Below, one piece after another: positions 1 through 64,000 of a stretch of 64,000 nucleotides of DNA. The notes beneath the pieces are model-generated. The model ran no database searches, was not told the DNA's origin, and was given only the letters and a program-made list of their open reading frames with translations. Position 1 is the first letter of the stretch, and the number at the start of each line of letters is the position of its first letter. The DNA is from Naegleria gruberi (Eukaryota). The translations under genes were made by a program, and so were the position numbers. The stretch lies in NCBI GenBank assembly GCA_000004985.1, contig GG738902.1; one strand, written 5' to 3'.

Positions 1-462
1 AATCAGTTCATGAAAATAGTATCTCTTCGGACCAACTCCATTATCAGAATCTGGATTTAAATTATCAACAGCATAGAGACCAGATCTTTGCATTGGTGAC
101 ACAATATTCCATCCATTCTCCTTGGCAGCAAATGAATCCATTTCCACATCACCCACAATCGAACTAGACATCATTTTCATGCCAAATGTCGAATCAGGAT
201 AAGTTTCATATAAATTTCTCACAATTTTCCCCGGGTTTGCTATTTCTTCAACGGATAACATTGAAGCTGCATATCCAGGAATTAATATAATTGGCAATCT
301 ATAATTGTTATTACTAGTAGTAGCACCATTCAAAAAAACTCTCTTTAAATTATTTAAATTAATTGTAGGCTTTGATGATGACAGGGATGAAAATAAATTC
401 ATCATGAAAAGTAATACTACTATCAATCCCCAATAATAATTAATTATTGTTGCTCTCTTCAT
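1..462 (-). CDS. Partial CDS: 5' part of an LCAT / phospholipase A2 group XV-like lipase. The ATG is at 462 and the gene runs off the window at 1.
   Basis: Minus-strand ORF starts MKRATIINYYWGLIVVLLFMMNLFSSLSSS, which is a signal peptide. It is followed by PIILIPGYAASMLSVEEI, resembling the LCAT-family PVVLVPG..G..LEA lipase motif. The start context is A-poor but there is no upstream in-frame ATG. The gene is truncated by the window edge. Confidence 0.5.
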   Translation of the reverse strand, partial: MKRATIINYYWGLIVVLLFMMNLFSSLSSSKPTINLNNLKRVFLNGATTSNNNYRLPIILIPGYAASMLSVEEIANPGKIVRNLYETYPDSTFGMKMMSSSIVGDVEMDSFAAKENGWNIVSPMQRSGLYAVDNLNPDSDNGVGPKRYYFHELI

Positions 463-1039
463 GTTGAATCACGGTAATGTGTTGTTGATTTATAAAATTA
501 AAGCCTGTGATGATTCTTTTAATTTTCGCAAAATCAGAACAAAAAAGTTTTTAGATTTTTTTTTGAAATGTTTGGTGAATGAAAATTTCAACATGAAATT
601 CAAAGATTGAATATAAATTGTAATCGTCCAATGATTACAAACAGTGTATTTTACCGGTAAAAGTGAATCTAAATGCTTCAAGTTTGAACTTGTGGAAGGT
701 GGCTGGTTATTGATGTGGCTGCTGATTTGAGTCTATTTAAGGCTGTTGCTTATTGTTACAAATTTACTTAATCATATCTAATCTTCGTGAAGTGCATGTA
801 TGCGTCCACAATGGTGGAGATAAGATTATAATGTGGCTGTACGAAATTAATCAGCACTAAATTTTTCAAGCGAAATTAACTAAGTGTTTGGTCCCTTAGA
901 AGATAGGTCCGGCAAGAATGAGATATTTTGCGGAAACAATGATACACCAGCAAAATAGTGCCTTGTTAATTTCCTACAGATGCAAAATATATCTATCGAT
1001 TTAATTATTTGCTTCTATTGTGTCTTTCAAGTTATGCAT

Positions 1040-1750
1040 TTATAAATCCACTCCGATGATATTCTTTGTACATTTCATCAAGTCCTTATCAGAGGAAATA
1101 CATTGATAGAAATCAACATCTACTGAATCATAGTTGAAACATTTTTGAATTTGTTTTGCACACACGACGCTAGTAGTGCATGTTGAGAAGCTGACAATAT
1201 TGATTCGATCATCTCCAGCAATCCATTCTTCCAAGCTTCTTTCCTTGTCGCAATGACGGCTAACCATTTCAAACATTTGTTGAGCTATTTGAGGGTTGAG
1301 AGGATTCTTCTCATCCACATTGACAGTAGATCCAAACTTTTTCAAGCTCAATTCGGACAACTTGTTCCACTTGGCGAAAGCTTGCTTTGGGTTCATATGT
1401 AAAATCTGATCAATTCTACTTCCCATTTCTCCAATATTGTCTTGATTCTTTGTTAGGAATAAATCAATATTTCTACTTGGTTTTCTCAAGTCTCCATCAA
1501 ACAATTCTGAAATTTTCTGTTGTGCTTCATCATCACTCTTTGTTTTGTAAATTTCCTCAGTGACCTTATCAAGTTGAACCAAATCCAAATCCAAAACATC
1601 TTTCTTATTCACATTCGGAGTCTTGGATGTTTGCATTGGTGATCCCAATTCTCTGTTCATCAAATAGCACATGCAAGTATTATAGAGGGAAAGAATAACA
1701 GTGTGTTTTAAGGTATTTTGAGGTTCTTTCACGCGAACAGCTTCGGCCAT
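1040..1750 (-). CDS. Hypothetical protein of about 236 aa from the first ATG. The ORF track begins at an upstream GTG.
   Basis: Long minus-strand ORF running MAEAVRVKEPQNTLKH...KNIIGVDL. I recognise no family motif. The start was re-anchored to the first ATG at 1750. Confidence 0.45.
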   Translation of the reverse strand: MAEAVRVKEPQNTLKHTVILSLYNTCMCYLMNRELGSPMQTSKTPNVNKKDVLDLDLVQLDKVTEEIYKTKSDDEAQQKISELFDGDLRKPSRNIDLFLTKNQDNIGEMGSRIDQILHMNPKQAFAKWNKLSELSLKKFGSTVNVDEKNPLNPQIAQQMFEMVSRHCDKERSLEEWIAGDDRINIVSFSTCTTSVVCAKQIQKCFNYDSVDVDFYQCISSDKDLMKCTKNIIGVDL

Positions 1751-2031
1751 GATTGCTTGCTTGTTGCATGGAAAATTCTTAATCACTGTGGCGTTCAGTT
1801 TTTTAAAGTGAATACGTGGAATGAAAGTGTCGGAAGGCTTAAACTAATCAAACATTTTTTATTAAGTTGAAATTTGAAAAACCTTAAAAAATTTACGTTC
1901 ACCGTTAGTACTAATTACTACAATTAGTCGTTTTGTAAACTCTAAAGTGACCAATTTTCAAGGAAAAGAATTCAGTAAACCATCCACTGGAAGAAGATAG
2001 TTCGGAAAAATATTAAAACTTTACAAAAAAA

Positions 2032-2871
2032 ATGCTCAACTTTGATGAACTGGGCATTGTTATTCAATTCTTATCAATTCACGAGCTTGTTTCCTATAGG
2101 GTTGTATCTAGACAGTGGAATAAATTCATCACTCACAATAATATTCTCTGGCAACACTTTTGCAATCAGTACCTGAGGAATGATTTATTCCACTTTGATA
2201 AAGATGATGAAATTCTAAACGAACTAATGCAACAAGATGAAGATCATACATTAGATTCCGATTCAACTTTTTATTACAGATTATTTAGAAAATTATTCTT
2301 CTTTCCGAAACTAATTGCTATGAGGGAAGGCCAATATAATATTGATGAGATAAAGATCATGAGTTTACCAGAGGGATTTGAGAGATTCTTTCTTGAAGAT
2401 GAATATTCGGGGAGGGTTTCAAGATTTGGATTTATTGCCATGCTGATTAGCTGCTTGTCTGGAAAGCATCAAAACTTGGTCGAGTTGGATTACTGGAATG
2501 ATTTGATTCAGATAGGAAATTCGGATGGAAAGGTAGTTGTGATGGAGATTCCTTTGTGTTCATTGTTTGCTGCCATTCTGTTTGCTCTTCCACGGCTGAG
2601 TTCTCTGTGTGGAGATGAAATGTTTGTTCTCACACCAAAAAGATTGAAAAGGTATGAGAGATTTCCTGCTTTTTGTGATTTGTGGTATGCCTTTGAGGAT
2701 AGACCAAGGAAGAATAATATTTTGGAGTGGGATGTGGATGATGATAGAGAAATATTTCCATATTCTCTTAATGTGAGCTATTCTATTTTCAAAAAGGTCA
2801 GTTTTAGCATTGAGTTTACAAACGACTGGAAAGAGTTGAAATTGGAAGTGGGATTTTGGATTGATTACTAG
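2032..2871 (+). CDS. F-box domain protein.
   Basis: The N-terminus LGIVIQFLSIHELVSYRVVSRQWNKFI has an F-box-like L..L...L.....V.K.W pattern. The ATG context is AAAAAAAATG. Confidence 0.6.
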   Translation: MLNFDELGIVIQFLSIHELVSYRVVSRQWNKFITHNNILWQHFCNQYLRNDLFHFDKDDEILNELMQQDEDHTLDSDSTFYYRLFRKLFFFPKLIAMREGQYNIDEIKIMSLPEGFERFFLEDEYSGRVSRFGFIAMLISCLSGKHQNLVELDYWNDLIQIGNSDGKVVVMEIPLCSLFAAILFALPRLSSLCGDEMFVLTPKRLKRYERFPAFCDLWYAFEDRPRKNNILEWDVDDDREIFPYSLNVSYSIFKKVSFSIEFTNDWKELKLEVGFWIDY

Positions 2872-2891
2872 CTCTGTGAACATAAATTGTT

Positions 2892-4865
2892 TCATGGATA
2901 CATCCTCTTGAATTCACTTTTCAATTCATCTCCCTTCTTTAAAGCTACACATTGATGAAAACAATTGTCACAATCGAGCATTGGAATGAATTTGTGTTCA
3001 AAGCGACAAAAACATTGAGCAATACATAGTAACCATTTAGGCAATCCTAAAGGATTATTCCCTCCTTCTTGGCCTTCAGCTTCATTAGAGTAGCAGCAGC
3101 AACAAGTTGCACACCAACATGAGGTAATTGCACAACAATTACACAAAGCACAAATCCTACTTAGGCAACACAATCTTCTATAATTACTATCCATCACACC
3201 AACTGCAGTTAATTCAGTCATATTTTCATTTGGAGATGTATCTTCCTTAACTTGCCCTATTAAAACACTTGGAAAAGAGGGGAAACTAAAAAGGTGATGA
3301 TCAAAAATTGCTCGCTCTCTTTTGAATGTAATCTTTTCAAAATCAACCTTAATTGACTCAGAATCGTTCGCTATGGAAAATAATTCATTTCTATGATCAA
3401 TTTTGAATTTCTCAAAGAATTCTTGCCTCTTTTCATCGGATAGTAATAAATCAGAATTGTAAATGTGCTTGAAAAACTGTTTGATGAATTGTACTCTCTG
3501 CTTATCATTCATTGTTTCTAATGAGGCATAGATGAGAAATTCAGGAATTATACCTCCATTAATTTTAAAATATCTATGTGTGTTGAGATGAGGAAATTTA
3601 ACACTACCTCTCAAAAGTCCATCCCTGTATTTCTTGATAATATTGTTTCGAACTGTAAGGTAATAGTAAACGTCTTCTCTGTCCATTAGTTTGATATCAT
3701 TTACAATACTTTTGGAATATAATTGCGTCAAGTCTATTGAGAATTCGTCCATTCTTGGTATTATCTTGTGTCTTAATAAGTAGTATGCAATTATAAGAGA
3801 GTTGTTTCGGTAAGTTTCAATATGACTCATAAACTTGTATAATTTCCTGTGTTCATTGCATATAGATCCCACGTACAAATTAATTTCATCTCGTACTGTC
3901 TCTGAAATGAAAAAACCTTTCCTTCTCCTCTTAGTACAGAATATGGTTGATTCTGTGCTAATTCTGTCTGATCGATCTGGTCCATTTGAATCCTCAAATC
4001 TCAAATGGAGTATCACTTTTTTAGTCAATCTACATGGATTTACCTTCATATCTTTATCCATGAACGGTTGAGATTTCCAATTTTCATATAAATTAATTAA
4101 TGAAATATGTTTCTTAAGCTTTTTCTCCTGATCCTCTGCATTTTTCACCACATGAAATAGCTTGTAAGCTTCCTCATCTGATGGTCTAGCATTAACTGTT
4201 GCCAAATAACTATACAAGTTCTCGTTCTTTGGAACGGCAACCTCCCTATGTATCACCTTCTCCATATCTTCCAACAATTCACTTCCCATCTCAAAATCAA
4301 TCTCAATTTCCGAATCAGATATCTTTCTAAATGAACTGCCAAATATCGTATTAAAAGCACGACAGTAAAACTCCACAACAGATGGCTTTCTATCTTCCAG
4401 AATATCCTCCTGAGTGAAATCTGATACAAATACTTTTGGTGCATCTTGAAATGGAACGAAAATATGAAAGAACAATCGTGGCATGTATGCTTCTTCAATT
4501 CTATGCAATAATGATGTACTTCTAATCGATTCCTTGACACTTTTCGATATTGATTCCTTCGTTGAGGGATTATCCATGATTCCCGAACCTTCCATTAGTG
4601 AATTCCACGTTCTGCAGCATGCCTTGAGCGATTGCATTTCATAACTTGCCCTATTGGGACAATATGATAATATATTCTCCAAGGAATCATGATCTAAATT
4701 AGTAATATTATTAGCATTGCTTGATTTTTTCACAATTAATTGATGATGAATGTCCTCTTCGTGATTGCTAATAATCGGAGGAATAGTAGCAGTTGCTTCA
4801 ATCTCTTCTTCTTGTTTGTGATGATTGTTTGGAGAGAGTTCGTCCAAGAGAACGTTTTCTTCCAT
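2892..4865 (-). CDS. Hypothetical 657-aa protein with a cysteine-rich C-terminus.
   Basis: Uninterrupted ORF. The C-terminal 100 aa are extremely Cys-rich (CCLSRICALCNCCAITSCWCATCCCCY...CDNCFHQC). The ATG lies in A-rich context. No confident homology. Confidence 0.5.
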   Translation of the reverse strand: MEENVLLDELSPNNHHKQEEEIEATATIPPIISNHEEDIHHQLIVKKSSNANNITNLDHDSLENILSYCPNRASYEMQSLKACCRTWNSLMEGSGIMDNPSTKESISKSVKESIRSTSLLHRIEEAYMPRLFFHIFVPFQDAPKVFVSDFTQEDILEDRKPSVVEFYCRAFNTIFGSSFRKISDSEIEIDFEMGSELLEDMEKVIHREVAVPKNENLYSYLATVNARPSDEEAYKLFHVVKNAEDQEKKLKKHISLINLYENWKSQPFMDKDMKVNPCRLTKKVILHLRFEDSNGPDRSDRISTESTIFCTKRRRKGFFISETVRDEINLYVGSICNEHRKLYKFMSHIETYRNNSLIIAYYLLRHKIIPRMDEFSIDLTQLYSKSIVNDIKLMDREDVYYYLTVRNNIIKKYRDGLLRGSVKFPHLNTHRYFKINGGIIPEFLIYASLETMNDKQRVQFIKQFFKHIYNSDLLLSDEKRQEFFEKFKIDHRNELFSIANDSESIKVDFEKITFKRERAIFDHHLFSFPSFPSVLIGQVKEDTSPNENMTELTAVGVMDSNYRRLCCLSRICALCNCCAITSCWCATCCCCYSNEAEGQEGGNNPLGLPKWLLCIAQCFCRFEHKFIPMLDCDNCFHQCVALKKGDELKSEFKRMYP

Positions 4866-4941
4866 TTTTTAAAGATCCAAACAAAGAACATGCAAGATGT
4901 TCTGTGATGTGGTGTGAAAATTTACTACAGAGCTCTTCGAT

Positions 4942-5976
4942 CTAGTTGAGAGAAGGATTGATGTGAAAAAGTTTGGCTTGTTGGGATTTGTCATTCTCTG
5001 AGAAGGTTTGTAATAGTCTGAGTTTCCATGGGATTGGCTCGCCACCCAATTGATAATCTTTCAATTCTTGTAGGGAACGAGTGGAGGAAGGTGGCGTCCT
5101 TCCTTTAGTGAGGATTTTGGAAATGTTGATATATTCAGTTTGGTCAATTGAATTTTCCTTTGATAATCCAGACAAGACGCCATGAAAGTAGAGATTAATT
5201 TCAGAGAGGAAGTTAATGTACTGATTTCTTTCCTCATTTGAGCCATATCTCCATTGATCGAGTTGTGAAACAGTTGATTCTGAAAGTATTTGAAAAGCAC
5301 ATTGAATATCCCCGTTAGAAAATTGAAACCTCTGAACCACTGTATATAAGAAATTATCCAAGAAGGCATTCGATTCCTGATACAATGCAACCATTGAATT
5401 AAAATCACACACCAAACCCATATCTAAAATGGTTGCCAAATCCAACAATTTAATTCCTCTCACTGACACTGATCCAAATATCGATGTTGGAACATTTGGT
5501 ATTCCAATATTTCCACAACTATTCTTTCCACTCGCTATTGATATTTTAAAAACAATTCTTGGCACACCTTCACCTTGTCTTTCACTCAAAAAGGAAATGG
5601 CCTCAATCTCTGCCTTAATTTTCAAAGCATTCTTCATAATATTATTCATTCTCTGATGTTTATACATTATCTGACAATACAATTGAGGAATTGATGATAT
5701 TGAGACTTGTCCCTCATCTTCCTCTCCAAGCTTTCTAATCTTTTCAAAAAGTTTACTTGTAATATACTCAACAAAGTCATCGGGAATCTCATGAATATTA
5801 CCGAATTGTATAATTACTAGAGTCATTATTTGTGTTCGGATGGGTTCTCTATCGAGAATACTACTACTCGGAGGAGATGAAGGCTTTGAATTATTAGTAT
5901 TTGATGAAGAAGCCTTCTTTACGGAAACTTGATTGGAATGTTTATCCTTTTTACCAAATAAACCACATAGAACCAT
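4942..5976 (-). CDS. Hypothetical protein with a possible degenerate class III nucleotidyl-cyclase-like (pseudo-cyclase) core.
   Basis: TLVIIQFGNIHEI resembles the VTVLFADIVGFT beta-strand of cyclase homology domains, but with the metal-binding Asp replaced. ...IVFKISIASGKNSCGNIGIP...IFGSVSVRG resembles the IGIHTG.VV.GVIG...Y.LFGDTVN block. The match is weak. Confidence 0.35.
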   Translation of the reverse strand: MVLCGLFGKKDKHSNQVSVKKASSSNTNNSKPSSPPSSSILDREPIRTQIMTLVIIQFGNIHEIPDDFVEYITSKLFEKIRKLGEEDEGQVSISSIPQLYCQIMYKHQRMNNIMKNALKIKAEIEAISFLSERQGEGVPRIVFKISIASGKNSCGNIGIPNVPTSIFGSVSVRGIKLLDLATILDMGLVCDFNSMVALYQESNAFLDNFLYTVVQRFQFSNGDIQCAFQILSESTVSQLDQWRYGSNEERNQYINFLSEINLYFHGVLSGLSKENSIDQTEYINISKILTKGRTPPSSTRSLQELKDYQLGGEPIPWKLRLLQTFSENDKSQQAKLFHINPSLN

Positions 5977-6245
5977 CTTTCAATCTCTTTTTACTTAGAA
6001 TTTGAATTTTACTAATAATTAATATTAATGTTATCGAAAATTAATTTCAAATGGAAGGAATTTAATTCGATTTTTTGTGATGAAAGAGATACACTGCTCT
6101 TTGTTCTTTCATGATTCTTTGTAATTCGGAACCACTAATTATACGAGTCGCCGAAACATAAAGGTTCATATCACATTATTTTTTTTAATTTTATTTTTAA
6201 TTATTTAAAACAATCGTTTATGGCGGGAATTTATTCAATAATTTA

Positions 6246-7246
6246 TTAATACAGATAAGGTAACATGTACTGAACTACCAATTGTTCACTTTCAATCCAT
6301 AACATGTGATTAATACCGGGAACAACATGAACGATCAATCTTTTCTGAGAATCCAATGTCTTTAATCCAAAAACATCGTTCTTATAAATTTGTTGATCTG
6401 GCATGAGTGATTGTGCTAATTGATTTTGATTATTCAATGCGTAAAATCCAAATAATGCAGAGTAGTAAGGTTTGATAACTTCATCATCTGGACTTGTTGT
6501 CAAAACCATCTTGTCAATTTGAAGGAAATTGGAACGGAATTGATATTTACTGGCATAGTCATGAATTAAGGAATCATTATTCACAACTGCTAGAAATTGA
6601 CTGTTTTGTCTATATTCATCATAGTGGAATGGCTAAATAATTCCAAAATTTCCAATAATTCAATTTTTTTACAATACAAATAAGAATTTTGTAATGATAA
6701 GATTTACAATGTTCAACCTACATCTTTCCAATAACCGGCAACTGACATGGTCTTTTGAAAGAAATCTGTATAAAAGAAATGGAATGCTTCCTCTTTTGTT
6801 AAATTCCAAAGAAATGGAAAGTTCTTTTTCCATTCTTGTTCCCAGCTCAAAATTCCAGGAATTCCAAATTGACCATTTTGAACACCAGATAAACTGATAA
6901 ATACCTTAACTCCATGATTAGGATATAATTGAATAAATGATCTACAAATCAATCCACCTTGTGAATGGCAAATCAAATGATAATTCTTGAAATTGTAAAG
7001 ATTTTGTAATTCTTGAACTTTGGAAGCAAAATCTTCAACTTGATCCATCATATTCATTAAGAGTGATGTTTCAGTATTGGTGCTAGGTACTGAATAGATG
7101 AGAGTCCCTTGAGGAACATACTTTGCAAGATACTTTTTGACATCTGACATTGAATTATTATCAGCAGTAACACCATGCATCAAAAGAATCGGAAGAAAAG
7201 GTCCTTTGACATCTAAATGATGTTTTTTGTTCTTCCCTCCTGTCAT
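6246..7246 (-). CDS. Palmitoyl-protein thioesterase (PPT1 family), encoded in two exons: 6722..7246 and 6246..6632, with an intron at 6633..6721.
   Basis: LLMHGVTADNN, CHSQGG and YWKD match the GFSQGG and YWHDP blocks of PPT1. The second exon PFHYDEYRQNSQFLAVVNND...NDVFGLKTLDSQKRLIVHVVPGINHMLW aligns to the PPT1 C-terminus. The donor is GTAGGT and the acceptor is TTATTTAG. The start is uncertain; see the finding on the upstream signal-peptide ORF. Confidence 0.7.
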
Positions 7247-7576
7247 ATGATCTTATAGAAATTTGTGATGACAAGACATTGACAGTTAATAAAGAAACAA
7301 TAAACACTAAACAATAAACAGTTAATCTCGTGACTTCTCTCCCGTTGTTGTTGAAGAGTTTCATCTTTTTTTTCTGATGTTTTTTGTAATTTCAAGAGCA
7401 GAATCCGAATTGTGAAATTTCAAGGGATTCTTCTGCCGAATCTCAATTATCCACACACAAGTTCACTATCCTGTTTCCACCTTTTTAACAGTTACGGATA
7501 ATCATCTCCTAAATCCAATGAAGAAATTACAAAATTTTCTTCCTTTCAAAATCACAAAATTACAAAGTTTAAAAAA

Positions 7577-8368
7577 ATGAAAAATCCTCAACGACTCTGC
7601 ACCACTTGCCTTGAAGAAGAGAATGAGGAGTTGCTGGCTACTCATTCATGTTCGACATGTTCATTGAAAGATCTTTGCTCATATCATGCTAAAAAACATG
7701 AGAGAAATTTGCATCAAATTATTCAATTAATTCCCGGAATGATTGGAGGAGGAGTAGATGGTGAGGAGAAGGCTCCATTTTGTAAGGATCATTTCATTCC
7801 GATTAATTGTTATTGTAGTGATTGCAATGTTTTAATTTGTTCAACTTGTATTGTGAGTGGTGGACATTTAACTCATGGAATTTCATTGATTTCGGAAGTT
7901 GTTATGAAGGAAAGGAAGATTATAGGGGAAGAATTGGAGAGATTTATAAATCGGGTGGAGGAATGGAGAAGTATTCATCAAATGGAAGAAAATCATCTTT
8001 TGGCAGAAATTGAAAAAGTAAAAACGAAAGGAAAAGAATTGGAAAAACAAATTCATTTAAAATTTGATGAATTACACAATAATTTGACGAGTAGGAAACA
8101 GGAGTTGATAACTCAAGTTTACTCAGTAGTAGAGAGACAGTGTGCAATTGTAAATTATGTTAAGAAAAATGTTAATGTGGAAGAATTGAAGCAAGAATTT
8201 AAAGATTTGTTAATTATGGATGGATATACAATGATGGAAAAGAAAACTAGAGTTTTGAAAAAGTCAATTGCTGATTTCGATCTCTTATTGGATCAATTAT
8301 TGCATCATGTTAGCTTGGAATGTCTTGATAATTTTACAATTCGAAATATTGACACGGATGATATATAA
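7577..8368 (+). CDS. B-box zinc-finger / coiled-coil protein.
   Basis: There are two Cys/His clusters: CTTCLEE...CSTCSLKDLCSYHAKKH and CKDHFIPINCYCSDCNVLICSTCIVSGGHLTHG, the second with B-box spacing. A charged coiled-coil segment follows. Confidence 0.55.
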   Translation: MKNPQRLCTTCLEEENEELLATHSCSTCSLKDLCSYHAKKHERNLHQIIQLIPGMIGGGVDGEEKAPFCKDHFIPINCYCSDCNVLICSTCIVSGGHLTHGISLISEVVMKERKIIGEELERFINRVEEWRSIHQMEENHLLAEIEKVKTKGKELEKQIHLKFDELHNNLTSRKQELITQVYSVVERQCAIVNYVKKNVNVEELKQEFKDLLIMDGYTMMEKKTRVLKKSIADFDLLLDQLLHHVSLECLDNFTIRNIDTDDI

Positions 8369-10397
8369 TTAAGAATTGCAACTCTGGGACAAATAGCTGT
8401 TGAAAAGGATGATGATGAACAAGACATCAAGATTGAGTAGTGACTCTTTTCTGAAAATATAGATACAGTCCCATTCACTTTTCCACACAGTAATGCCTGG
8501 TTGATATGAATTTCAAAAATTAGATTCCAAAATAGAGTAATCATGTTTTTGTGATTGTTCCTCCAAACATTTACCCACAGAAAAATGATTACGTGTTTTG
8601 ATTCAATTAACTTAGGATTATCATTTTGTATTTAAGGAATTTAACAGCTGCAGGTTATCTATATGGATTCTATATATTAGATTTTGATCATTTTTTGCCA
8701 GTTTTTATGATTTTACATATTTTAGTTTGTTATCTCAATATATATATATATTTCAAATGGAAACCCCACTTATTAATTAGTAGCTTAATTTTTTTTTTGT
8801 TATAAATGGAGAAAAACCTAAATTATTGATCAATAGGAGTTGCTTAATGACTACTAAAACAGAAAAATTGTTCAAGATGAATAGAAACAATATCAGACTC
8901 GTATCATTTCGTTCTGTTGGTAATCTGTTGAAATACCTTTTACTCCTTAAACACAAAGAAGAACAATTCTTGGAGTTTTTTTGCAAACTTTCCCTTACTG
9001 TAGTGCCATAAAAATTGAACATTCAAATATATATATATATTGATAAAAATAGAACTCGTTACTAATTTCACAACACAACACCCCATAAATTGGATAGTTG
9101 TAATTTTCTAATATATATATATAACAGAATTATTACAATATTCGCCTTTTTTAAGGTGTTCTATTTGTTTTCTATCTAGTAATTTAACTTTAATGTGGTA
9201 TGTTTTGCTTTTCAAAGAGAAAATCTTACTAAATAATCTTGAATGTAATCTCTCCTGTTTCTTTTCACCCTTATTGAATAATATTTTCTTGATTGCTCTC
9301 CTTTTATGAGAAGAAGTTTGGGTAACCTAATATATATTTTCATTTATTTAACATGGCTAAAAAAAATACAATAAATTTCAATTTCTGCATTAATTGGATT
9401 GTAGAGGGTCAATATTTACTGAGGGTGTTGAAGGCTTACCTTTACAGGAAGTTTGTACAACAAGATTTATTGTTCTCTCCTAAAAAACCTGTAATGGGAT
9501 GTTTGAAAATCGTTGACAAGAACGTTTGTACGTTTTTAATTATTGATAGAGAATGCTGCTTACCAAGATGTAAGTAGTACATGTTGAACAGCATTGAAAA
9601 CAATACAACTGAGTGCATTGTGATATGTTGATATCACCAAATCGGTATCACTATTTTAGGGTGTTGTTCAAAGAGGAAATACTTTTTCTGAAAAACAGTA
9701 CATTTAAACTCTTTCGTAGTTTGTTATATATATATATATTACAAAAAGTTCTCCTATTCCTAAATACTTACTTGTTGTTTTTTTGTAAGTTTTGATCCTC
9801 TTCAAGTCAGATTGAATTAGTCCAATTATTGTTTAAATAAACAAGATTATCTGCTGAAATTCCTGAAATCGGAATTCATTAAACTGATTTTGTCATAATG
9901 CATGTTGTTGAAAATATTTCAATTTAATAATCTTTAAATATTGATTAAGAAAGGAAACCAGTAAATTTATCTTTAAATAATATATTAGTTTCTTTATGGA
10001 AAGGTATGAGTTTTCGTGGTTATTTCAGTGATCAAATTATCTTTATTTAGCTTCCTTATTACCTTTTGTTCTAATATATATATATATTTCAAAATAAATC
10101 AAGAGTATACATTTTTCGCAAAGTTTAATCTCTTGATAGTTAGTAATCTGAAAGGGAATCTTCACCTATTTATCTCTCAGTTTTCATAAAGAAAAATATA
10201 TAAAACAAAATGATAATCCTAAGATTAATTGGTCAACCAGACAATTTTATACAAAGTTTTGATTTTTACAATTTTCAACTGACAAGAGAAAATAAAATCT
10301 AATAAAATCAACAAAATTGCAAATCTTCTTCATTTATTCCTCGATATTTTCCAATTATGACAATTATTTAATAAATTAGTTTAATCATTACAAAAAA

Positions 10398-11961
10398 ATG
10401 GCACAACATAATTCTTCATCCTCTCCGATCACTGCTTCAAACAATGACCATCAGCAACGAATTCTCAGCAATAATAATAATAATAAGGAAAAGGAAGAAT
10501 TGGGAGAAGATGAAATTTCGATTCCGATCATGGCAACAAACAATGATCAATTAAATAATAAGAATGTAGAAAATGTAATTATTAATAATAATGAAGAAGA
10601 AGAGGATGATCCGATAAGTAATATTGAGGAAAATGTTGAAGAGAAAGGACTTTTACAAGAAACAAGCACGGAACAATCAACAACAGGTTTAACAAGAGGA
10701 AATATTCTTCTCATTTTGCAATATATAGTTTTGTATTTTACCTCGAGTATAGTATTGACGAGTTTTATTAAATTTACTGTCTCGTATAGTAATTTTAGGT
10801 TTCCATTGACGTTCCTAACTCTGCAGATGGGATTGAACACAATTGTTTGTGGAATTATCTCGTTTTTCATTATTAAGAGGAGAGTGACTAGTGTGGCGTT
10901 TGTGAATAGATCGGAGGAAGAGGGAATGTCTGGTGTATCAGCTGTTCCAAATAATAAGGAAATTTACTCACATTTATTCAATTGGAATTCATTCAAATCA
11001 TTGGCACCTTTTGGTGTTCTGACTGGTTTTGACTATGCATGCTCAACTCTTGGTTTGAAATTTATTACCATCTCGCTGTATACAATGCTGAAATCTTCCG
11101 TTCCTGTATTTGTAATGATTATTTCATTTATTTGCAAAATGGAAAAAGTGAAATTTATTTTAATTATTTCAATAGTTTTGATTTCAATTGGAGTTGGAAT
11201 GACATCGAAGGGTACAATTCATTTTGATATTATTGGATTTGTACTAGTAATGGTTGCTGTTGTTTTTACTGCACTACGTAAGTTGTTCAACTTGAAAATC
11301 TCATTCATCATTTTTAGGTCTTGTGATTGCACAATATGTTTTACAACGTAGTAATACTCAAATTATCTACACAAGATTGAGCTCTGCAGAGTCTTTGGAC
11401 TCTCCAACCATTGGAAATCCAAGTACTCCTACGGCTCAACCTTCAACTGCTGCAGCAAGTATTGAAACTGGACAAACATTTGAGTATTTCTATGCCAGGG
11501 ATAGTGGAGAGCAATTCAGAGCTTCTAAAGTAGAAATTTCATCTGTGCAAATCTTCTTCTATACTGCACCTGTCATTGCCCTAACTGTGTTACCAATTGC
11601 TCTCATATTGGAATTGAATTCAATTATATCTGTTTTTTCCAATCTGCAACAAGCAGTCGATGCAACTCACAGTATTCACATGTTGAGATTCCTCTTCATT
11701 TTGAAATTTGTTGCAATGGTATTTGTTGGATCAATGTTAGGTATAATATTGAATGTGAGTGAATTTCTCCTCATCAAACAAACATCATCACTCACTCTCA
11801 CAGTCCTCTCAATCTTTAAAGAATTGCTAATGATTGCCATTGCAGTAATGATATTTGGTGATCATATTGGAGTGTTGGGCTACATTGGATATGGACTCTG
11901 TTTAATAGGCCTAATCATTTACAAGGTCCACCGATTTCTAGATTCTAAATCTTCACATTAG
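10398..11961 (+). CDS. SLC35 / TPT-family (nucleotide-sugar or triose-phosphate-type) transporter with an N-rich acidic N-terminal extension. Two exons: 10398..11277 and 11318..11961.
   Basis: About 10 predicted TM helices are split over two ORFs (…SLYTMLKSSVPVFVMIISFI…; …IFKELLMIAIAVMIFGDHIGVLGYIGYGLCLIGLIIYK). The two ORFs are joined in frame by a 40-nt GTAAGT...TTTTTAG intron with consistent phase 1. Confidence 0.6.
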
Positions 11962-12218
11962 ACTGTTCAATTCTATCATCTTCTAACATATTCATCGAAA
12001 GTGAGCTATTGTGACTTTATAAACTTCATTTCTGTGTGCAATAGTTAAATTGTTTTTGTTTTCATAAAATCCATATTAACATGTGCCGATTCCATTTGCA
12101 CTTCAAAATAAATTTCCAAATTGCGGACATTAAGGGTAACCTTGTAATTTTTGCTGAAATCCCACTAATAGAAGAAGTAAAAAGGAAGATAATTGAAGAA
12201 AAAAAATTGATAATCAAA

Positions 12219-12737
12219 ATGAGCGGTGAAAAGGACGTTATGATTGCCTACTTGTTGTGGTTCTTTGTGGGTATGCTTGGTATTCATAGGTATGTGGATA
12301 GTGTTTGTTGCATTATTAATTGTGTCCCGTATGATTTTTTATATTGTTGTTATTGATGATGATCAAATTGATAATGTTGATGGTATGATGCTGATCATTT
12401 TGTGTAGATTCTACTTGGATTCACCAGTGATGGGTATTGTTTACTTCTTAACCGGTGGTTTATGTGGTGTAAGTTTATAATATTATTAGTACATATTAAC
12501 ATGTTTAATTTATCTTTATTAATTTTGATCATCTTCACATCTAATATTTAGATCGGTTGGTTAATTGATATCTGTTTAATTCCGGGTATGGTTGAAGATT
12601 GCAATAGACAATTCTCTACCATTCATCACACTACCACCACTACCTATGTTACTACTTCACCAACTCCTCAACAACCAATGTATGGTTCAGGCTACAGTCA
12701 ACCAACTGTTTATCAACAACCAACTACCTATGTTTAA
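12219..12737 (+). CDS. TM2-domain protein encoded in three exons: 12219..12289, 12408..12468 and 12552..12737.
   Basis: The spliced product [57 protein letters not shown]... reconstitutes the TM2 signature (LW.F.G..G.HRFYLG...G..GIWWLIDL). The donors are GTATGT and GTAAGT and the acceptors are TGTGTAG and ATATTTAG. The tail is Q/T/P-rich. Confidence 0.7.
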
Positions 12738-12989
12738 ATAACATGAAGCATCATTCTAACAATTCATTAATAACAACAAATATTTGGCTTATTAGAGTTT
12801 CATCTAATTTTCCAAAAATTGCAATAATAAAAAAACAAATCTATTTATTAAATCGATAATTATTTGACCATCTAATTCAAATTACCAGTAGTATCCGGTC
12901 AACATTCTTCACTTATCATTCGAATCTATTAATTGATCAAACCAATTAAATAATTAATAAATTGCCAATCATCAATATTATATTAAAAA

Positions 12990-14669
12990 ATGAATAATCA
13001 ACAACCGCCTCCATTTCTCAACTCTTCCCAATATCAGCAGCAACAACAACAATACTCGAATAATACAACAGGATCGGGTGTTGTTGGAGGCTATTCAAAT
13101 GTTCCTCATCCACTTGATCCACTCTCTTCGCAGAGAATGACCACTTCCTTTTCAGCATCACCTCTTCCACCACTTCCTCAGGGTCATCATCATATTAATC
13201 ATCAACATTATCAATCATTTAATCAGCCTTCACCAACACTTTCTGGCGGTATGAATACGAGTGGTTATTTAAGTACGACAGGAGGTATGCCACACTCTCA
13301 TAGTTCTTCATCAATTGCTTCTGCAACTTCATCGGTTGGTGTTGGACAACCACCAGAATATATGATGCGTTCGGGAACTGTATTTACTGCTGGTCCTGGT
13401 ATTGGAAGTTCAATTTCACTCTCACAACAACATGAAGCTGTCAGAGCCTTTTTGAAGGGAAATGATTTTCCAATTAGAACACCTAAAAAAGTACAAGACA
13501 TCAAGGGAACTTCATTGGAAGAATGTGTAGAATTGGCAAAAAGTGAATCATGGAAAGAATTTTTAAAAGTATGTGAAAAACAAGTCAAAGAACCTGGTCA
13601 ACAGCATATTATGTTACAATGGAGATTATCTCAATTGGTCACACTTTTGAGATTGAATCAAACTGAATATGCTCAAATGTGTATCGATAGTATGGGAGAT
13701 TTGGAAAACAATTCCACCTATTTCTATGAGAAATATCCAAATATTTACAATGTAAATCAACAAAGCAAGACTGGTAACATGATGCCATTTACAATTTTGA
13801 TTATCAAGGCCATTCTTCCACTATTACAATATTTAAAGAATCCAAATGCTCAACAACAACAACAACAGCAGCAACAGAGTCAAAATCCAAATCTCCCTCC
13901 CCTTCCAGGGAGTGATGGATCTGCAATTGCTATGGAAAGATTGTATGCCCTGTTGAAGATTTGTGCAGATCAAATCAAAGAAGGTGGTGGATTTTTGTAC
14001 AGTAAGAGATGTAAACTTCATTCCAAAATGACTATTGTCTACACACCATTCGAAGGAACACAAGAAGAATGGAAGTTGAGAGAACAAAGAGTTGTATTTT
14101 ATATTATTACTTGTCACATTGCTAGAAAGGAATACTATTTGGCAATTCAAATTTTGGAAAAGCTGTTAAAGCATTACTCTGGTTTGATAGAATCAGATTT
14201 TAGTACTTATCAAAGACTCGAGTCATTGTTGGGTTGTTTATATCTTCAACAAGGTCTTTTGAAACCAGCAAGAGATCACTTTGTAAATGTAGAAAAGAGA
14301 GAAACAAATCCAGAAAGATCAACCCTTGTCAGAGCAAACAGTGGTTATCTCAAGTTTGCTTATGGCCATTTTGTAGATGCTTGTAAAGAGTTTACATTCA
14401 TTCTTACAGAGTTGGATCCTCTCAGTGTCAATGCTGCCAATAATAGATCTATTTGCATGTTGTATATGTGTGAACTTGGGAAGGCTATTGATGGCGTTGA
14501 GGAATTTGTGAGACAAGATCCAGCTGTTACTTTGGAACATAATTTAGTCTATAACCTCTGTACATTATACGATTTGGAGAGTACTGAGAGCAGTGAAAAG
14601 AAGATGATTATTAGCTCTCTAGCTCACAGATTTAAAGGAGACGATTTTGGAAATTGGATTATCCAATAA
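12990..14669 (+). CDS. Q-rich protein with C-terminal TPR-like helices. It may be related to TRAPPC12/TTC15, at low confidence.
   Basis: Long ORF with a polyQ and low-complexity N-terminal half. The C-terminal half contains paired amphipathic helices (…YYLAIQILEKLLKHY…LLGCLYLQQGLLKPARDHF…). Confidence 0.4.
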   Translation: MNNQQPPPFLNSSQYQQQQQQYSNNTTGSGVVGGYSNVPHPLDPLSSQRMTTSFSASPLPPLPQGHHHINHQHYQSFNQPSPTLSGGMNTSGYLSTTGGMPHSHSSSSIASATSSVGVGQPPEYMMRSGTVFTAGPGIGSSISLSQQHEAVRAFLKGNDFPIRTPKKVQDIKGTSLEECVELAKSESWKEFLKVCEKQVKEPGQQHIMLQWRLSQLVTLLRLNQTEYAQMCIDSMGDLENNSTYFYEKYPNIYNVNQQSKTGNMMPFTILIIKAILPLLQYLKNPNAQQQQQQQQQSQNPNLPPLPGSDGSAIAMERLYALLKICADQIKEGGGFLYSKRCKLHSKMTIVYTPFEGTQEEWKLREQRVVFYIITCHIARKEYYLAIQILEKLLKHYSGLIESDFSTYQRLESLLGCLYLQQGLLKPARDHFVNVEKRETNPERSTLVRANSGYLKFAYGHFVDACKEFTFILTELDPLSVNAANNRSICMLYMCELGKAIDGVEEFVRQDPAVTLEHNLVYNLCTLYDLESTESSEKKMIISSLAHRFKGDDFGNWIIQ

Positions 14670-14674
14670 ATTTA

Positions 14675-17600
14675 TTATTGGCTTGTCATTTTGACCACTT
14701 CAGATGTTGGAATTGTCAATGCTTCCATATTGTCGTCGTGATATATTTCAGTAGCATTTTGTACTGGTGGTAAAATAATAGTGCTGTATGGAGGAGGTAA
14801 TATTCCATTACTTACTGGCATATTTCCATATGCTGTAGTGTTGACAGAAGGAGGTTCATAAGAATAATATGCAGTTCTTGGTGGAGATCTTGGAGGACTC
14901 GAAGTAAATGCTGATAATGGTTGAGGATATGGAGTATAGATTGGAGGTGGAGTATTGAGTATTGGTACATCAAACATTTCATACTCATTTCTTCTCTTGT
15001 TGAGAGGAGTATTGGCTTCCTTAGTTGGGAAGAAGACTTCATAGTCAGCAAAGGTATGTGTAGTCTTATTGGTTGAACTAGTTGGACTTCTGTGAACAGA
15101 TTGTTGTTGAGGAGTAGTATAGATTGACTGCTGTTTCTTATTGAGTGGTTTACCACTGGTTGATTTGATTGATTTAGAACTACTACTTGGAGGAGCTTTG
15201 ATGGCACACTTCTTTCTCTTTGGTGCTTGAATGCAAGCAATGAAAAGGAATAAAAAGAACCAAATAGCAAAACCAAGAAGGAATAACCCAAAGGTTGCTG
15301 CAATACATAGATATCTTGCAAGCTCAAATTTGTTTGGAACATAGAGAACCTTTGATCCTTTGCATTGTAAATTACTCCAACCAACAGCACTCAAACCACC
15401 CTCAATGTTTGCCACTTCGAGTGGAGTGGTTGGTTTGTTGGAATTTACGAAAAACTCAGTAATAGGATTAGATGTTGAATGTACATTCAAACACTTGTAA
15501 GTATTTCCAAGTGTGATCATCTCAAAATCAGTATACACTGAATCAGTATAAGTACCAGATTGGACAACACAACAAGCATAGGCAGAATTACTTAATAACA
15601 ATTCGACGTTTGTGTCTTTCATCAAGCTTACTGTTTCAAAGATGGTGATACCTACAACAGATCCAAATCCTCCCAACCATAACACTGCAAGTAGTAAAAG
15701 CATTGTTCCCACTATAAACACAGAGCAATACCTCCTTTTTCTTTCATCCTGACTTTTAACACATCCTCTGCAAACTCTGATGGCAAGAAACATGGGAAGA
15801 GTTGCGAACAGAGCAGGAATGAATGATTCCCACTCCTTTTCATTTTCAATGTTAATCTTCTTTTTCCTGATTGTTTGAATACAGAATACGCAAGTGAAAA
15901 AGAGAGAATACAAGAGAACAATACCAACAATACATCCAGCAGTAATATACGACTCAAAGAAGTAATTTTCAAGGTACACGTTTTCCCCAGATTCTACATT
16001 TTCAGCAGTTCCTCTGAACGAAGCACTTGCAAACGTTTGATCTGTTGGGAATCTTATTAAAATCTTTGAGTATGTTGCAAGTTTGGAAGCATCAACATCC
16101 AAGATGAATTTGAGGGCTTTCAAGGTTGTTTGATGTTGCTTGTAGACATAGTCGTTTCTTGTGGGAGTAATTGTTTCCAACTTGTTTGGATATAACGAAA
16201 TTGCGTATACTGTTGGAGTCGGAACTGAGGTAAATTGTTGACTGAATAATTCAATCAAATACTGTCCAGTGTCTTTGGCATCACTGTAATCCACTTCAAC
16301 AATAGTTCCAGGGTTTACAACAAATTTGGTCAAGTAAGAAGATGATGAGATTGAAGCCTTTGATGGGGTTGTTGTCATTAAATAACTGAACTTGGCTTGA
16401 GAGGAAAAAGAGGAAGAATCGCATGATTGGGGAGAATATGTTTCCAGAGGATGTATGAGCATATAGATAGCCTTATCTTGTAGTTTCAAATATGGAGTGT
16501 TCACAAAAGATGTACCTGAACTAGTCTCAAAGATTATTCCATTTTCGTATCCAATAATGTTGACCTTGTAATTGGTTTGAGATGAAATATCTAGCTTAAT
16601 ATTATAGTTATTAGAGTCTACAGGTTTTCCTACCCCAAGATAAATATTGTACTTCCTACCTGATAACATTAAATTTTGACTGTCCATCAACATTGTAATT
16701 TGGAAATTATTAGAAACAGTATTTACAACCATTCGTTGCGTTACATCTTCTGTTGGAGAAGCATAATATGGTAATTGAATTGTATTATATCCAGGTGAGG
16801 AGAGAGAGAAGGCAAGTTGAGGGGAAGATATGGATTGTACAACATAGTTAACTGTTGTATTTGAAATTGTAAAGGCAGGATCTAATTGAAGGTTAAATTT
16901 CCAAACTCCATTAAGGGATGGCTGAAGCCATGTCGAAATACCAATAGTGTTTGTGAATTCATTCAGACAGTTAACAGTGACAGTCTTAGAAAAAGCAAGA
17001 ACAAATCTCTGAAGAGTTCCTTGTGCGGCTGTTAATTTCAATGTTGGAGGTGTTAAATTGAATTGACCCTGACTTATTACCGGTTGTAAATTCTGAACAG
17101 TTACAAAAGCAAGAAGGTAACTGTCCTCTGTTGGGTTATAGGAGATATAGTAAGGGTAGGATCCTGTTGAAGATTGAGGCAAAGCTTGGCTGTAAACACC
17201 ATCAAGGGGCAGGGAGGGTGGATTTAAGTACATGTTTGGAATTGAAAAGGACAATACTGCAGAACAAGTATCACAATTGTTCTCTACAATCACTATCAAT
17301 GATCCAATAGGAATTTGCTTAAATGAGATTATGTGTGTATAAGTGTTTGAAGCAGAAATGACTTGGTGGGCTTTTGAAACATCGAGAGTGATAGGCATTT
17401 CACCACTTTGGATAATGAATAAATAGTATGGACGAGTGGAGAGTGCAGACGTAGAAATTTCTATATCTTGTGGTGTATTATCCCGAGTGGAGTAGCTTAT
17501 AATTTTTAAGGCATTTACCTCACCATTAACAATTGGTTTAGGAATTGTAAAAGATTGATCAATAGCCATACTCTTAATGCCTTAGTAGTTGAGTTAATTA

Positions 17601-19143
17601 TTTTAACAATTGGCTTATACTTACTCTTTTTCAACATTGTAATAGTACCTGTGGTGTTAGAAACTTTACTATTCGTGATCTTGAAAGTTAGAGATGTTGC
17701 TCCATTCAGTTTAGAATTTAACAATGTTGATGGAATAATAAAGGAAGTGGTTGTGACAGAGATTTGAGGAATCGTTATTGTCTGTAATGTGGCGGAAGAT
17801 GATACAACAATCGTTCCGTTGAAGGTGCTGTTAAAACTAATGTAGGTCTGAATGAAAGCAATCGCTGTGGTAGTGACATACGAAGCAATGATAACTCTCT
17901 TTGAATTATCAACCTTGAATGCTAGTGCTTTTTCATAAACTGAATAATAGGTATTGGGAGAATAAGGATCGACATTGACTGTCGAGTTGCTATTTGTTGT
18001 GGTATTATTATTACTTGCAGTATTGTTGGATGTCTGGGTTGAATTTGTGATTACATTACTAGTAGAATTGACAGACGAATTGGGTATGCCAGTATTATTT
18101 GTTTTAGACAAGTATGTGAGCGAGATTGAGGAGGATTGAACTCTTGAGCTTATCAAAGGATCATAATATTTTCCATTCATACGAGTTGCGTAAGTAACAG
18201 TGGAAGTGGTATTTGTTGTGATATTGCTGTCGTTTCTCCATTTATACATGATGTAAACTTGAATTGATTGACTGGCTTGTAATGTCACATAACTGACATA
18301 AAGACTGGCTGTGTTTGAGCTGCTTATTGGTATGAGAGTATATGATTTGATGGCTGTTTGTACATTTGTTGAATGATTAACCCTAACAAGCTTTACAATT
18401 GAAATATCGAGGTTTGAAATGCTTAGAGATTCGAACTTGATATCCAGATATACGTCTGTTATTGTATCTATACCAGAGTTTTTAATGGTCACAACATTGG
18501 TTGAATTTCTATTTGATTGATTTGATGCAATGACTACCGTTGATGGTTTTGAAGTGATACCCAAATCCACAACAGGTGTTGTTGAAGGAACATAACACAG
18601 ATACAAATACATGGATTGAATTAACAATTCCTCTGGTGTCAATCTCTTCAATGTCAGCTTGTTAGAATAATCTTTCAAATACACATACGAAAGACCAGTA
18701 ACATCCACACTTGATGCTTTCGAAATTCCCAAATTACAAGCATCCTTCGTACCACAATAAACACTGGGATTCAGATAGGGATATTTCATTATATTCAAAT
18801 CATTAATAAGCATTGAATAATTTGCTGAAAAACTCGATGAGGAGGAACATGAAGTAAATCGATAATTAATTTTCGATCCAACCATTCCCTGATAAATCAA
18901 TACTTTCCTACTCGACCCACCAGTATATGAAAATGTTCCATTCAATGAGGTACTTTTCCAACTCTTGTTATAATCATTGCAAACGTAGGAATAATAATTA
19001 TTGGGTGTAAAGAAAACTTCAACATTCTCGCATGTGGGTGAAACATTCTGACCGAAGACTGTAATGTTATTATGTATTACTAGGAAGAATAATACAAGGA
19101 AGACTATTTGATAAGCATTTAAAACTTTTGCAATATTTATCAT
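14675..19143 (-). CDS. Large S/T/N-rich, mucin-like transmembrane surface glycoprotein. It is read as two overlapping ORFs (17515..19143 and 14675..17569) that probably form one gene.
   Basis: The upstream ORF has a signal peptide (MINIAKVLNAYQIVFLVLFFLVIHN) and dense N-x-S/T sites. The downstream ORF continues the same composition. It ends with several TM helices and a proline-rich cytoplasmic tail carrying PPxY-like motifs (PPPYSTI, PPIYTPYP). The junction at 17515..17569 is unresolved; it may be a 54-nt intron or a frameshift. Confidence 0.5.
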
Positions 19144-19654
19144 GTTGATGTTGTTGGTAATAGTTGTATTTAAGAGTTAGGTATTTATGATGATTGTTGT
19201 TTTTATAATCCGATAATGATTATAGCATCATTAAGAGACTATGTTTTTCAGCTATTCTTTTAATGTTGTTATTGTGCTTATTTAAAAATTCTAGTGGAGG
19301 GATAATTCATTTCCATTTGAGAAAAAAATCCCAACTCAGAATTTGCATCTCCTATTCTCTCTGTAGTAAAAAATGGCGCCTTTAAAAAAACATCAACAAG
19401 CCTATCAAAGCACATTAAGGTCAATGTTGATAAAAAAACTGTATTGTGTAAAGGGAACTCGAGTTTGTCGTTGAGGATGTATAGTTGAATACAATGACAA
19501 TATATTCGGATCCCTTTGAAAGGGAATACGTTTCATGTAACATGTTGTGATGCCTTTTCATGAACAAAAGATATTAAGCTGGTCTGGTTAATACATCTAT
19601 TAGTGTTATTCTCAATTAAAATGATGGGATTGGATTAAAAAATGGTCAGTTTTA

Positions 19655-19897
19655 TTATAAACCAGGGTAACTATCAACAAACTCAACAGTGAAATCAGGA
19701 TAATCCTCAACGATTTGAATCTTGAAATCTGGGTAGCTGTCAACTTCTTCCCAAAGACCAACACTGATTGGATAACTATCAACCATTTGAACTCTGAGAT
19801 CAGGATAACCGTCAACTACTTGTACCTTATAATCAGGGTAGCTATCAACAAATTCAATCTTTCCAAAGATTTTAGCAAGTTCTGATTTAGAAACCAT
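19655..19897 (-). CDS. Small 80-aa protein made of six tandem 11-residue repeats (VDSYPDFKVQ.).
   Basis: ATG in strong A-rich context. The protein is MVSKSELAKIFGKI followed by EFVDSYPDYKV / QVVDGYPDLRV / QMVDSYPISVGLWEE / VDSYPDFKI / QIVEDYPDFTV / EFVDSYPGL. The period is 11 with alternating hydrophobic and polar residues, which looks like beta-strand repeats. Confidence 0.45.
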   Translation of the reverse strand: MVSKSELAKIFGKIEFVDSYPDYKVQVVDGYPDLRVQMVDSYPISVGLWEEVDSYPDFKIQIVEDYPDFTVEFVDSYPGL

Positions 19898-20337
19898 TTT
19901 TTTTTGTTTTGTGTAATGAATAAACGTGTGCGGTTTTATCCACTTGCAGAATGCATGTGTGTTAGTTGCAGTGAGGAATAATCGGAACTAATAATGTTTG
20001 ACCTTAATTCTCTGTTCACTGAATGTTACATGCATTTGGAGACAAAACTGGATCTAACCAAAGACCAGGATGAGGGTGGGATTTTCTTTGTAATCCTCTC
20101 TCTTCTCAGTTAAACAATAAGAACACCCTCAGAGAAAATTCAATTTCTATCATGGGTCAACTACAAGTATAGGATACTTCTGACAAACATAATTCAGTTG
20201 ACCTTCACTGGAAAGTTCATACCTTGATCCAAAACCAGTCCTCAAAAGTTCATTATTTTTATTATTAAAAAAAATTGCCAAGTCCTTTGTTGGAGGTTTG
20301 AAATTCATCGTCGTCGTCTTTGAGAAGGATAATAATA

Positions 20338-23300
20338 ATGGCCAGTAGCAGTAATAATAATTGTATTCTCACCACATCGGATGATGGTGACTCTATCTAT
20401 TTTGTCTCATCACGGGATAAGCAACATACACTCAAGCAATTACAAACGAGTACGGAACATTTTCAAAAGAAGGAATACAAAGTAGCCATTGAAATATTGG
20501 AGAAGTGTGTTCAGATACCCTCGGATACATTGATCACTGTTTCAGGGTGTGATTTCAATGATGGAGAATGTATCAAGGGAATAGCTGAACAAGCTGATAA
20601 ACAAATTGTTGAATTAATTGGAAAGATGTTTATCACTAAAGGACTTTGCTATTTTAATTCGACAATTGTTGCTGAGAGTGATGAAAAGAAGGATCTGTAT
20701 TTTACTAAAGCACTGCAAGATTTTGCTGCAGTTGCCAGACACTACAAACTGTACAAACAATTGTATTATTATGATAATCAACAATCACTCTTGCAAGATA
20801 TCGATGGCTTGTATGTATTTGTTACAACTATGAAGTCGTACTTCCTTGAGGGAAGATGTCTTCAACAATTGAGGGGATATCAAGTGGACGGAATTTCATC
20901 TCTGGAGAAGGCAGTCATTGCATTTAGTGAGGCAATTCAAATGGCCGAGTATTTGAAGAGTAATTCATCAGGGGTGGCCAGTGAGAAGGTTTGTCTCTCT
21001 GCTCTCGAACAATTGCCACAATATTATCTCAATAGAGCCCTCTCTCATAATGATATCAATTCTTACAGACCAGCAGAGGCCGATTTTACGAGTTACATCT
21101 CACTGATTGGTAATACTAACGATAAAGAAAGAAAATCTACATTATTCATGATTGCTTATCATAATAGAGGAATTTCACTTTCCTACATGCAAAAGTACGT
21201 GGAGGCAATTGAGGATTTCACAAAATCAATTGAACATTACCAGGAAATTCCACAAAATAGTCCAGACAAGAAACAACAATTTGATAGCTTTTTAGAAACT
21301 CACTCCAAAAGGGCTAAAGCAATTCATAGATTCATTGTGGATCATGTACACGACTGCAGAGATAATAACGACAAAGCAATGATGGACAAGATTTTGAAAC
21401 TCAAAACTCTTGCATGTGAAGATTTTGAATTTGTAAGCAAACACAAGCCTAATAGTGTTTATAATAATCATTTCAACACGAGCCAAATTTTGAATATGGT
21501 GGCAACCATTCTCTCCCCAATATTACCAAAGGAAGTTCAATTTGAGCTTTACTCTCAATCTATTCCACACTTGAGAGAATGCATCAAACAGGGAAATAAC
21601 TACAAGACAAGTTTGGATCTTGCTAAAGCATTGTCAAAAACTGGAACTGGTCAAAATGAAGAAATTCTCGATTTGTATAATAGAGCTGTGAAATTATTGG
21701 ATGTTGAATCAAGCAAAAAAGTTTCTGGAGAGCAGAAGGCAAATATATTCTTTGAGAGAGGAGTTTTGTACAACAAAATGGAAAGAGTAGAACAAGCCAT
21801 TATGGACTTTACTACTTCTATTGATTTACATCAACAGTTTTTGGAAGCTTACTTTAATAGAGCCATTCTTTATTATACTAAAAGTAGAAATACAATTTTA
21901 GCTATTAAGGATTTGGAAAAAGTTATTGAAATCGATCCTAAAGATACCACTGCCTTGATAGAACTGGCAGTTTTATTGGCCTCTAATGGTCAAGTTGAGG
22001 AAGGTACCAAGAGATTGAATCAAACCTTAGAATGTGACCCAAACAATGAAACAGCTCACAAATATTTGAAAATTCTCCAAGAAAATGAATCTCCTCTTCC
22101 CTCCAATGATATTTTCGAGATTAGAGAAGATCATGTCGAGGAAGTGCCTTTCACTATTCGTCAAGTTCAAAGACCCACTTCTGACAACTTTGGATTCAAA
22201 CTCTTCAAAAAGAAGACTAAGGAGGTTGATCCTGAAGAACAACTGAAGCAGTCAGTACCTCCACCAAAAACAAGATCTACCAATTCAATGTTTTTGGACA
22301 ACTCTCTTCCACCAATAACCAGTTCCATTCTAGGAGCTGGAACTAGAGCAGATTTTGATCTTCCACCTCACATTGTAAATTTGGATACAGATCTTGTCTG
22401 GTTACGTCCTTCACAAATAACTGGTGTAACCAAGCCAGCACTTTTTGTCGATGGTTCCAATTATAAGGATGTCATTCAAGGTTCTCTTGGTAATTGTTGG
22501 ATGCTTAGTGCAATGGCCATTGTTGCTTCTCATGATTTTGTAATGAAAAAGGTTGTTGTTGAATCAAAAACAAACTCTGCAATTGGAAAATACACATTTT
22601 GCCTTTTCAAGGAGGGACGGAATAAGGAAATTACTATTGATGACTTGATTCCTTGTGATGTAACTACAAATTCGTATGTGTTCTCCAGATCAGCAGATCC
22701 CAACGAGTTGTGGGTGCCACTGTTGGAGAAGGCTTACGCAGCTCTCTATGGAAATTATTTCTCCTTGAAGGGAGGTCATTTGAAAGATGCTCTCGTTGAT
22801 CTTACTGGTGGTATTTCATTTTCATATGATATTGACCCAAAAAAGATTGAGGAAGTGTGGCAATACCTTTCGTGCCTACCAAAGCAAAACAGCTCAAGTA
22901 GCTCCTTCAAATTGATGGGTGCAAGATCCGAGACATCAGCTTCTGACTATACTGGTATTATCAATTTCCATGCCTATGCTATTTTGGATGCTATAGAGTT
23001 CCCTCCACATTTAACCAATAGTCAGAGAGTAAGATTAATCAAAATGAAAAATCCTTGGGCTAACGGAATTGAATGGAAGGGAGAGTGGTCAGATTATTGC
23101 CCTCGCTGGAGTCCAGAGCTTAGAAAATATGTAGGAAATGACTTTAATTCTCAAGATGGTATTTTTTACATGTCATTGGAATATTTTGTTGTCCAATGGA
23201 ATATGATTGAAGGTGTGGAAATTTTCGTAAATGGAAAATGGAATGAATTCTTAGCGACTGGAAGATTTGATTCAAATATTAGAAGCGATAACAATTGGAT

Positions 23301-23679
23301 GTTAGATGTTTTGGAAGAAACCCAATTCTTTATTGAAAACCCATATGAAAATAATCGTTTGGTAATTTCACTCACTCAGTTGGACACCAGATATGTTCAC
23401 GATTCAAAGGATGATGATTCATGTATTGCAGTTCATTTGATTAGAGTTGATCAGCCATCCCCATCTAGATTGATCAAGATCAACAAGAAGGATATCATAG
23501 TTCAAGGTGATTACAAATACGACAGAGAAATAGTCGTTGATTGTTGTCTTCCATCAGGTTCCTACGTTGCCATACCTCACGAATATTTTACTACCAATTG
23601 TAAAAATACTGAACTGGGAGCATATACCATTAGAATTTTATCAGAAAGTAAGGTAAAGGTCACTACGATCAATCCTTAA
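20338..23679 (+). CDS. Calpain-family cysteine protease with a long N-terminal TPR-repeat region.
   Basis: The catalytic Cys motif is QGSLGNCWMLSAMAIVASH. The His block is HAYAILDA and the Asn/Trp block is KNPWANGIEWKGEW. The N-terminal 600 aa contain TPR-like 34-aa units. The first ATG is at 20338; the track start is TTG. Confidence 0.8.
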   Translation: MASSSNNNCILTTSDDGDSIYFVSSRDKQHTLKQLQTSTEHFQKKEYKVAIEILEKCVQIPSDTLITVSGCDFNDGECIKGIAEQADKQIVELIGKMFITKGLCYFNSTIVAESDEKKDLYFTKALQDFAAVARHYKLYKQLYYYDNQQSLLQDIDGLYVFVTTMKSYFLEGRCLQQLRGYQVDGISSLEKAVIAFSEAIQMAEYLKSNSSGVASEKVCLSALEQLPQYYLNRALSHNDINSYRPAEADFTSYISLIGNTNDKERKSTLFMIAYHNRGISLSYMQKYVEAIEDFTKSIEHYQEIPQNSPDKKQQFDSFLETHSKRAKAIHRFIVDHVHDCRDNNDKAMMDKILKLKTLACEDFEFVSKHKPNSVYNNHFNTSQILNMVATILSPILPKEVQFELYSQSIPHLRECIKQGNNYKTSLDLAKALSKTGTGQNEEILDLYNRAVKLLDVESSKKVSGEQKANIFFERGVLYNKMERVEQAIMDFTTSIDLHQQFLEAYFNRAILYYTKSRNTILAIKDLEKVIEIDPKDTTALIELAVLLASNGQVEEGTKRLNQTLECDPNNETAHKYLKILQENESPLPSNDIFEIREDHVEEVPFTIRQVQRPTSDNFGFKLFKKKTKEVDPEEQLKQSVPPPKTRSTNSMFLDNSLPPITSSILGAGTRADFDLPPHIVNLDTDLVWLRPSQITGVTKPALFVDGSNYKDVIQGSLGNCWMLSAMAIVASHDFVMKKVVVESKTNSAIGKYTFCLFKEGRNKEITIDDLIPCDVTTNSYVFSRSADPNELWVPLLEKAYAALYGNYFSLKGGHLKDALVDLTGGISFSYDIDPKKIEEVWQYLSCLPKQNSSSSSFKLMGARSETSASDYTGIINFHAYAILDAIEFPPHLTNSQRVRLIKMKNPWANGIEWKGEWSDYCPRWSPELRKYVGNDFNSQDGIFYMSLEYFVVQWNMIEGVEIFVNGKWNEFLATGRFDSNIRSDNNWMLDVLEETQFFIENPYENNRLVISLTQLDTRYVHDSKDDDSCIAVHLIRVDQPSPSRLIKINKKDIIVQGDYKYDREIVVDCCLPSGSYVAIPHEYFTTNCKNTELGAYTIRILSESKVKVTTINP

Positions 23680-23704
23680 TAGTAATTGTTTCATCAACAT
23701 TTAT

Positions 23705-25279
23705 CTACATTTTGACTTTCTTTGTTGATGGTTCTGTTTCATAGTCAGTTAGAGTGTCGCAATTATCCCTCTTTTTAGAAATTTCCTCTCCATCCTTAAC
23801 CAGTAACTCCGCAAGTTTAGTTTTGTTCACTTTGCATTCCTCTAGCGTATATTCATTTATATGGGGTGAATAAAGTGATTTTTCAATAGTTAAACGACCT
23901 TGACCTGTTTGGTATGACAGACATTTGACTGGAGCGAATTTGCTCTTGATATGATTCTTAACTTGGTAGTTTTGCTGAAATGTTTTGGAAAGTAAGGTTG
24001 GTGAATTAACAAATTCCAATACCTGTTGACAATCGTAACATGTACAATCAGTTGTTGCTCCAAGATTAAAAGTGACTGGAACTGGGATTTTCTCTTTGCC
24101 ATTCGTAAGATCATCACAATAATTCAAACACATCTTGACAAGTTTCTGCATTAAAGGATCTTTGATATTTTCAGGAGTTTGTGAAATATGGAAAAGGAGT
24201 GGAATAATGATATGATGATAATGTGCTTTTCCTACAAGTGTAATTAGAGTTCTTTCATGATTTTTGGAGAACAAAATCGGTGTTTCACTATAAACAGTCT
24301 GTTTGTTGTAATGGTGTCCATTAGAAAAACCATCAACTGTTATTTTACCAATAAATTCTTCCAATTCAGTTTTTCTATTACAAGCCAAGCAAATTTCGAA
24401 TATTTTCACTAGCTCATCAACTTCATAAAAGTCGTCCTTTAGTAACAGAGTAACTAGCTTATTCAAAACAAGCCCAAGTATACTTCTCTCCTTATCATTC
24501 TTTCCAATGTAATTGTGAAATTTCATAACTAAATTCAATTTGTTTGATTTCTCAGCATGCTTCCAAAAATCTTCTGAAATTACATCAAAGAAACCAGTAC
24601 AATCACTCAATTTCAAAAAAGAAATGCACTGTAGCATATTCTCAATATCAACAGTTTTTACAGTCCAACATCTTCTCAACGCCTCAAATATGAATGTTAT
24701 GTTACTATGTTTGATTCCTGTCAAGAGCAATTTGTCAATATCCATCCTGATTTTTGAAGTAATATTCCTCATGGAACTGTAGTCCAATTCTATATTGCTT
24801 TGTATATAAACCTCCATGAATAAATCAAAATTAAGATTGACAGAACCGCAACGTGATCTATAAATCTCTTCCAATTTGTATTTGATAATTTCGTTTTTAA
24901 GGTCATACCTATCTGCAGCCGAAACGAAACGAAGAACACTATTAATATCTAATGTTTTCAAATATCCTTGAAGTGCTAGATGGATTTGTTTGTTAAAATA
25001 TTTTTCCAATTGAATCAAATCTTCAATACTGCACTTGCTACCTTTGATAGATAATAGTTTGTTAACAAGTCCAACATCTTTGAGTTTTTTAAGGTAATTA
25101 ACTTCCATTTCTTTGTAATTTGCAATAATATACTCCATGTATTTTTTAATCTTATTGAGAAGCTCTGTATTGGAATTATTCTTGTTATATTCACTCCACA
25201 ATTTAGCAAGATATTCCATTGCAACTTGTATTCCAAGACGAAGGGATAATTCTCCCATCTTTTTCTGAGAACAAATCAT
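23705..25279 (-). CDS. Hypothetical protein of about 524 aa.
   Basis: Uninterrupted ORF from MMICSQKKMGELSL to the acidic tail. No recognisable motifs. It converges on the calpain gene with only 25 bp between stop codons. Confidence 0.45.
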   Translation of the reverse strand: MICSQKKMGELSLRLGIQVAMEYLAKLWSEYNKNNSNTELLNKIKKYMEYIIANYKEMEVNYLKKLKDVGLVNKLLSIKGSKCSIEDLIQLEKYFNKQIHLALQGYLKTLDINSVLRFVSAADRYDLKNEIIKYKLEEIYRSRCGSVNLNFDLFMEVYIQSNIELDYSSMRNITSKIRMDIDKLLLTGIKHSNITFIFEALRRCWTVKTVDIENMLQCISFLKLSDCTGFFDVISEDFWKHAEKSNKLNLVMKFHNYIGKNDKERSILGLVLNKLVTLLLKDDFYEVDELVKIFEICLACNRKTELEEFIGKITVDGFSNGHHYNKQTVYSETPILFSKNHERTLITLVGKAHYHHIIIPLLFHISQTPENIKDPLMQKLVKMCLNYCDDLTNGKEKIPVPVTFNLGATTDCTCYDCQQVLEFVNSPTLLSKTFQQNYQVKNHIKSKFAPVKCLSYQTGQGRLTIEKSLYSPHINEYTLEECKVNKTKLAELLVKDGEEISKKRDNCDTLTDYETEPSTKKVKM

Positions 25280-25364
25280 CACTGCCCAAACTTCCTCATA
25301 TGTTTCCGTTGATATATGGTCGAACGTATCAACCTAAACACAAATGAAAGATTAGTATGAAATT

Positions 25365-26681
25365 TCACAAAAACATTACCTTTTTCGAAACTGACTTGGC
25401 ATTTTCCAAGGCATCTTCTGGACTAATCTTTTCCTCTGATATTTCGTATTTGCAAATGGACGGTTTATCCTTTCTTAAAGCACTGGTAATGAAATAATCT
25501 GGTGAATCTGAGCCATATCTATCTTCGTCAGATCCTTCAACTTCTTTTTGTAATTTCACCAATAATATTCCCAAGTCATGAAACTTTTCAGTGTAACGTT
25601 TGAGAGTTGAGACTAAATTCTGGTCTTTTCCCTTTAAATGACTATAAGACAACTCTTGTCTTTTGTATTTTTCAGCTAATACTCTTATCATATATGAATC
25701 ATTTTTGAATTGGTCAACTATTAACTTTACAGTATTCAAAAATGGAGAATTTTCAATAGCTGGTGGTTCAGTTTCATTATAATCCATAATATAAACCATA
25801 AATACTCGGTGTCCTCTAGTAACTTTTGGTATTTTGATTTCACAATCAGGGTGAAAGGCAATATAATAAGTTGTGAATGTGGAATTTTCTGTAAAGTTGA
25901 ATTTCTCCACATGTCCATTATATTCGACACAAATATCTGTATCTTCTGATTCAAAATCAGATGGCAATTGAATTAGCATTGCTGAAAAAACATTGTCGTC
26001 AATTGGTGATCCAGAGAAACTGCATCCTTCACTTAATACCATTATTGAATCTTCATACATGTTAAACCTTATAGATTCGTCAATTCCCAACTTGTTCCTA
26101 ATCTCAGAGTTTACAAATTGCTCCCAAGCACGACTCCAATTATTGTTTTTCACACAACACATAAAATTGTAAGGATTATTAACATTAGTTTTGGTACATG
26201 TATAGGAAAATCTCTTCAAATCATTCATATATTCATTGGATATTATTGGCAAACTGAGCATCATACTGTTTTGTTTATCAGAATAATCACCACTTGCATT
26301 GCGCACTTCAATACCTGGAAGAAAACTCATCGAATCATCCAATTTACCTCCACATGCAAAATTTGCAAATTGTAAACTTCCTTCCGAAACCAAACCACAA
26401 AATCTCTCAAGTGCTTCATGTACCTTTCCACCTCCAATCAATTCTTGTATTTGTGAATCAATTCGTGTTGCAACTTTGGTTTTATATAGAATTTTCTCTT
26501 GTTCAATTTCTTCTTCTTCGGAATCAACAATTTGATTCGAATTGGCTTCTTCTTCTTCAGAGGAGATGATCATTGTATGAGGCAAAGTATCGCCATTGAT
26601 CATCATTTCTTCATCAGCATCATCAATGATGATAATGGGACCGTTTGGTGCTTGCATTTTTTTTGTCTTTGGTTTTTCCAT
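25365..26681 (-). CDS. Hypothetical protein of 438 aa with an acidic N-terminus. It has a possible HxD...H metal-binding pair, which is speculative.
   Basis: ORF MEKPKTKKMQAPNGPIIIIDDADEE... It contains IAFHPDCEIKIPKVTRGHRVFMVY, where an HxD is followed by GH 13 residues later. This is reminiscent of 2OG-Fe oxygenases but is atypical. Confidence 0.4.
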   Translation of the reverse strand: MEKPKTKKMQAPNGPIIIIDDADEEMMINGDTLPHTMIISSEEEEANSNQIVDSEEEEIEQEKILYKTKVATRIDSQIQELIGGGKVHEALERFCGLVSEGSLQFANFACGGKLDDSMSFLPGIEVRNASGDYSDKQNSMMLSLPIISNEYMNDLKRFSYTCTKTNVNNPYNFMCCVKNNNWSRAWEQFVNSEIRNKLGIDESIRFNMYEDSIMVLSEGCSFSGSPIDDNVFSAMLIQLPSDFESEDTDICVEYNGHVEKFNFTENSTFTTYYIAFHPDCEIKIPKVTRGHRVFMVYIMDYNETEPPAIENSPFLNTVKLIVDQFKNDSYMIRVLAEKYKRQELSYSHLKGKDQNLVSTLKRYTEKFHDLGILLVKLQKEVEGSDEDRYGSDSPDYFITSALRKDKPSICKYEISEEKISPEDALENAKSVSKKVMFL

Positions 26682-26987
26682 TCATTGTTGGAATTTTCTA
26701 GTGATCAATTTGGCCTAATGAAGCACCAATAAATTTGTTTCAGTAAATCACCATTTCATCTGAATTTGAATTCATCGGATTACTAGTATAATTACTTTCT
26801 TCACAAGTTTTGTCTTCACTTTCCTCCAAAAATTTAAAGAGCTTTGTGGGAAGGCTGAATACCACCTTGTTGAGAGTTGGCAAATTCCATTAGTTTGTTT
26901 AAATTGTTGGTTTTCTATTAGAAACATAGTAAATTATTGTTATCATTAAAAGAGGAGAATTTATGTACAATGTTAAAATCAAATCAT

Positions 26988-29528
26988 TTAGCAAGATTTG
27001 TTGACTAGTTCAGCAAGAAGTTTTTTCATGTCCTCTCTATTAAAAACATCCAAAGTTACAATTTGAATTTGATTTCTCTTTTCATCATTCGAAACTTGAT
27101 TTAAAAATTGTTTGATAATGTACTTGGTATTCAATTCTAGATATTCATCAGTGACTTGAATTGATTGCTCAGGTTCTTTGAGGTCATCTTCGGTGAGTGG
27201 AATAATTCTCTCAGGAGGGTTGTTGAATTTGAGACAAGAATCAATCATTTCTTGAGTGATTCCTTCCTCAGATTGTTCATGCGTAAGAGATTCCTTAATT
27301 TGCTTTCGTTGACTTTCTAATTGTTGCTCCAATGTAGATAAATTAATGGAAACACTCACACAACGATTGTCTTGGAATCTTCTGGTCTTTCCTGAAGAGG
27401 CTTCAATAGAAACCTCAATGAAACTGCTTTGTCTTGAATGAGATTCATCCAATGATGATGAGCTTTCGTCAGTGACATTTCTTGTTGTTGCTGGCTTAAT
27501 GACTTGATCGGAAAGTTTTGGTTCTTCAAAGGTTTCAACCTTTTCCATACAAACAACTGGAGAATCCACAGAATCTTCGTCTCTCAAATGAGATGGAATT
27601 GGAGATTTCTTTTCTGGAGTGGCAGGAGGTGGAATTTGTGGGCTAACTTGAATAGTTTCCTTCTTTTCTGGCATGGTTGTTGGGTCAATTTTAGATGTTC
27701 TCTTTTGCATAATTTCCTCTGGGAATGGATCAAGACGAACGAAATTTTCTGGAGTTTCAGATAGTAAATTAGAAAGATAGGCATCTGACAAGTCGCAGTA
27801 AACTAATTTTCTCTTGAGTGATTCCTTCTTTGTAAAGACGAGAATGAATGGAACATGTTCCAATTCTGGCATGTTAACAGTTCTGTTGAAAAATTCCAAC
27901 GAATCAATTAATTGATTTTTCAATGTCAACAAATGGTTGTGTTGTAAACTTTGATGACGTGATAGGAAATTAGATGAAGCACTGTCGATGAGTGGCTTGA
28001 ATTTTGGTGATTTCAAAGTCTTTTTCTTGGCTCTTTCCTTTTCCAATAGATCAGTATGTTTCACATTGACACTACTACCAGTTGGTGATGTCAAGGTGGA
28101 AATGAGCTTGTCATTGGATGAGGCATCACTACCACTTTCATAAACTGGTTTTTCAAGAGTCAATACCTTATCTACAAGTGGAGAACCAGGAGTTCTCGAA
28201 TCAGTTATTGAAATTGTGGAGCCGTACAATCCCAAAATATCATCAACTGAATACTGATTGTAACAAGTGAGTGAAACAAAGTACAAAATGGCAACTCCCT
28301 GAGTTTTGATTGGTTTCTTACTGGAAGTAGCATTTTGTTCACTTGAATTGGCGGATGTATTGCTGTCAGTTGTGGTATTGAGTGGAGTAGATGAAGCATT
28401 TACAGATGATGAGCTAGGTGCTGTATTTTCAGATTTCTTCTTCTTCTTCTCTTCCTTTTCCTTATCCTTTCCAGAGGAGGTTGTTGAACTTGTCAATGGT
28501 TGAGATTCTTCATAGAGCTTGGAGAGCAAAATCTTCTTCCACTTTTTTCTATCTGATCTAACACCTGCACTGTCAATCATGTGAAGTGAACGAATGATTG
28601 GTTTTGGTTTTTGAGGGAGTGCATTCTTTTCAGAGTCCTTACTCTTTTTAGAGGAGCTTGTTGATGTGGTTGCATTCTCAGTGGTAGATGTGCTCTTTCT
28701 CTCTGTAATGATTTTAATTTCACTCTCATAGAAACCTCGAGTCATATTCGAAGCTAACAAGTATTCAGTTTCAGATTTCAATTCTGTATCAGAAAATCCC
28801 TTTCTAGCTCTTCTCAATCTTTCTGCTATTTGATTACAATGAGTAATGACATAATTGAAATGTTCGAAATGTTGCCATTGTGGTTGTTTTGGAACTGTAT
28901 TCACATTTCCATTTTTATCCAACACATTTCCTGAAATAATCGATCCCACTTGAGTATTTCCAAACAAGTACAATAATTCTGGTGAAATTTTGTTATAATA
29001 CAAGATGGTGTAAATTTTGTGTAAAATTGTCTCAGTTGCCCACAACATTGAAATTTGTTGCATCATTCCTGCATCACTCCATAACAATTCTGGCTTAACA
29101 ATTGCTTGTTGCAGTAAACACCGAGAAGCATCTCCCTGTTCTCCACCATTCTCATTCTCACCTGCCCCTGCCTCATTCGAGCACTGTTCCACGATTGAAA
29201 TTTTTACAATTTTCAACAATTTTTCATCAATTAAATTTTTTGATGATGGAAATCGATAATCAATTTCGTTGAAAATTTTCTTCTTGACACAAATAATGAA
29301 CAATAACCATGAGAACATGCTGCTGAGTAATTCTTCGTGGAATTTTAGTGAATTTTTGGACATGCTGCCACCCAATAGGAGATTGGACATTTTGCAGAAG
29401 GATGTCTTTCCCGAATTGCTTACACCCATAAGGAGAAGGTGATGGAGTTGTTGTTGTTGTTGCTGTTGTTGGAGATTATAGTCGAAGGGTTGATCTTCGT
29501 CTCCGTGCCGACTCATTTGTTGTCCCAT
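26988..29528 (-). CDS. Divergent heterotrimeric G-protein alpha-subunit-like protein of 846 aa, with a myristoylation-type N-terminus and large low-complexity insertions.
   Basis: MGQQMS has Gly2 followed by Ser6. The P-loop LLLMGVSNSGKTS matches LLLLGAGESGKST. HMIDSAGVRSDRKKWKKI matches FDVGGQRSERKKWIHCF. GVAILYFVSLTCYNQ matches VTAIIFCVALSDYD. PFILVFTKKES matches IILFLNKKDL. IQIVTLDVFNRE matches the TCAT region. Confidence 0.7.
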   Translation of the reverse strand: MGQQMSRHGDEDQPFDYNLQQQQQQQQLHHLLLMGVSNSGKTSFCKMSNLLLGGSMSKNSLKFHEELLSSMFSWLLFIICVKKKIFNEIDYRFPSSKNLIDEKLLKIVKISIVEQCSNEAGAGENENGGEQGDASRCLLQQAIVKPELLWSDAGMMQQISMLWATETILHKIYTILYYNKISPELLYLFGNTQVGSIISGNVLDKNGNVNTVPKQPQWQHFEHFNYVITHCNQIAERLRRARKGFSDTELKSETEYLLASNMTRGFYESEIKIITERKSTSTTENATTSTSSSKKSKDSEKNALPQKPKPIIRSLHMIDSAGVRSDRKKWKKILLSKLYEESQPLTSSTTSSGKDKEKEEKKKKKSENTAPSSSSVNASSTPLNTTTDSNTSANSSEQNATSSKKPIKTQGVAILYFVSLTCYNQYSVDDILGLYGSTISITDSRTPGSPLVDKVLTLEKPVYESGSDASSNDKLISTLTSPTGSSVNVKHTDLLEKERAKKKTLKSPKFKPLIDSASSNFLSRHQSLQHNHLLTLKNQLIDSLEFFNRTVNMPELEHVPFILVFTKKESLKRKLVYCDLSDAYLSNLLSETPENFVRLDPFPEEIMQKRTSKIDPTTMPEKKETIQVSPQIPPPATPEKKSPIPSHLRDEDSVDSPVVCMEKVETFEEPKLSDQVIKPATTRNVTDESSSSLDESHSRQSSFIEVSIEASSGKTRRFQDNRCVSVSINLSTLEQQLESQRKQIKESLTHEQSEEGITQEMIDSCLKFNNPPERIIPLTEDDLKEPEQSIQVTDEYLELNTKYIIKQFLNQVSNDEKRNQIQIVTLDVFNREDMKKLLAELVNKSC

Positions 29529-29759
29529 TTTGTGATGATGAGGTTATTGTTTTGTGGTTGTGATGATTTGATTGTTTTGTGTTTGTTGGAAAGTAGACGA
29601 AAGAGATTCGTATTTTTTTTTTAAAGTCAAGGTCTTGATGGTTGATGGACGTTTTGCAAGTTTGAATAAACAAATTGGGAATTTGAACGAATTCGGAAAA
29701 GCTTAAACTATGTCGTTGGCAAGTTTTATTCTTTCAATTTGCTTTCTAATAATTTTCTG

Positions 29760-31193
29760 TTATTGGAAACCTACAAATGCAAAAATCAATAATAAAACCA
29801 AGTAGGTGAAAGTAAATAATGAATTGCTAGACGATTCTCTAATGCTCTTTCCAGGTTGAATATTCTTGGATTGTTGTGGAATCAAAATACTATTCGAAAC
29901 TTTAGGAGTAATTGGTGAGCTTTCTTTTGGAACTATTTCAATAATTGACATTGTGTCACTAGCAAGGAAAGTTACATTACTTGAAAAACTCAAACTTTCA
30001 TTACTCATGTTTCCATCCAAATCGAATGTATATTTCGAAACTCGAGAAATTTCCATGGAAACATTAAGGTTGACTGAAACTGGAGAGAAACTCATGATTC
30101 CATTATTGTATGAGAAAACTTCTTGCCAAATCAATAGATACTTATTTCCATTACTCTTTTGAAGCCACAATTTTTGTAAGTTTGCATTTTTAGTTTCGTT
30201 TGTTCTCAATTCGAAACTCAATTCTTTCAACCCAAAAATAGCAAGTTTAGGATTTTCACTCAATACTTGAATCATTCCCTTCAGTGCTCTATAAACTGGT
30301 TTTGGAGATGGAGAATCAATATTATCAGTCGAATTATATCTCAACAATCCAAAGAACTCGCCATCATCACACATTTCGTATAGATAAGTCTTTGAGATTC
30401 CTCTCATGTATTGCAACACCAAAGATCTCAAAGTATATCTCGCTTGGATAATCTCAGGAACCCAATAAATTACATGAGCAGGCAATGTTTGCCATCCAGT
30501 TTCAGTTGTAATAATAGGTTTCGAATAACCACCCTGCAAGAGTGTTAAATTCTTGAAATAATCAATGGTTCCAGTGAATCCATATTGAGTCTGAGGTCCC
30601 CATCCCTTCACAGGATTATAAGTTCCATAATAATTATGCATATTCACATAGTCAACCCATTTACTGACATCACCCAAAGCTTCGTAAGCAGAAAGTGAGG
30701 TTAACGAAGGAGCGTAAACTGGAAAACTCGAGTTGTGATTTTCCCAAAGGAATTGAGTCCAGTTTCGTGTGATTTCAACCCAATTAGAGAGTCCTTTCAA
30801 ATCATATTCGTTGACTCCTTCGTAAGCTTCGAAAATGTCTGGAACTTTCTGTGGATAGTTTCGAATTAAATCTGCTGGTCTAGAAGGGTTATCTGTTAGG
30901 AAAACACCTTTGATTCCGTTTCGTCCGAGGTAGTTGTGTCTGTCGTAGTAATATTGTGGACCATCACGTAACGAATCTCTGATATGTCTAATGCCAGACT
31001 CTATTAGAAACTTGGCGAAAGTTTCCCAGTGATTATTGTAACAACTATTTGGATACGACAAGTGTGTATTAACTCCGATTGTGTCCACGAAAGCGTCAGC
31101 ACTTTGTGGAATGGCAATACTTGCTTTCGTTCTTGAACTAGTTTCGAACAGCAGAATCGCGAGAAGTAACAACCAAGCGTTTAGTTTCACCAT
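29760..31193 (-). CDS. Secreted glycoside hydrolase (GH5-like clan A fold), possibly GPI-anchored or carrying a C-terminal TM.
   Basis: From the second ATG (A8 context) there is a signal peptide MVKLNAWLLLLAILLFETSSRTKA. Conserved ...NEYD... and ...IITTETGW... blocks match the acid/base and nucleophile motifs of clan GH-A. The C-terminal tail FTFTYLVLLLIFAFVGFQ is hydrophobic. Confidence 0.55.
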   Translation of the reverse strand: MVKLNAWLLLLAILLFETSSRTKASIAIPQSADAFVDTIGVNTHLSYPNSCYNNHWETFAKFLIESGIRHIRDSLRDGPQYYYDRHNYLGRNGIKGVFLTDNPSRPADLIRNYPQKVPDIFEAYEGVNEYDLKGLSNWVEITRNWTQFLWENHNSSFPVYAPSLTSLSAYEALGDVSKWVDYVNMHNYYGTYNPVKGWGPQTQYGFTGTIDYFKNLTLLQGGYSKPIITTETGWQTLPAHVIYWVPEIIQARYTLRSLVLQYMRGISKTYLYEMCDDGEFFGLLRYNSTDNIDSPSPKPVYRALKGMIQVLSENPKLAIFGLKELSFELRTNETKNANLQKLWLQKSNGNKYLLIWQEVFSYNNGIMSFSPVSVNLNVSMEISRVSKYTFDLDGNMSNESLSFSSNVTFLASDTMSIIEIVPKESSPITPKVSNSILIPQQSKNIQPGKSIRESSSNSLFTFTYLVLLLIFAFVGFQ

Positions 31194-31485
31194 TTTTTTT
31201 AACTGGAACCACAAGATCTCATCAAAAATCAACATTCAAACTCTTGAATTTTCCAACATTGCATTGTAAAAAGTTAACTTGACTTTCAAAGATTCGGCAA
31301 AGAACAACAAGGAACAACAAAGTTGGATTGAAACAAATTGATGATACACAGAAATCCATTAGAATGGATTTTTTCTCTTTTTAAGATTGATATTAACTCT
31401 AATAACACACCCTTTGGAACTTTGGCGTAACATTCCAGGAACAATGAATTCAATTCTTATTACAATTTTTCATTTTAAAAAAAAA

Positions 31486-32768
31486 ATGCTCAACACATCT
31501 GCTGCTACCGGAATCAACCAATCTAATAATAGCATCAATAATAACCTAAAAGACGAGAAGAATGATGATGAAATAACTAGTGAAGTGTGTCCTCTTTCAT
31601 TCTATGAAGAATCTGGTTTTTATCACAATCATTTAGAATATACAAACAAGTATTTGTATGATCCGAATCAATTTGTTGATCAATTTCATAAGAGTATAAA
31701 GGAGAAGAATTTTAACAAGTTGAGAAGTTTGAGAATTTTAATTCAACAGCAAACAATTGATATTTGTAGAAGTAGAGTGTATAATTATAGACCTATTGAT
31801 GGAGAATTTTCATTGGATAAGAAGAAGAGGATAGAATTGAGTGAGAAGATTCTCGTGAATGCCTCTGTAAAGAGTAAATATTATAAGAATGAAGGATTGG
31901 AGGTGAGTGAGAAGGTTGGAGATTTGGAAAAAACTCAAGTTTTGGTTATTAATGGTGATTGTATTGATATTGCATTCCATATTCAAGATTTGTTGATTAA
32001 GGAAGGTAAATTTGGAAAGGAAAGAGTTGCTGTATTGAATATGGCTAATCCAAATACACCTGGAGGTGGATACAAGGGAGGATGTGGGTAAGTTTCTTTC
32101 AATATTATTTAATCCAAAAATTCATATTGAAACTATATTACAGAGCTCAAGAAGAAAATTTACACAGAAGATCAAACTTGTATCAATGCTTGGACAATTA
32201 TGTAGACAAGATTGACAAGACTAGAACATGGAATTATCCAATAGGATATGAAAGTGGAGTCTATAGTCCAGATGTTACATTCTTCAGAGGATGTGAAGCT
32301 AAGGGTTATCCACTCCTTTCTGCTCCAAGATTAGTCGATGTCATTACCACTGCTGCAGTTCCAAACTCTCTCAATCATGGTGATGGAGAAATTGATGAGA
32401 GAAATATTGGCAGTATTGAGGCCATTTTAAAGATTGCAGTTCAACACGGAGTTAGAAATGTGGTCTTGTCGGCTCTTGGTTGTGGAGCTTTCAGAAACTC
32501 TCCAACAGCAATTGCTAAAGTTTTCAAGGAAAAGATTGAAGGTCCACAATTCAAAGGCCACTTTGATAGACTCTACTTTGCAATCATTGAAGATCACAAC
32601 TCAAAGAAGGGACATAATCCTGATGGAAATATCAAACCCTTTGTCCAAGTTTTCAATGATTATTTGAAGGATAGAACCGATGTAACAGAACTCACTGACT
32701 CACAATTCAATTATGATTATGATAATATGAATGATGTATATCAGCAATACTATGAAGAAAGTAGGTGA
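31486..32768 (+). CDS. Bacterial-type poly(ADP-ribose) glycohydrolase (DUF2263 / macro-fold PARG) in two exons: 31486..32087 and 32144..32768.
   Basis: Splicing GTAAGT...ATTACAG joins ...NTPGGGYKGGCG to AQEENLHRRSNLY. This creates the PARG catalytic signature GGG-X7-QEE. Downstream, ...VVLSALGCGAFRN... fits a macro-domain fold. The ATG context is AAAAAAAAATG. Confidence 0.7.
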
Positions 32769-33086
32769 GAGTATTATCAAATTGTATAATAAATAATCAA
32801 TATTAAATCCAATAACTATTAAATAATTGTACTCTCGCTTTCCGATAGCCAAATAAATATTTAATTCACCATATGGTGAGAATGACCGATTTCTTATAAT
32901 TGTGTTGGCAGTCCTGAGCCCGAGGACACAAGCAGCAAATTAATTTTTTAAGCTTAACGAAATAGCACCTCCTCAATAAACTTAAAACTTCTCACACCGC
33001 CAAGTGCGCTCTGATTCGGACACCTCAAACACCAATGCTTAATTTCTCATTTTGCATTATGATAACAGAGAAAACAAGATAAAAAA

Positions 33087-34268
33087 ATGGAACAATCGGA
33101 AGTGACCATTGCATACTTTAATAATGGCCTTGATGTGCTGAGTATGTTGAGTAGGTGGCAAGTACCAAGCTCGGAATCTGTCATGATTTTCATGTCAAGT
33201 GTTTTGTTTTGCATTGTGGCGACATTGGTTCTTCCTGGAAAGATGGTTCAGGGAGTTCCATTGAAGGATGGATCGAGGATTACATACAAGATTAATGGAT
33301 TATCGGTTGTGTTGCTTGGAACTTTATTTTATGGATTGTTGTGCTATTTCAATTTCCAAATTGGGAATGAGCTTATTTATTCATTGGTTTGTAAGAGTTT
33401 TGGACAATTGCTGGTTACAAGTTTGGTGTTTAGTTTTCTATTGACCAGTTTCTTAAATTTGAGATGTGTCCTTCAACCAGAGAGAAGTAATTACGTTTAT
33501 CCTAAATGGAATATTATCATGAATTTTTGGTGTGGTGTTGAATTGAATCCACACATTTTTGGATTTGAAATTAAGCAATTTTCGTATAGACCTGCATTCT
33601 TAATGATTGGAATTTTGAATTTAAGTTTTGCTTTCGAACAGTTTCGTCTCTATCAAACACTTTCTCAAAATTTCATAACTTTCCAAATCATTAGTTTCCT
33701 CTACTTGATTGATTGTTTCGTATTTGAAGAAGGACTCATTTTCATGTTTGATATTATTGAGGAAAACTTTGGATTCATGTTAGTTTTTGGTGATTACATG
33801 TGGACTCCATTTATTTTCACACTTCAAAATTTATATTTGATTAATGACTTTAATGTTAATCATTTCCAAACAGTTGCCAATATTTTGATATTCATTGTTG
33901 GTTATATCATCTTTAGAGGAGCCAATAATCAAAAAATTACCTTCCGTCAAGATCCAAAACAAGTTTGGCTTGGACTAATCGAACCTAAAGTATTGGAAAC
34001 TTCTCGTGATAGAAAGCTGCTCATTTCTGGATTCTGGGGAATGGCCAGAAAGATTAATTATTTAGGAGATATCCTAGTGGCCATCTCTCAAAGTTTCCCA
34101 TGTCTTCAATGTGGCCATGTCCTTCCATGGATGTATCCAATTTATTTAACACCACTTTTACTTCACAGAGCCATGAGAGATAATGAAAGATGTAAGGAAA
34201 AGTATGGAAAGTTTTGGGATGAATATTGTTCAAAGGTTAGGTGGGTTATGATTCCTGGAATTTATTAG
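33087..34268 (+). CDS. Sterol reductase of the ERG4/ERG24 family (C-14 / C-24(28) / 7-DHC reductase type).
   Basis: Multi-TM protein. The C-terminal signature is LLISGFWGMARKINYLGDIL...LLLHRAMRDNERCKEKYGKFWDEYCSKVRWVMIPGIY, matching LL.SGWW...RH.NY and RD..RC..KYG..W..Y...V.....P.I. Confidence 0.8.
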   Translation: MEQSEVTIAYFNNGLDVLSMLSRWQVPSSESVMIFMSSVLFCIVATLVLPGKMVQGVPLKDGSRITYKINGLSVVLLGTLFYGLLCYFNFQIGNELIYSLVCKSFGQLLVTSLVFSFLLTSFLNLRCVLQPERSNYVYPKWNIIMNFWCGVELNPHIFGFEIKQFSYRPAFLMIGILNLSFAFEQFRLYQTLSQNFITFQIISFLYLIDCFVFEEGLIFMFDIIEENFGFMLVFGDYMWTPFIFTLQNLYLINDFNVNHFQTVANILIFIVGYIIFRGANNQKITFRQDPKQVWLGLIEPKVLETSRDRKLLISGFWGMARKINYLGDILVAISQSFPCLQCGHVLPWMYPIYLTPLLLHRAMRDNERCKEKYGKFWDEYCSKVRWVMIPGIY

Positions 34269-34449
34269 AAATTTTTCGTAGAGATTAGAATAAACTTTCG
34301 AATTTTATGAAATTTAAAGTTTTTGAAAAGAATAATTTCAATGGCTTAATCATGATGTTTCTGATAAATAACTGAATGTAATATTTGTAGATGAAAACAT
34401 AGTCAAATGACGTCAACTGTCATCGATTAATAAAAATCAAATAAAAAAA

Positions 34450-35205
34450 ATGTCATCAGAGTTAATCGTGCCACCAACACCAAGAGGTGCAGCCTCTACA
34501 TCAGAAACAGCTCCAATCACTGAAATTGTAGCATTAAAAATTTCATACGAAATTCCAGAACAAATTTTATCCGAAAATGAACTTGATCAATCACACATTA
34601 GAATAACTTATTGTTTTCCTTCGGATACTTTAGTACAACAAGTTAAAAAACAATTTATTTCTCACTTGTTGGCTAAAGGAGTTGTTAATTTGGAAGTTTC
34701 TAATAAGAATGATGTAGATTCGAATACATTGGATCAGTTTCGTTTACTTGTTACAGGTGGAAAGGAATTATTAGTCGATAAAAAATCACTTCAAGAAAAT
34801 AGAATTGAAAATAATGGCAAACCACTTTCTGTCAATTTAATCAAAATTTCTAATAATCCATCCGAAACTGATGACGAAAATGTTGTAAACCTTTCAGATT
34901 ACGTCGAACGTGAAACTATCAAAATCAAAAAGAAACATGTCGAAGTCAAGCTCAGAATCCAAGAAAAAGTTGGTGATCAAGTTTTAACATGTGACATTTC
35001 CTGTAAAAACAATAAGAAATTTGGAGTCATTTCAAAAATGTATTGTCAACACAGAAATTATAATGCTGAAGATTTTGTGTTTGCAACAAGTGTTAATCAC
35101 GTCTTGTTGAAGAATGAAAAATCACTTTCAAGTATGGGAATGGTTGAGCAAGGAACTGTTTATGTTATTAATGTTTATCATAAGGATTTGGTTAGTTTTA
35201 AATAA
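34450..35205 (+). CDS. Hypothetical protein with two ubiquitin-like-fold segments, at low confidence.
   Basis: FRLLVTGGKELLVDKKSLQENRIENNGKPLSVNLI resembles the ubiquitin C-terminal half ([30 protein letters not shown]). A second similar block lies near the C-terminus. Confidence 0.35.
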   Translation: MSSELIVPPTPRGAASTSETAPITEIVALKISYEIPEQILSENELDQSHIRITYCFPSDTLVQQVKKQFISHLLAKGVVNLEVSNKNDVDSNTLDQFRLLVTGGKELLVDKKSLQENRIENNGKPLSVNLIKISNNPSETDDENVVNLSDYVERETIKIKKKHVEVKLRIQEKVGDQVLTCDISCKNNKKFGVISKMYCQHRNYNAEDFVFATSVNHVLLKNEKSLSSMGMVEQGTVYVINVYHKDLVSFK

Positions 35206-35269
35206 AGGAATTTTATGGAAATAAATCTATTGGAAAATTGAATTTTAACTCAAAATAGGAATGATGCAG

Positions 35270-35278
35270 AAAAAAAAA
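35270..35278 (-). terminator. Pol III oligo-T terminator for tRNA-Ala.
   Basis: Nine consecutive T on the tRNA strand (A9 on plus), 7 nt downstream of the tRNA 3' end. Confidence 0.6.
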
Positions 35279-35285
35279 GGTAAGT

Positions 35286-35357
35286 GGAGATGCGGGGTAT
35301 CGATCCCCGTACCTCTTCCATGCTAAAGAAGCGCTCTACCATGTGAGCTACATCCCC
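35286..35357 (-). tRNA. tRNA-Ala(AGC): tRNA-Ala, anticodon AGC.
   Basis: The reverse complement reads GGGGATGTAGCTCACATG(G)TAGAGCGCTTCTTTAGCATGGAAGAGGTACGGGGATCGATACCCCGCATCTCCA. It has the G3:U70 pair, the GGGGATGTAGCTCA 5' end typical of eukaryotic tRNA-Ala, and the anticodon loop TTAGCAT. A T9 run lies on the coding strand 7 nt past the 3' end. The 72-nt span reflects a D-loop read as ACATGTA; if it is ACATGGTA, as in the truncated copy at 44249, the gene is 73 nt and the end shifts by one base. Confidence 0.85.
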
Positions 35358-35632
35358 TTACATTCTTTTCGAAAACAAGTCTTAATACAACGTTGAAGAA
35401 CGATTTTTACCAGCTGGCAAGATCAAGAAATTCAAGTGTTATTTCAACAAATTATTAATAATTGAACTTAGCACATAATATTAATTTTCTCTCGGAACAT
35501 ACCTCAATTTCCGAAGTCAGACACCACTCAAAAAAAAAATGCACATCGGAATTTCACTCCCTTACTTAAATCTCACTCTTCTTTTCCGATGCCAATCAAT
35601 GAAAAAAACAAGAAAACATCAATATCTTCCAG

Positions 35633-36145
35633 ATGGCCAAAAACAAGACTGCCAAATCTCAAACTCCTCAAGTGAAACCTCAAATCCAAAAGATTGAAAA
35701 ACAACATCAACAAATCAATAATGATTTGAATAAGCAATTGAAGAAGGAAAATTCCGAAAAGAAGAAGCAACATCAAACTTCCTCAGATGCTGCTTTAAAG
35801 AATCAAGAGAGCAAGCAAGTGTCTTCAACAGGTTCATCTCCAGAAAATATTAAGACAGAAGTTACTCCTTCCAATAATCAGGCAACATCAGATTTGTCTC
35901 CTTCTTCCGAGAGCAAATCAAATGATAAGAGGGAGAAAACAATGGAAAGAATTAGAAAGGTGGTAAAACAATTGAAGGAAGATCAAAAGAAGGAAGAAAA
36001 GAAATCAAAAGTTTTGAAAACTCCACTTATTGAAGAAATTAACGAATCGGAGGAGAAGGAATGTCAATCTTCTGAATCATCTTCAGAGAAGAAAGAAGAA
36101 AACGAACGAAATGACGCAGAAGCAAGTACTGTTGAATGTAAATAA
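35633..36145 (+). CDS. K/E/S-rich low-complexity acidic-basic protein of 170 aa.
   Basis: ORF MAKNKTAKSQTPQVKPQIQK... is highly charged throughout, with no domain signature. Confidence 0.4.
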   Translation: MAKNKTAKSQTPQVKPQIQKIEKQHQQINNDLNKQLKKENSEKKKQHQTSSDAALKNQESKQVSSTGSSPENIKTEVTPSNNQATSDLSPSSESKSNDKREKTMERIRKVVKQLKEDQKKEEKKSKVLKTPLIEEINESEEKECQSSESSSEKKEENERNDAEASTVECK

Positions 36146-36183
36146 ATATTGAAAAGTTTAGTTTTGGTTTATTGGTGATCAAT

Positions 36184-37467
36184 TTACAGAATAGAGGTAG
36201 TGATTGGTTTGGAAAGATAGGATGACTTCCTTCGGGTAGGAAGTGTTTTGGAAGCTACAGAATTGAGAAGATTATCATTTTCTTGTTGTAGTTTGAGGAT
36301 TGTCTCTTCACGATCTAATCTCATCTTGTCAGCTTCATTAATGTGTGAAAATAGTTCAGAAATAGTTCGTTCTTGTTTTTTGGCAACTGTTTGAAGGTTG
36401 ATACTATTAGATTGTTCTCTCTTGACTTGTTCCTGAAGTTGCTTGATTTTCTGTTCAAGTTGTTGAATGGTATCTCGTTGTTGCTTTATCATTTCATCCT
36501 CTTCTTGTAGTCTCTTTCTATTCTTGTAAGGGGGCAGCCATTTATCGTGTTCAACCTTGAGCATTTCTTGTAAGAGTTTGTGATGCAGTGATGCAATAGA
36601 ATTTTTGGACTCATCTTCCAAAGATTTATCCACACTTTCAATTTCAGTTTCTCGACTTCCAACAATTTTCACTCTCGATTCACTCAAGAGATTGGCAAGC
36701 TTTTCCTTATCGAGACTGTTTTGAGTCTTTCCATCTTTTTCATGGAGCATGGTATTGAATGAAATGACGAGCCTGGATAAGGTTTGAGCTCTATCATGCC
36801 ATCGTTCTGCCCAATCATCAGAAATTTCCTTCTGTTGAGCCAACTCGTGGTTTCTATTCAAAAGAGTGGCATTCTGGGATTCAATTTGTGCTAAACGAGT
36901 TCTCAGCATTTCATTCTCTGTGTGAACATCTTTTGAAATGTCCTTTTGTGCACACAGATTTGCGTGAAGATAATTATTCGTCCTCACTGAATCCACAACT
37001 ATATGTTCATATTGTTTTTTACATTCTTTCTTTGTTTTGTTCAATTTTCCCTTCAAATGATCAATTTTCTGATCCCTCTTAGCTAAACTCAAATGTACAG
37101 AGAGTGGATCCATATCCAAGCATGCCCTTTCATATCTATCCTTCGTCGTTTCATCCAATGAATAATTACTATCAGAGTCTAACGAAGCAATGGAAGACAA
37201 GGAATTTGATCTTTTCAATCTTCCACCATCTCCACTTCCTCTCCTTAAATTACTAGATGATGATGATGAAAATGATGGCAACAAGTGCCTATAATAATAA
37301 TAAGGCATGTAAGGATAATAACGATTCGGAATGGAAAAGGCATCATCAACAGAACCGTGCCAAAGTACTGAAGAGGACGGAGCTGATGGATAATGATCAT
37401 AGGGATCTGCTCCTGCTGGCCAAACACTTGATGAATAGGGTCCTCCCCAACGATGATAATTGACCAT
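36184..37467 (-). CDS. Coiled-coil protein.
   Basis: The N-terminal Tyr/Pro-rich segment (YYPYMPYYYYRH) is followed by about 250 aa of heptad-like charged sequence (…LQEQVKREQSNSINLQTVAKKQE…). The track start is TTG. I chose the ATG in AAAAAAAATG context at 37467; an alternative ATG lies 54 nt upstream. Confidence 0.5.
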   Translation of the reverse strand: MVNYHRWGGPYSSSVWPAGADPYDHYPSAPSSSVLWHGSVDDAFSIPNRYYPYMPYYYYRHLLPSFSSSSSSNLRRGSGDGGRLKRSNSLSSIASLDSDSNYSLDETTKDRYERACLDMDPLSVHLSLAKRDQKIDHLKGKLNKTKKECKKQYEHIVVDSVRTNNYLHANLCAQKDISKDVHTENEMLRTRLAQIESQNATLLNRNHELAQQKEISDDWAERWHDRAQTLSRLVISFNTMLHEKDGKTQNSLDKEKLANLLSESRVKIVGSRETEIESVDKSLEDESKNSIASLHHKLLQEMLKVEHDKWLPPYKNRKRLQEEDEMIKQQRDTIQQLEQKIKQLQEQVKREQSNSINLQTVAKKQERTISELFSHINEADKMRLDREETILKLQQENDNLLNSVASKTLPTRRKSSYLSKPITTSIL

Positions 37468-37895
37468 TTTTTTTAAATCCTTTTTATTTACGATTTTTTT
37501 ATTACCAACACTTGACTTCATTTTCTGTAATGAATAACAAGCAGCAACCAACGCAAGGATGCAAATTCAGTCATTGCTCTTGTTGCTATTCGCATCAATA
37601 TTTACCACTATTTGCCGTGCCGTTATTAAATTGGCTCAAACAAATACTTGAACCAACAAGGCAAATCTTATTACCATGAACCTCAAATCAAGCAACAAGA
37701 TAACACCTCAACAATTTCATTAATACATAACACCAATTCGGCACTTGCTAGCCTTTTATTTTCACTTGTCTTGTTGTCACTTGGAAGGATAAATTGTGGC
37801 ATAAGTTCTTTTAGAGTAATTAGTCAATTAAATTTCAATTGAACTCTTTAGTCTAAGCCCTTGCAATTAATTGATATCAAAAAAAATCTGCAAAG

Positions 37896-40800
37896 ATGCC
37901 ACTACACCAAACTTTCATCTACACTGGGAAGCTACAACCAGACGAAACTAAACATACAACATTTCCAACAACAAGAACAATATCGCGGAATAGTCGAATT
38001 TCTTTCTCTTCATCAACTATAACCACAAATTTAATTATTTCAATTCTACTGCTAGCATTTATCACCTCTCTCATACAATCTCTATATTATCAGATAGTGT
38101 ATTCATCCAACAATGACAACAAACTTTATAGTCACACATTCTTTGTGAATGCTGCCACTACATGCTATGGTGTTGACAGCACGGATCCTAGTGTTTGCTC
38201 GGGTAATGGAAATTGTACCAGTAAGAATAATTGTGAGTGCAATGATGGATTTAGTGGAAACAAATGTCAAACAGAGACGGTGAAATGTTATGGTGTAGTA
38301 GATACTGATCCTACAGTATGTTCAGGTCATGGAAATTGCTCTAGTAAGAATAATTGTCTGTGTGATTCAGGGTACAGTGGTAACAAGTGTCAAACCTTTG
38401 ATGGTACTAGTTCGATATCGTGTTATGGAATCGATTCGACAGATAGTTCAGTTTGTAATTACAATGGTAATTGCACAGCAACGAATAATTGCGTTTGTAA
38501 TCAAGGATATAGTGGAAATCAGTGCCAAACATTGGATAGCTCTTTTAAATGTTATGGAGTTGACTCTACTGACGTTTCTGTTTGTAATGGAAATGGAAAT
38601 TGTACATCAACTAATAATTGTGTCTGCAAATCTGGTTACACTGGGAATCAATGTCAAAATGAAGATAGTTCATTTAAATGCTACGGGGTTGACTCGACAG
38701 ATATCTCTGTTTGTAGCGGAAATGGAAATTGTACAAGCTCAAACAATTGCGAATGCAAATCTGGTTATACTGGTAATCAATGTCAATCAATTGATAGCTC
38801 TTTCAAGTGTTATGGTGTTGATTCGATAGATATCTCTGTTTGCAATGGAAATGGTAATTGCACTAGTTCAAATAATTGTGTTTGTAAATCTGGTTACAGT
38901 GGAAATCAATGTCAAACCTATGATGGCGGTAATAGTGGTTCATTTAAATGCTATGGAGTTGATTCTAGTGATATCTCTGTTTGTAGTGGAAACGGTAACT
39001 GTACTTCTGCTAATAATTGTGAATGTAAGGCAGGTTATAGCGGCAATCAATGCCAAACCTTCTCTACCTCTTTTAAGTGTTATGGTGTTGATTCGACAGA
39101 TAGTTCAGTTTGTAATGGAAATGGCAATTGCACCTCCTCTAATAATTGCGAATGTAAATCTGGATACACAGGAAACCAATGTCAATCAATTGATAGCTCG
39201 TTCAAGTGTTATGGTGTTGATTCGATGGATGTCTCTGTTTGCAATGGAAATGGTAATTGCACTAGTTCAAACAACTGTGTTTGTAAATCTGGTTACAGTG
39301 GGAATCAATGTCAAAACAATGATGGCAGTAGCACCATTAAATGTTATGGTATTGATTCGACTGACCCATCAGTTTGCTCAGGTCATGGTATCTGTTCCTC
39401 AACCAACGACTGCCAATGTGAAAATGGTTACAGTGGAAATAAGTGTCAAACCTTTGCAAACGAAACATCTACTTTCAAATGTTATGGTGTAGATTCTTCG
39501 GATCCTACTGTTTGCTCTGGTAATGGAAACTGTACATCCACCAACAATTGCCAATGCCAATCAGGATTCAGTGGAAATAAGTGTCAAACTACAGTTAATT
39601 ATTGCTTTGGTTATGATGAAAATGATAACAATGTTTGTGGTGGTCCAGATCGAGGAAAATGTACATCTAACGATGTTTGTGAATGTAAGGGAAGCTACGT
39701 TGGTTACGATTGTGGTGCTTTTGTTTCAGACAAATCACTCATCAAAATAACCTCAAAATATTCAAAGATTCTAAGCACCAATACTGACATTAATTTCATA
39801 ACAATTAGTATTCCAAAGCTCACTAACAGCTACAAGGGAATTGAGAATAGACTCAAGAGTACTTTGGTGATTTTCAGCAGTAATGTTACTATTGATTATT
39901 CCACTACTGGAATGATTGAACAGTTTCAATTGTATAAGAACATGACACTTGGCGTCTACTCTCTCAATTTAACCATTGTTGATACTACTTATAACATTCA
40001 AGTTGCTGCTACTGTTGAGAGCTCAATATTTTCTATACTGACTCTTGAACAAACTACTCAAAGTGTGGATACCTTGACAGCAAAAGAAATTGCACAAGTT
40101 ACAAAGCAATTGAACCAAATTACAAACCAACAACAATTTATTTCTACTGTGGTTTCTACTTTGAAAGAGAATGTTAATAATTACACAATTGATGATGGTT
40201 TAGATTTGACTTCGTCACTATTAGATATTTCCAATGTCAAGTTGGATACTAAATCTAAACTGGGAATATCTGAAACCCTAAAATCATATGCTCAAAATAT
40301 GATCGAAAAGTTTGACAATTTCACAACAGAACAAGTCAAACCAGTTGCAATTAACATCGTTTCTGTTGCCTCAAATATTTTAAATCAATCTATATTTACT
40401 GAACCATCATCTAAATTTGTGGTTATCGGTAATTCTATTCAATCCGTTGAAAAGACACTTTCCCTTGTTACGATTGTTAATCCAACAGAAAATTTATCAA
40501 TTGAAACTTCGATGATTAAGGTTCTTCTCATTTCAAAATCAGAATACAAGAATTTACATACTATAGATAAGGATTATACTCTTAATCTTCCAGAATTGGG
40601 GTTTGAATATTCGTTTGGTTTGGTAAAATATGAAAATTACTTGACAGAAGATTTGCAAAACACAAGTTCAATTTCTGACATTTTGCAAGTGAGACCAATG
40701 TTGAATGGTGTTTTTAGCCCTCTCAGACATTTATCCACTCCATTCAATTTGACTTTCTCTATCAAACATTTCGGTGCGCCACCAAGTAATGAAACAGTTG

Positions 40801-42590
40801 CAACTGTGGTTTGCAAATATTGGAACGAAACAACTAATGAATGGTTGAGTGATGGATGTAGCACCACAATCCTTTCGGCTGATCAAGTCTTGTGCTCATG
40901 CTATCACACAACAAAGTTTTCCTCCTTTGTGGATTATTCTAAAGTGAATTTCAGTACCAGAACTATTCAGACATCACTAGCCGTTGCCAACATCATTTTC
41001 AGTTCCTTATTTATTGCTGCAATTCTAGTTATCCTTGTGTTGTTGGTAATTTTCAGAAAATCCCAACCTGTAAAATCAAGATTTATTACTCCCTACTTTG
41101 CATTAACTGCCCTATTGATTGATAATTTGGTTTCTGGTATTATTGCCAAAGGACTTTTACTTGGAAATTACTCATTCAATGTAGTTATCATGACAAGTGT
41201 CTGTGCAGTAATTTCAAGTGCACTATTGGCAAGTGCAGTCTGGTGCTATTTTGTCATGTCCATTCGTTTCATCATCCACAGATACTTTTACGAATACATG
41301 ATGAGAGTGGTTGAGAACAGACAACAAAAGAATGCCGTTTTGGTTAAGATTTTGAACATTTTCAAACAGGATAAGCTTCTCATCTTGTCTAGTTTGATGA
41401 TTGGTTTTGGTTTTGTCTTGTACTTTACCATTTTTATCATTTTGAAGGGAGTGGATGCTTTCTCTGATTCTCAATTCACTTACTCAACAACCATTTCATT
41501 GTTTATTATTTTACTTTTCATGACGGCGATGGTAATTGCTATTTACATTTTAGACTTTTATTTGGACTTTACAAACAAACAATTAAGAGATGAATTAGTT
41601 GACATATCTGATGAAATAATGTTATTAGAAAGTGGAGATTCAAGCTTGAACAATCTCAATTCTAGAAAATCCCTTAAAATTACAAAACCTTTCGTTGATT
41701 TGTTGGAACAATCCCATATTAAGAAGTTTTTCAATTTATTCTACTCAAATGACAAGTTAATGTTCAGACCTGAGGCCATTTTCTTCATGTTAGGTATTTC
41801 ATTCTTTACCATTTCTTACTGCTTGGGATTTGCCAGTGTCCATGACCGTTACGTATCAAATCCAACTTCTACACAAATTCAAACAGTCGACATTCTCGAT
41901 GCAGTTGCATTCCTTTTTGAAGTCTTGATGACCGTTTGTTTGATTACTAGCTTTGGAGGTTTCTCTGTTGGTTGGGCCATTTTCACTGAAACCAGAAAGA
42001 GAAGTTGCTTCAAGGAATCCAGACAAGCTTCTGTCAATGCTGAGAGAATCAAATCTCAAAGACTTGAAAGCTACGAGGATCTTACCAACAGGTTTGATGT
42101 TTACAAGCTCATGAAGAACAAGTACTTGTTAAGACTCTTCCAACAATATGCCAAGTTGGAAATGTCACTAGAAAATTATATTGTTTGGATGCGAATTGAA
42201 CATGCCAGATCTAAATTTGCCAAATTGTGGGTTGATATGGATGGAGAAGCAGCATCTATCGAGGAATGGAATTCACTCTTGGAGGAATTACTTGGATGGC
42301 TAAAGGATCACTTGGATCCAGATGCAGAACTCGCTCTCAATGTCAGCCACCACTCTGTTAAACAATTCATTGCTGCTGTGCATATGCTAGAAAGCAAAAT
42401 TGACACCATTTCAACTAAGAACAGAGATTCCCTATTCAATTTGAAAGAAATGGTTAGACAAGCCATTGATTCATTAATCATCGATGTTCTCTACAATTTA
42501 ACAGACACCTATTCAAGATTTATCATCACGGATGAATACAAAGCTCTCAAAGAAGTAGAATCTGTTACCGAAATGAATACTTTCAAATAA
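37896..42590 (+). CDS. Giant adhesion-GPCR-like receptor of 1564 aa: about 14 EGF-like repeats, a GPS-like motif, 7 TM helices and a C-terminal RGS-like domain.
   Basis: The repeat is CYGVDSTD.SVC.GNGNCTS.NNC.C..GY.GN.CQ. The GPS-like motif is VVCKYWNETTNEWLSDGCSTTILSADQVLCSCYHTTKFSSF, matching C.C.H.T.F. Seven hydrophobic helices follow. The C-terminal FDVYKLMKNKYLLRLFQQYAKLEMSLENYIVWMRIEH resembles the RGS N-terminal helices. Confidence 0.75.
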   Translation: MPLHQTFIYTGKLQPDETKHTTFPTTRTISRNSRISFSSSTITTNLIISILLLAFITSLIQSLYYQIVYSSNNDNKLYSHTFFVNAATTCYGVDSTDPSVCSGNGNCTSKNNCECNDGFSGNKCQTETVKCYGVVDTDPTVCSGHGNCSSKNNCLCDSGYSGNKCQTFDGTSSISCYGIDSTDSSVCNYNGNCTATNNCVCNQGYSGNQCQTLDSSFKCYGVDSTDVSVCNGNGNCTSTNNCVCKSGYTGNQCQNEDSSFKCYGVDSTDISVCSGNGNCTSSNNCECKSGYTGNQCQSIDSSFKCYGVDSIDISVCNGNGNCTSSNNCVCKSGYSGNQCQTYDGGNSGSFKCYGVDSSDISVCSGNGNCTSANNCECKAGYSGNQCQTFSTSFKCYGVDSTDSSVCNGNGNCTSSNNCECKSGYTGNQCQSIDSSFKCYGVDSMDVSVCNGNGNCTSSNNCVCKSGYSGNQCQNNDGSSTIKCYGIDSTDPSVCSGHGICSSTNDCQCENGYSGNKCQTFANETSTFKCYGVDSSDPTVCSGNGNCTSTNNCQCQSGFSGNKCQTTVNYCFGYDENDNNVCGGPDRGKCTSNDVCECKGSYVGYDCGAFVSDKSLIKITSKYSKILSTNTDINFITISIPKLTNSYKGIENRLKSTLVIFSSNVTIDYSTTGMIEQFQLYKNMTLGVYSLNLTIVDTTYNIQVAATVESSIFSILTLEQTTQSVDTLTAKEIAQVTKQLNQITNQQQFISTVVSTLKENVNNYTIDDGLDLTSSLLDISNVKLDTKSKLGISETLKSYAQNMIEKFDNFTTEQVKPVAINIVSVASNILNQSIFTEPSSKFVVIGNSIQSVEKTLSLVTIVNPTENLSIETSMIKVLLISKSEYKNLHTIDKDYTLNLPELGFEYSFGLVKYENYLTEDLQNTSSISDILQVRPMLNGVFSPLRHLSTPFNLTFSIKHFGAPPSNETVATVVCKYWNETTNEWLSDGCSTTILSADQVLCSCYHTTKFSSFVDYSKVNFSTRTIQTSLAVANIIFSSLFIAAILVILVLLVIFRKSQPVKSRFITPYFALTALLIDNLVSGIIAKGLLLGNYSFNVVIMTSVCAVISSALLASAVWCYFVMSIRFIIHRYFYEYMMRVVENRQQKNAVLVKILNIFKQDKLLILSSLMIGFGFVLYFTIFIILKGVDAFSDSQFTYSTTISLFIILLFMTAMVIAIYILDFYLDFTNKQLRDELVDISDEIMLLESGDSSLNNLNSRKSLKITKPFVDLLEQSHIKKFFNLFYSNDKLMFRPEAIFFMLGISFFTISYCLGFASVHDRYVSNPTSTQIQTVDILDAVAFLFEVLMTVCLITSFGGFSVGWAIFTETRKRSCFKESRQASVNAERIKSQRLESYEDLTNRFDVYKLMKNKYLLRLFQQYAKLEMSLENYIVWMRIEHARSKFAKLWVDMDGEAASIEEWNSLLEELLGWLKDHLDPDAELALNVSHHSVKQFIAAVHMLESKIDTISTKNRDSLFNLKEMVRQAIDSLIIDVLYNLTDTYSRFIITDEYKALKEVESVTEMNTFK
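38160..39720 (+). repeat. Tandem array of about 111-114-nt units encoding the EGF-like repeats of the receptor.
   Basis: Near-identical nucleotide units, each beginning aagtgttatggtgttgattcgacagat... and ending ...ggaaatcaatgtcaa. This explains the long ORFs in the other forward frames. Confidence 0.8.
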
Positions 42591-42672
42591 AATTTATTCA
42601 GGAAGCACGTATGATTAAGGCAAAGTTTTATTTAAATCCACGTATACTTTACTTCTTTATAAAATGAGATAA

Positions 42673-43910
42673 TTATCTTTTAATGGGCGGGCGTGTCTGT
42701 AAATCACTGATTGAATAATCCTGGAATATTTTCAACATGCGCTCTCTATTCATCAATTTTGTAGTGTGTGTAATTATTAAATCTCCTCTTTTACAAACGA
42801 ATTCGAATAGATCATCCCCAATATAATCCTCATGAATATAGTGAATGTAAAGAAGAATCTCAGGATACTTTGAAAAAAAGGGTGCAACTTCATAATATTC
42901 ATAACATGTACTCACTGAGACATCATACCGTAAAGTTAATTCCAAATATTTCAATCTTTCGGTTCTAGGAATATAGCGGATACACTTTGGTACAATTGAA
43001 AGAATTTGAGGTAGGAATGTAGCTTGTTCCTTGACAAAGCGAAATGTTGAGGGATCTCTTTTCACACAATTCATTACAATTTCCTGATAATTTTCAATGG
43101 CAGGATCAACATATTGGAGGGTGAGAGGATCCAACTCAAGTGCTGGTATTACAATTTCTGGATTCTTTTTGAAAGCTGCAGTCATAAATTGAAGATTGTG
43201 TGGCAGTTTTCTAATGGCCAATAGAGCCATTTCTAAATCAGATTTGAATTCAAAATAAATGTATCTGAATAAATGTGGATTAATTTCTAGAGCCATCTTG
43301 GTTAATTCTCTATCTTTTCTCAATTCCAATTTGATAAATGAAAAGGAAGCTGGATTTAATCTCATATTAATCAATGATTCTTTTACAATTTGCATATCCT
43401 GAAGAGATTCATCAAATTTTTCAAATGAAACTCCATAATTGAGCATTTCCATCATTAATTCTCTATCATTTCTATAAGAATGATTCGTTGGAAAATGATG
43501 TGCTTCCCTCTTTTTTTATCCAATTTCAGAATTTTCAAAAGATATTCAATCGATGAATCGTGACTCAAGGCATAAATTACAAATTCTCTCATTTTAAACA
43601 ATGATTCATCTAAAAGTTTTGCAATTTTTTGTGGATTTCCTTTTCCACTTTGAATTATTTGCATCATGAGTTCTTTATCTTTTCTAAAAGATTTTGGAAT
43701 TAGCTCAAGACATTCTGGATCAATTTCAAATGCCATTAACATTGATTCTCTTGTTTCTTTCCAATTATCTGGGAAATATGAAAATTTTGGATTGATTTGT
43801 TGTCCACTTTTGGCAGCCATCTTGCCTAATTCAAAATCCTTTTCCAAATTATTGACATTTGGCACATATCCATATTTGCTAGCCACCAATTCAAGAATTT
43901 CTCTATCCAT
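42673..43910 (-). pseudogene. DUF4116-like repeat protein gene. It is read as two ORFs (43455..43910 and 42673..43455) separated by a +1 frameshift at an A7 homopolymer.
   Basis: Both ORFs carry the same helical repeat (…MAFEIDPECLELIPKSFRKDKELMMQII… / …MALEINPHLFRYIYFEFKSDLEMALLAI… / NPEIVIPALELDPLTLQYVDPAIENYQEIVMNCVKRDPSTFRFV). Adding one A to the run at 43511..43517 fuses them into one continuous reading frame of about 410 aa. Confidence 0.55.
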
Positions 43911-44248
43911 ACACCAATTAGACTCTTTAAATAATGAATACAGACAATCAGAATCTCTATTCGAAGAGAGTTTCTAATAGCTATTCTATGTTCGACCACG
44001 ACACTCAAGTATATCTTGAATTTCCATTTTTTTAGAACATTCAATCAATATTTCTTTATCAACACTGCGCAACCAACCAACTCTTTTCAAATACTCCCAA
44101 TAATTTGTTTCCTTTCTCAACTGGAACAAAAGCACGCTACATGATTAACAGATCGAAGTAAAAACTAGTTTGTTCGTTGCTTAGTTGGTTATTTTCACTT
44201 TTGTATTAAGACTAATATTTAATTGAATAGATTTCTTAATGAATGTTA

Positions 44249-44307
44249 GGGGATGTAGCTCACATGGTAGAGCGCTTCTTTAGCATGGAAGAGGTACGGG
44301 GATCGAT
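44249..44307 (+). pseudogene. 3'-truncated tRNA-Ala(AGC) copy, followed by a T6 run.
   Basis: The first 59 nt, GGGGATGTAGCTCACATGGTAGAGCGCTTCTTTAGCATGGAAGAGGTACGGGGATCGAT, are identical or nearly identical to the full gene at 35286..35357. The sequence then jumps directly to CTTTTTTG. The missing segment is ACCCCGCATCTCCA plus the trailer. The T-stem and acceptor 3' strand are absent, so it cannot fold as a tRNA. Confidence 0.7.
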
Positions 44308-44308
44308 C

Positions 44309-44314
44309 TTTTTT
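44309..44314 (+). terminator. Oligo-T run immediately after the truncated tRNA-Ala copy.
   Basis: CTTTTTTG begins one base after the truncation point, so a Pol III transcript of the fragment would terminate here. Confidence 0.4.
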
Positions 44315-44785
44315 GTACGCTTCTATCTTTTTCAATGGAACAAGTTGAAATTACCTTCAATTATTTAAAATAGAATCTTTTTGTAGTATTATTTGAATAA
44401 CATTCTTAGCTAAGAACCATTAGATGACAAAAAACCAAAAACCGCCCAGCAAAACCGTTACACCATTATAAATGGTTTTTCAAAAAAAAACACCATCAAG
44501 AATTTATTCTCACCTGCAATGAAGTAACAACGACACACAGGTGCTAGTTTCAAATCCACATCAAATTACCTGTCTAGATGCCCTTTGCCAATTCTCTTTT
44601 ACCAAGAGCAAAGTGAAAGTCCCCAAAAGATGTTTCCACCATAATACAAAAACAAGTAACACATATTTTCATATATGAATAATATCTATTGCAAGATATT
44701 ATAATCACCATCAAACTATTTGACAAATAAAATTAGCCGGCTGGTTTGCCATCATAATATCCAAGTTGGATTTCAAACAACAAAA

Positions 44786-47700
44786 ATGTCCAAATTGCTT
44801 CTCCTACTATTACTTTCTCTTTTATTTGCAACAACAACAACACGAATAATCAGTGCCTACATCCTGCTACCACAACAATCAGCATCATCTTCACTTTATA
44901 ATAACCAAGATGATAATTCATCATCAACAACTATAATAACATCATCCTCATCATCATCAAATGTATTACTTTCTGCTACAGCAGCAGTGGTGGTGGAGAG
45001 GAATAAAACATTCTATATCAATGAAGCGAATGGCACACAAAGTGGTGATTGTTCCGAGCCTTCAAAAGCCTGCTCCTCCATCCTCTATTTAACTGGTTTG
45101 ATTTCACGATCGACCGATTATTTAACAAACAAGTTTTTAATCTATCTAATAGGAGATTGTATTAAATATGAACCAATAACATTCAGTACCATGACCTTGA
45201 CGAGTACTTTTATATTTCTCTCATACAATGATTCAAATAATACAAATAATAGTAGTGGCAGTACAGTTAATAGAGTGACATTGGCAAATAAGAGATGGTT
45301 AGCTCAATTTTCAAGTATGGGATTTGAAAATTTAATTGTGGACAAGATGGAAATATTTCCAGGAGATGGATTTTCATTTGTGAATTGTCTGGTTAGAGGG
45401 ATGAGTTTGAAGAGAGGATTTACTTGGATGATTGTGAAGAATACAGTGATTGAGGATTCAATTTTTGGAGATGATAGTGTCACGAGTTATATGAGGAATA
45501 AGGACGATAGACCAGTGATTGAAATTACACAGAGTAGAATTGTTCGTTCAAAGATGAATTTAGAATCAATTACTAATGTTATGAACTGTAATTTTACCGA
45601 ATCTAATATGACGATTAGCAATTCAGTATCTTCAACATTGCAGAATATTGCTGTTAACAATTCTAGAATTTTATTAAGAGTTGTCTTTTATATTAATGTG
45701 AATTATTTTGATTGCTCCAATAGTAGTTCATCATTTGCAATTGATGGAGCCAATGAGGTTAAAATTGTGAGGTTCAATTTTGAGAATTGTAATAATTATG
45801 GAGAAAGTACTCTCTTCTCTACTGTTAGGACTTTAAATATTGATCACATGAATTATATTAGAAATAAGGGTGCACTTACGTTTTTAGGAGTTTACCAAAC
45901 TAATATGGGATCATCTAATTTTATTGAGAATAGAAATGGTGCCATTCAAGTGGAAAATCATGGCGACTCACCAACATATTTTGTCGTGCAAGGTTCCAAG
46001 TTTTTGAGAAATAGCAGATTATCAAATGGTGGAGCTATTTATATGGATTCAGCTTTATCAAATTTCCATACCTATTCTAGTGTATTTGAAGATAATATGG
46101 CATTGAATGGAGGTGCTGTATATGTATTAGCATCCATTAGAAATACCTATACCAATACTGTTTTTAACAGAAATAAGGTTACAGACTGTGCTAAATGCGG
46201 TAATGGTGGAGCTCTTTATTCCAACACAAACTCTCTAGAGTGGAGATCCTCCAATTTTACAAATAATGTAGCCATTAAGGGAGGAGCTGTTTTTATTGAT
46301 AGAGTACCATCTATTACCTTTGAAACTCAGGATATTGTGTTTCAAAATAATGAAGCTCAATTTGGATCAGACTTTTTCTTTGAAAAGTATGAAGTTGACA
46401 AGTTCCCTGTTGATAAATATGCAAACTCTACTGCCAGCTCAATTATGAAGAGTTTCAAAGTACTCATGAATAATATTGAGATAGACTCAGGAAAGAACTT
46501 TGATGTCTATCCAGGTGAAACGATACAATTACAATATTCCTTTGAAGACATATTTGGAAATAGAATTGAATCTTCTCATAATCAACCTGTCATATCCTCT
46601 GATGCAAATATTACTCTATACACAGTTTTTACCTCAAATACGGACTTTAAGTTGCTCTTTGATTTGAATAATAAGGGAGAGATATCTACAACTGTTGAAT
46701 TGGTCATTGCCTATTCAGAATTTACTGTAATTAGTGAATTGCATCTCACCATTGCTCCATGTCCACAGTATCATCGTTTACAACAGGTCAATTTTAATGG
46801 ATACAAATGTGTCAAGCAAGATGTATTGCTTATTATCATTTCCTCTGTACTTTCATTTATTTCCCTGCTTATAATAATACCATTCATTTCATTCATTCTT
46901 TACAGGTTTGCACTCAAAAAGTTGTTTATATTCTACAAGAGAGAACGAGAGGAGAGAAGAATTGAAAAGCAATTGAAAGATTACCTCTTTAGAAATATTA
47001 ATGCCAATGATGAGAAACAAGGTCTCCTCAAATCTTTGACACATTCTAATATGATAATTCCAATCAGTGACATTCAAATTGTTTCCAAAATAGGAGAAGG
47101 ATCGAATGGTGTAGTATATTTGGGGCGATGGAAACAAACTGACGTTGCCCTCAAAAGTATCAAACATGATTCTACCGATATTGATATTGAAAATCAATTA
47201 GAAGAATTTGAACATGAAGCTTCCTTATTAGCAAGCTTACGTCATCCCAATGTCATTTCATTTTATGGTATTAGTTTCGGTCTCAATGTACAATACATGG
47301 TAGTTGAATATTCAGTTAATGGAAGTTTGGACAAGGCAATTCATCAATCCAAGATTAAGAAGAAGGTTCTCAGTTTTAGAGATAAGATTAATATTGTTCT
47401 TGGAATTTCAAAAGGTTTAAATTACTTGCATTCATTGAGACCACAAATGATTGTTCACAGGTATGTATTTGAATAGTCTTATTGAGATTAATACTGAAAT
47501 TATCAAATAATTTTAGAGATTTGAAACCTGGAAATATTCTATTGGATAGTAATTTTGAGCCAAAGGTAACAGATTTTGGAATGAGTCGATTTATTGGAAC
47601 TGAAAATTCATCCATGACCATGAATGTTGGTACATTACGATATTGTGCACCTGAGATATTCAACAATGACAAACACGATGCCAATCACATGGTCGATGTC

Positions 47701-48096
47701 TACTCATTCTCAATGATTATGTATGAATTATTATTTGAGGATGCTCCCTTCTCTGAAAATACTAAAAAGATGAAGAATAGAAGTTCAGGAATCTCTACAT
47801 CTGACTCCTCATCCGTAACAAGTGGAAGTGGTTCAAATAATATTAATGAAATGTACAGTATTCCAGTTCGAGTAGTGAGAGGAGAACGCCCAAGCATTCC
47901 CTTCTCGAATGAAAATGAATTGGAAATGTGGGCTGATGAGTTTATTACTGATAATGCCTCTCTAAACTACAAAGTACAAGCTCTTGAACAATATATTGAA
48001 TTGATGAAACAGTGTTGGGCTCAAGCTCCAAATCAAAGACCATCCTTTGGTCAAATTTCGGAAACCCTTTTGAATATTAGCATTTCTTTCAGATAA
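44786..48096 (+). CDS. Receptor-like protein kinase with a signal peptide, a parallel beta-helix (PbH1-type) ectodomain, one TM and a TKL/Ser-Thr-type kinase domain. Two exons: 44786..47460 and 47517..48096.
   Basis: Signal peptide MSKLLLLLLLSLLFATTTT. Repeated NGGAIY, NGGAVYV, GNGGALYS and KGGAVFI motifs. The TM is VLLIIISSVLSFISLLIIIPFISFIL. Kinase motifs are GEGSNGVVYLGRW...VALKSIK, HPNVISFYG, and HR|DLKPGNILL with DFGMSRF and YCAPE. The intron is GTATGT...TTTTAG and its phase is consistent. Confidence 0.8.
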
Positions 48097-48428
48097 GCCA
48101 GCTACATGCCAACACAATCTCTCAATGATACAATCAAGCAAATTTTCTTCATAATTTATTGTAAATTATTGTAATCATTAAATTGTTTAGCACTGAGAAT
48201 CTTGTGGATACTTGGGAACGGTTTTCATGTTCCAAAACGAGACGCAAATAACAAAAACGCGAAAAAAAATAATTAGCGAAATTTGGGCGCGGATTTACTT
48301 TTCTTCAGCAAATTTCATCATCAGCACAAAGCAGCAAGCTTATCATCACCATCATCACGGAATAATTATCTTTTCTATTTATTTATTAATCTTCAATATC
48401 TAGATTTTATCTATTTGGAGAGAAGAGA

Positions 48429-49496
48429 ATGAACATTAGAATTCTTGTAACTACTTTAATATCATGTTTAGTAATCTTTCAAGCCACAATTTTATCGGTT
48501 GAGGCTTGTTCTTTCTTGTTGAAGGGAGAACAACAATGTACTCATTGGTCCTATCAGAAAGCTGCTATATGGCAACAGGAATGTCCATTCTCATCATGTG
48601 GAGGAAGATCACAATCACCCATTTCTATTTCACTCTATCAAACGACACTCTATGAGACCTATTTCATGAATGCCAAGGCACAGAGTTTGATCATGTATGA
48701 TTTCTCTACGGATGATAAGAGATTGATTGTGTTTAGGGGAATTGATAACTTTTTTCAACAATTTAGCTTTTCTGTCATTAATAATAATCATACTATTGTG
48801 ATGGAGAGTGTGAATGAGGAGTCAATTTCGATTGAGAGATCATTTTGGATTAGAAATAATACTTGGCAAACGTTTAATTCGATAACAGTGCCATATTATT
48901 TGAAACAATTTCACTTACATTCACCTTCTGAACATTTGGTCAATTCTGAGAGTTTTGATTTGGAGTTACATTTGGTTTTCCAAAGAAATGATCTTCCTTC
49001 AAATACAAGTGAAGCTCTAGTTCCAAAACTTGCTGTTGTTGGAATATTGTACAAGGTTCTTTTGGGAGCTATTGATAATCCACTTGTTGACATTGTCATT
49101 CAAAATGTTTTACAGAAACCAAGAGTTATTGGAAAGCCAATTCCAACCACTGTTACAGGAGGATTATTATTCGACCTAGTTACTGCACGTCAACAATTTG
49201 ATCCACTTTATTCATACTTTGTTTACAATGGAAGTTTAACAACTCCAAATTGTAATGAAAATGTCATGTGGAATTTGATTAATCCAAACATTATGAGTGG
49301 TGGTTATCATTACATTTCCTCCAGACAATTAACAACATTACAACAACTCATGAATCAAAATAAGCCACACATTGCAGAAGGTGCCAACTTGGGAAAAGTT
49401 CAAATTAACACTGGCTCTGCCTATATTGGAAATAATAGACCTTTACAACCTCTGAATGGTAGAACCATCATTAATATTGTAAAGAAATTACTGTAA
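48429..49496 (+). CDS. Alpha-carbonic anhydrase, secreted.
   Basis: Signal peptide MNIRILVTTLISCLVIFQATILSVEA. HWSY...GP..W...C.GGRSQSPISI matches the alpha-CA N-terminal signature. QFHLHSPSEH and ELHLVF provide the three zinc His positions. SLTTPNC matches SLTTPPC. Confidence 0.7.
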   Translation: MNIRILVTTLISCLVIFQATILSVEACSFLLKGEQQCTHWSYQKAAIWQQECPFSSCGGRSQSPISISLYQTTLYETYFMNAKAQSLIMYDFSTDDKRLIVFRGIDNFFQQFSFSVINNNHTIVMESVNEESISIERSFWIRNNTWQTFNSITVPYYLKQFHLHSPSEHLVNSESFDLELHLVFQRNDLPSNTSEALVPKLAVVGILYKVLLGAIDNPLVDIVIQNVLQKPRVIGKPIPTTVTGGLLFDLVTARQQFDPLYSYFVYNGSLTTPNCNENVMWNLINPNIMSGGYHYISSRQLTTLQQLMNQNKPHIAEGANLGKVQINTGSAYIGNNRPLQPLNGRTIINIVKKLL

Positions 49497-49768
49497 ATAA
49501 TTGTACAAAATAAAGATATAATTCCTATGAACAACCTCCTAAATAGAAAGATAAATTGAACATTCAATTTATTATTAATTGTAAAAATAGATCAAGAACC
49601 ACAATATGAAATTCTAGTACATAAAATATCGATTCAAACTCTGTGTGAATTCCATTCATGAATGAGGCATGTAGTGTAATTCTAACATCACGATCAGCTC
49701 ATTTATCTGAAGTGTTGGTGGCGTAACTCCACCCATGCCTTTTTATCTTTCGAATTCTTTTAAAAAAA

Positions 49769-50905
49769 ATGAACGATTTCAACAAGGTACTGACAGTTGT
49801 TTTCATATTGAATTGGTTACTTTTTATTGCATTTTGGAGGAGTTATGCCCCTAATCCACAAGAAAGTTATAACTTGGGTGTTGCCGATAATGAGGGGGTT
49901 GAAGTACCATCTGCACCATTTTATGCCAAAACTGAAGTAATTAGTCCAGAGAAAGTGGACGAAAGAAAAGAAAGTTCTGTAATTGTGAAAGGAGCTTCGG
50001 GATACAAGTGTATTTTGCCACCAACCGAAACTAACAAGCAATTTTTCGCTGTTGGTGAGAATTATTATAGTGGCAGTTCGGAAATGTTGAAATTTATTTG
50101 TGAATATTTAAAGAGACGAAACTTGGTGCAAGAAATTATTCCAAAATCAAGAAAGATGATGAAGAGATTAATATACGAAACTCATTTGATGGAAATGGTG
50201 GGATTGAGAGATGCAGTGATGAAAAGATATGCCAATTCCTTGATTGATAATCAGATATATTTTGGTGGACCACAAATCAAGAAAAATAGACGATTTGTTA
50301 TTCGAATCGGATTAATTCGAAAGGCAATTATCGAATATTGCAAAAGAAAACCGCCTTCTTTCATCAACAATTTGGATACACCACTCAGGGCTGCCTTATT
50401 TAATATTCGAAATGAATTAAGAGGGGATGCACTTTTTCTATTTATCAATTTACACGATCAACAGATATTGAGAGAAATTTCTAGAGAAATTGTTTCGAAT
50501 CTGCCACAATATCTTTCTAATATTGGAAATTCTTCAGATCTTTCAAAAATGATGAAGGAGAAATTAGCAGAAACAGTTTACAAAATGTTACAACGATATG
50601 GAAACAAAGAAATTAGTACTACAATCTCTCTTGAACTGGTAGCCTCAGTATTATCAGAAAACAAAAAACTTTTCAATAACTATGAAAATTGTTTCACCAA
50701 TCATTCAACCAGACCAATGCTTGGATGTTTTGGATTTATCAAGAACATGCCAAAACCACTTTACAATGCAATGATTAAGAAATTATTTGAGAGAAGTGGT
50801 GAAATCCGGATCCTTTGCCACAATCACCAAATAAGTGCAAACGCGAAAGAAAAGTTTGAAAAAATGTTTTCATTAAGATTGGATCGATTTCTGAAGAAAT
50901 TGTAA
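49769..50905 (+). CDS. Hypothetical membrane-anchored protein of 378 aa.
   Basis: ATG in A8 context. The N-terminal TM is LTVVFILNWLLFIAFW. No recognisable domain. Confidence 0.45.
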   Translation: MNDFNKVLTVVFILNWLLFIAFWRSYAPNPQESYNLGVADNEGVEVPSAPFYAKTEVISPEKVDERKESSVIVKGASGYKCILPPTETNKQFFAVGENYYSGSSEMLKFICEYLKRRNLVQEIIPKSRKMMKRLIYETHLMEMVGLRDAVMKRYANSLIDNQIYFGGPQIKKNRRFVIRIGLIRKAIIEYCKRKPPSFINNLDTPLRAALFNIRNELRGDALFLFINLHDQQILREISREIVSNLPQYLSNIGNSSDLSKMMKEKLAETVYKMLQRYGNKEISTTISLELVASVLSENKKLFNNYENCFTNHSTRPMLGCFGFIKNMPKPLYNAMIKKLFERSGEIRILCHNHQISANAKEKFEKMFSLRLDRFLKKL

Positions 50906-51133
50906 ACTAAAGTTTTTTTAAACTATTCACAATAAAACTGATTCAATTGTAGCATTTGAACCAAATACAAGTAAAATGTTAGCTAACATTTGATAAGGTA
51001 GGTTCAATTGACTTTGAAACATTTGACAGTGCTTCCTTTTCGAATATCAAACAAGCAAATTATTATCAAATCACAGAACTTCACAATATAGAGGATTTTG
51101 CTGTTAATAATCAAAATTTGTATTGTACAATGG

Positions 51134-51970
51134 TTATTGAACAAATGGTTCAAAACCAAACTGAGTCATTCCCTTGTGCATAATATTTAATTCTATTGTC
51201 ACCTCTCCTCCAACACTTTCAGTCCTGGTTACCTCTCTTCCTTCACCTTTACAAACCATTGTCGAGTCGAAATATTCTGGGGCCACTCCCTTTACGGAAC
51301 CAATCCATTTCTGTATTAAGGATGTACTTTGAGGTTTAAACAGTTTAACTTTCAGACTGTGTTTTCCAGCTCCGATTGGTACTTGACACCATCCATATCC
51401 GATAATCTTTTGCTTTCCAGTTCCTTCTTGAACAACAAGACACAACTTTGGCCATCCATAAGGATTTGTACTTCTAAAACAAATCTCCAGAGGGAAATTC
51501 CAAATATACTTTGAGTTGAATCCTCTTGGCCTCATTGCAACCTGTGTCACACCACTTTCCAAGCTTACTCCTTCTCCAGTTGTTCTTGCAATTTCCCAAT
51601 CTTGCCCATAAACAAATTGAAAACTACACGAAATATTCATATTGCCAGGAAATTCTGCATGACTTATTACACCATTCACAATCACATAAAACGATGAAGT
51701 GGCATTATTATTTTGAACTGATGTATAATTATTATTCATGGTTGTATTATTGAGGGTGATATTTGTTGTATTCAAATTGATGCTATTCATCGGATCAAGA
51801 TTATTTACACTTGTTGATAAAATACTACTCGCTGAGGTTTCTATAATGTTGTTTGCTGCTTCAATATTTTCCGATATTATTGGCTGTTTATTTGGTCTGC
51901 CGAGCATACCTGCCGTACTTGGTCGTGAACTAACACCTGCTGGCTTTGAGCTTGATGGTCTATTGAGCAT
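51134..51970 (-). CDS. B9-domain protein (ciliary transition-zone MKS1/B9D1/B9D2 family).
   Basis: The C-terminal 170 aa include FYVIVNGVISHAEFPG...GWPKLCLVVQEGTGKQKIIGYGWCQVPIGAGKHSLKVKLFKP. This matches the B9 pattern P.l...V...D..gr....GYg...lP...G.h...v..w.P. The N-terminal 100 aa are S/N-rich. Confidence 0.7.
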   Translation of the reverse strand: MLNRPSSSKPAGVSSRPSTAGMLGRPNKQPIISENIEAANNIIETSASSILSTSVNNLDPMNSINLNTTNITLNNTTMNNNYTSVQNNNATSSFYVIVNGVISHAEFPGNMNISCSFQFVYGQDWEIARTTGEGVSLESGVTQVAMRPRGFNSKYIWNFPLEICFRSTNPYGWPKLCLVVQEGTGKQKIIGYGWCQVPIGAGKHSLKVKLFKPQSTSLIQKWIGSVKGVAPEYFDSTMVCKGEGREVTRTESVGGEVTIELNIMHKGMTQFGFEPFVQ

Positions 51971-52392
51971 TTTTTTTAAGGAATTGTTTGGATTTTGTGT
52001 AGATTTTTGGCGGGAAAGTCTAATAATACAACACTCCTCAAACGTTCTCAGATTCTAGTTTGAAGTAAATGGTTATACCTGTTTGTTTTACAGTCAGAAG
52101 ATTGGATTGTTTGAGAATAGTTGGGAAACATTGGATTCCATCTGCTGTGAAAGATTCTATAAAAGAAATTAAAGTATATCTTTCAAAAGACGAAGTAACT
52201 ATTTTAAGGGAAGGCGAGGTTTACCATTTGTCTAAATAATTATGACAAAGAATGTACGTTGGTTCATATGTACTAAAATGAGCATGCTTTGTGTTTTGAA
52301 AATTAGAACCAATTCCATCCAGTAAATAACAAGTTTGAAACTAAACATTGCAAACAGAGAAAAACAGTAAGGTTAATCCAAATCAAAAAAAA

Positions 52393-53763
52393 ATGTCCGA
52401 AAAACAACCTTCATCAAACTCTTCAAACAACAATAACACAAAGCATGATAGTAATAATAGTAATAATAATAACGACAATGGAATGACCAATAAGATTGGA
52501 CATAAACAATTCATCTTGGAAAAACCCATCGATACAATATTTACAACAAGTAATTCTTCATCAAGAAGTTTCATAACACCACTAACACCAGAACAACAGG
52601 AAAGGTTGAAAATGATCGATCCAAAGCAGGCTATGATGTTGTATTTTGTTACAAGTACATTCTTTTCACGTCTGTTTGCTCATCCATTGGACAGAATTTC
52701 AACCATTCTCCGAACACAACATGTTCTTCCAAATGCGTATGGTACAAGCTTTTATACAAATTTGCCAACAGCAGTATCTTCATCATTGGTACAACCACAG
52801 CAACAGGCTCCTTTTAGAGGTGCCATTGATGCTTTGAAAAAACTTCCAAAGGATAGAACATTGTGGAGAGGATTGGCTCCCGATGTTTATGGGTAGGTTC
52901 CATATAAACTATGGATTTTAATATTTGGATTAACATTTGGAAATTGGATTTTTATTAATCTGGAAATTTATTATTATGGATTTTTTAATATTTAATTAAA
53001 TCAATTTGGATTTATTAATATTTCGGAAAGTCGCTTATGTGCAAAAGTAGTGGAATTACAATTTGCAGATGAAATTAACAACTTTATTCAACCTTGGATG
53101 GGAACTCTTGTAGAACAAGATCCAAACGATCCAAGAAAGAAACTTTTAAATACAAAGGTGTTGGCTACCTCTGTAATATCTGGTGCTGTTGCATCCTTCC
53201 TTATTTCTTATCCATTCAGTGTTGTTTCAACAAGAATGCAATCCAATTTAATTCCACTCCATGAAGTGAAATATAATATGGATTGGCAAATGGTGAACAA
53301 GACCAACTTTTCCAATGTATGGCAATCATTTAAATCAATCTATCAATTTGAAGGAATAAGAGGATTCTATACTGGTTTATCAGCTGCTGTATCTGGTCTT
53401 GCTGTTTATAGAGGCATCTATTTTGCCTTATTCGATTCATTGAGACGATTGGGAATGAGTGACAATTATTCATTGAGTGAGAAATTCTTATATAGTCAAG
53501 GTTGTATATTCACTGCTGGTCTCAGTGCTTATCCTTTCCGTCTCATTGGTGATCGATTGAAAGCTCAAGCTGTCTTTAGAAAATTATACACGGAGGAGGA
53601 AACTCAGCTATTCTATAGAGGAACTTTGGATGCCATGAAAAAGATTTACCAACAAGAGGGAATTAGAGGATATTACAGAGGATTTGTTTTTTCATTGGGC
53701 ACAAGTTATGCAGGTGCCATCTTACTAAGCATGTTTGTTGCCCTTGGATCGAGACAATTTTAA
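52393..53763 (+). CDS. Mitochondrial carrier family protein in two exons: 52393..52892 and 53031..53763.
   Basis: Three P.[DE]..[KR] carrier signatures are present: HPLDRISTILRTQ, YPFSVVSTRMQS and YPFRLIGDRLKAQ. Exon 1 ends ...RGLAPDVYG (phase 2), followed by a GTAGGT donor. The acceptor GGAAAG at 53030 restores the frame, giving ...VYGRLCAKVVELQFADEINNF. The intron is 138 nt. Confidence 0.65.
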
Positions 53764-53909
53764 CTGTCACCCTTTAGCAAATGTTCCACAAGATCAGTAG
53801 ATAAATAATAATTAATTGTACAAAACAAATTTCATGAATGGATCAACAACAATAACAGTACTGATTAAAATAGTATTAAGGTTAGCAAAAATTTTATTGA
53901 GGGAATAAC

Positions 53910-54791
53910 TTATTCAGTCTTCTTTACATCAGTCTTCTTCCTCTTATAACTTTGAATATAAAAGTTCAAGAACAAGGCCAAGAAGGCAGCAACAGTCAAG
54001 TCAACCAAGAAGAATGGATAATAATTACCAGCACAAGTTTGGTTATCTCCATACTTGAACCACAACCAAACCTTTGGAACAACCAAATCAAAAACAAATT
54101 GAATAATTTGCATTCTGGTAATCCATGGCTTGATAACATTCAAACAACCTGGAGTAAAGATTGGAGAATTCTTAACAGTACAAACATAAAAGTAGAAATA
54201 CATGATAACGTGAACACCAGCATTCAAAGTTGAAGGGAACCACATCATTTGTGACTTTTCCAAAATGACATACCAACACAATAATAAGGTAATCATGTGA
54301 TGGAAGGTATGCAAGAAAGTCAAACTCTTACACTTGATCATTAAAAAGACAGTATCTAACAATTCATAATATTTGGACAAGTAGAAAATGTACAACCAGA
54401 AAGGAACTGCACCCTTTCCCATTCTATTAGGAACATCACAAGTTAAGGCAGAGAGTTTTTCCATAAAGCTAGCTTCTGGAATTTCATTAACAACTTCAAC
54501 AGCTTCACCAACAAATCCCAAAACCATGATCAAACTCAACACACTGAGGAAAATATTGTGGAATTTAATGAACATTTCCAAGAGTGGATGTTTCATTGGT
54601 GTATTATTTCTAACCTTTTTCATATACAGTGGAAGTAAATAAAGAGACAATCCATAACCAACAACAGCTGTTGCTGGATAGATCCAGTGAGATATTGGTG
54701 CTTCATTGTAAATGTACTTGAAATCGTGAATGTACTGGGACATTCCTTCACCATTAGGAATGAATTGTAAAAGTCTATCGATGAACACCAT
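53910..54791 (-). CDS. ELO-family fatty-acid elongase.
   Basis: Motifs KYYELLDTVF (K..E..DT), FLHTFHHMIT (H..HH), HVIMYFYFYV (H..MY.YY) and TRMQIIQFV (T..Q..Q), with a di-lysine C-terminus. The start was set at the first ATG; the track start is TTG. Confidence 0.75.
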   Translation of the reverse strand: MVFIDRLLQFIPNGEGMSQYIHDFKYIYNEAPISHWIYPATAVVGYGLSLYLLPLYMKKVRNNTPMKHPLLEMFIKFHNIFLSVLSLIMVLGFVGEAVEVVNEIPEASFMEKLSALTCDVPNRMGKGAVPFWLYIFYLSKYYELLDTVFLMIKCKSLTFLHTFHHMITLLLCWYVILEKSQMMWFPSTLNAGVHVIMYFYFYVCTVKNSPIFTPGCLNVIKPWITRMQIIQFVFDLVVPKVWLWFKYGDNQTCAGNYYPFFLVDLTVAAFLALFLNFYIQSYKRKKTDVKKTE

Positions 54792-55949
54792 ACTGATTCG
54801 AGATGATGATGAATATAAGAGTGGGTGTTGAGTGTGTTGGTTTTTTTCAAAAGTTTGAGCATACAGTCTTTGCACCAACCAGCCTTTATGGTTCAAACAA
54901 CAACAAGATCATCTTCACAGCCTCATTGGAAATTTTCAATAATTGAAACATCATCAACAAGGTGATGCTTGAAGCTGTTGTTTTTTGATTTTTACTCCAA
55001 CAACGGATCCTACAAATTGAAAAGTCCAAAATTGTGCGGTATGAAGCAATTTGTGTTATTAGGAAGTAAATAATATTGATAAGGTGGACGAGAATGGTGG
55101 AGGATCATTGATTGAGGATTATATGATGATTATTTTAATAATTAATATTGATCATCTTGTGTTGAATATTAATGTCGATTTTGTTGAGGTCTGAAGCCTA
55201 ATTGAACCGTAATTAAAATGGATGTTCACCACGCCTGTTGCCGATCCGATTTGTAATACTAGACAAACTCTTATTAAATAAATAGGCATGACCATCATCA
55301 ATGCACAATAATAATTTAATATACGATCGTCATGATGATGATGATGCAACTTTAACGTTGATGATGATGAGCATGGAAGGATGAAAGTTCTCCTGACGCG
55401 TGAATTTCAAAATGTGTATTTACTTTTGAAACTTCGTTAATAATAATAACAGAGAATTAAATAGTGGAATATCAACGGTACTATTATAATCTGTTATTGA
55501 TAATTTATTGTAAGGAAATTGAATTCAAATTGTAAGGTGGAGCAAATTTTCACACAGTACCAACTTGCTTCCATTATCGGTCTATTTTGATTTTGTCCGT
55601 TAGAGTGAAATTCCACCATTTGGAAAATTTTATTATTTGGGATTGTGAAATTTGACAGTGGTCACAGACCTTTTTTGTGGTTGTATAATAACTAGTAATT
55701 TACAGTAATGATAAGGTTGTTTGACTTTGAGGTGGAGTAAGGATGTCCTTCATGAGTGTCCTTACTTGTCGAACAAGGCATTTCGGTCACAAATGATTTT
55801 CAATACCAAGACTGCAAATATTACTTGTGAAAATAAGAAAAGGTGATAGATGTGTTTAGCCTAAAGGTTTAGGTCTGAAAACAGATTAGGATAATTTTCT
55901 TCAATTCGAATTAAAAAAATACCATTGAGATTGACCATCAAACGTCAAT

Positions 55950-57269
55950 ATGACTGAACAACAAACAGTGTTAATTGATGATCTTCAATTAATTTCAAAT
56001 CAATTTCCATGTGGTGATATTCTTTGGGAAATTTTATCATTTTGTAATGATTTTACATTTATTGTAATGAATTGTGCACTAGTTTCCAAACAGTGGTACC
56101 ATGTCATTTTGGAAAGATGTAAACTCTCATTAACCTGCAATTCGGATCAGAAATTGAAGGGAAAATTTCTTGAAAGAGTTTCAAATTTCACAGTTAAAAA
56201 GAATGAAGAAGGAAATTTGTTTAATTGTCAAATTTTTGAATGTTTGAAGAATTTGACAAGAATTGATATCAGTGATAATGAAATTAGCGATGAAAGGGTT
56301 AAGCATTTTGGTAATTTGACTCATTTGACAAATCTTGTAATTAATTGTAACGACATTGGTGTAGAGGGAGCTAAATGTCTTTGTCAACTGAATCAATTAA
56401 CAAGGCTTAATATTGGAAACAACAGTCTTGAGACTGAAGGTGCTAAATACATTAGTGAACTGAAGAATTTGACCAAACTTGATATCGCTCGCAACTGTAT
56501 TGGTGATAGAGGTGCTCAATTTATTACTGAAATGAAACAACTGACTTCTCTAAACCTTAACAGGAATGGAATTGAATATTTAGGAGCAAAATTTATTAGT
56601 GAAATGTATCAATTAACGAGTCTTGATATCAGTAACAATGACATTGGTTCTGAAGGAGCTAAACAAATTAGCAAACTCGACCAATTGACCAAACTATATA
56701 TTTACGATAATAATATTGGTGATGAAGGAGCTATGCACATTAGCGAAATGAAACAACTAACTAATCTCGATATTAGCAGGAATGATATTGACTCAGAAGG
56801 TGCCAAATCCATATGTGAACTCTATCAATTAACAAATCTCAATATTTGTTCGAATTACATTGGTGAAACAGGTGCCAAGCATATCAGTGAAATGAATAAT
56901 TTGACCATTCTTGAAATTGGCAGTAATGAAATTGGATCTGAAGGAGCGTATCATATCAGCAGAATGCACCAATTGACTAGGCTCATGATTTTTGCTAATG
57001 ATATTGGAGAAAAAGGGGCCAAACATGTTTCTGAGATGAAACAATTAACTAAACTCGATATTTATGATAATAATATTGGTGATGAGGGAACTATACACAT
57101 TAGCGAAATGAAACAATTAACCTACCTCGATGTTTCAGCCAATAATATTGGTCACGAAGGTGCTGAATATATTAGGAAATTGAATCGATTGACATTTCTT
57201 AATGTTCACTATAATTCATTCAGTGATAGTGAATCAGAACTTATAGAAAAGGAGTTAATGAAGGATTAA
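55950..57269 (+). CDS. F-box plus ribonuclease-inhibitor-type leucine-rich-repeat protein.
   Basis: N-terminal F-box-like LWEILSFCNDFTFIVMNCALVSKQWYHVI. About 14 repeats of 28-29 aa follow: QLTxLxIxxNxIGxEGAKxISEMK. Confidence 0.75.
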   Translation: MTEQQTVLIDDLQLISNQFPCGDILWEILSFCNDFTFIVMNCALVSKQWYHVILERCKLSLTCNSDQKLKGKFLERVSNFTVKKNEEGNLFNCQIFECLKNLTRIDISDNEISDERVKHFGNLTHLTNLVINCNDIGVEGAKCLCQLNQLTRLNIGNNSLETEGAKYISELKNLTKLDIARNCIGDRGAQFITEMKQLTSLNLNRNGIEYLGAKFISEMYQLTSLDISNNDIGSEGAKQISKLDQLTKLYIYDNNIGDEGAMHISEMKQLTNLDISRNDIDSEGAKSICELYQLTNLNICSNYIGETGAKHISEMNNLTILEIGSNEIGSEGAYHISRMHQLTRLMIFANDIGEKGAKHVSEMKQLTKLDIYDNNIGDEGTIHISEMKQLTYLDVSANNIGHEGAEYIRKLNRLTFLNVHYNSFSDSESELIEKELMKD

Positions 57270-57485
57270 CATGAATAAAAATTACTAATCTTAATTATTT
57301 ACGGTAATATTGAACAAAGATTGTAAAAGTGTTGTTTAATGTAATTGGAAGGAATGTGGAATTTGAGACGGATTAAGGATAACACCCAAGTCGAAAGTGG
57401 TCGCATTCTTTTCCTTTCACTGAAATTCTTGTTGTCAACTTTTACTGACAAGTGACAGCAACATAATTAAAAAAAATAGCAATAA

Positions 57486-58568
57486 ATGAACAATTACGAT
57501 GTAAGTTTCGTCTACCAACCATCTCATCATCCAACATGATTTCATCATCTCATCCACAGTTCGATTCCATCAACAAGGAAAGCAAAAAACAAGTGTAAGT
57601 TCAAATTTGAATCACAAGTCCAATATAATGTTGAAATAATATTCACAAACAGTGCTTGTCGTATCGTTGTCGGTGTTTGCATCCTTGGTTGCTGTATCTT
57701 TGCTGTCATTGCTGCTGTCGTCTTGGCTGCAGTCTTCTTCCCAAGAAGTCCAAATATTGTTAGTCAGTATGTATATATATATTAGAATCATTCATCATTC
57801 TCATCATCATATTTTGTTGTTGATTGGAATATCATCATCTTTATCGGAATGATATTAGACAATTGTATTTTACTCAATTTTCAGTGGATTTTTGTCCTGC
57901 TCAAAGTAAGAGCAATAATTCGGCATGTTGTGTTGGAAGTTCGTGTACCTTTTCCTATAATAATGCAACATTGGGTATTGCTTCGTATTTTGTGGTGCGA
58001 GCTACGAATGGTAACTTGTTTAATATATCATTGAATGCGTAGGTTTTATGATAATTTGATGATGAAATATTAATTCTTGATGGATGATGATGGTGTGGAT
58101 TTTATGTATTGATGTGATAATTGATGATTTTAGAGTCAAGATTGAAATCATGTATGGATCGGAAGTGATCGGTTCGAGTGCTTCGGAGAGTTATCCTGTT
58201 GGTCCACAAACTACTCAAGGTTTGTACTCATTGAAAATTACTTTATTCCTTAATTAATTAATTAATTCAATTTAAATTTAATAATTTTATTTGAAAATAC
58301 AAATAATAATGTGGAATGAAATGTAGATGTTAATGTACCAATTATATGGAAATCTTCTCTGAGTAGTAATGTAATGAAATCAATCATGTGCCAACTCACA
58401 GGTAATAACAATGCCTTACCTTATACATTCACGTTAAGTATGGGTTCAGTGACTTACTTCCTCAATACATTTGCATTCTCAAGTCAAACAGCAAGTCTTC
58501 AAGCTTCCATAGATGTTTGCTCATCCAATTGTAAAGTACAATACTACTCTTCAATGTGTCCAACCTAA
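57486..58568 (+). CDS. NDR1/HIN1-like (LEA_2 / WHy-like) membrane protein encoded in six short exons: 57486..57500, 57560..57594, 57653..57766, 57859..58038, 58134..58219 and 58327..58568.
   Basis: The spliced product has a TM helix RIVVGVCILGCCIFAVIAAVVLAAVFFPRSPNIVSQQLYFTQFSVDF...FSYNNATLGIASYFVVRATNGNLFNISLNAAVKIEIMYGSEVIGS...PVGPQTTQDVNVPI... This fits the LEA_2 topology. All junctions use GTAAGT, GTATGT, GTAGGT or GTTTGT donors with YAG acceptors and consistent phases. The 5-aa first exon is tentative. Confidence 0.5.
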
Positions 58569-58986
58569 TGATATAGTCATTCACATGTGGACATGAAATT
58601 TAATAAAAATTCAAGAAAACAATCTTTTTCTCAATGTTGGAATACATGAAAATTAAGAACTTGTAAGTCCCAATTAATGTAAATTCCTTGTCTGATTTGG
58701 CGAGATATGTTACAATGGAAAAATTCATTAAAATTCATCTGCGTCTCACTTTACTGGTCAGAACTTCTCCCGCCAAATCGTAAACGAGTAACCAATCATA
58801 ACTGTTACGCTTGAAAAATTTACTTTAGAAAAAAAAAACTCAATTCTCTCCCCTCTACACTCTTTCAGTTGTTGTTGCAACAAATTTTTATCGTAGTGAG
58901 GGTTTTTATATATTTTGTATAGTTCATCATCCAAATCCAAATCATCATCAACCACCTTACTTACTATATTATTTATTAAATCGAGA

Positions 58987-61900
58987 ATGGGTTGCGGAAA
59001 TTCAAAATCAACACTCGGTGTAGTTGAGACCGTCGAAGAAAAACCAAAACAACAAGCCACTGTCAATAACACCACTAATACTACCACTGCTGTCATGACA
59101 GGAACACTTGAACCAGAGGCACCAAAGAAGAAGGATGGTTTCTGTTACTTCTTTGGTCTTGACAGTCAAACTAAGGAAAACCTCACTGAAGGGAATAAGG
59201 ATATGAAGGAACTACTTGGAGGAAAAGGTGCTAACTTGTGCGAAATGTGCAATTTAGGTATTAATGTTCCTCCTGGATTTACTGTTTCTACAGAAGCCTG
59301 TGAACACTTTAGCCAGCTTCATAACCTTGCTACTTCAGCAGGAGAAGAAGGAGCTGAAAAAAAGAATCTCACTTTACCAGAAAACATTCAAACACAAGTC
59401 GACGAATATCTCAAAAAATTGGAACAAGCAACTGGAAAGAAATTTACCGATTCATATGAAAATGATACAGATAAGGTTCTCTTAATTTCTGTGAGATCAG
59501 GAGCTGCCATTTCAATGCCTGGAATGATGGACACTATTCTTAACCTTGGTATTTGTGACAAGAATATTACTCAACTCGTTAAAAACTTTGGTGGAAATGA
59601 AAAATTCGCTTGGGATTCATATCGTAGTCTCGTTCAAATGTTCGGTGAAGTTGTCATGTCAGTCAAGCCAGAACATTTCGAAGACAATATCAAAAAGCAA
59701 AAGGAAAAGAGAGGTATTACTCATGATTCTGAATTGAATTTGGAAGAAATTCAACAAATCGTTCAAGATCACAAACTTACTATTTTCGAACAAACTGGAG
59801 GTGAAGACTTCCCACAAGATGTTCGTCAACAATTGTACAGAGCTATTATTGCTGTCTTTAACTCATGGCACAATAAGCGTGCTGTGCAATATAGAAAGAT
59901 TCACAACATTACTGGTCTTAAGGGAACTGCTGTAAATATTCAATCCATGGTCTTTGGTAATGTTGATGAACGTTCATGTTCTGGTGTCTGTTTCAGTAGA
60001 AATCCTTCAACAGGTGAAAATCTATTCTATGGTGAATATATGATTCAAGCACAAGGTGAAGCTATTGTTGCTGGTCAAAGAACTCCAGAAAAGATTGAAA
60101 CCTTGGCTACTAACTTCCCAGAATGTAACACTAGTTTGAAGGAAATCAGTACCAAATTGGAAAAGCACTTTAAGGATGTCCAAGATATGGAATTCACAAT
60201 TGAACAAAATACTCTCTATATGTTGCAATGCAGAAATGGTAAAAAGACAATTCAAGCTTCTCTCAAGATTTACTGTGACATGATAGATGAAGGTCTTATC
60301 AATGAAAGAGAAGCCATCTCAAAGATTGATGCTACTCAACTCAACCAAATGCTCCATCCATTCTTGGATGATTCTGAAAAGGCTCATCACGAACCTTTGG
60401 CAACTGGTTTACCAGCAAGTCCTGGTGCTGTAGTTGGTAGAATTGCTTTCACCAGTGAACAAGCCATTAAAATGTCTGAAACCAGAAAGGAAGATGGTGA
60501 TGTCATCTTGGTCAGAGAACAAACAAGCACTGAAGATTTGGCTGGTATGCATGCTTCTCAAGGTTTCTTGACTACTAATGGTGGTCTTACTTCTCATGCT
60601 GCTGTTGTTTCTCGTCAACAAGGTAAATGCTGTGTAAGTGGATGTAGCTTGCTTTATGTCACTAGTGAAGAATCTTGTACAATTAATGGAACCCTCTTTA
60701 ATCAAGGTGATATTATTACTATTGATGGTTCAACTGGTAATGTCTACGGTAAGGCTCTCAAGACAACTAGACCAGGTATTTCTCAACCTGACTTTGTCAG
60801 AATTATGGATATTGAAAAGAAGTACAGAACTATGAGTGTCTATGCTAACGCTGATACATCTGTCGATGCTCATAAGGCTGTTGAATTCGGTGCTGAAGGT
60901 ATTGGATTGTGTAGAACTGAGCACATGTTCTTTGAAAAGACAAGAATAGTTGACATGAGAAGAATGATTGTTGCCTCCACCACAGAAAAGAGACAAGAAG
61001 CTATTAATGTTCTCAAAGATTATCAACGTTCTGATTTCCTTTCCCTCTTCCATGCTATGGAAGGAAAGAAGGTCACTATTAGATTGTTAGATCCTCCACT
61101 TCACGAATTTTTACCAGAAGATCCACAAGAAATTGAAGAATTGGCTTTGGCTCTTGGTGAATCTGTTAAGGATGTTACCCTTACTGTCTCTCAACTCAAG
61201 GAAAAGAATCCAATGTTGGGTCATCGTGGTTGTAGATTGGGTATTACCTTCCCCGAGATTACTCAAATGCAAGTTGAAGCCATTTTTGAAGCTGCTATTG
61301 ATGCTACTCATAAGGGCGAAGTTGTTGTTGATATTATGGTTCCATTAGTTCAATCTGTTCAAGAACTTGTCAACCAAAAGGAAATTATTGAAAAAGTTGC
61401 TTCATCATTGTTTGCCAAGCATGAAGACAGAAAATATCTCATTCATTACAGAGTTGGTTGTATGATTGAAACTCCAAGAGCTGTTTTGATGGCTAAAGAA
61501 CTTGCTGGTGTTGCTGATTTCTTCAGTATTGGAAGTAATGACTTGACTCAAATGACCTTTGGTTTCAGTAGAGACGACAGTGGTAAATTCCTTAAATATT
61601 ATCTCGAACGTGACTTGATTGAAAATGATCCATTCGAAGTTTTGGATACAGAAGGTGTTGGAAAGATTATTCAACTCACTGTCCAAACTGGTAGAGAAGC
61701 AAAGAATGGTTTGACTGTTGGTTTGTGCGGTGAACATGGTGGTGAATCTCACTCTGTTAAATTCTTGTACCAATGCGGTCTTTCATATGTCAGTTGTTCA
61801 CCTTATAGAATTCCAATCGCTAGACTTTCTGCTGCTCAAGAATCTGTCAAGAATTGGAGAAATGTTATTTGTGTTAATGGTGGTCCAGGATCAGGAAAGG

Positions 61901-62412
61901 GCACACAATGTGCCAAACTTGTTGAAAAGTATGGTTTTATCCATTATAGTACAGGTGATTTGTTGAGAGCTGAAGCTGCTAAGGATACAGAACAGGGTAG
62001 AATGATCTCGTCATACATTAAGGAAGGTAAGATTGTGCCTGGTGCTGTTACTCTTGGTTTGTTAAGAAATGCTATTTTGAACCATCCTAAAAAGGATGCT
62101 ACGTTCTTGATCGATGGCTTCCCAAGAGAAATGCAACAAGCTGTTGACTTTGAAGCTCATGTCTGTAAATTCAAGTTTGTCCTCTTCTTTGATTGTCCAG
62201 AAGAAATTTTGGAACAAAGATTGTTAGAAAGAGGTAAGACGAGTGGTAGATCTGATGACAATGCCGAAAGTATTAAGAAGAGATTCAAGACCTATAGCGA
62301 CCAAACAATGCCAGTTATTGGATACTTTAAGAAGACTGATAGAGTCAAGACAATTGATAGTTCAAAGACACAAGAAGAAGTGTTTGCTGAAGTATGCAAA
62401 TTATTTGATTAA
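58987..62412 (+). CDS. Pyruvate phosphate dikinase fused in-frame to an AK1 / UMP-CMP-kinase-type nucleoside monophosphate kinase, with an MGCGNSK myristoylation-type N-terminus.
   Basis: PPDK blocks: GGKGANLCEM, SVRSGAAISMPGMMDTILNLG, the catalytic His in GGLTSHAAVVSRQQG with CCVSGC, GLCRTEHMFF, NPMLGHRGCRLGITFPEI, IETPRAVL...GSNDLTQMTFGFSRDD, CGEHGG and CSPYRIPIARLSAAQ. The same frame continues into ICVNGGPGSGKGTQC...STGDLLRAE...LIDGFPRE...RGKTSGRSDDN. No stop or intron lies between the two halves. Confidence 0.85.
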   Translation: MGCGNSKSTLGVVETVEEKPKQQATVNNTTNTTTAVMTGTLEPEAPKKKDGFCYFFGLDSQTKENLTEGNKDMKELLGGKGANLCEMCNLGINVPPGFTVSTEACEHFSQLHNLATSAGEEGAEKKNLTLPENIQTQVDEYLKKLEQATGKKFTDSYENDTDKVLLISVRSGAAISMPGMMDTILNLGICDKNITQLVKNFGGNEKFAWDSYRSLVQMFGEVVMSVKPEHFEDNIKKQKEKRGITHDSELNLEEIQQIVQDHKLTIFEQTGGEDFPQDVRQQLYRAIIAVFNSWHNKRAVQYRKIHNITGLKGTAVNIQSMVFGNVDERSCSGVCFSRNPSTGENLFYGEYMIQAQGEAIVAGQRTPEKIETLATNFPECNTSLKEISTKLEKHFKDVQDMEFTIEQNTLYMLQCRNGKKTIQASLKIYCDMIDEGLINEREAISKIDATQLNQMLHPFLDDSEKAHHEPLATGLPASPGAVVGRIAFTSEQAIKMSETRKEDGDVILVREQTSTEDLAGMHASQGFLTTNGGLTSHAAVVSRQQGKCCVSGCSLLYVTSEESCTINGTLFNQGDIITIDGSTGNVYGKALKTTRPGISQPDFVRIMDIEKKYRTMSVYANADTSVDAHKAVEFGAEGIGLCRTEHMFFEKTRIVDMRRMIVASTTEKRQEAINVLKDYQRSDFLSLFHAMEGKKVTIRLLDPPLHEFLPEDPQEIEELALALGESVKDVTLTVSQLKEKNPMLGHRGCRLGITFPEITQMQVEAIFEAAIDATHKGEVVVDIMVPLVQSVQELVNQKEIIEKVASSLFAKHEDRKYLIHYRVGCMIETPRAVLMAKELAGVADFFSIGSNDLTQMTFGFSRDDSGKFLKYYLERDLIENDPFEVLDTEGVGKIIQLTVQTGREAKNGLTVGLCGEHGGESHSVKFLYQCGLSYVSCSPYRIPIARLSAAQESVKNWRNVICVNGGPGSGKGTQCAKLVEKYGFIHYSTGDLLRAEAAKDTEQGRMISSYIKEGKIVPGAVTLGLLRNAILNHPKKDATFLIDGFPREMQQAVDFEAHVCKFKFVLFFDCPEEILEQRLLERGKTSGRSDDNAESIKKRFKTYSDQTMPVIGYFKKTDRVKTIDSSKTQEEVFAEVCKLFD

Positions 62413-62435
62413 ATGTAAATAAATATATAAATATT

Positions 62436-63311
62436 CTAATTTCCATACGTCTCTGCAAACTTTTGAAGTAAATATTGGTAAGCTGTTTTGTTAACAGATT
62501 CAATAAAAAACTCCTTGTCTGGTTGTCCAAAGAATGCAATACTATACCTATCTGATTCATAATTAGACAGGACAACTTGATGAGGAACACTCTTATATTC
62601 TTGATCAGTCCATTCTTGCATCAAATCTCCACAATTTACAATAATGGCATCTTTAACACAAGGTGCATCAATCATTTCATTAGTGATTCGGTCCAAAACT
62701 TTCAAACCACCTGTACTATCCTGACATAACAATGTTATTGAACCATAGTCAGAGTGAATTCCACATCCATTACTAAATTTTGGAGCACTTGAATCAAGTT
62801 TAGGATAATGTAAATATCTCAAACTATGTTCCATTTCAGAGTGAGCCAGAGCAAAATCATCCGTTTGTTTACTCAATCCTCTCTGTAAATCACCCAATAA
62901 TTCAATCAATAGACCATGCAATTCCAAGAATAGTTTCTTTGAAAATTCCTCAAATCCCTTAACAGAACCATGTTCATCTTCATTAGGAAAATAAACTTTT
63001 CCATAATCTACATCCGACTTGGACATTCGAACATTGTAAGCCTCCTTCAGATCAATGTCCTTTCCATTTAATTTCTCACTATTCGTACTAATGTAACCAC
63101 TTTCTCCCTTCACTGTATGAAGTTCTTGTTTCACTTGTTTCGGCAATTCAAAAAACAGTTTTGAAAATTCAAAAGCTTGATCAATTAATGGAATTAATGG
63201 ATGATCAACAAGATAGAAAAATCCGATACTGTTCAGGGCATGTTTAATTTCGTCCAATCTCGTGTCGCTGTTGTATGAAATGATGGGAATTAAAGTTTCG
63301 TTTGGTTTCAT
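62436..63311 (-). CDS. 2-oxoglutarate/Fe(II)-dependent dioxygenase (isopenicillin-N-synthase-like fold).
   Basis: GCGIHSDYGSITLL has the H.D motif. KSVPHQVV supplies the distal His and RYSIAFFGQP the R.S motif. The first ATG at 63311 is in AAAAAAATG context; the track start is GTG. Confidence 0.7.
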   Translation of the reverse strand: MKPNETLIPIISYNSDTRLDEIKHALNSIGFFYLVDHPLIPLIDQAFEFSKLFFELPKQVKQELHTVKGESGYISTNSEKLNGKDIDLKEAYNVRMSKSDVDYGKVYFPNEDEHGSVKGFEEFSKKLFLELHGLLIELLGDLQRGLSKQTDDFALAHSEMEHSLRYLHYPKLDSSAPKFSNGCGIHSDYGSITLLCQDSTGGLKVLDRITNEMIDAPCVKDAIIVNCGDLMQEWTDQEYKSVPHQVVLSNYESDRYSIAFFGQPDKEFFIESVNKTAYQYLLQKFAETYGN

Positions 63312-63597
63312 TTTTTTGAGTTTCGTAAGGTAGGTACTTTCCCAAGTCCACACATAACTTGGTTAAAATTCACAGATTTCTTCAATAAATCTTTATTAGA
63401 AAGTTCCTTTCCTCAACATTTTCATCCAATTATTGAAGGGAAGATTTGGCGCCAAAAAATTTCCGGATATTGTAAACTGGTTCTGCTGGTTGCAAAGCAT
63501 TTTTCCAGCAAAACAAAAGTTTGTGTTTTCTACCAACTGACAAACCTATTTAAGACGAAACCAATTCGAAACACCACTAAACAAAAACAACAAAAAA

Positions 63598-64000
63598 ATG
63601 CCAAAACGTGATTCAGCAAGCAACAAAGAACAAGTAGTAGAAAACTCAACCGCCACAACTTCAAGACCACCCAACAAGAAACGCAAATCTTCAAGTCAAC
63701 CAACTTGTGCTGCTTTGGATTATTCGATTGAAGAATTGAGAAAACTCATCAATATTACATTATTCACCAGAAGAATGGACAATGATGAGAATGAAAAGAA
63801 TGCAAAGGATTGGAAACAATGGAATGAATGCAAAGATGCAGAACTCAATCTATTCGAAAGTAATTCTCGTCTCGTACGAAAGGTTTCTCATATTACGGAT
63901 TTTGATTTGAGTGAACAATCTGCTTCTAAAATACGTTTAGGCATTCGAGTTGATAACAAAACAAACATGGATCTGGAAATGCAAGTTTTCATTGATGAAA
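63598..64000 (+). CDS. 5' part of a hypothetical gene that runs off the window.
   Basis: ATG in AAAAAAATG context. The open frame MPKRDSASNKEQVVENSTATTSRPPNKKRKSS... has no stop before position 64000. A basic N-terminus (KKRK) suggests a nuclear protein. Confidence 0.4.
   Translation, partial: MPKRDSASNKEQVVENSTATTSRPPNKKRKSSSQPTCAALDYSIEELRKLINITLFTRRMDNDENEKNAKDWKQWNECKDAELNLFESNSRLVRKVSHITDFDLSEQSASKIRLGIRVDNKTNMDLEMQVFIDE

What the first reader, a model, noticed from the sequence alone, without database searches (positions are those of the whole stretch)
37896..42590. EGF-array / GPS-like / 7TM / RGS receptor in one polypeptide
The gene combines a long array of near-identical EGF-like repeats, a membrane-proximal motif matching the adhesion-GPCR GPS consensus (C-x-C-x-H-T-x-F: LCSCYHTTKFSSF), seven TM helices and an RGS-like C-terminus. 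The repeats also carry conserved N-glycosylation sites (NCT). 7TM-RGS fusions are known from plants and some protists. One that also carries a GPS/GAIN-like element and an EGF stalk would be a self-regulating adhesion-type receptor, with the GAP attached to the receptor itself. The 1.5-kb nucleotide-level tandem array is also a likely site of repeat-number polymorphism.
Basis: partly seen in the sequence, partly recalled or inferred. Interest (0 to 1): 0.65.

Follow-up and report, generated by a model that had tools for sequence, protein, structure and literature searches.

The report
Naegleria EGF–GAIN–7TM–RGS receptor gene
This Naegleria gruberi gene encodes one surface protein that joins an adhesion-type outer region (12 EGF modules and a GAIN/GPS domain) to a seven-helix membrane domain and an intracellular G-protein "off switch" (RGS), and it is a real but already described type, because the same architecture was published for N. 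fowleri in 2022.

Summary
Window 37896..42590 (+) is one uninterrupted 1564-aa ORF, identical to an NCBI "predicted protein [Naegleria gruberi]".

It encodes, in order:
- an N-terminal signal/anchor segment
- 12 EGF-like modules
- a beta-sandwich spacer
- a complete GAIN domain whose GPS reads C-x-C-x-H-T-T-x-F
- a GPCR-fold 7TM domain
- a C-terminal RGS box

Each part is supported by HMM, profile or predicted-fold evidence. The gene belongs to a large family found only in Heterolobosea (Naegleria, Willaertia). At least 76 of the 150 best 50%-identity representatives have GPS+7TM+RGS.

Bosch et al. 2022 (JBC) already described 28 "7TM RGS" proteins in N. fowleri. Several carry GPS motifs and EGF repeats, and their RGS domains are GAPs for Naegleria G-alpha subunits. 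So this is a new member of a known kind.

New details:
- The GAIN domain is complete.
- The cleavage triplet is HTT in 72 and HAT in 3 of 75 family members, never HLT.
- The 7TM is not detectably secretin/adhesion-class.
- The EGF repeats are not near-identical in DNA (mean 67%).

Autoproteolysis, tethered agonism and GAP regulation remain inferred.

The parts
37896..42590 (+). Whole single-exon ORF, 1564 aa plus stop codon
   Evidence: Found by the ORF listing. It is 100% identical over its full length to an NCBI N. gruberi predicted protein.
38022..38090 (+). N-terminal hydrophobic segment (aa 43-65), a signal peptide or signal anchor
   Evidence: Kyte-Doolittle peak of 2.28. Paralogues begin with canonical signal peptides (sequences printed).
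38163..39713 (+). Array of 12 EGF-like modules (aa 90-606). Units 4-9 are the most alike, and 10 units carry an NC[TS] sequon.
   Evidence: Pfam EGF_2 E 5.6e-53 and EGF_Teneurin E 2.7e-33.
39744..40040 (+). Beta-sandwich spacer domain (aa 617-715) between the EGF array and GAIN
   Evidence: Strands at residues 18-116 of AlphaFold model m3fc9df5cf8ef, pLDDT about 72-90. Only weak Ig/FN3-like fold matches.
40044..40478 (+). GAIN subdomain A, a helical bundle (aa 717-861)
   Evidence: Model helices at residues 118-262. The profile aligns across it to ADGRL3, ADGRG6 and ADGRE5 GAIN domains. Foldseek finds BAI3 GAIN at E 9e-11.
40494..40943 (+). GAIN subdomain B, a beta-sandwich that includes the GPS motif (aa 867-1016; Pfam GPS aa 972-1009)
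   Evidence: Pfam GPS scores 34-36 bits against a cut-off of 22.5. Model strands at residues 268-417. Invariant C..W..GC..CxCxHTTxF.
40905..40913 (+). H1004-T1005-T1006, the predicted autoproteolysis triplet (scissile bond T1005|T1006)
   Evidence: H and the +1 Thr are invariant in alignments A1 and A2. The triplet is HTT in 72 and HAT in 3 of 75 family representatives. Cleavage itself is inferred.
40911..40949 (+). Stachel-like last GAIN strand plus linker (aa 1006-1018, TKFSSFVDYSKVN)
   Evidence: T, F(+3) and F(+6) are invariant in the family. It aligns to the TNFAVLM Stachel of true aGPCRs in hhalign, though not significantly.
40950..42008 (+). Seven-transmembrane domain (aa 1019-1371): TM1 1019-1052, TM2 1065-1089, TM3 1096-1141, TM4 1159-1185, TM5 1191-1226, a long intracellular loop 3, TM6 1290-1318, TM7 1325-1371
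42072..42587 (+). C-terminal RGS box (aa 1393-1564), with motifs E-M-S-L-E-N, L-N-V (Asn1482) and D-T-Y-S-R-F
   Evidence: Pfam RGS scores 22.1 bits, E 2e-4, against a cut-off of 23.9. The family profile matches RGS2 at 7e-14 and RGS4 at 1e-10. Foldseek finds RGS domains with TMt 0.55-0.73.

Best explanation
The gene encodes a Naegleria gruberi member of the heterolobosean '7TM RGS' receptor family, in its adhesion-type form.

Shown here: a signal sequence puts a 12-module EGF stalk, a beta-sandwich spacer and a full GAIN domain outside the cell. A GPCR-fold seven-helix bundle spans the membrane. An RGS box sits in the cytoplasm.

Inferred working model: the RGS box is a GTPase-activating protein that keeps nearby Naegleria G-alpha subunits in the GDP state. 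The GAIN domain cleaves itself at H1004-T1005|T1006 and holds the two fragments together. Binding or pulling on the EGF stalk changes the GAIN/Stachel-7TM interaction, and this changes how well the tethered RGS reaches G-alpha. It might do so by a conformational change or by removing the receptor from the membrane, as in plant AtRGS1. Contact with a surface, prey or another cell would then be read out as a local change in G-alpha-GTP.
For: Architecture:
- The ORF is continuous.
- EGF_2 scores E 5.6e-53 and GPS scores above the Pfam cut-off.
- A profile of aa 600-1025 matches whole GAIN domains of ADGRL3 (E 1.3e-8, about 280 columns), ADGRF1, ADGRG6, ADGRE5 and latrophilin-1.
- The AlphaFold model (pLDDT 81.7, pTM 0.80) shows a helical bundle followed by a beta-sandwich. 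Its six best Foldseek hits are all aGPCR GAIN domains, with BAI3 at E 9e-11.
- RGS: the family profile matches RGS2 at 7e-14. The motifs E-x-S-x-E-N, E-V-N and D-x-x-x-R-F are conserved, including the Asn that aligns with the E-I-N Asn of RGS2.

Family:
- 86 of the 150 best representatives carry 7TM+RGS, and 76 of those also carry GPS.
- All named members come from N. gruberi, N. fowleri, N. lovaniensis or Willaertia magna.

Function by homology: RGS domains of N. fowleri 7TM RGS2, 3 and 4 are GAPs for Nf G-alpha subunits, and 7TM RGS2 and 4 bind Nf G-alpha3 (and 7TM RGS2 also Nf G-alpha2) selectively in the transition state (PMC9283941).

Cleavage competence: the His and the +1 Thr, four Cys and a Trp of the GPS are invariant in the 18- and 20-sequence alignments A1/A2, and the His and +1 Thr are kept in all 75 motif-bearing family members.
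Against: - No experiment bears on this particular protein.
- Its own RGS score is just under Pfam's threshold.
- The P1 residue is Thr rather than the Leu of proven cleaving GAIN domains, so cleavage is not assured.
- The conserved Stachel residues are also needed for GAIN folding, so their conservation does not prove agonist function.
- The 7TM shows no sequence relationship to aGPCR 7TM domains, so tethered-agonist docking cannot be carried over by homology.
- Whether the 7TM also acts as an exchange factor is unknown.
- The N-terminal segment may be an uncleaved anchor.
Confidence: 0.8

Rival explanations
1. It is a true adhesion GPCR (class B2) that activates G proteins as an exchange factor. 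The RGS box is a built-in terminator or scaffold added to the C-tail.
For: A GAIN/GPS domain sits directly before TM1, as in aGPCRs. The best Foldseek hit of the GAIN-B+7TM+RGS model is CD97. Single-sequence and profile PDB searches hit ADGRG2, ADGRF1 and ADGRL3. Bosch et al. found Naegleria G-alpha subunits with slow exchange that would need a GEF.
Confidence: 0.12
2. The GAIN domain is an uncleaved structural spacer. The protein works like plant AtRGS1: a constitutive membrane GAP whose activity is removed by ligand-induced phosphorylation and endocytosis, with no tethered agonist.
For: P1 is Thr, not Leu, throughout the family. Several animal aGPCR GAIN domains are uncleaved, for example the uncleaved BAI2 structure 8oek listed. 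AtRGS1 is the established precedent for the 7TM+RGS architecture.
Against: The catalytic His and the nucleophile Thr are kept in all 75 motif-bearing family members across at least four species, whereas the neighbouring position before the His varies freely. That pattern is what selection for the cleavage chemistry would give, although a structural role cannot be excluded.
Confidence: 0.3
3. It is a gene-model or assembly artefact: two neighbouring genes (a secreted EGF/GAIN protein and a 7TM-RGS protein) are read as one.
For: No cDNA evidence was available here. The look-up of encoding contigs had no record for the protein.
Against: The frame stays open for 4692 nt with no stop in a 34-36% GC genome. 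The GPS-to-TM1 spacing (about 13-18 residues) is the same as in relatives. The same domain order is found in 76 representatives from several species and assemblies.
Confidence: 0.02

Closest known systems
Naegleria fowleri '7TM RGS' proteins (Nf 7TM RGS1-4 and 24 others; Bosch et al. 2022, J Biol Chem, PMC9283941)
   Same: Same architecture: an ectodomain with EGF-like repeats and/or lectin domains, a GPS motif, seven TM helices and a C-terminal RGS box. There is direct sequence homology. The cluster representative P0005 (E 4.5e-137, 45% identity over the GPS-7TM-RGS half) is grouped at 90% identity with N. fowleri XP_044563483.
   Different: This is a different species and paralogue. The closest N. 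fowleri relative has no EGF units, whereas this protein has 12. The published work gave only domain cartoons and assays on isolated RGS domains. It did not show a full GAIN domain, the invariant HTT triplet, or the class of the 7TM.
Metazoan adhesion GPCRs (latrophilin/ADGRL, CD97/ADGRE5, BAI/ADGRB, GPR126/ADGRG6)
   Same: EGF-type adhesive stalk. A complete GAIN domain (subdomains A and B) with 4 Cys, Trp, His and Thr in the GPS, placed directly before TM1. A Stachel-like T-x-F-x-x-hydrophobic strand.
   Different: The cleavage triplet is H-T|T rather than H-L|T/S. The 7TM is not 7tm_2 by HMM, profile-profile or fold ranking. It carries an RGS (GAP) domain, which no metazoan aGPCR has, so the expected sign of signalling is opposite.
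Plant AtRGS1 and other protist/fungal 7TM-RGS proteins (Trichomonas, chytrids, filastereans; de Mendoza 2014, PMC3971589)
   Same: A seven-TM domain fused to a cytoplasmic C-terminal RGS box, working with G-alpha subunits that can self-activate.
   Different: From my own knowledge, not tested here: AtRGS1 has only a short N-terminus, with no EGF array or GAIN/GPS. Homology between the two 7TM domains was not tested here.
Polycystin-1 / sea-urchin REJ family
   Same: A GAIN/GPS domain attached to a membrane domain that is not a class B 7TM. One N. fowleri family member (XP_044561243) even carries a Pfam REJ domain upstream of its GPS.
   Different: From my own knowledge, not tested here: polycystin-1 has 11 TM helices and a PLAT domain, and it has no RGS.
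GPR158/GPR179 with RGS7-Gbeta5

Membership tests
Heterolobosean 7TM RGS family (Bosch et al. 2022) | Seven TM helices followed by a C-terminal RGS domain in one polypeptide | tested here: met
   Hydropathy scan and AlphaFold helices. RGS by family profile, conserved motifs and fold.
Heterolobosean 7TM RGS family (Bosch et al. 2022) | Sequence homology across 7TM+RGS to Naegleria fowleri members | tested here: met
   In the exhaustive phmmer search, 92 representatives score below 1e-10. Named hits are from N. fowleri, N. lovaniensis, N. gruberi and Willaertia magna.
Heterolobosean 7TM RGS family (Bosch et al. 2022) | GAP activity of the RGS domain on Naegleria G-alpha | not testable with these tools
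   Shown only for Nf 7TM RGS2, 3 and 4. Here only the conserved contact motifs can be seen.
Adhesion GPCR (class B2) | GAIN domain with a GPS motif immediately N-terminal to TM1 | tested here: met
   Pfam GPS scores 34-36 bits. The profile matches whole GAIN domains. The top six Foldseek hits of the model are GAIN domains.
Adhesion GPCR (class B2) | Secretin-like 7TM domain (Pfam 7tm_2) | tested here: not met
Adhesion GPCR (class B2) | Autoproteolysis at H-L|T/S and tethered-agonist activation | not testable with these tools
   The His and the +1 Thr are present and invariant, but P1 is Thr. Cleavage and agonism need experiments.
RGS domain (Pfam PF00615) | Score above the Pfam gathering threshold for this sequence alone | tested here: not met
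   17.0, 18.6, 19.0 and 22.1 bits against a cut-off of 23.9.
RGS domain (Pfam PF00615) | Homology of the family to solved RGS boxes over the whole domain, with the G-alpha contact motifs | tested here: met
   Profile A1 matches RGS2 at 7e-14, RGS10 at 1.7e-13 and RGS4 at 1e-10 over about 125-130 residues. The motifs EFSxEN, EVN and DxxxRF align. All 18 members hit Pfam RGS at E<0.01. Foldseek TMt reaches 0.73.
EGF-like domain | Six-cysteine module matching EGF HMMs | tested here: met
   EGF_2 scores E 5.6e-53 in 12 stretches, and EGF_Teneurin scores E 2.7e-33. The cysteine pattern is shown.
Plant-type 7TM-RGS (AtRGS1) | Homology of the 7TM domain to the AtRGS1 7TM | not tested

The most novel reading that the evidence does not exclude
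The heterolobosean GAIN domain is an active, self-cleaving H-T|T variant. Its Stachel acts on a non-class-B 7TM to switch a fused RGS GAP. This would be an 'inverse' adhesion receptor that turns contact or force into a change in G-alpha-GTP through a GAP rather than through an exchange factor. It would show that GAIN/tethered-agonist control is a portable module, older and more widespread than adhesion GPCRs, and present in Discoba.
Probability: 0.3. Interest if true: 0.7.

Novelty: new member of a known kind. Interest (0 to 1): 0.35.

Why it matters
The gene is a clean, intron-free example of a receptor that joins an animal-style adhesion/GAIN ectodomain to a G-protein GAP. It comes from a non-pathogenic relative of the brain-eating amoeba N. 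fowleri.

The family is large, with dozens of paralogues per genome. It probably carries much of the surface sensing of these amoebae, and the N. fowleri members have been raised as possible drug-target pathways.

The details added here make two mechanistic questions directly testable in N. gruberi: does GAIN cleave with Thr at P1, and can a tethered agonist regulate a GAP? Those details are the complete GAIN domain, the strictly conserved H-T-T triplet, the conserved Stachel-like strand and a 7TM that is not class B.

The architecture itself has been in the literature since 2022, so this is not a discovery of a new kind of system.

Tried and rejected
1. The search for homologous proteins with the 944-aa C-terminal part found only the protein itself. 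With alignment A1 it found nothing. The word index was evidently swamped by low-complexity candidates, so family membership rests on the exhaustive phmmer search instead.
2. The look-up of encoding contigs had no record for the protein. No independent gene calls or second isolate could be obtained, and repeat-number polymorphism could not be tested.
3. The whole-protein Pfam scan missed the GPS entirely and gave RGS only 17 bits. Rescanning without the EGF array recovered the GPS. This probably explains the bare 'predicted protein' annotation.
4. The Pfam hits Bacteriocin_IId (aa 1329-1369), DUF5071, hAT-like RNase-H and CelTOS were rejected as sub-threshold matches on a TM helix or helical low-complexity sequence.
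6. Recent repeat homogenisation was rejected. Repeat pairs with 89-94% identical protein use different codons at up to half of the identical residues. The copies are therefore old and kept by purifying selection, apart from one pair at 95% DNA identity.
7. The NC[TS] sequon position is not conserved in the EGF units of relatives, which instead often carry N-x-S/T in the first loop. The specific NCT site is therefore a feature of this gene's own repeat expansion.

Full report
**What is in the sequence**

Window 37896..42590 (+) is a single uninterrupted ORF of 1564 codons in DNA of about 33-36% G+C. Its product is 100% identical over its full length to an NCBI entry named only "predicted protein [Naegleria gruberi]". 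The window is therefore N. gruberi nuclear DNA, and the public gene model is the same intron-free ORF.

**EGF array**

- The protein has 12 six-cysteine EGF-like units, starting at aa 90, 131, 176, 219, 262, 305, 352, 395, 438, 483, 529 and 570.
- Pfam EGF_2 matches 12 stretches (E 5.6e-53), and the teneurin-type EGF models also match.
- Nine units carry NCT and one NCS.
- "Near-identical" is too strong. Units 1-11 share 58-94% protein identity and 60-95% DNA identity. Over all 12 units the means are 68% (protein) and 67% (DNA). Unit 12 is only about 28% identical to the rest in protein.
- Only the pair at aa 305/438 reaches 95% in DNA, and the longest exact shared run is 40 nt.
- TRF sees a 129-nt period (72% matches) and a 399-nt higher-order period (82%).
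- Pairs with 89-94% identical protein use different codons at up to half of the identical residues. Most copies are therefore old and held by purifying selection, not recently homogenised.
- Copy number does differ among the nearest relatives: 15, 12, 7, 4 and 0 units. Polymorphism within N. gruberi could not be tested, because only one sequence exists in the databases.

**GPS and GAIN**

- The whole-protein Pfam scan missed the GPS. Once the EGF array is left out, PF01825 scores 34-36 bits against a cut-off of 22.5, at aa 972-1009.
- The motif is complete: C-x2-W-x6-W-x4-C-x11-C-x-C-x-H-T-T-x-F.
- An iterative search within the 150 best relatives showed that the roughly 400 aa before TM1 form a conserved domain in about 97 of them.
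- A 20-sequence profile of aa 600-1025 (A2) hits only adhesion-GPCR ectodomains in the PDB at significant E-values. ADGRL3 scores 1.3e-8 over profile positions 126-407. ADGRF1, ADGRG6, ADGRE5 and latrophilin-1 give similarly long alignments.
- The AlphaFold model of this segment (pLDDT 81.7, pTM 0.80) has three parts: a small beta-sandwich (aa 617-715), a bundle of helices (aa 717-861) and a beta-sandwich ending in the GPS strands (aa 867-1016).
- Its six best Foldseek hits are all GAIN domains: BAI3 at 9e-11, then BAI2, Gpr126 and CD97.

**7TM domain**

- Hydropathy gives seven segments between aa 1024 and 1363.
- The model of aa 900-1564 (pLDDT 75.6; TM helices 83-96) has seven long helices and a roughly 65-residue third intracellular loop.
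- The ranking is flat across classes, and no adhesion GPCR is in the top 60.
- No family member hits any Pfam 7TM model, and PDB sequence matches to aGPCRs end after TM1.
- As a direct test, I took five GPS-bearing hits that Pfam confirms as 7tm_2 receptors (E 1e-23 to 7e-64) and compared their Stachel+7TM profile with the family's. The result was probability 1.8% and P 0.028, covering the Stachel and TM1 only.
- The membrane domain is a GPCR fold but is not detectably secretin/adhesion class.

**RGS box**

- Alone, the sequence scores 17-22.1 bits against Pfam's cut-off of 23.9.
- The 18-sequence family alignment A1 keeps the RGS hallmarks: E-F-S-x-E-N (here E-M-S-L-E-N), E-V-N (here L-N-V, Asn1482) and D-T-F/Y-S-R-F (here D-T-Y-S-R-F).
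- The A1 profile matches RGS2 (7e-14), RGS10, RGS5, RGS16, RGS8 and RGS4 (1e-10) over the whole box.
- All 18 members hit Pfam RGS and GPS at E<0.01.
- The model's C-terminal helices superpose on RGS domains with TMt 0.55-0.73.

**Family and distribution**

- An exhaustive phmmer search of 1.84 billion representatives with aa 900-1564 found 237 proteins at E<1e-3, and 92 at E<1e-10.
- With block HMMs, 86 of the best 150 have 7TM+RGS, and 76 of those also have GPS.
- Every named member is from N. gruberi, N. fowleri, N. lovaniensis or Willaertia magna.
- The GPS triplet in this family is HTT (72) or HAT (3), never HLT. The HLT/HLS hits are the true 7tm_2 aGPCRs.
- Acrasis kona, another heterolobosean, has HTT GAIN proteins attached to a different multi-pass tail that has no Pfam match.
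- Ectodomains vary widely among relatives. The closest N. fowleri protein has no EGF units, and another has teneurin-type EGF repeats plus a REJ domain.

**Prior knowledge**

- Bosch et al. 2022 (PMC9283941) reported 28 "7TM RGS" proteins in N. fowleri. They noted that a number carry GPS motifs, EGF-like repeats and lectin domains "reminiscent of the adhesion GPCRs".
- They showed GAP activity and transition-state-selective binding of the RGS domains of Nf 7TM RGS2, 3 and 4 on several Nf G-alpha subunits. Two of these subunits (Nf G-alpha5 and G-alpha7) are self-activating.
- de Mendoza et al. 2014 (PMC3971589) recorded 7TM-RGS architectures in many bikonts and some opisthokonts.

**Mechanism**

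- Shown: the domain order, topology-compatible hydrophobic segments, homology of each module, and conservation of the GPS catalytic residues and the RGS contact motifs.
- By homology to tested proteins: the RGS is a G-alpha GAP.
- Inferred: self-cleavage at T1005|T1006, non-covalent association of the two fragments, and ligand- or force-dependent change of the GAIN/Stachel-7TM interaction that alters GAP access to G-alpha or receptor residence at the membrane.
- The main rival is an uncleaved GAIN spacer with AtRGS1-like regulation by endocytosis. A true-aGPCR reading is disfavoured by the 7TM tests. A gene-fusion artefact is excluded for practical purposes by the open frame and the recurrence of the architecture.

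**Verdict**

The gene is a new member of a known kind. The added value is modest: a full GAIN domain, the invariant H-T-T triplet, a non-class-B 7TM and an old, diverged repeat array. Interest is 0.35.

Noticed in passing
window 26988..29528 (-): An 846-aa ORF about 8.4 kb upstream scores as G-alpha (Pfam PF00503, 53.7 bits against a cut-off of 48.8) but is very divergent. Its P-loop reads LLLMGVSNSGKTS. Its switch II reads DSAGVRSDRKKW, so the catalytic Gln is replaced by Val. It may be an extra-large, GTPase-impaired G-alpha-like protein. Its closeness to the 7TM-RGS gene may be coincidence.
   Followed up: partly
window 58915..62412 (+): A 1165-aa ORF combines a complete pyruvate phosphate dikinase (PPDK_N, PEP-utilizers, PEP-utilizers_C) with a C-terminal adenylate kinase domain (PF00406, aa 988-1141, E 1.7e-48). 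This fusion could couple the AMP of the PPDK reaction to adenylate kinase.
   Followed up: no
window 20320..23679 (+): A 1119-aa ORF has N-terminal TPR repeats followed by a calpain protease domain (Peptidase_C2, E 5.5e-69) and a weak calpain domain III match.
   Followed up: no
window 42673..43455 (-) and 43455..43910 (-): Two abutting ORFs immediately downstream of the receptor gene both consist of DUF4116 repeats. They may be one gene split by a frameshift or a short intron.
   Followed up: no
window 44720..47476 (+) and 47482..48096 (+): A 918-aa ORF ends in the first half of a protein kinase domain (profile positions 1-127 of 258). The next ORF probably continues it across a short intron.
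   Followed up: no
relatives P0121 and P0140 (Acrasis kona KAL0491815, KAL0483497) and P0126, P0150, P0108: These proteins have GAIN domains with the same H-T-T triplet, but the GAIN is joined to a different multi-pass membrane tail of about 550-650 aa. Two tails scanned with Pfam (P0121 and P0126) gave no hit, and none has an RGS by the family HMM. This looks like a second, undescribed GAIN-anchored membrane family in Heterolobosea.
   Followed up: partly
relative P0157 (N. fowleri XP_044561243): A member of the 7TM-RGS family's cluster carries a Pfam REJ domain (aa 858-1031, E 9.4e-7) after its teneurin-type EGF repeats. This echoes the REJ+GAIN arrangement of polycystin-1.
   Followed up: no
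window 2892..4865, 12990..14669, 14675..17569, 17515..19143, 23705..25282, 25365..26681: Six ORFs of 438-964 aa have no Pfam match at E<0.001. They are lineage-specific proteins or unannotated families.
   Followed up: no

What the first reader, a model, noticed from the sequence alone, without database searches (positions are those of the whole stretch)
58987..62412. PPDK fused to an adenylate/UMP-CMP-kinase module with a myristoylation-type N-terminus
A single uninterrupted ORF encodes a complete pyruvate phosphate dikinase and then, with no stop or linker intron, a complete AK1-type nucleoside monophosphate kinase. The PPDK has its catalytic His, PEP-binding and nucleotide-binding blocks. 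The kinase has GGPGSGKGTQC, LIDGFPR and the LID arginines. The N-terminus MGCGNSK is a textbook N-myristoylation plus Cys3 palmitoylation signal. PPDK uses AMP + PPi + PEP to make ATP, and adenylate kinase regenerates AMP from 2 ADP. A covalent fusion would channel 2 ADP + PPi + PEP into 2 ATP + Pi + pyruvate at a membrane. I am not aware of this architecture being described.
Basis: partly seen in the sequence, partly recalled or inferred. Interest (0 to 1): 0.75.

Follow-up and report, generated by a model that had tools for sequence, protein, structure and literature searches.

The report
Membrane-tagged PPDK–nucleotide kinase fusion, Naegleria
One uninterrupted gene of the amoeba Naegleria gruberi joins a complete pyruvate phosphate dikinase to a complete adenylate/UMP-CMP-type kinase behind a conserved lipid-anchor signal; the fusion is real, was found only in Naegleria, and physically links two enzymes long known to work together in pyrophosphate-based energy metabolism.

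Summary
Window 58987..62412 (+) is one ORF of 1141 aa, identical to Naegleria gruberi XP_002671847.1, which is annotated only as "pyruvate phosphate dikinase". It holds a full PPDK (aa 52-956) with the catalytic His and Cys intact. A complete short-type NMP kinase (aa 957-1141) follows after about five residues.

The fusion is not an artefact. N. fowleri and N. lovaniensis carry syntenic orthologues. Both halves are under equally strong purifying selection (dN/dS about 0.03-0.04). MGCGNSKST is invariant, while the next ~45 residues diverge and model as disordered.

Each Naegleria species also keeps an unfused PPDK without the MGC start. A scan of 1.84 billion representative proteins and a metagenome scan found no PPDK+kinase protein outside Naegleria.

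The kinase is not strictly AK1. It passes the UMP-CMP-kinase-family model and fails the AK1 model. It sits in a heterolobosean clade apart from the characterised UMP-CMP kinases, yet it keeps the AK1-like Thr and Gln of the NMP site.

Most likely it is a lipid-tethered enzyme interconverting 2 ADP + PEP + PPi and 2 ATP + pyruvate + Pi. Substrate, direction, channelling and location are untested. The key Naegleria metabolism papers could not be read, so prior mention cannot be excluded.

The parts
58987..62412 (+). Whole intronless coding sequence (1141 codons plus stop) of the PPDK-kinase fusion, identical to N. gruberi XP_002671847.1
58987..59007 (+). MGCGNSK: N-myristoylation (Gly2, Ser6, Lys7) plus Cys3 palmitoylation-type signal. 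MGCGNSKST is identical in N. gruberi, N. fowleri and N. lovaniensis
   Evidence: matches PROSITE PS00008 pattern; first ATG after in-frame stops
59008..59139 (+). Leader/tether, aa 8-51: low-complexity, poorly conserved (39-41% identity N. gruberi vs the other two; dN/dS 0.18 for N. fowleri vs N. lovaniensis), predicted disordered. Absent from the unfused paralogues
   Evidence: pLDDT <30 for residues 1-47
59140..61854 (+). Complete pyruvate phosphate dikinase, aa 52-956
   Evidence: TIGR01828 1151.9 bits vs cut-off 843.45; confident fold
59209..60099 (+). PPDK_N nucleotide (AMP/ATP)-binding ATP-grasp domain, aa 75-371
   Evidence: invariant GGKGANL, SVRSGA, QGE..VAG.RTP columns
60499..60738 (+). 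PEP-utilizers mobile phospho-histidine domain, aa 505-584. Catalytic His537 (60595-60597) lies in GGLTSHAAVVSR
60799..61842 (+). PEP-utilizers_C PEP/pyruvate-binding TIM barrel, aa 605-952. Cys914 of CGEHGG is at 61726-61728
61855..62409 (+). Short-type NMP kinase domain (AK1 / UMP-CMP kinase superfamily), aa 957-1141, joined to PPDK by about 5 residues (NWRN)
61879..61911 (+). P-loop GGPGSGKGTQC, aa 965-975. In N. fowleri and N. lovaniensis GGPGSGK sits on its own 21-nt micro-exon
61948..61968 (+). NMP-site motif STGDLLR, aa 988-994. Thr as in AK1; Ala in the URA6, Dictyostelium and human UMP-CMP kinases
62107..62139 (+). LIDGFPREMQQ, aa 1041-1051. Arg of the NMP site, and Gln at the position of the Gln in the AK1 REVQQ motif
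62230..62262 (+). Short LID segment RGKTSGRSDDN with the catalytic arginines, aa 1082-1092

Best explanation
This is a real, conserved, bifunctional Naegleria protein with four parts: an N-terminal dual-acylation signal (myristate on Gly2, palmitate on Cys3), a disordered tether of about 45 residues, a complete pyruvate phosphate dikinase, and, fused almost without a linker to its C-terminal helix, a complete short-type nucleoside-monophosphate kinase.

Shown: the architecture, intact catalytic motifs in both halves, conservation in three species, equal purifying selection on both halves, and restriction of the acylation motif to the fused paralogue.

[quoted passage not shown] The polypeptide as a whole would then interconvert 2 ADP + PEP + PPi and 2 ATP + pyruvate + Pi. 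AMP, the scarce substrate in one direction and the inhibitory product in the other, would be made or removed on the spot.

Inferred: the lipid anchor holds this module on a membrane (plasma or flagellar membrane is the leading guess), while the unfused paralogue serves the cytosol.

Probable origin: a PPDK paralogue joined to a heterolobosean kinase lineage. In the sister genus Willaertia, a member of that lineage exists as a free-standing protein with an acylation-motif start (MGSSCSS...).

Confidence by step: real conserved fusion about 0.95; lipid anchoring about 0.75; coupled PPDK/adenylate-kinase chemistry about 0.65; flagellar location about 0.3.
For: Architecture and motifs. PPDK passes the TIGR01828 equivalog, and every column invariant across 65 PPDKs, including His537, Thr535, Cys914, Arg643, Arg699, Glu828 and Asn851/Asp852, is kept.

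Not an artefact: orthologues of 1135 aa (1142 aa once the skipped micro-exon is restored) and 1139 aa exist in N. fowleri and N. lovaniensis. They lie in syntenic loci (Mito_carr, ELO, 224-aa gene, fusion, SNAP), and ELO is also upstream in this window. In those two species the kinase part is split by three introns, including a 21-nt P-loop micro-exon, so it can only be expressed by splicing within this gene.

Selection (N. fowleri vs N. lovaniensis): dN/dS is 0.033 for PPDK, 0.037 for the kinase and 0.18 for the leader.

Anchor: MGCGNSKST is invariant although the rest of the leader is only 39-41% identical. It is absent from the unfused paralogues P0003, P0124, P0005 and P0004. It fits the myristoylation pattern. 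The leader models as disordered.

AMP as substrate: Thr in STGDLLR and Gln in REMQQ as in AK1. The domain lies outside the clade of characterised UMP-CMP kinases. Fungal members of the same family are named bifunctional uridylate/adenylate kinases by NCBI.

Context: Naegleria glycolysis uses a PPi-dependent, AMP-sensitive PFK (PMC7729029). Glycosomal PPDK and adenylate kinase are described as jointly maintaining adenine-nucleotide balance in trypanosomes (PMC4106842). Dual N-terminal acylation targets proteins to flagellar membranes in trypanosomatids (PMC3785460). An acylated adenylate kinase exists in Plasmodium (PfAK2; PMC8182054).

Origin: the Willaertia ORF L002 8001-8648 encodes a 215-aa MGSSCSS-kinase that shares STGDLLR and KKTD[KR]VKT with the fused domain.
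Against: No transcript, protein, activity or localisation data were available.

At family-model level the kinase is a UMP-CMP-kinase-family member (228.5 bits vs cut-off 207.6) and fails the AK1 equivalog (209.4 vs 284.1). Its best solved relatives are uridylate and UMP/CMP kinases. N. lovaniensis has Ser rather than Thr in the NMP motif.

N. gruberi is reported to be a strict aerobe living on lipids (PMC6856725), so a glycolytic, ATP-forming role is not assured. The fusion would serve the PEP-forming direction equally well.

The AlphaFold model says nothing about how the kinase sits on PPDK, because the alignment over the kinase has only two sequences (pLDDT <50 for much of 958-1141). Substrate channelling is therefore unsupported.

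Acylation motifs are predictions; nothing shows which membrane, if any.

The annotated Willaertia proteome shows no fused PPDK, although the PPDK tree puts the duplication before the Naegleria/Willaertia split. The evolutionary story is therefore incomplete.
Confidence: 0.65

Rival explanations
1. The C-terminal domain is a genuine UMP-CMP kinase for pyrimidine nucleotides rather than an adenylate kinase. The fusion would then couple PPDK-made ATP to UMP/CMP phosphorylation, or would have no kinetic meaning beyond co-expression or co-localisation.
For: The domain passes TIGR01359 (UMP-CMP kinase family) and fails the AK1 equivalog TIGR01360. Its best PDB matches are yeast uridylate kinase (3e-62) and Dictyostelium and human UMP-CMP kinases, ahead of AK1. 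UniRef names the N. lovaniensis orthologue 'UMP-CMP kinase'.
Against: TIGR01359 is a subfamily model, not an equivalog. In the NJ tree the Naegleria+Willaertia kinases lie outside the clade of URA6, CMPK1 and Dictyostelium UMPK. The NMP site has Thr (AK1-like) where the URA6, Dictyostelium and human UMP-CMP kinases have Ala, and Gln where the human and Dictyostelium enzymes have Asn. PPDK produces and consumes AMP, which gives an adenylate kinase an obvious partner role; no such logic exists for UMP or CMP. Relatives in the same heterolobosean clade carry localisation-type N-termini (an acylation motif, or a Dpy-30/RIIa-like extension), which does not suggest a housekeeping pyrimidine enzyme.
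Confidence: 0.2
2. The same bifunctional enzyme works mainly in the PEP-forming (gluconeogenic) direction: pyruvate + ATP + Pi -> PEP + AMP + PPi. The fused kinase would remove inhibitory AMP (AMP + ATP -> 2 ADP), as in the PPDK / adenylate kinase / pyrophosphatase trio of C4 chloroplasts.
For: PPDK is reversible (PMC12965863). N. gruberi is reported to be a strict aerobe that oxidises lipids (PMC6856725), which creates a need for gluconeogenesis. The C4 parallel is from my own knowledge of plant biochemistry.
Against: Naegleria has PPi-dependent PFK (PMC7729029), the usual partner of glycolytic PPDK in PPi-based glycolysis. A membrane-tethered location is easier to rationalise for local ATP supply than for PEP synthesis. 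Nothing in the sequence discriminates between the two directions.
Confidence: 0.25
3. The fusion is an assembly or annotation artefact: two adjacent genes merged by a lost stop codon or a wrong gene model.
For: None beyond the general frequency of merged gene models. Both related annotations examined did contain errors: a skipped micro-exon in N. fowleri and a spurious intron in Willaertia.
Against: The ORF in the raw window sequence is uninterrupted. Three independently assembled species have the same architecture. There is no intergenic spacer, only about 5 residues between the domains. The introns inside the kinase part in N. fowleri and N. lovaniensis leave no independent start for the kinase. 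dN/dS is equal across the junction.
Confidence: 0.02
4. The MGCGNSK start is not lipidated or is not the true N-terminus, so the protein is simply a soluble cytosolic PPDK-kinase.
For: Acylation is only predicted. An unrecognised upstream exon cannot be formally excluded from DNA alone.
Against: The nine N-terminal residues are invariant in three species, next to a leader that is only 39-41% identical between N. gruberi and the other two. In-frame stops lie upstream with no other ATG. The motif meets the NMT pattern and has Cys3. The unfused paralogues lack it. The related Willaertia kinase also starts MGSSCSS.
Confidence: 0.15

Closest known systems
Canonical pyruvate phosphate dikinase (Clostridium symbiosum 1KBL, maize 1VBG, Trypanosoma brucei 2X0S; TIGR01828)
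   Same: Same three-domain enzyme over its full length (aa 67-956, E about 1e-270). All catalytic and substrate-binding residues are kept.
   Different: Carries a ~50-aa acylation-motif leader at the N-terminus and a whole NMP kinase at the C-terminus. No other PPDK in the searched collections has a kinase attached.
Unfused Naegleria/Willaertia PPDK paralogues (XP_002678324.1, 915 aa; P0124; P0005; P0004)
   Same: 62-65% identical across the PPDK part; same lineage.
   Different: No MGC start, no leader, no kinase. They form a separate clade that is sister to the fused PPDKs.
Yeast URA6 bifunctional uridylate/adenylate kinase and the UMP-CMP kinase family (TIGR01359; PDB 1UKY, 1QF9, 1TEV)
   Same: Best-scoring solved relatives, and the family model is passed. 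Same short LID, P-loop and arginines.
   Different: The fused domain has Thr instead of Ala in S(T/A)GDLLR and lies outside the URA6/CMPK1/Dictyostelium clade in the NJ tree. It is not a free enzyme.
Vertebrate adenylate kinase 1 (PDB 1Z83, 3ADK; TIGR01360)
   Same: Aligns without gaps over 182 residues. Shares the STGDLLR Thr and the RE.QQ Gln of the AMP site.
   Different: Scores below the AK1 equivalog cut-off (209.4 vs 284.1), so it is not an AK1 orthologue.
Willaertia magna ABK040_005677 (true ORF 215 aa, MGSSCSS...)
   Same: Stand-alone kinase of the same heterolobosean clade, with an acylation-type N-terminus and the shared STGDLLR and KKTD[KR]VKT signatures.
   Different: No PPDK. Its position relative to the fused domains is unresolved in the tree. 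Similarity between the leaders is weak.
Co-compartmented PPDK + adenylate kinase in trypanosomatid glycosomes, and the PPDK/AK/pyrophosphatase trio of C4 chloroplasts
   Same: The same functional pairing of the two activities to balance AMP, ADP and ATP (PMC4106842; the C4 case is from my own knowledge).
   Different: There the enzymes are separate proteins brought together by an organelle. Here they are one polypeptide with a lipid-anchor signal.
Dually acylated proteins: Plasmodium falciparum adenylate kinase 2, trypanosomatid calflagins/FCaBP, Leishmania SMP-1 and HASPB
   Same: N-terminal Met-Gly plus a nearby Cys signal. In trypanosomatids it directs proteins to the flagellar membrane, and PfAK2 is an acylated adenylate kinase (PMC3785460; PMC8182054).
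   Different: None of these carries a PPDK. Acylation and location of the Naegleria protein are untested.

Membership tests
Pyruvate phosphate dikinase (EC 2.7.9.1; TIGR01828) | Three-domain architecture: PPDK_N / PEP-utilizers / PEP-utilizers_C | tested here: met
   all three Pfam domains, in order, far above gathering scores
Pyruvate phosphate dikinase (EC 2.7.9.1; TIGR01828) | Scores above the curated equivalog cut-off | tested here: met
   1151.9 bits vs 843.45; PEP synthase models fall far below their cut-offs
Pyruvate phosphate dikinase (EC 2.7.9.1; TIGR01828) | Catalytic His in the GG(M/L)TSHAAVV loop, Cys of CGEHGG, and conserved Arg/Glu/Asn-Asp of the PEP site | tested here: met
   H537, T535, C914, R643, R699, E828, N851 and D852 are invariant columns across 65 PPDKs
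Pyruvate phosphate dikinase (EC 2.7.9.1; TIGR01828) | [quoted passage not shown] | not testable with these tools
   needs an enzyme assay
Adenylate kinase isoenzyme 1 (TIGR01360) | Scores above the curated equivalog cut-off | tested here: not met
   209.4 bits vs cut-off 284.1
Adenylate kinase isoenzyme 1 (TIGR01360) | Short LID, and AMP-site Thr (STGDLLR) and Gln (RE.QQ) | tested here: met
   ungapped alignment with human AK1; both residues present (Ser replaces Thr in N. lovaniensis)
UMP-CMP kinase family (TIGR01359, subfamily model) | Scores above the curated cut-off | tested here: met
   228.5 bits vs 207.6
UMP-CMP kinase family (TIGR01359, subfamily model) | Groups with experimentally characterised UMP-CMP kinases and shares their NMP-site residues (Ala in SAGDLLR in the three compared; Asn in RN..N in the Dictyostelium and human enzymes) | tested here: not met
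   separate heterolobosean clade; Thr and Gln instead. The tree is NJ only and is moderately supported (74% for the heterolobosean clade)
UMP-CMP kinase family (TIGR01359, subfamily model) | Preference for UMP/CMP over AMP | not testable with these tools
   needs kinetics
N-myristoylated / S-palmitoylated (dual-acylated) proteins | Met-Gly start, permitted residue at position 3, Ser/Thr at position 6 (PROSITE PS00008), Cys near Gly2 | tested here: met
   GCGNSK matches the pattern; Cys3 present; Lys7 present
N-myristoylated / S-palmitoylated (dual-acylated) proteins | The motif is conserved in orthologues beyond its surroundings | tested here: met
   MGCGNSKST identical in three species; the whole leader is 39-41% identical between N. 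gruberi and the other two
N-myristoylated / S-palmitoylated (dual-acylated) proteins | Lipid actually attached; membrane (or flagellar membrane) location | not testable with these tools
   needs metabolic labelling, fractionation or imaging

The most novel reading that the evidence does not exclude
The dually acylated PPDK-kinase is a membrane-tethered, pyrophosphate-driven ATP-regenerating module, most interestingly on the flagellar or plasma membrane of Naegleria. It would turn locally produced ADP back into ATP using PEP and PPi. That would make it a PPi-based counterpart of the phosphagen-kinase and adenylate-kinase relays that other flagellates anchor in their flagella. It would have arisen when a PPDK paralogue became joined to an already acylated kinase gene of the kind still free-standing in Willaertia.
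Probability: 0.3. Interest if true: 0.7.

Novelty: new variant of a known kind. Interest (0 to 1): 0.55.

Why it matters
PPDK needs AMP, and adenylate kinase is the enzyme assumed to supply or remove it in every scheme of PPi-dependent glycolysis (Entamoeba, Giardia, trypanosome glycosomes) and in C4 photosynthesis. A natural fusion conserved under selection is 'Rosetta-stone' evidence for that partnership. It also offers a single recombinant protein in which the coupled reaction (2 ADP + PEP + PPi <-> 2 ATP + pyruvate + Pi), and any kinetic advantage of proximity, can be measured directly.

The conserved lipid-anchor signal suggests that Naegleria places this ATP/PPi module at a membrane. That bears on how amoeboflagellates power motility or membrane processes, and on why a lipid-burning aerobe keeps PPi-dependent enzymes.

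The fusion is also present in the brain pathogen N. fowleri and has no human counterpart, so it could be a parasite-specific drug target worth testing. Practically, it flags two annotation errors: the skipped P-loop micro-exon in N. fowleri and a spurious intron in Willaertia.

Tried and rejected
1. A short junction-spanning query (aa 880-1035) against the 5.8-billion-protein collection returned only proteins under 275 aa and not even the query's own protein. It is therefore uninformative for full-length fusions. It does show that no short fragment carries both PF02896 and PF00406.

2. The metagenome scan with the same junction gave 80 loci that match either the PPDK half or the kinase half. 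The one apparent junction-spanning match (L057, residues 53-151) is a stand-alone kinase with a signal-like N-terminus.

3. In the representative search, candidates with two matched stretches (P0195, P0240, P0263, P0264, P0208) contain no ADK domain. A local phmmer of both halves against all 275 proteins fetched by then found both halves only in the three Naegleria proteins.

4. A combined PPDK + kinase alignment for structure prediction (A3) was misaligned by MAFFT and was abandoned. The AlphaFold run on a PPDK-only alignment (A4) gave a confident PPDK and a disordered leader but a low-confidence kinase. It gives no information on domain packing or channelling.

5. Homology between the Willaertia MGSSCSS leader and the Naegleria leaders was tested by shuffling and is weak (16/2000, 184/2000 and 617/2000 shuffles reach the score). 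I do not claim it.

6. Ten literature searches found no description of the fusion. Fritz-Laylin et al. 2010 (Cell), Fritz-Laylin & Cande 2010 (J Cell Sci) and Ginger et al. 2010 (Protist) were requested and are not held. Opperdoes et al. 2011 (Int J Parasitol) surfaced in no search and was not requested by id. A prior mention there cannot be excluded.

7. The Dpy-30/RIIa nature of the N-terminal extension of the 244-aa paralogues rests only on sub-threshold Pfam hits.

Full report
**1. What is in the sequence**

Window 58915..62412 (+) is one open reading frame. Its first ATG is at 58987. Two in-frame stops lie 31-32 codons upstream, with no other ATG in between. From 58987 the product is 1141 aa and begins MGCGNSKSTL.

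Pfam finds four domains in order:
- PPDK_N at aa 75-371
- PEP-utilizers at aa 505-584
- PEP-utilizers_C at aa 605-952
- ADK at aa 964-1117

Against solved structures, aa 67-956 align end to end with Clostridium symbiosum, plant and trypanosome PPDKs (E about 1e-270). Residues 959-1136 align with short NMP kinases. The two halves are separated only by NWRN: the C-terminal PPDK helix (..PIARLSAAQESVK) runs almost directly into the first kinase strand and the P-loop (VICVNGGPGSGKGTQC).

**2. Source and public status**

The protein is 100% identical to Naegleria gruberi NEG-M XP_002671847.1 / EFC39103.1 / UniProt D2VVU5, which is annotated simply as 'pyruvate phosphate dikinase'. The window's composition (33-36% G+C) and its gene content fit this organism: an LRR protein, an ELO elongase, a calpain, an EGF-repeat protein.

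**3. Is the fusion real?**

Yes.
- N. fowleri (P0002) and N. lovaniensis (P0121) have full-length orthologues with the same architecture. They are 74-75% identical to the N. gruberi protein.
- Their loci are syntenic with each other (Mito_carr, ELO, a 224-aa gene, the fusion, SNAP). An ELO gene also lies upstream in this window.
- In both species the gene has five exons. Three of the four introns fall in the kinase part, one of them eight residues after the junction. GGPGSGK is encoded by a 21-nt micro-exon.
- The N. fowleri gene model skipped that micro-exon, which explains the apparent P-loop deletion in its protein. The DNA encodes an intact P-loop.
- Between N. fowleri and N. lovaniensis, dN/dS is 0.033 for PPDK and 0.037 for the kinase. 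Both halves are maintained equally.

**4. The N-terminus**

MGCGNSKST is identical in the three species. The whole leader (aa 1-57) is only 39-41% identical between N. gruberi and the other two, and its dN/dS is 0.18. AlphaFold gives residues 1-47 a pLDDT below 30. The motif satisfies the N-myristoylation pattern and has Cys3 for palmitoylation.

Each Naegleria species, and Willaertia, also has an unfused PPDK of 887-931 aa with neither the motif nor the kinase. The lipid-anchor signal is therefore specific to the fused paralogue.

**5. What kind of kinase?**

Evidence placing it in the UMP-CMP kinase family:
- It passes the TIGR01359 'UMP-CMP kinase family' subfamily model (228.5 vs 207.6 bits).
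- It fails the AK1 equivalog TIGR01360 (209.4 vs 284.1 bits).
- Its best solved relatives are yeast URA6, then Dictyostelium and human UMP-CMP kinases, then AK1.

Evidence that it is not a typical member:
- Its closest homologues overall are heterolobosean: 244-aa proteins of Willaertia and N. lovaniensis (about 70% identity), a Willaertia protein annotated as 190 aa, and an Acrasis protein.
- In an NJ tree, the Naegleria+Willaertia kinases form one clade (74% bootstrap). That clade is separate from the clade of characterised UMP-CMP kinases and from AK1.
- In the NMP site the fused domains have S(T/S)GDLLR. AK1 has Thr there; the URA6, Dictyostelium and human UMP-CMP kinases have Ala.
- They keep the Gln of RE.QQ. 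AK1 and URA6 have Gln there; the human and Dictyostelium enzymes have Asn.

From my own recollection of the AK1 mutagenesis literature, the Thr-to-Ala change shifts specificity toward pyrimidine monophosphates. I could not verify that here.

I conclude that the domain belongs to the AK1/UMP-CMP kinase superfamily, is formally a TIGR01359 member, and is not an AK1 orthologue. AMP is the more likely physiological acceptor (about 0.7), mainly because of the partner it is fused to.

**6. Origin**

The PPDK tree puts the fused PPDKs (100% bootstrap) as sister to a clade of Willaertia plus unfused Naegleria PPDKs (94%). Either the duplication predates the Naegleria/Willaertia split, or the fused copy evolves faster.

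The annotated Willaertia proteome shows no fused PPDK. It does encode a free-standing relative of the kinase. The annotated 190-aa model has a spurious intron; the DNA is one 215-aa ORF starting MGSSCSS, which is also an acylation-type start. That ORF shares STGDLLR and KKTD[KR]VKT with the fused domains.

This suggests that an acylated kinase existed before the fusion. The tree does not resolve orthology, and the leader similarity is weak. I present this as a hypothesis only.

**7. How widespread is it?**

- With the full protein as query, only the Naegleria proteins cover 100% of it. Every other hit stops at the end of PPDK.
- An exhaustive HMMER scan of 1.84 billion cluster representatives with aa 700-1141 found one protein matching across the junction, the Naegleria cluster. 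All other top hits are multi-ADK proteins or plain PPDKs.
- A metagenome scan found no locus spanning the junction.
- Caveat: a fusion that falls into a 50%-identity cluster whose representative is an unfused PPDK would be hidden. Eukaryotic genomes could not be searched directly.

**8. Mechanism**

Shown: one polypeptide carries an intact PPDK and an intact NMP kinase behind a conserved acylation signal and a disordered tether.

Established biochemistry:
- Adenylate kinase catalyses 2 ADP <-> ATP + AMP.
- The sum is 2 ADP + PEP + PPi <-> 2 ATP + pyruvate + Pi.

Context from the literature:
- PPDK and adenylate kinase are described as acting together to balance adenine nucleotides in trypanosome glycosomes (PMC4106842).
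- Naegleria has a PPi-dependent, AMP-sensitive PFK (PMC7729029).
- Dual acylation targets proteins to the flagellar membrane in trypanosomatids (PMC3785460).
- Plasmodium has an acylated adenylate kinase (PMC8182054).
- Glycolytic enzymes have been reported among flagellum-associated proteins during Naegleria differentiation (PMC7729029, citing Fritz-Laylin & Cande 2010).

Inferred: the fused kinase supplies or removes AMP beside PPDK. The lipid anchor holds the module at a membrane, while the unfused paralogue serves the cytosol.

Not shown: substrate channelling, the direction of flux, and which membrane. N. gruberi is reported to be a lipid-oxidising strict aerobe (PMC6856725), so a PEP-forming role is a serious alternative.

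**9. Novelty and verdict**

Both enzymes, their functional pairing, and acylation signals are well known. The covalent PPDK-kinase architecture with an acyl anchor is, in everything I could search, confined to Naegleria and not discussed in the accessible literature. The sequence itself has been public since 2010, and the most relevant papers could not be read.

I rate it a new variant of a known kind. It is of moderate interest: a tidy, testable 'Rosetta-stone' fusion with a possible role in localised energy supply, and it is present in the pathogen N. fowleri.

Noticed in passing
L001 9075-9095 (N. fowleri VFQX01000007.1); L083 9020-9040 (N. lovaniensis): The kinase P-loop GGPGSGK is encoded by a 21-nt micro-exon flanked by GT..AG introns. 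The N. fowleri gene model FDP41_010731 skips it, so the database protein wrongly lacks the P-loop. The N. lovaniensis model includes it. The N. gruberi gene has no introns at all.
   Followed up: yes
L002 8001-8648 (Willaertia magna JBEGDK010000149.1): ABK040_005677 is annotated as 190 aa with a 75-nt intron, but the DNA is one uninterrupted 215-aa ORF. It is a stand-alone kinase starting MGSSCSS (acylation-type) and closely related to the fused domain.
   Followed up: yes
P0278 (Willaertia), P0279 (N. lovaniensis), P0286, P0290, P0292: Stand-alone relatives of the kinase (about 242-244 aa) carry a conserved N-terminal extension of about 55 aa. It gives only sub-threshold hits to Dpy-30, the Tex55 C-terminus and the DUF5586 N-terminus. 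These may be RIIa/Dpy-30-like docking helices of the kind found on ciliary proteins.
   Followed up: partly
P0240 (representative library, 3697 aa): One predicted protein combines an Enolase_C domain (aa 137-430) with a full PPDK (aa 1801-2717), which are consecutive glycolytic steps. It could be another metabolic fusion or a merged gene model. No context was available.
   Followed up: no
one search hit list; tree: Outside Heterolobosea, the nearest PPDKs to both Naegleria paralogues are from DPANN archaea (Woesearchaeota, Nanoarchaeota) and candidate-phyla bacteria at 51-54% identity. No other eukaryote appears in the top 120. This may hint at lateral transfer, or may only reflect database composition.
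   Followed up: no
window 53913-54896 (-), 55950-57269 (+), 62436-63353 (-): An ELO fatty-acid elongase gene lies upstream of the fusion, as it does in N. fowleri and N. lovaniensis. In N. gruberi a 439-aa leucine-rich-repeat gene sits in between. A 2OG-Fe(II) oxygenase gene converges on the fusion's 3' end, with only 23 nt between the two stop codons.
   Followed up: partly
P0127, P0128 and other top hits: Many predicted proteins consist of 3-8 tandem ADK domains (for example 1503 aa with 8 domains). They outscore everything else when a short-type kinase is used as query, and they can mask rarer architectures in ranked lists.
   Followed up: no
window 26991-29528 (-), 20320-23676 (+), 37896-42587 (+): Other large ORFs in the window: an 846-aa protein with a partial G-alpha domain, a TPR-calpain of 1119 aa, and a 1564-aa EGF/teneurin-like repeat protein. 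None is linked to the finding.
   Followed up: no
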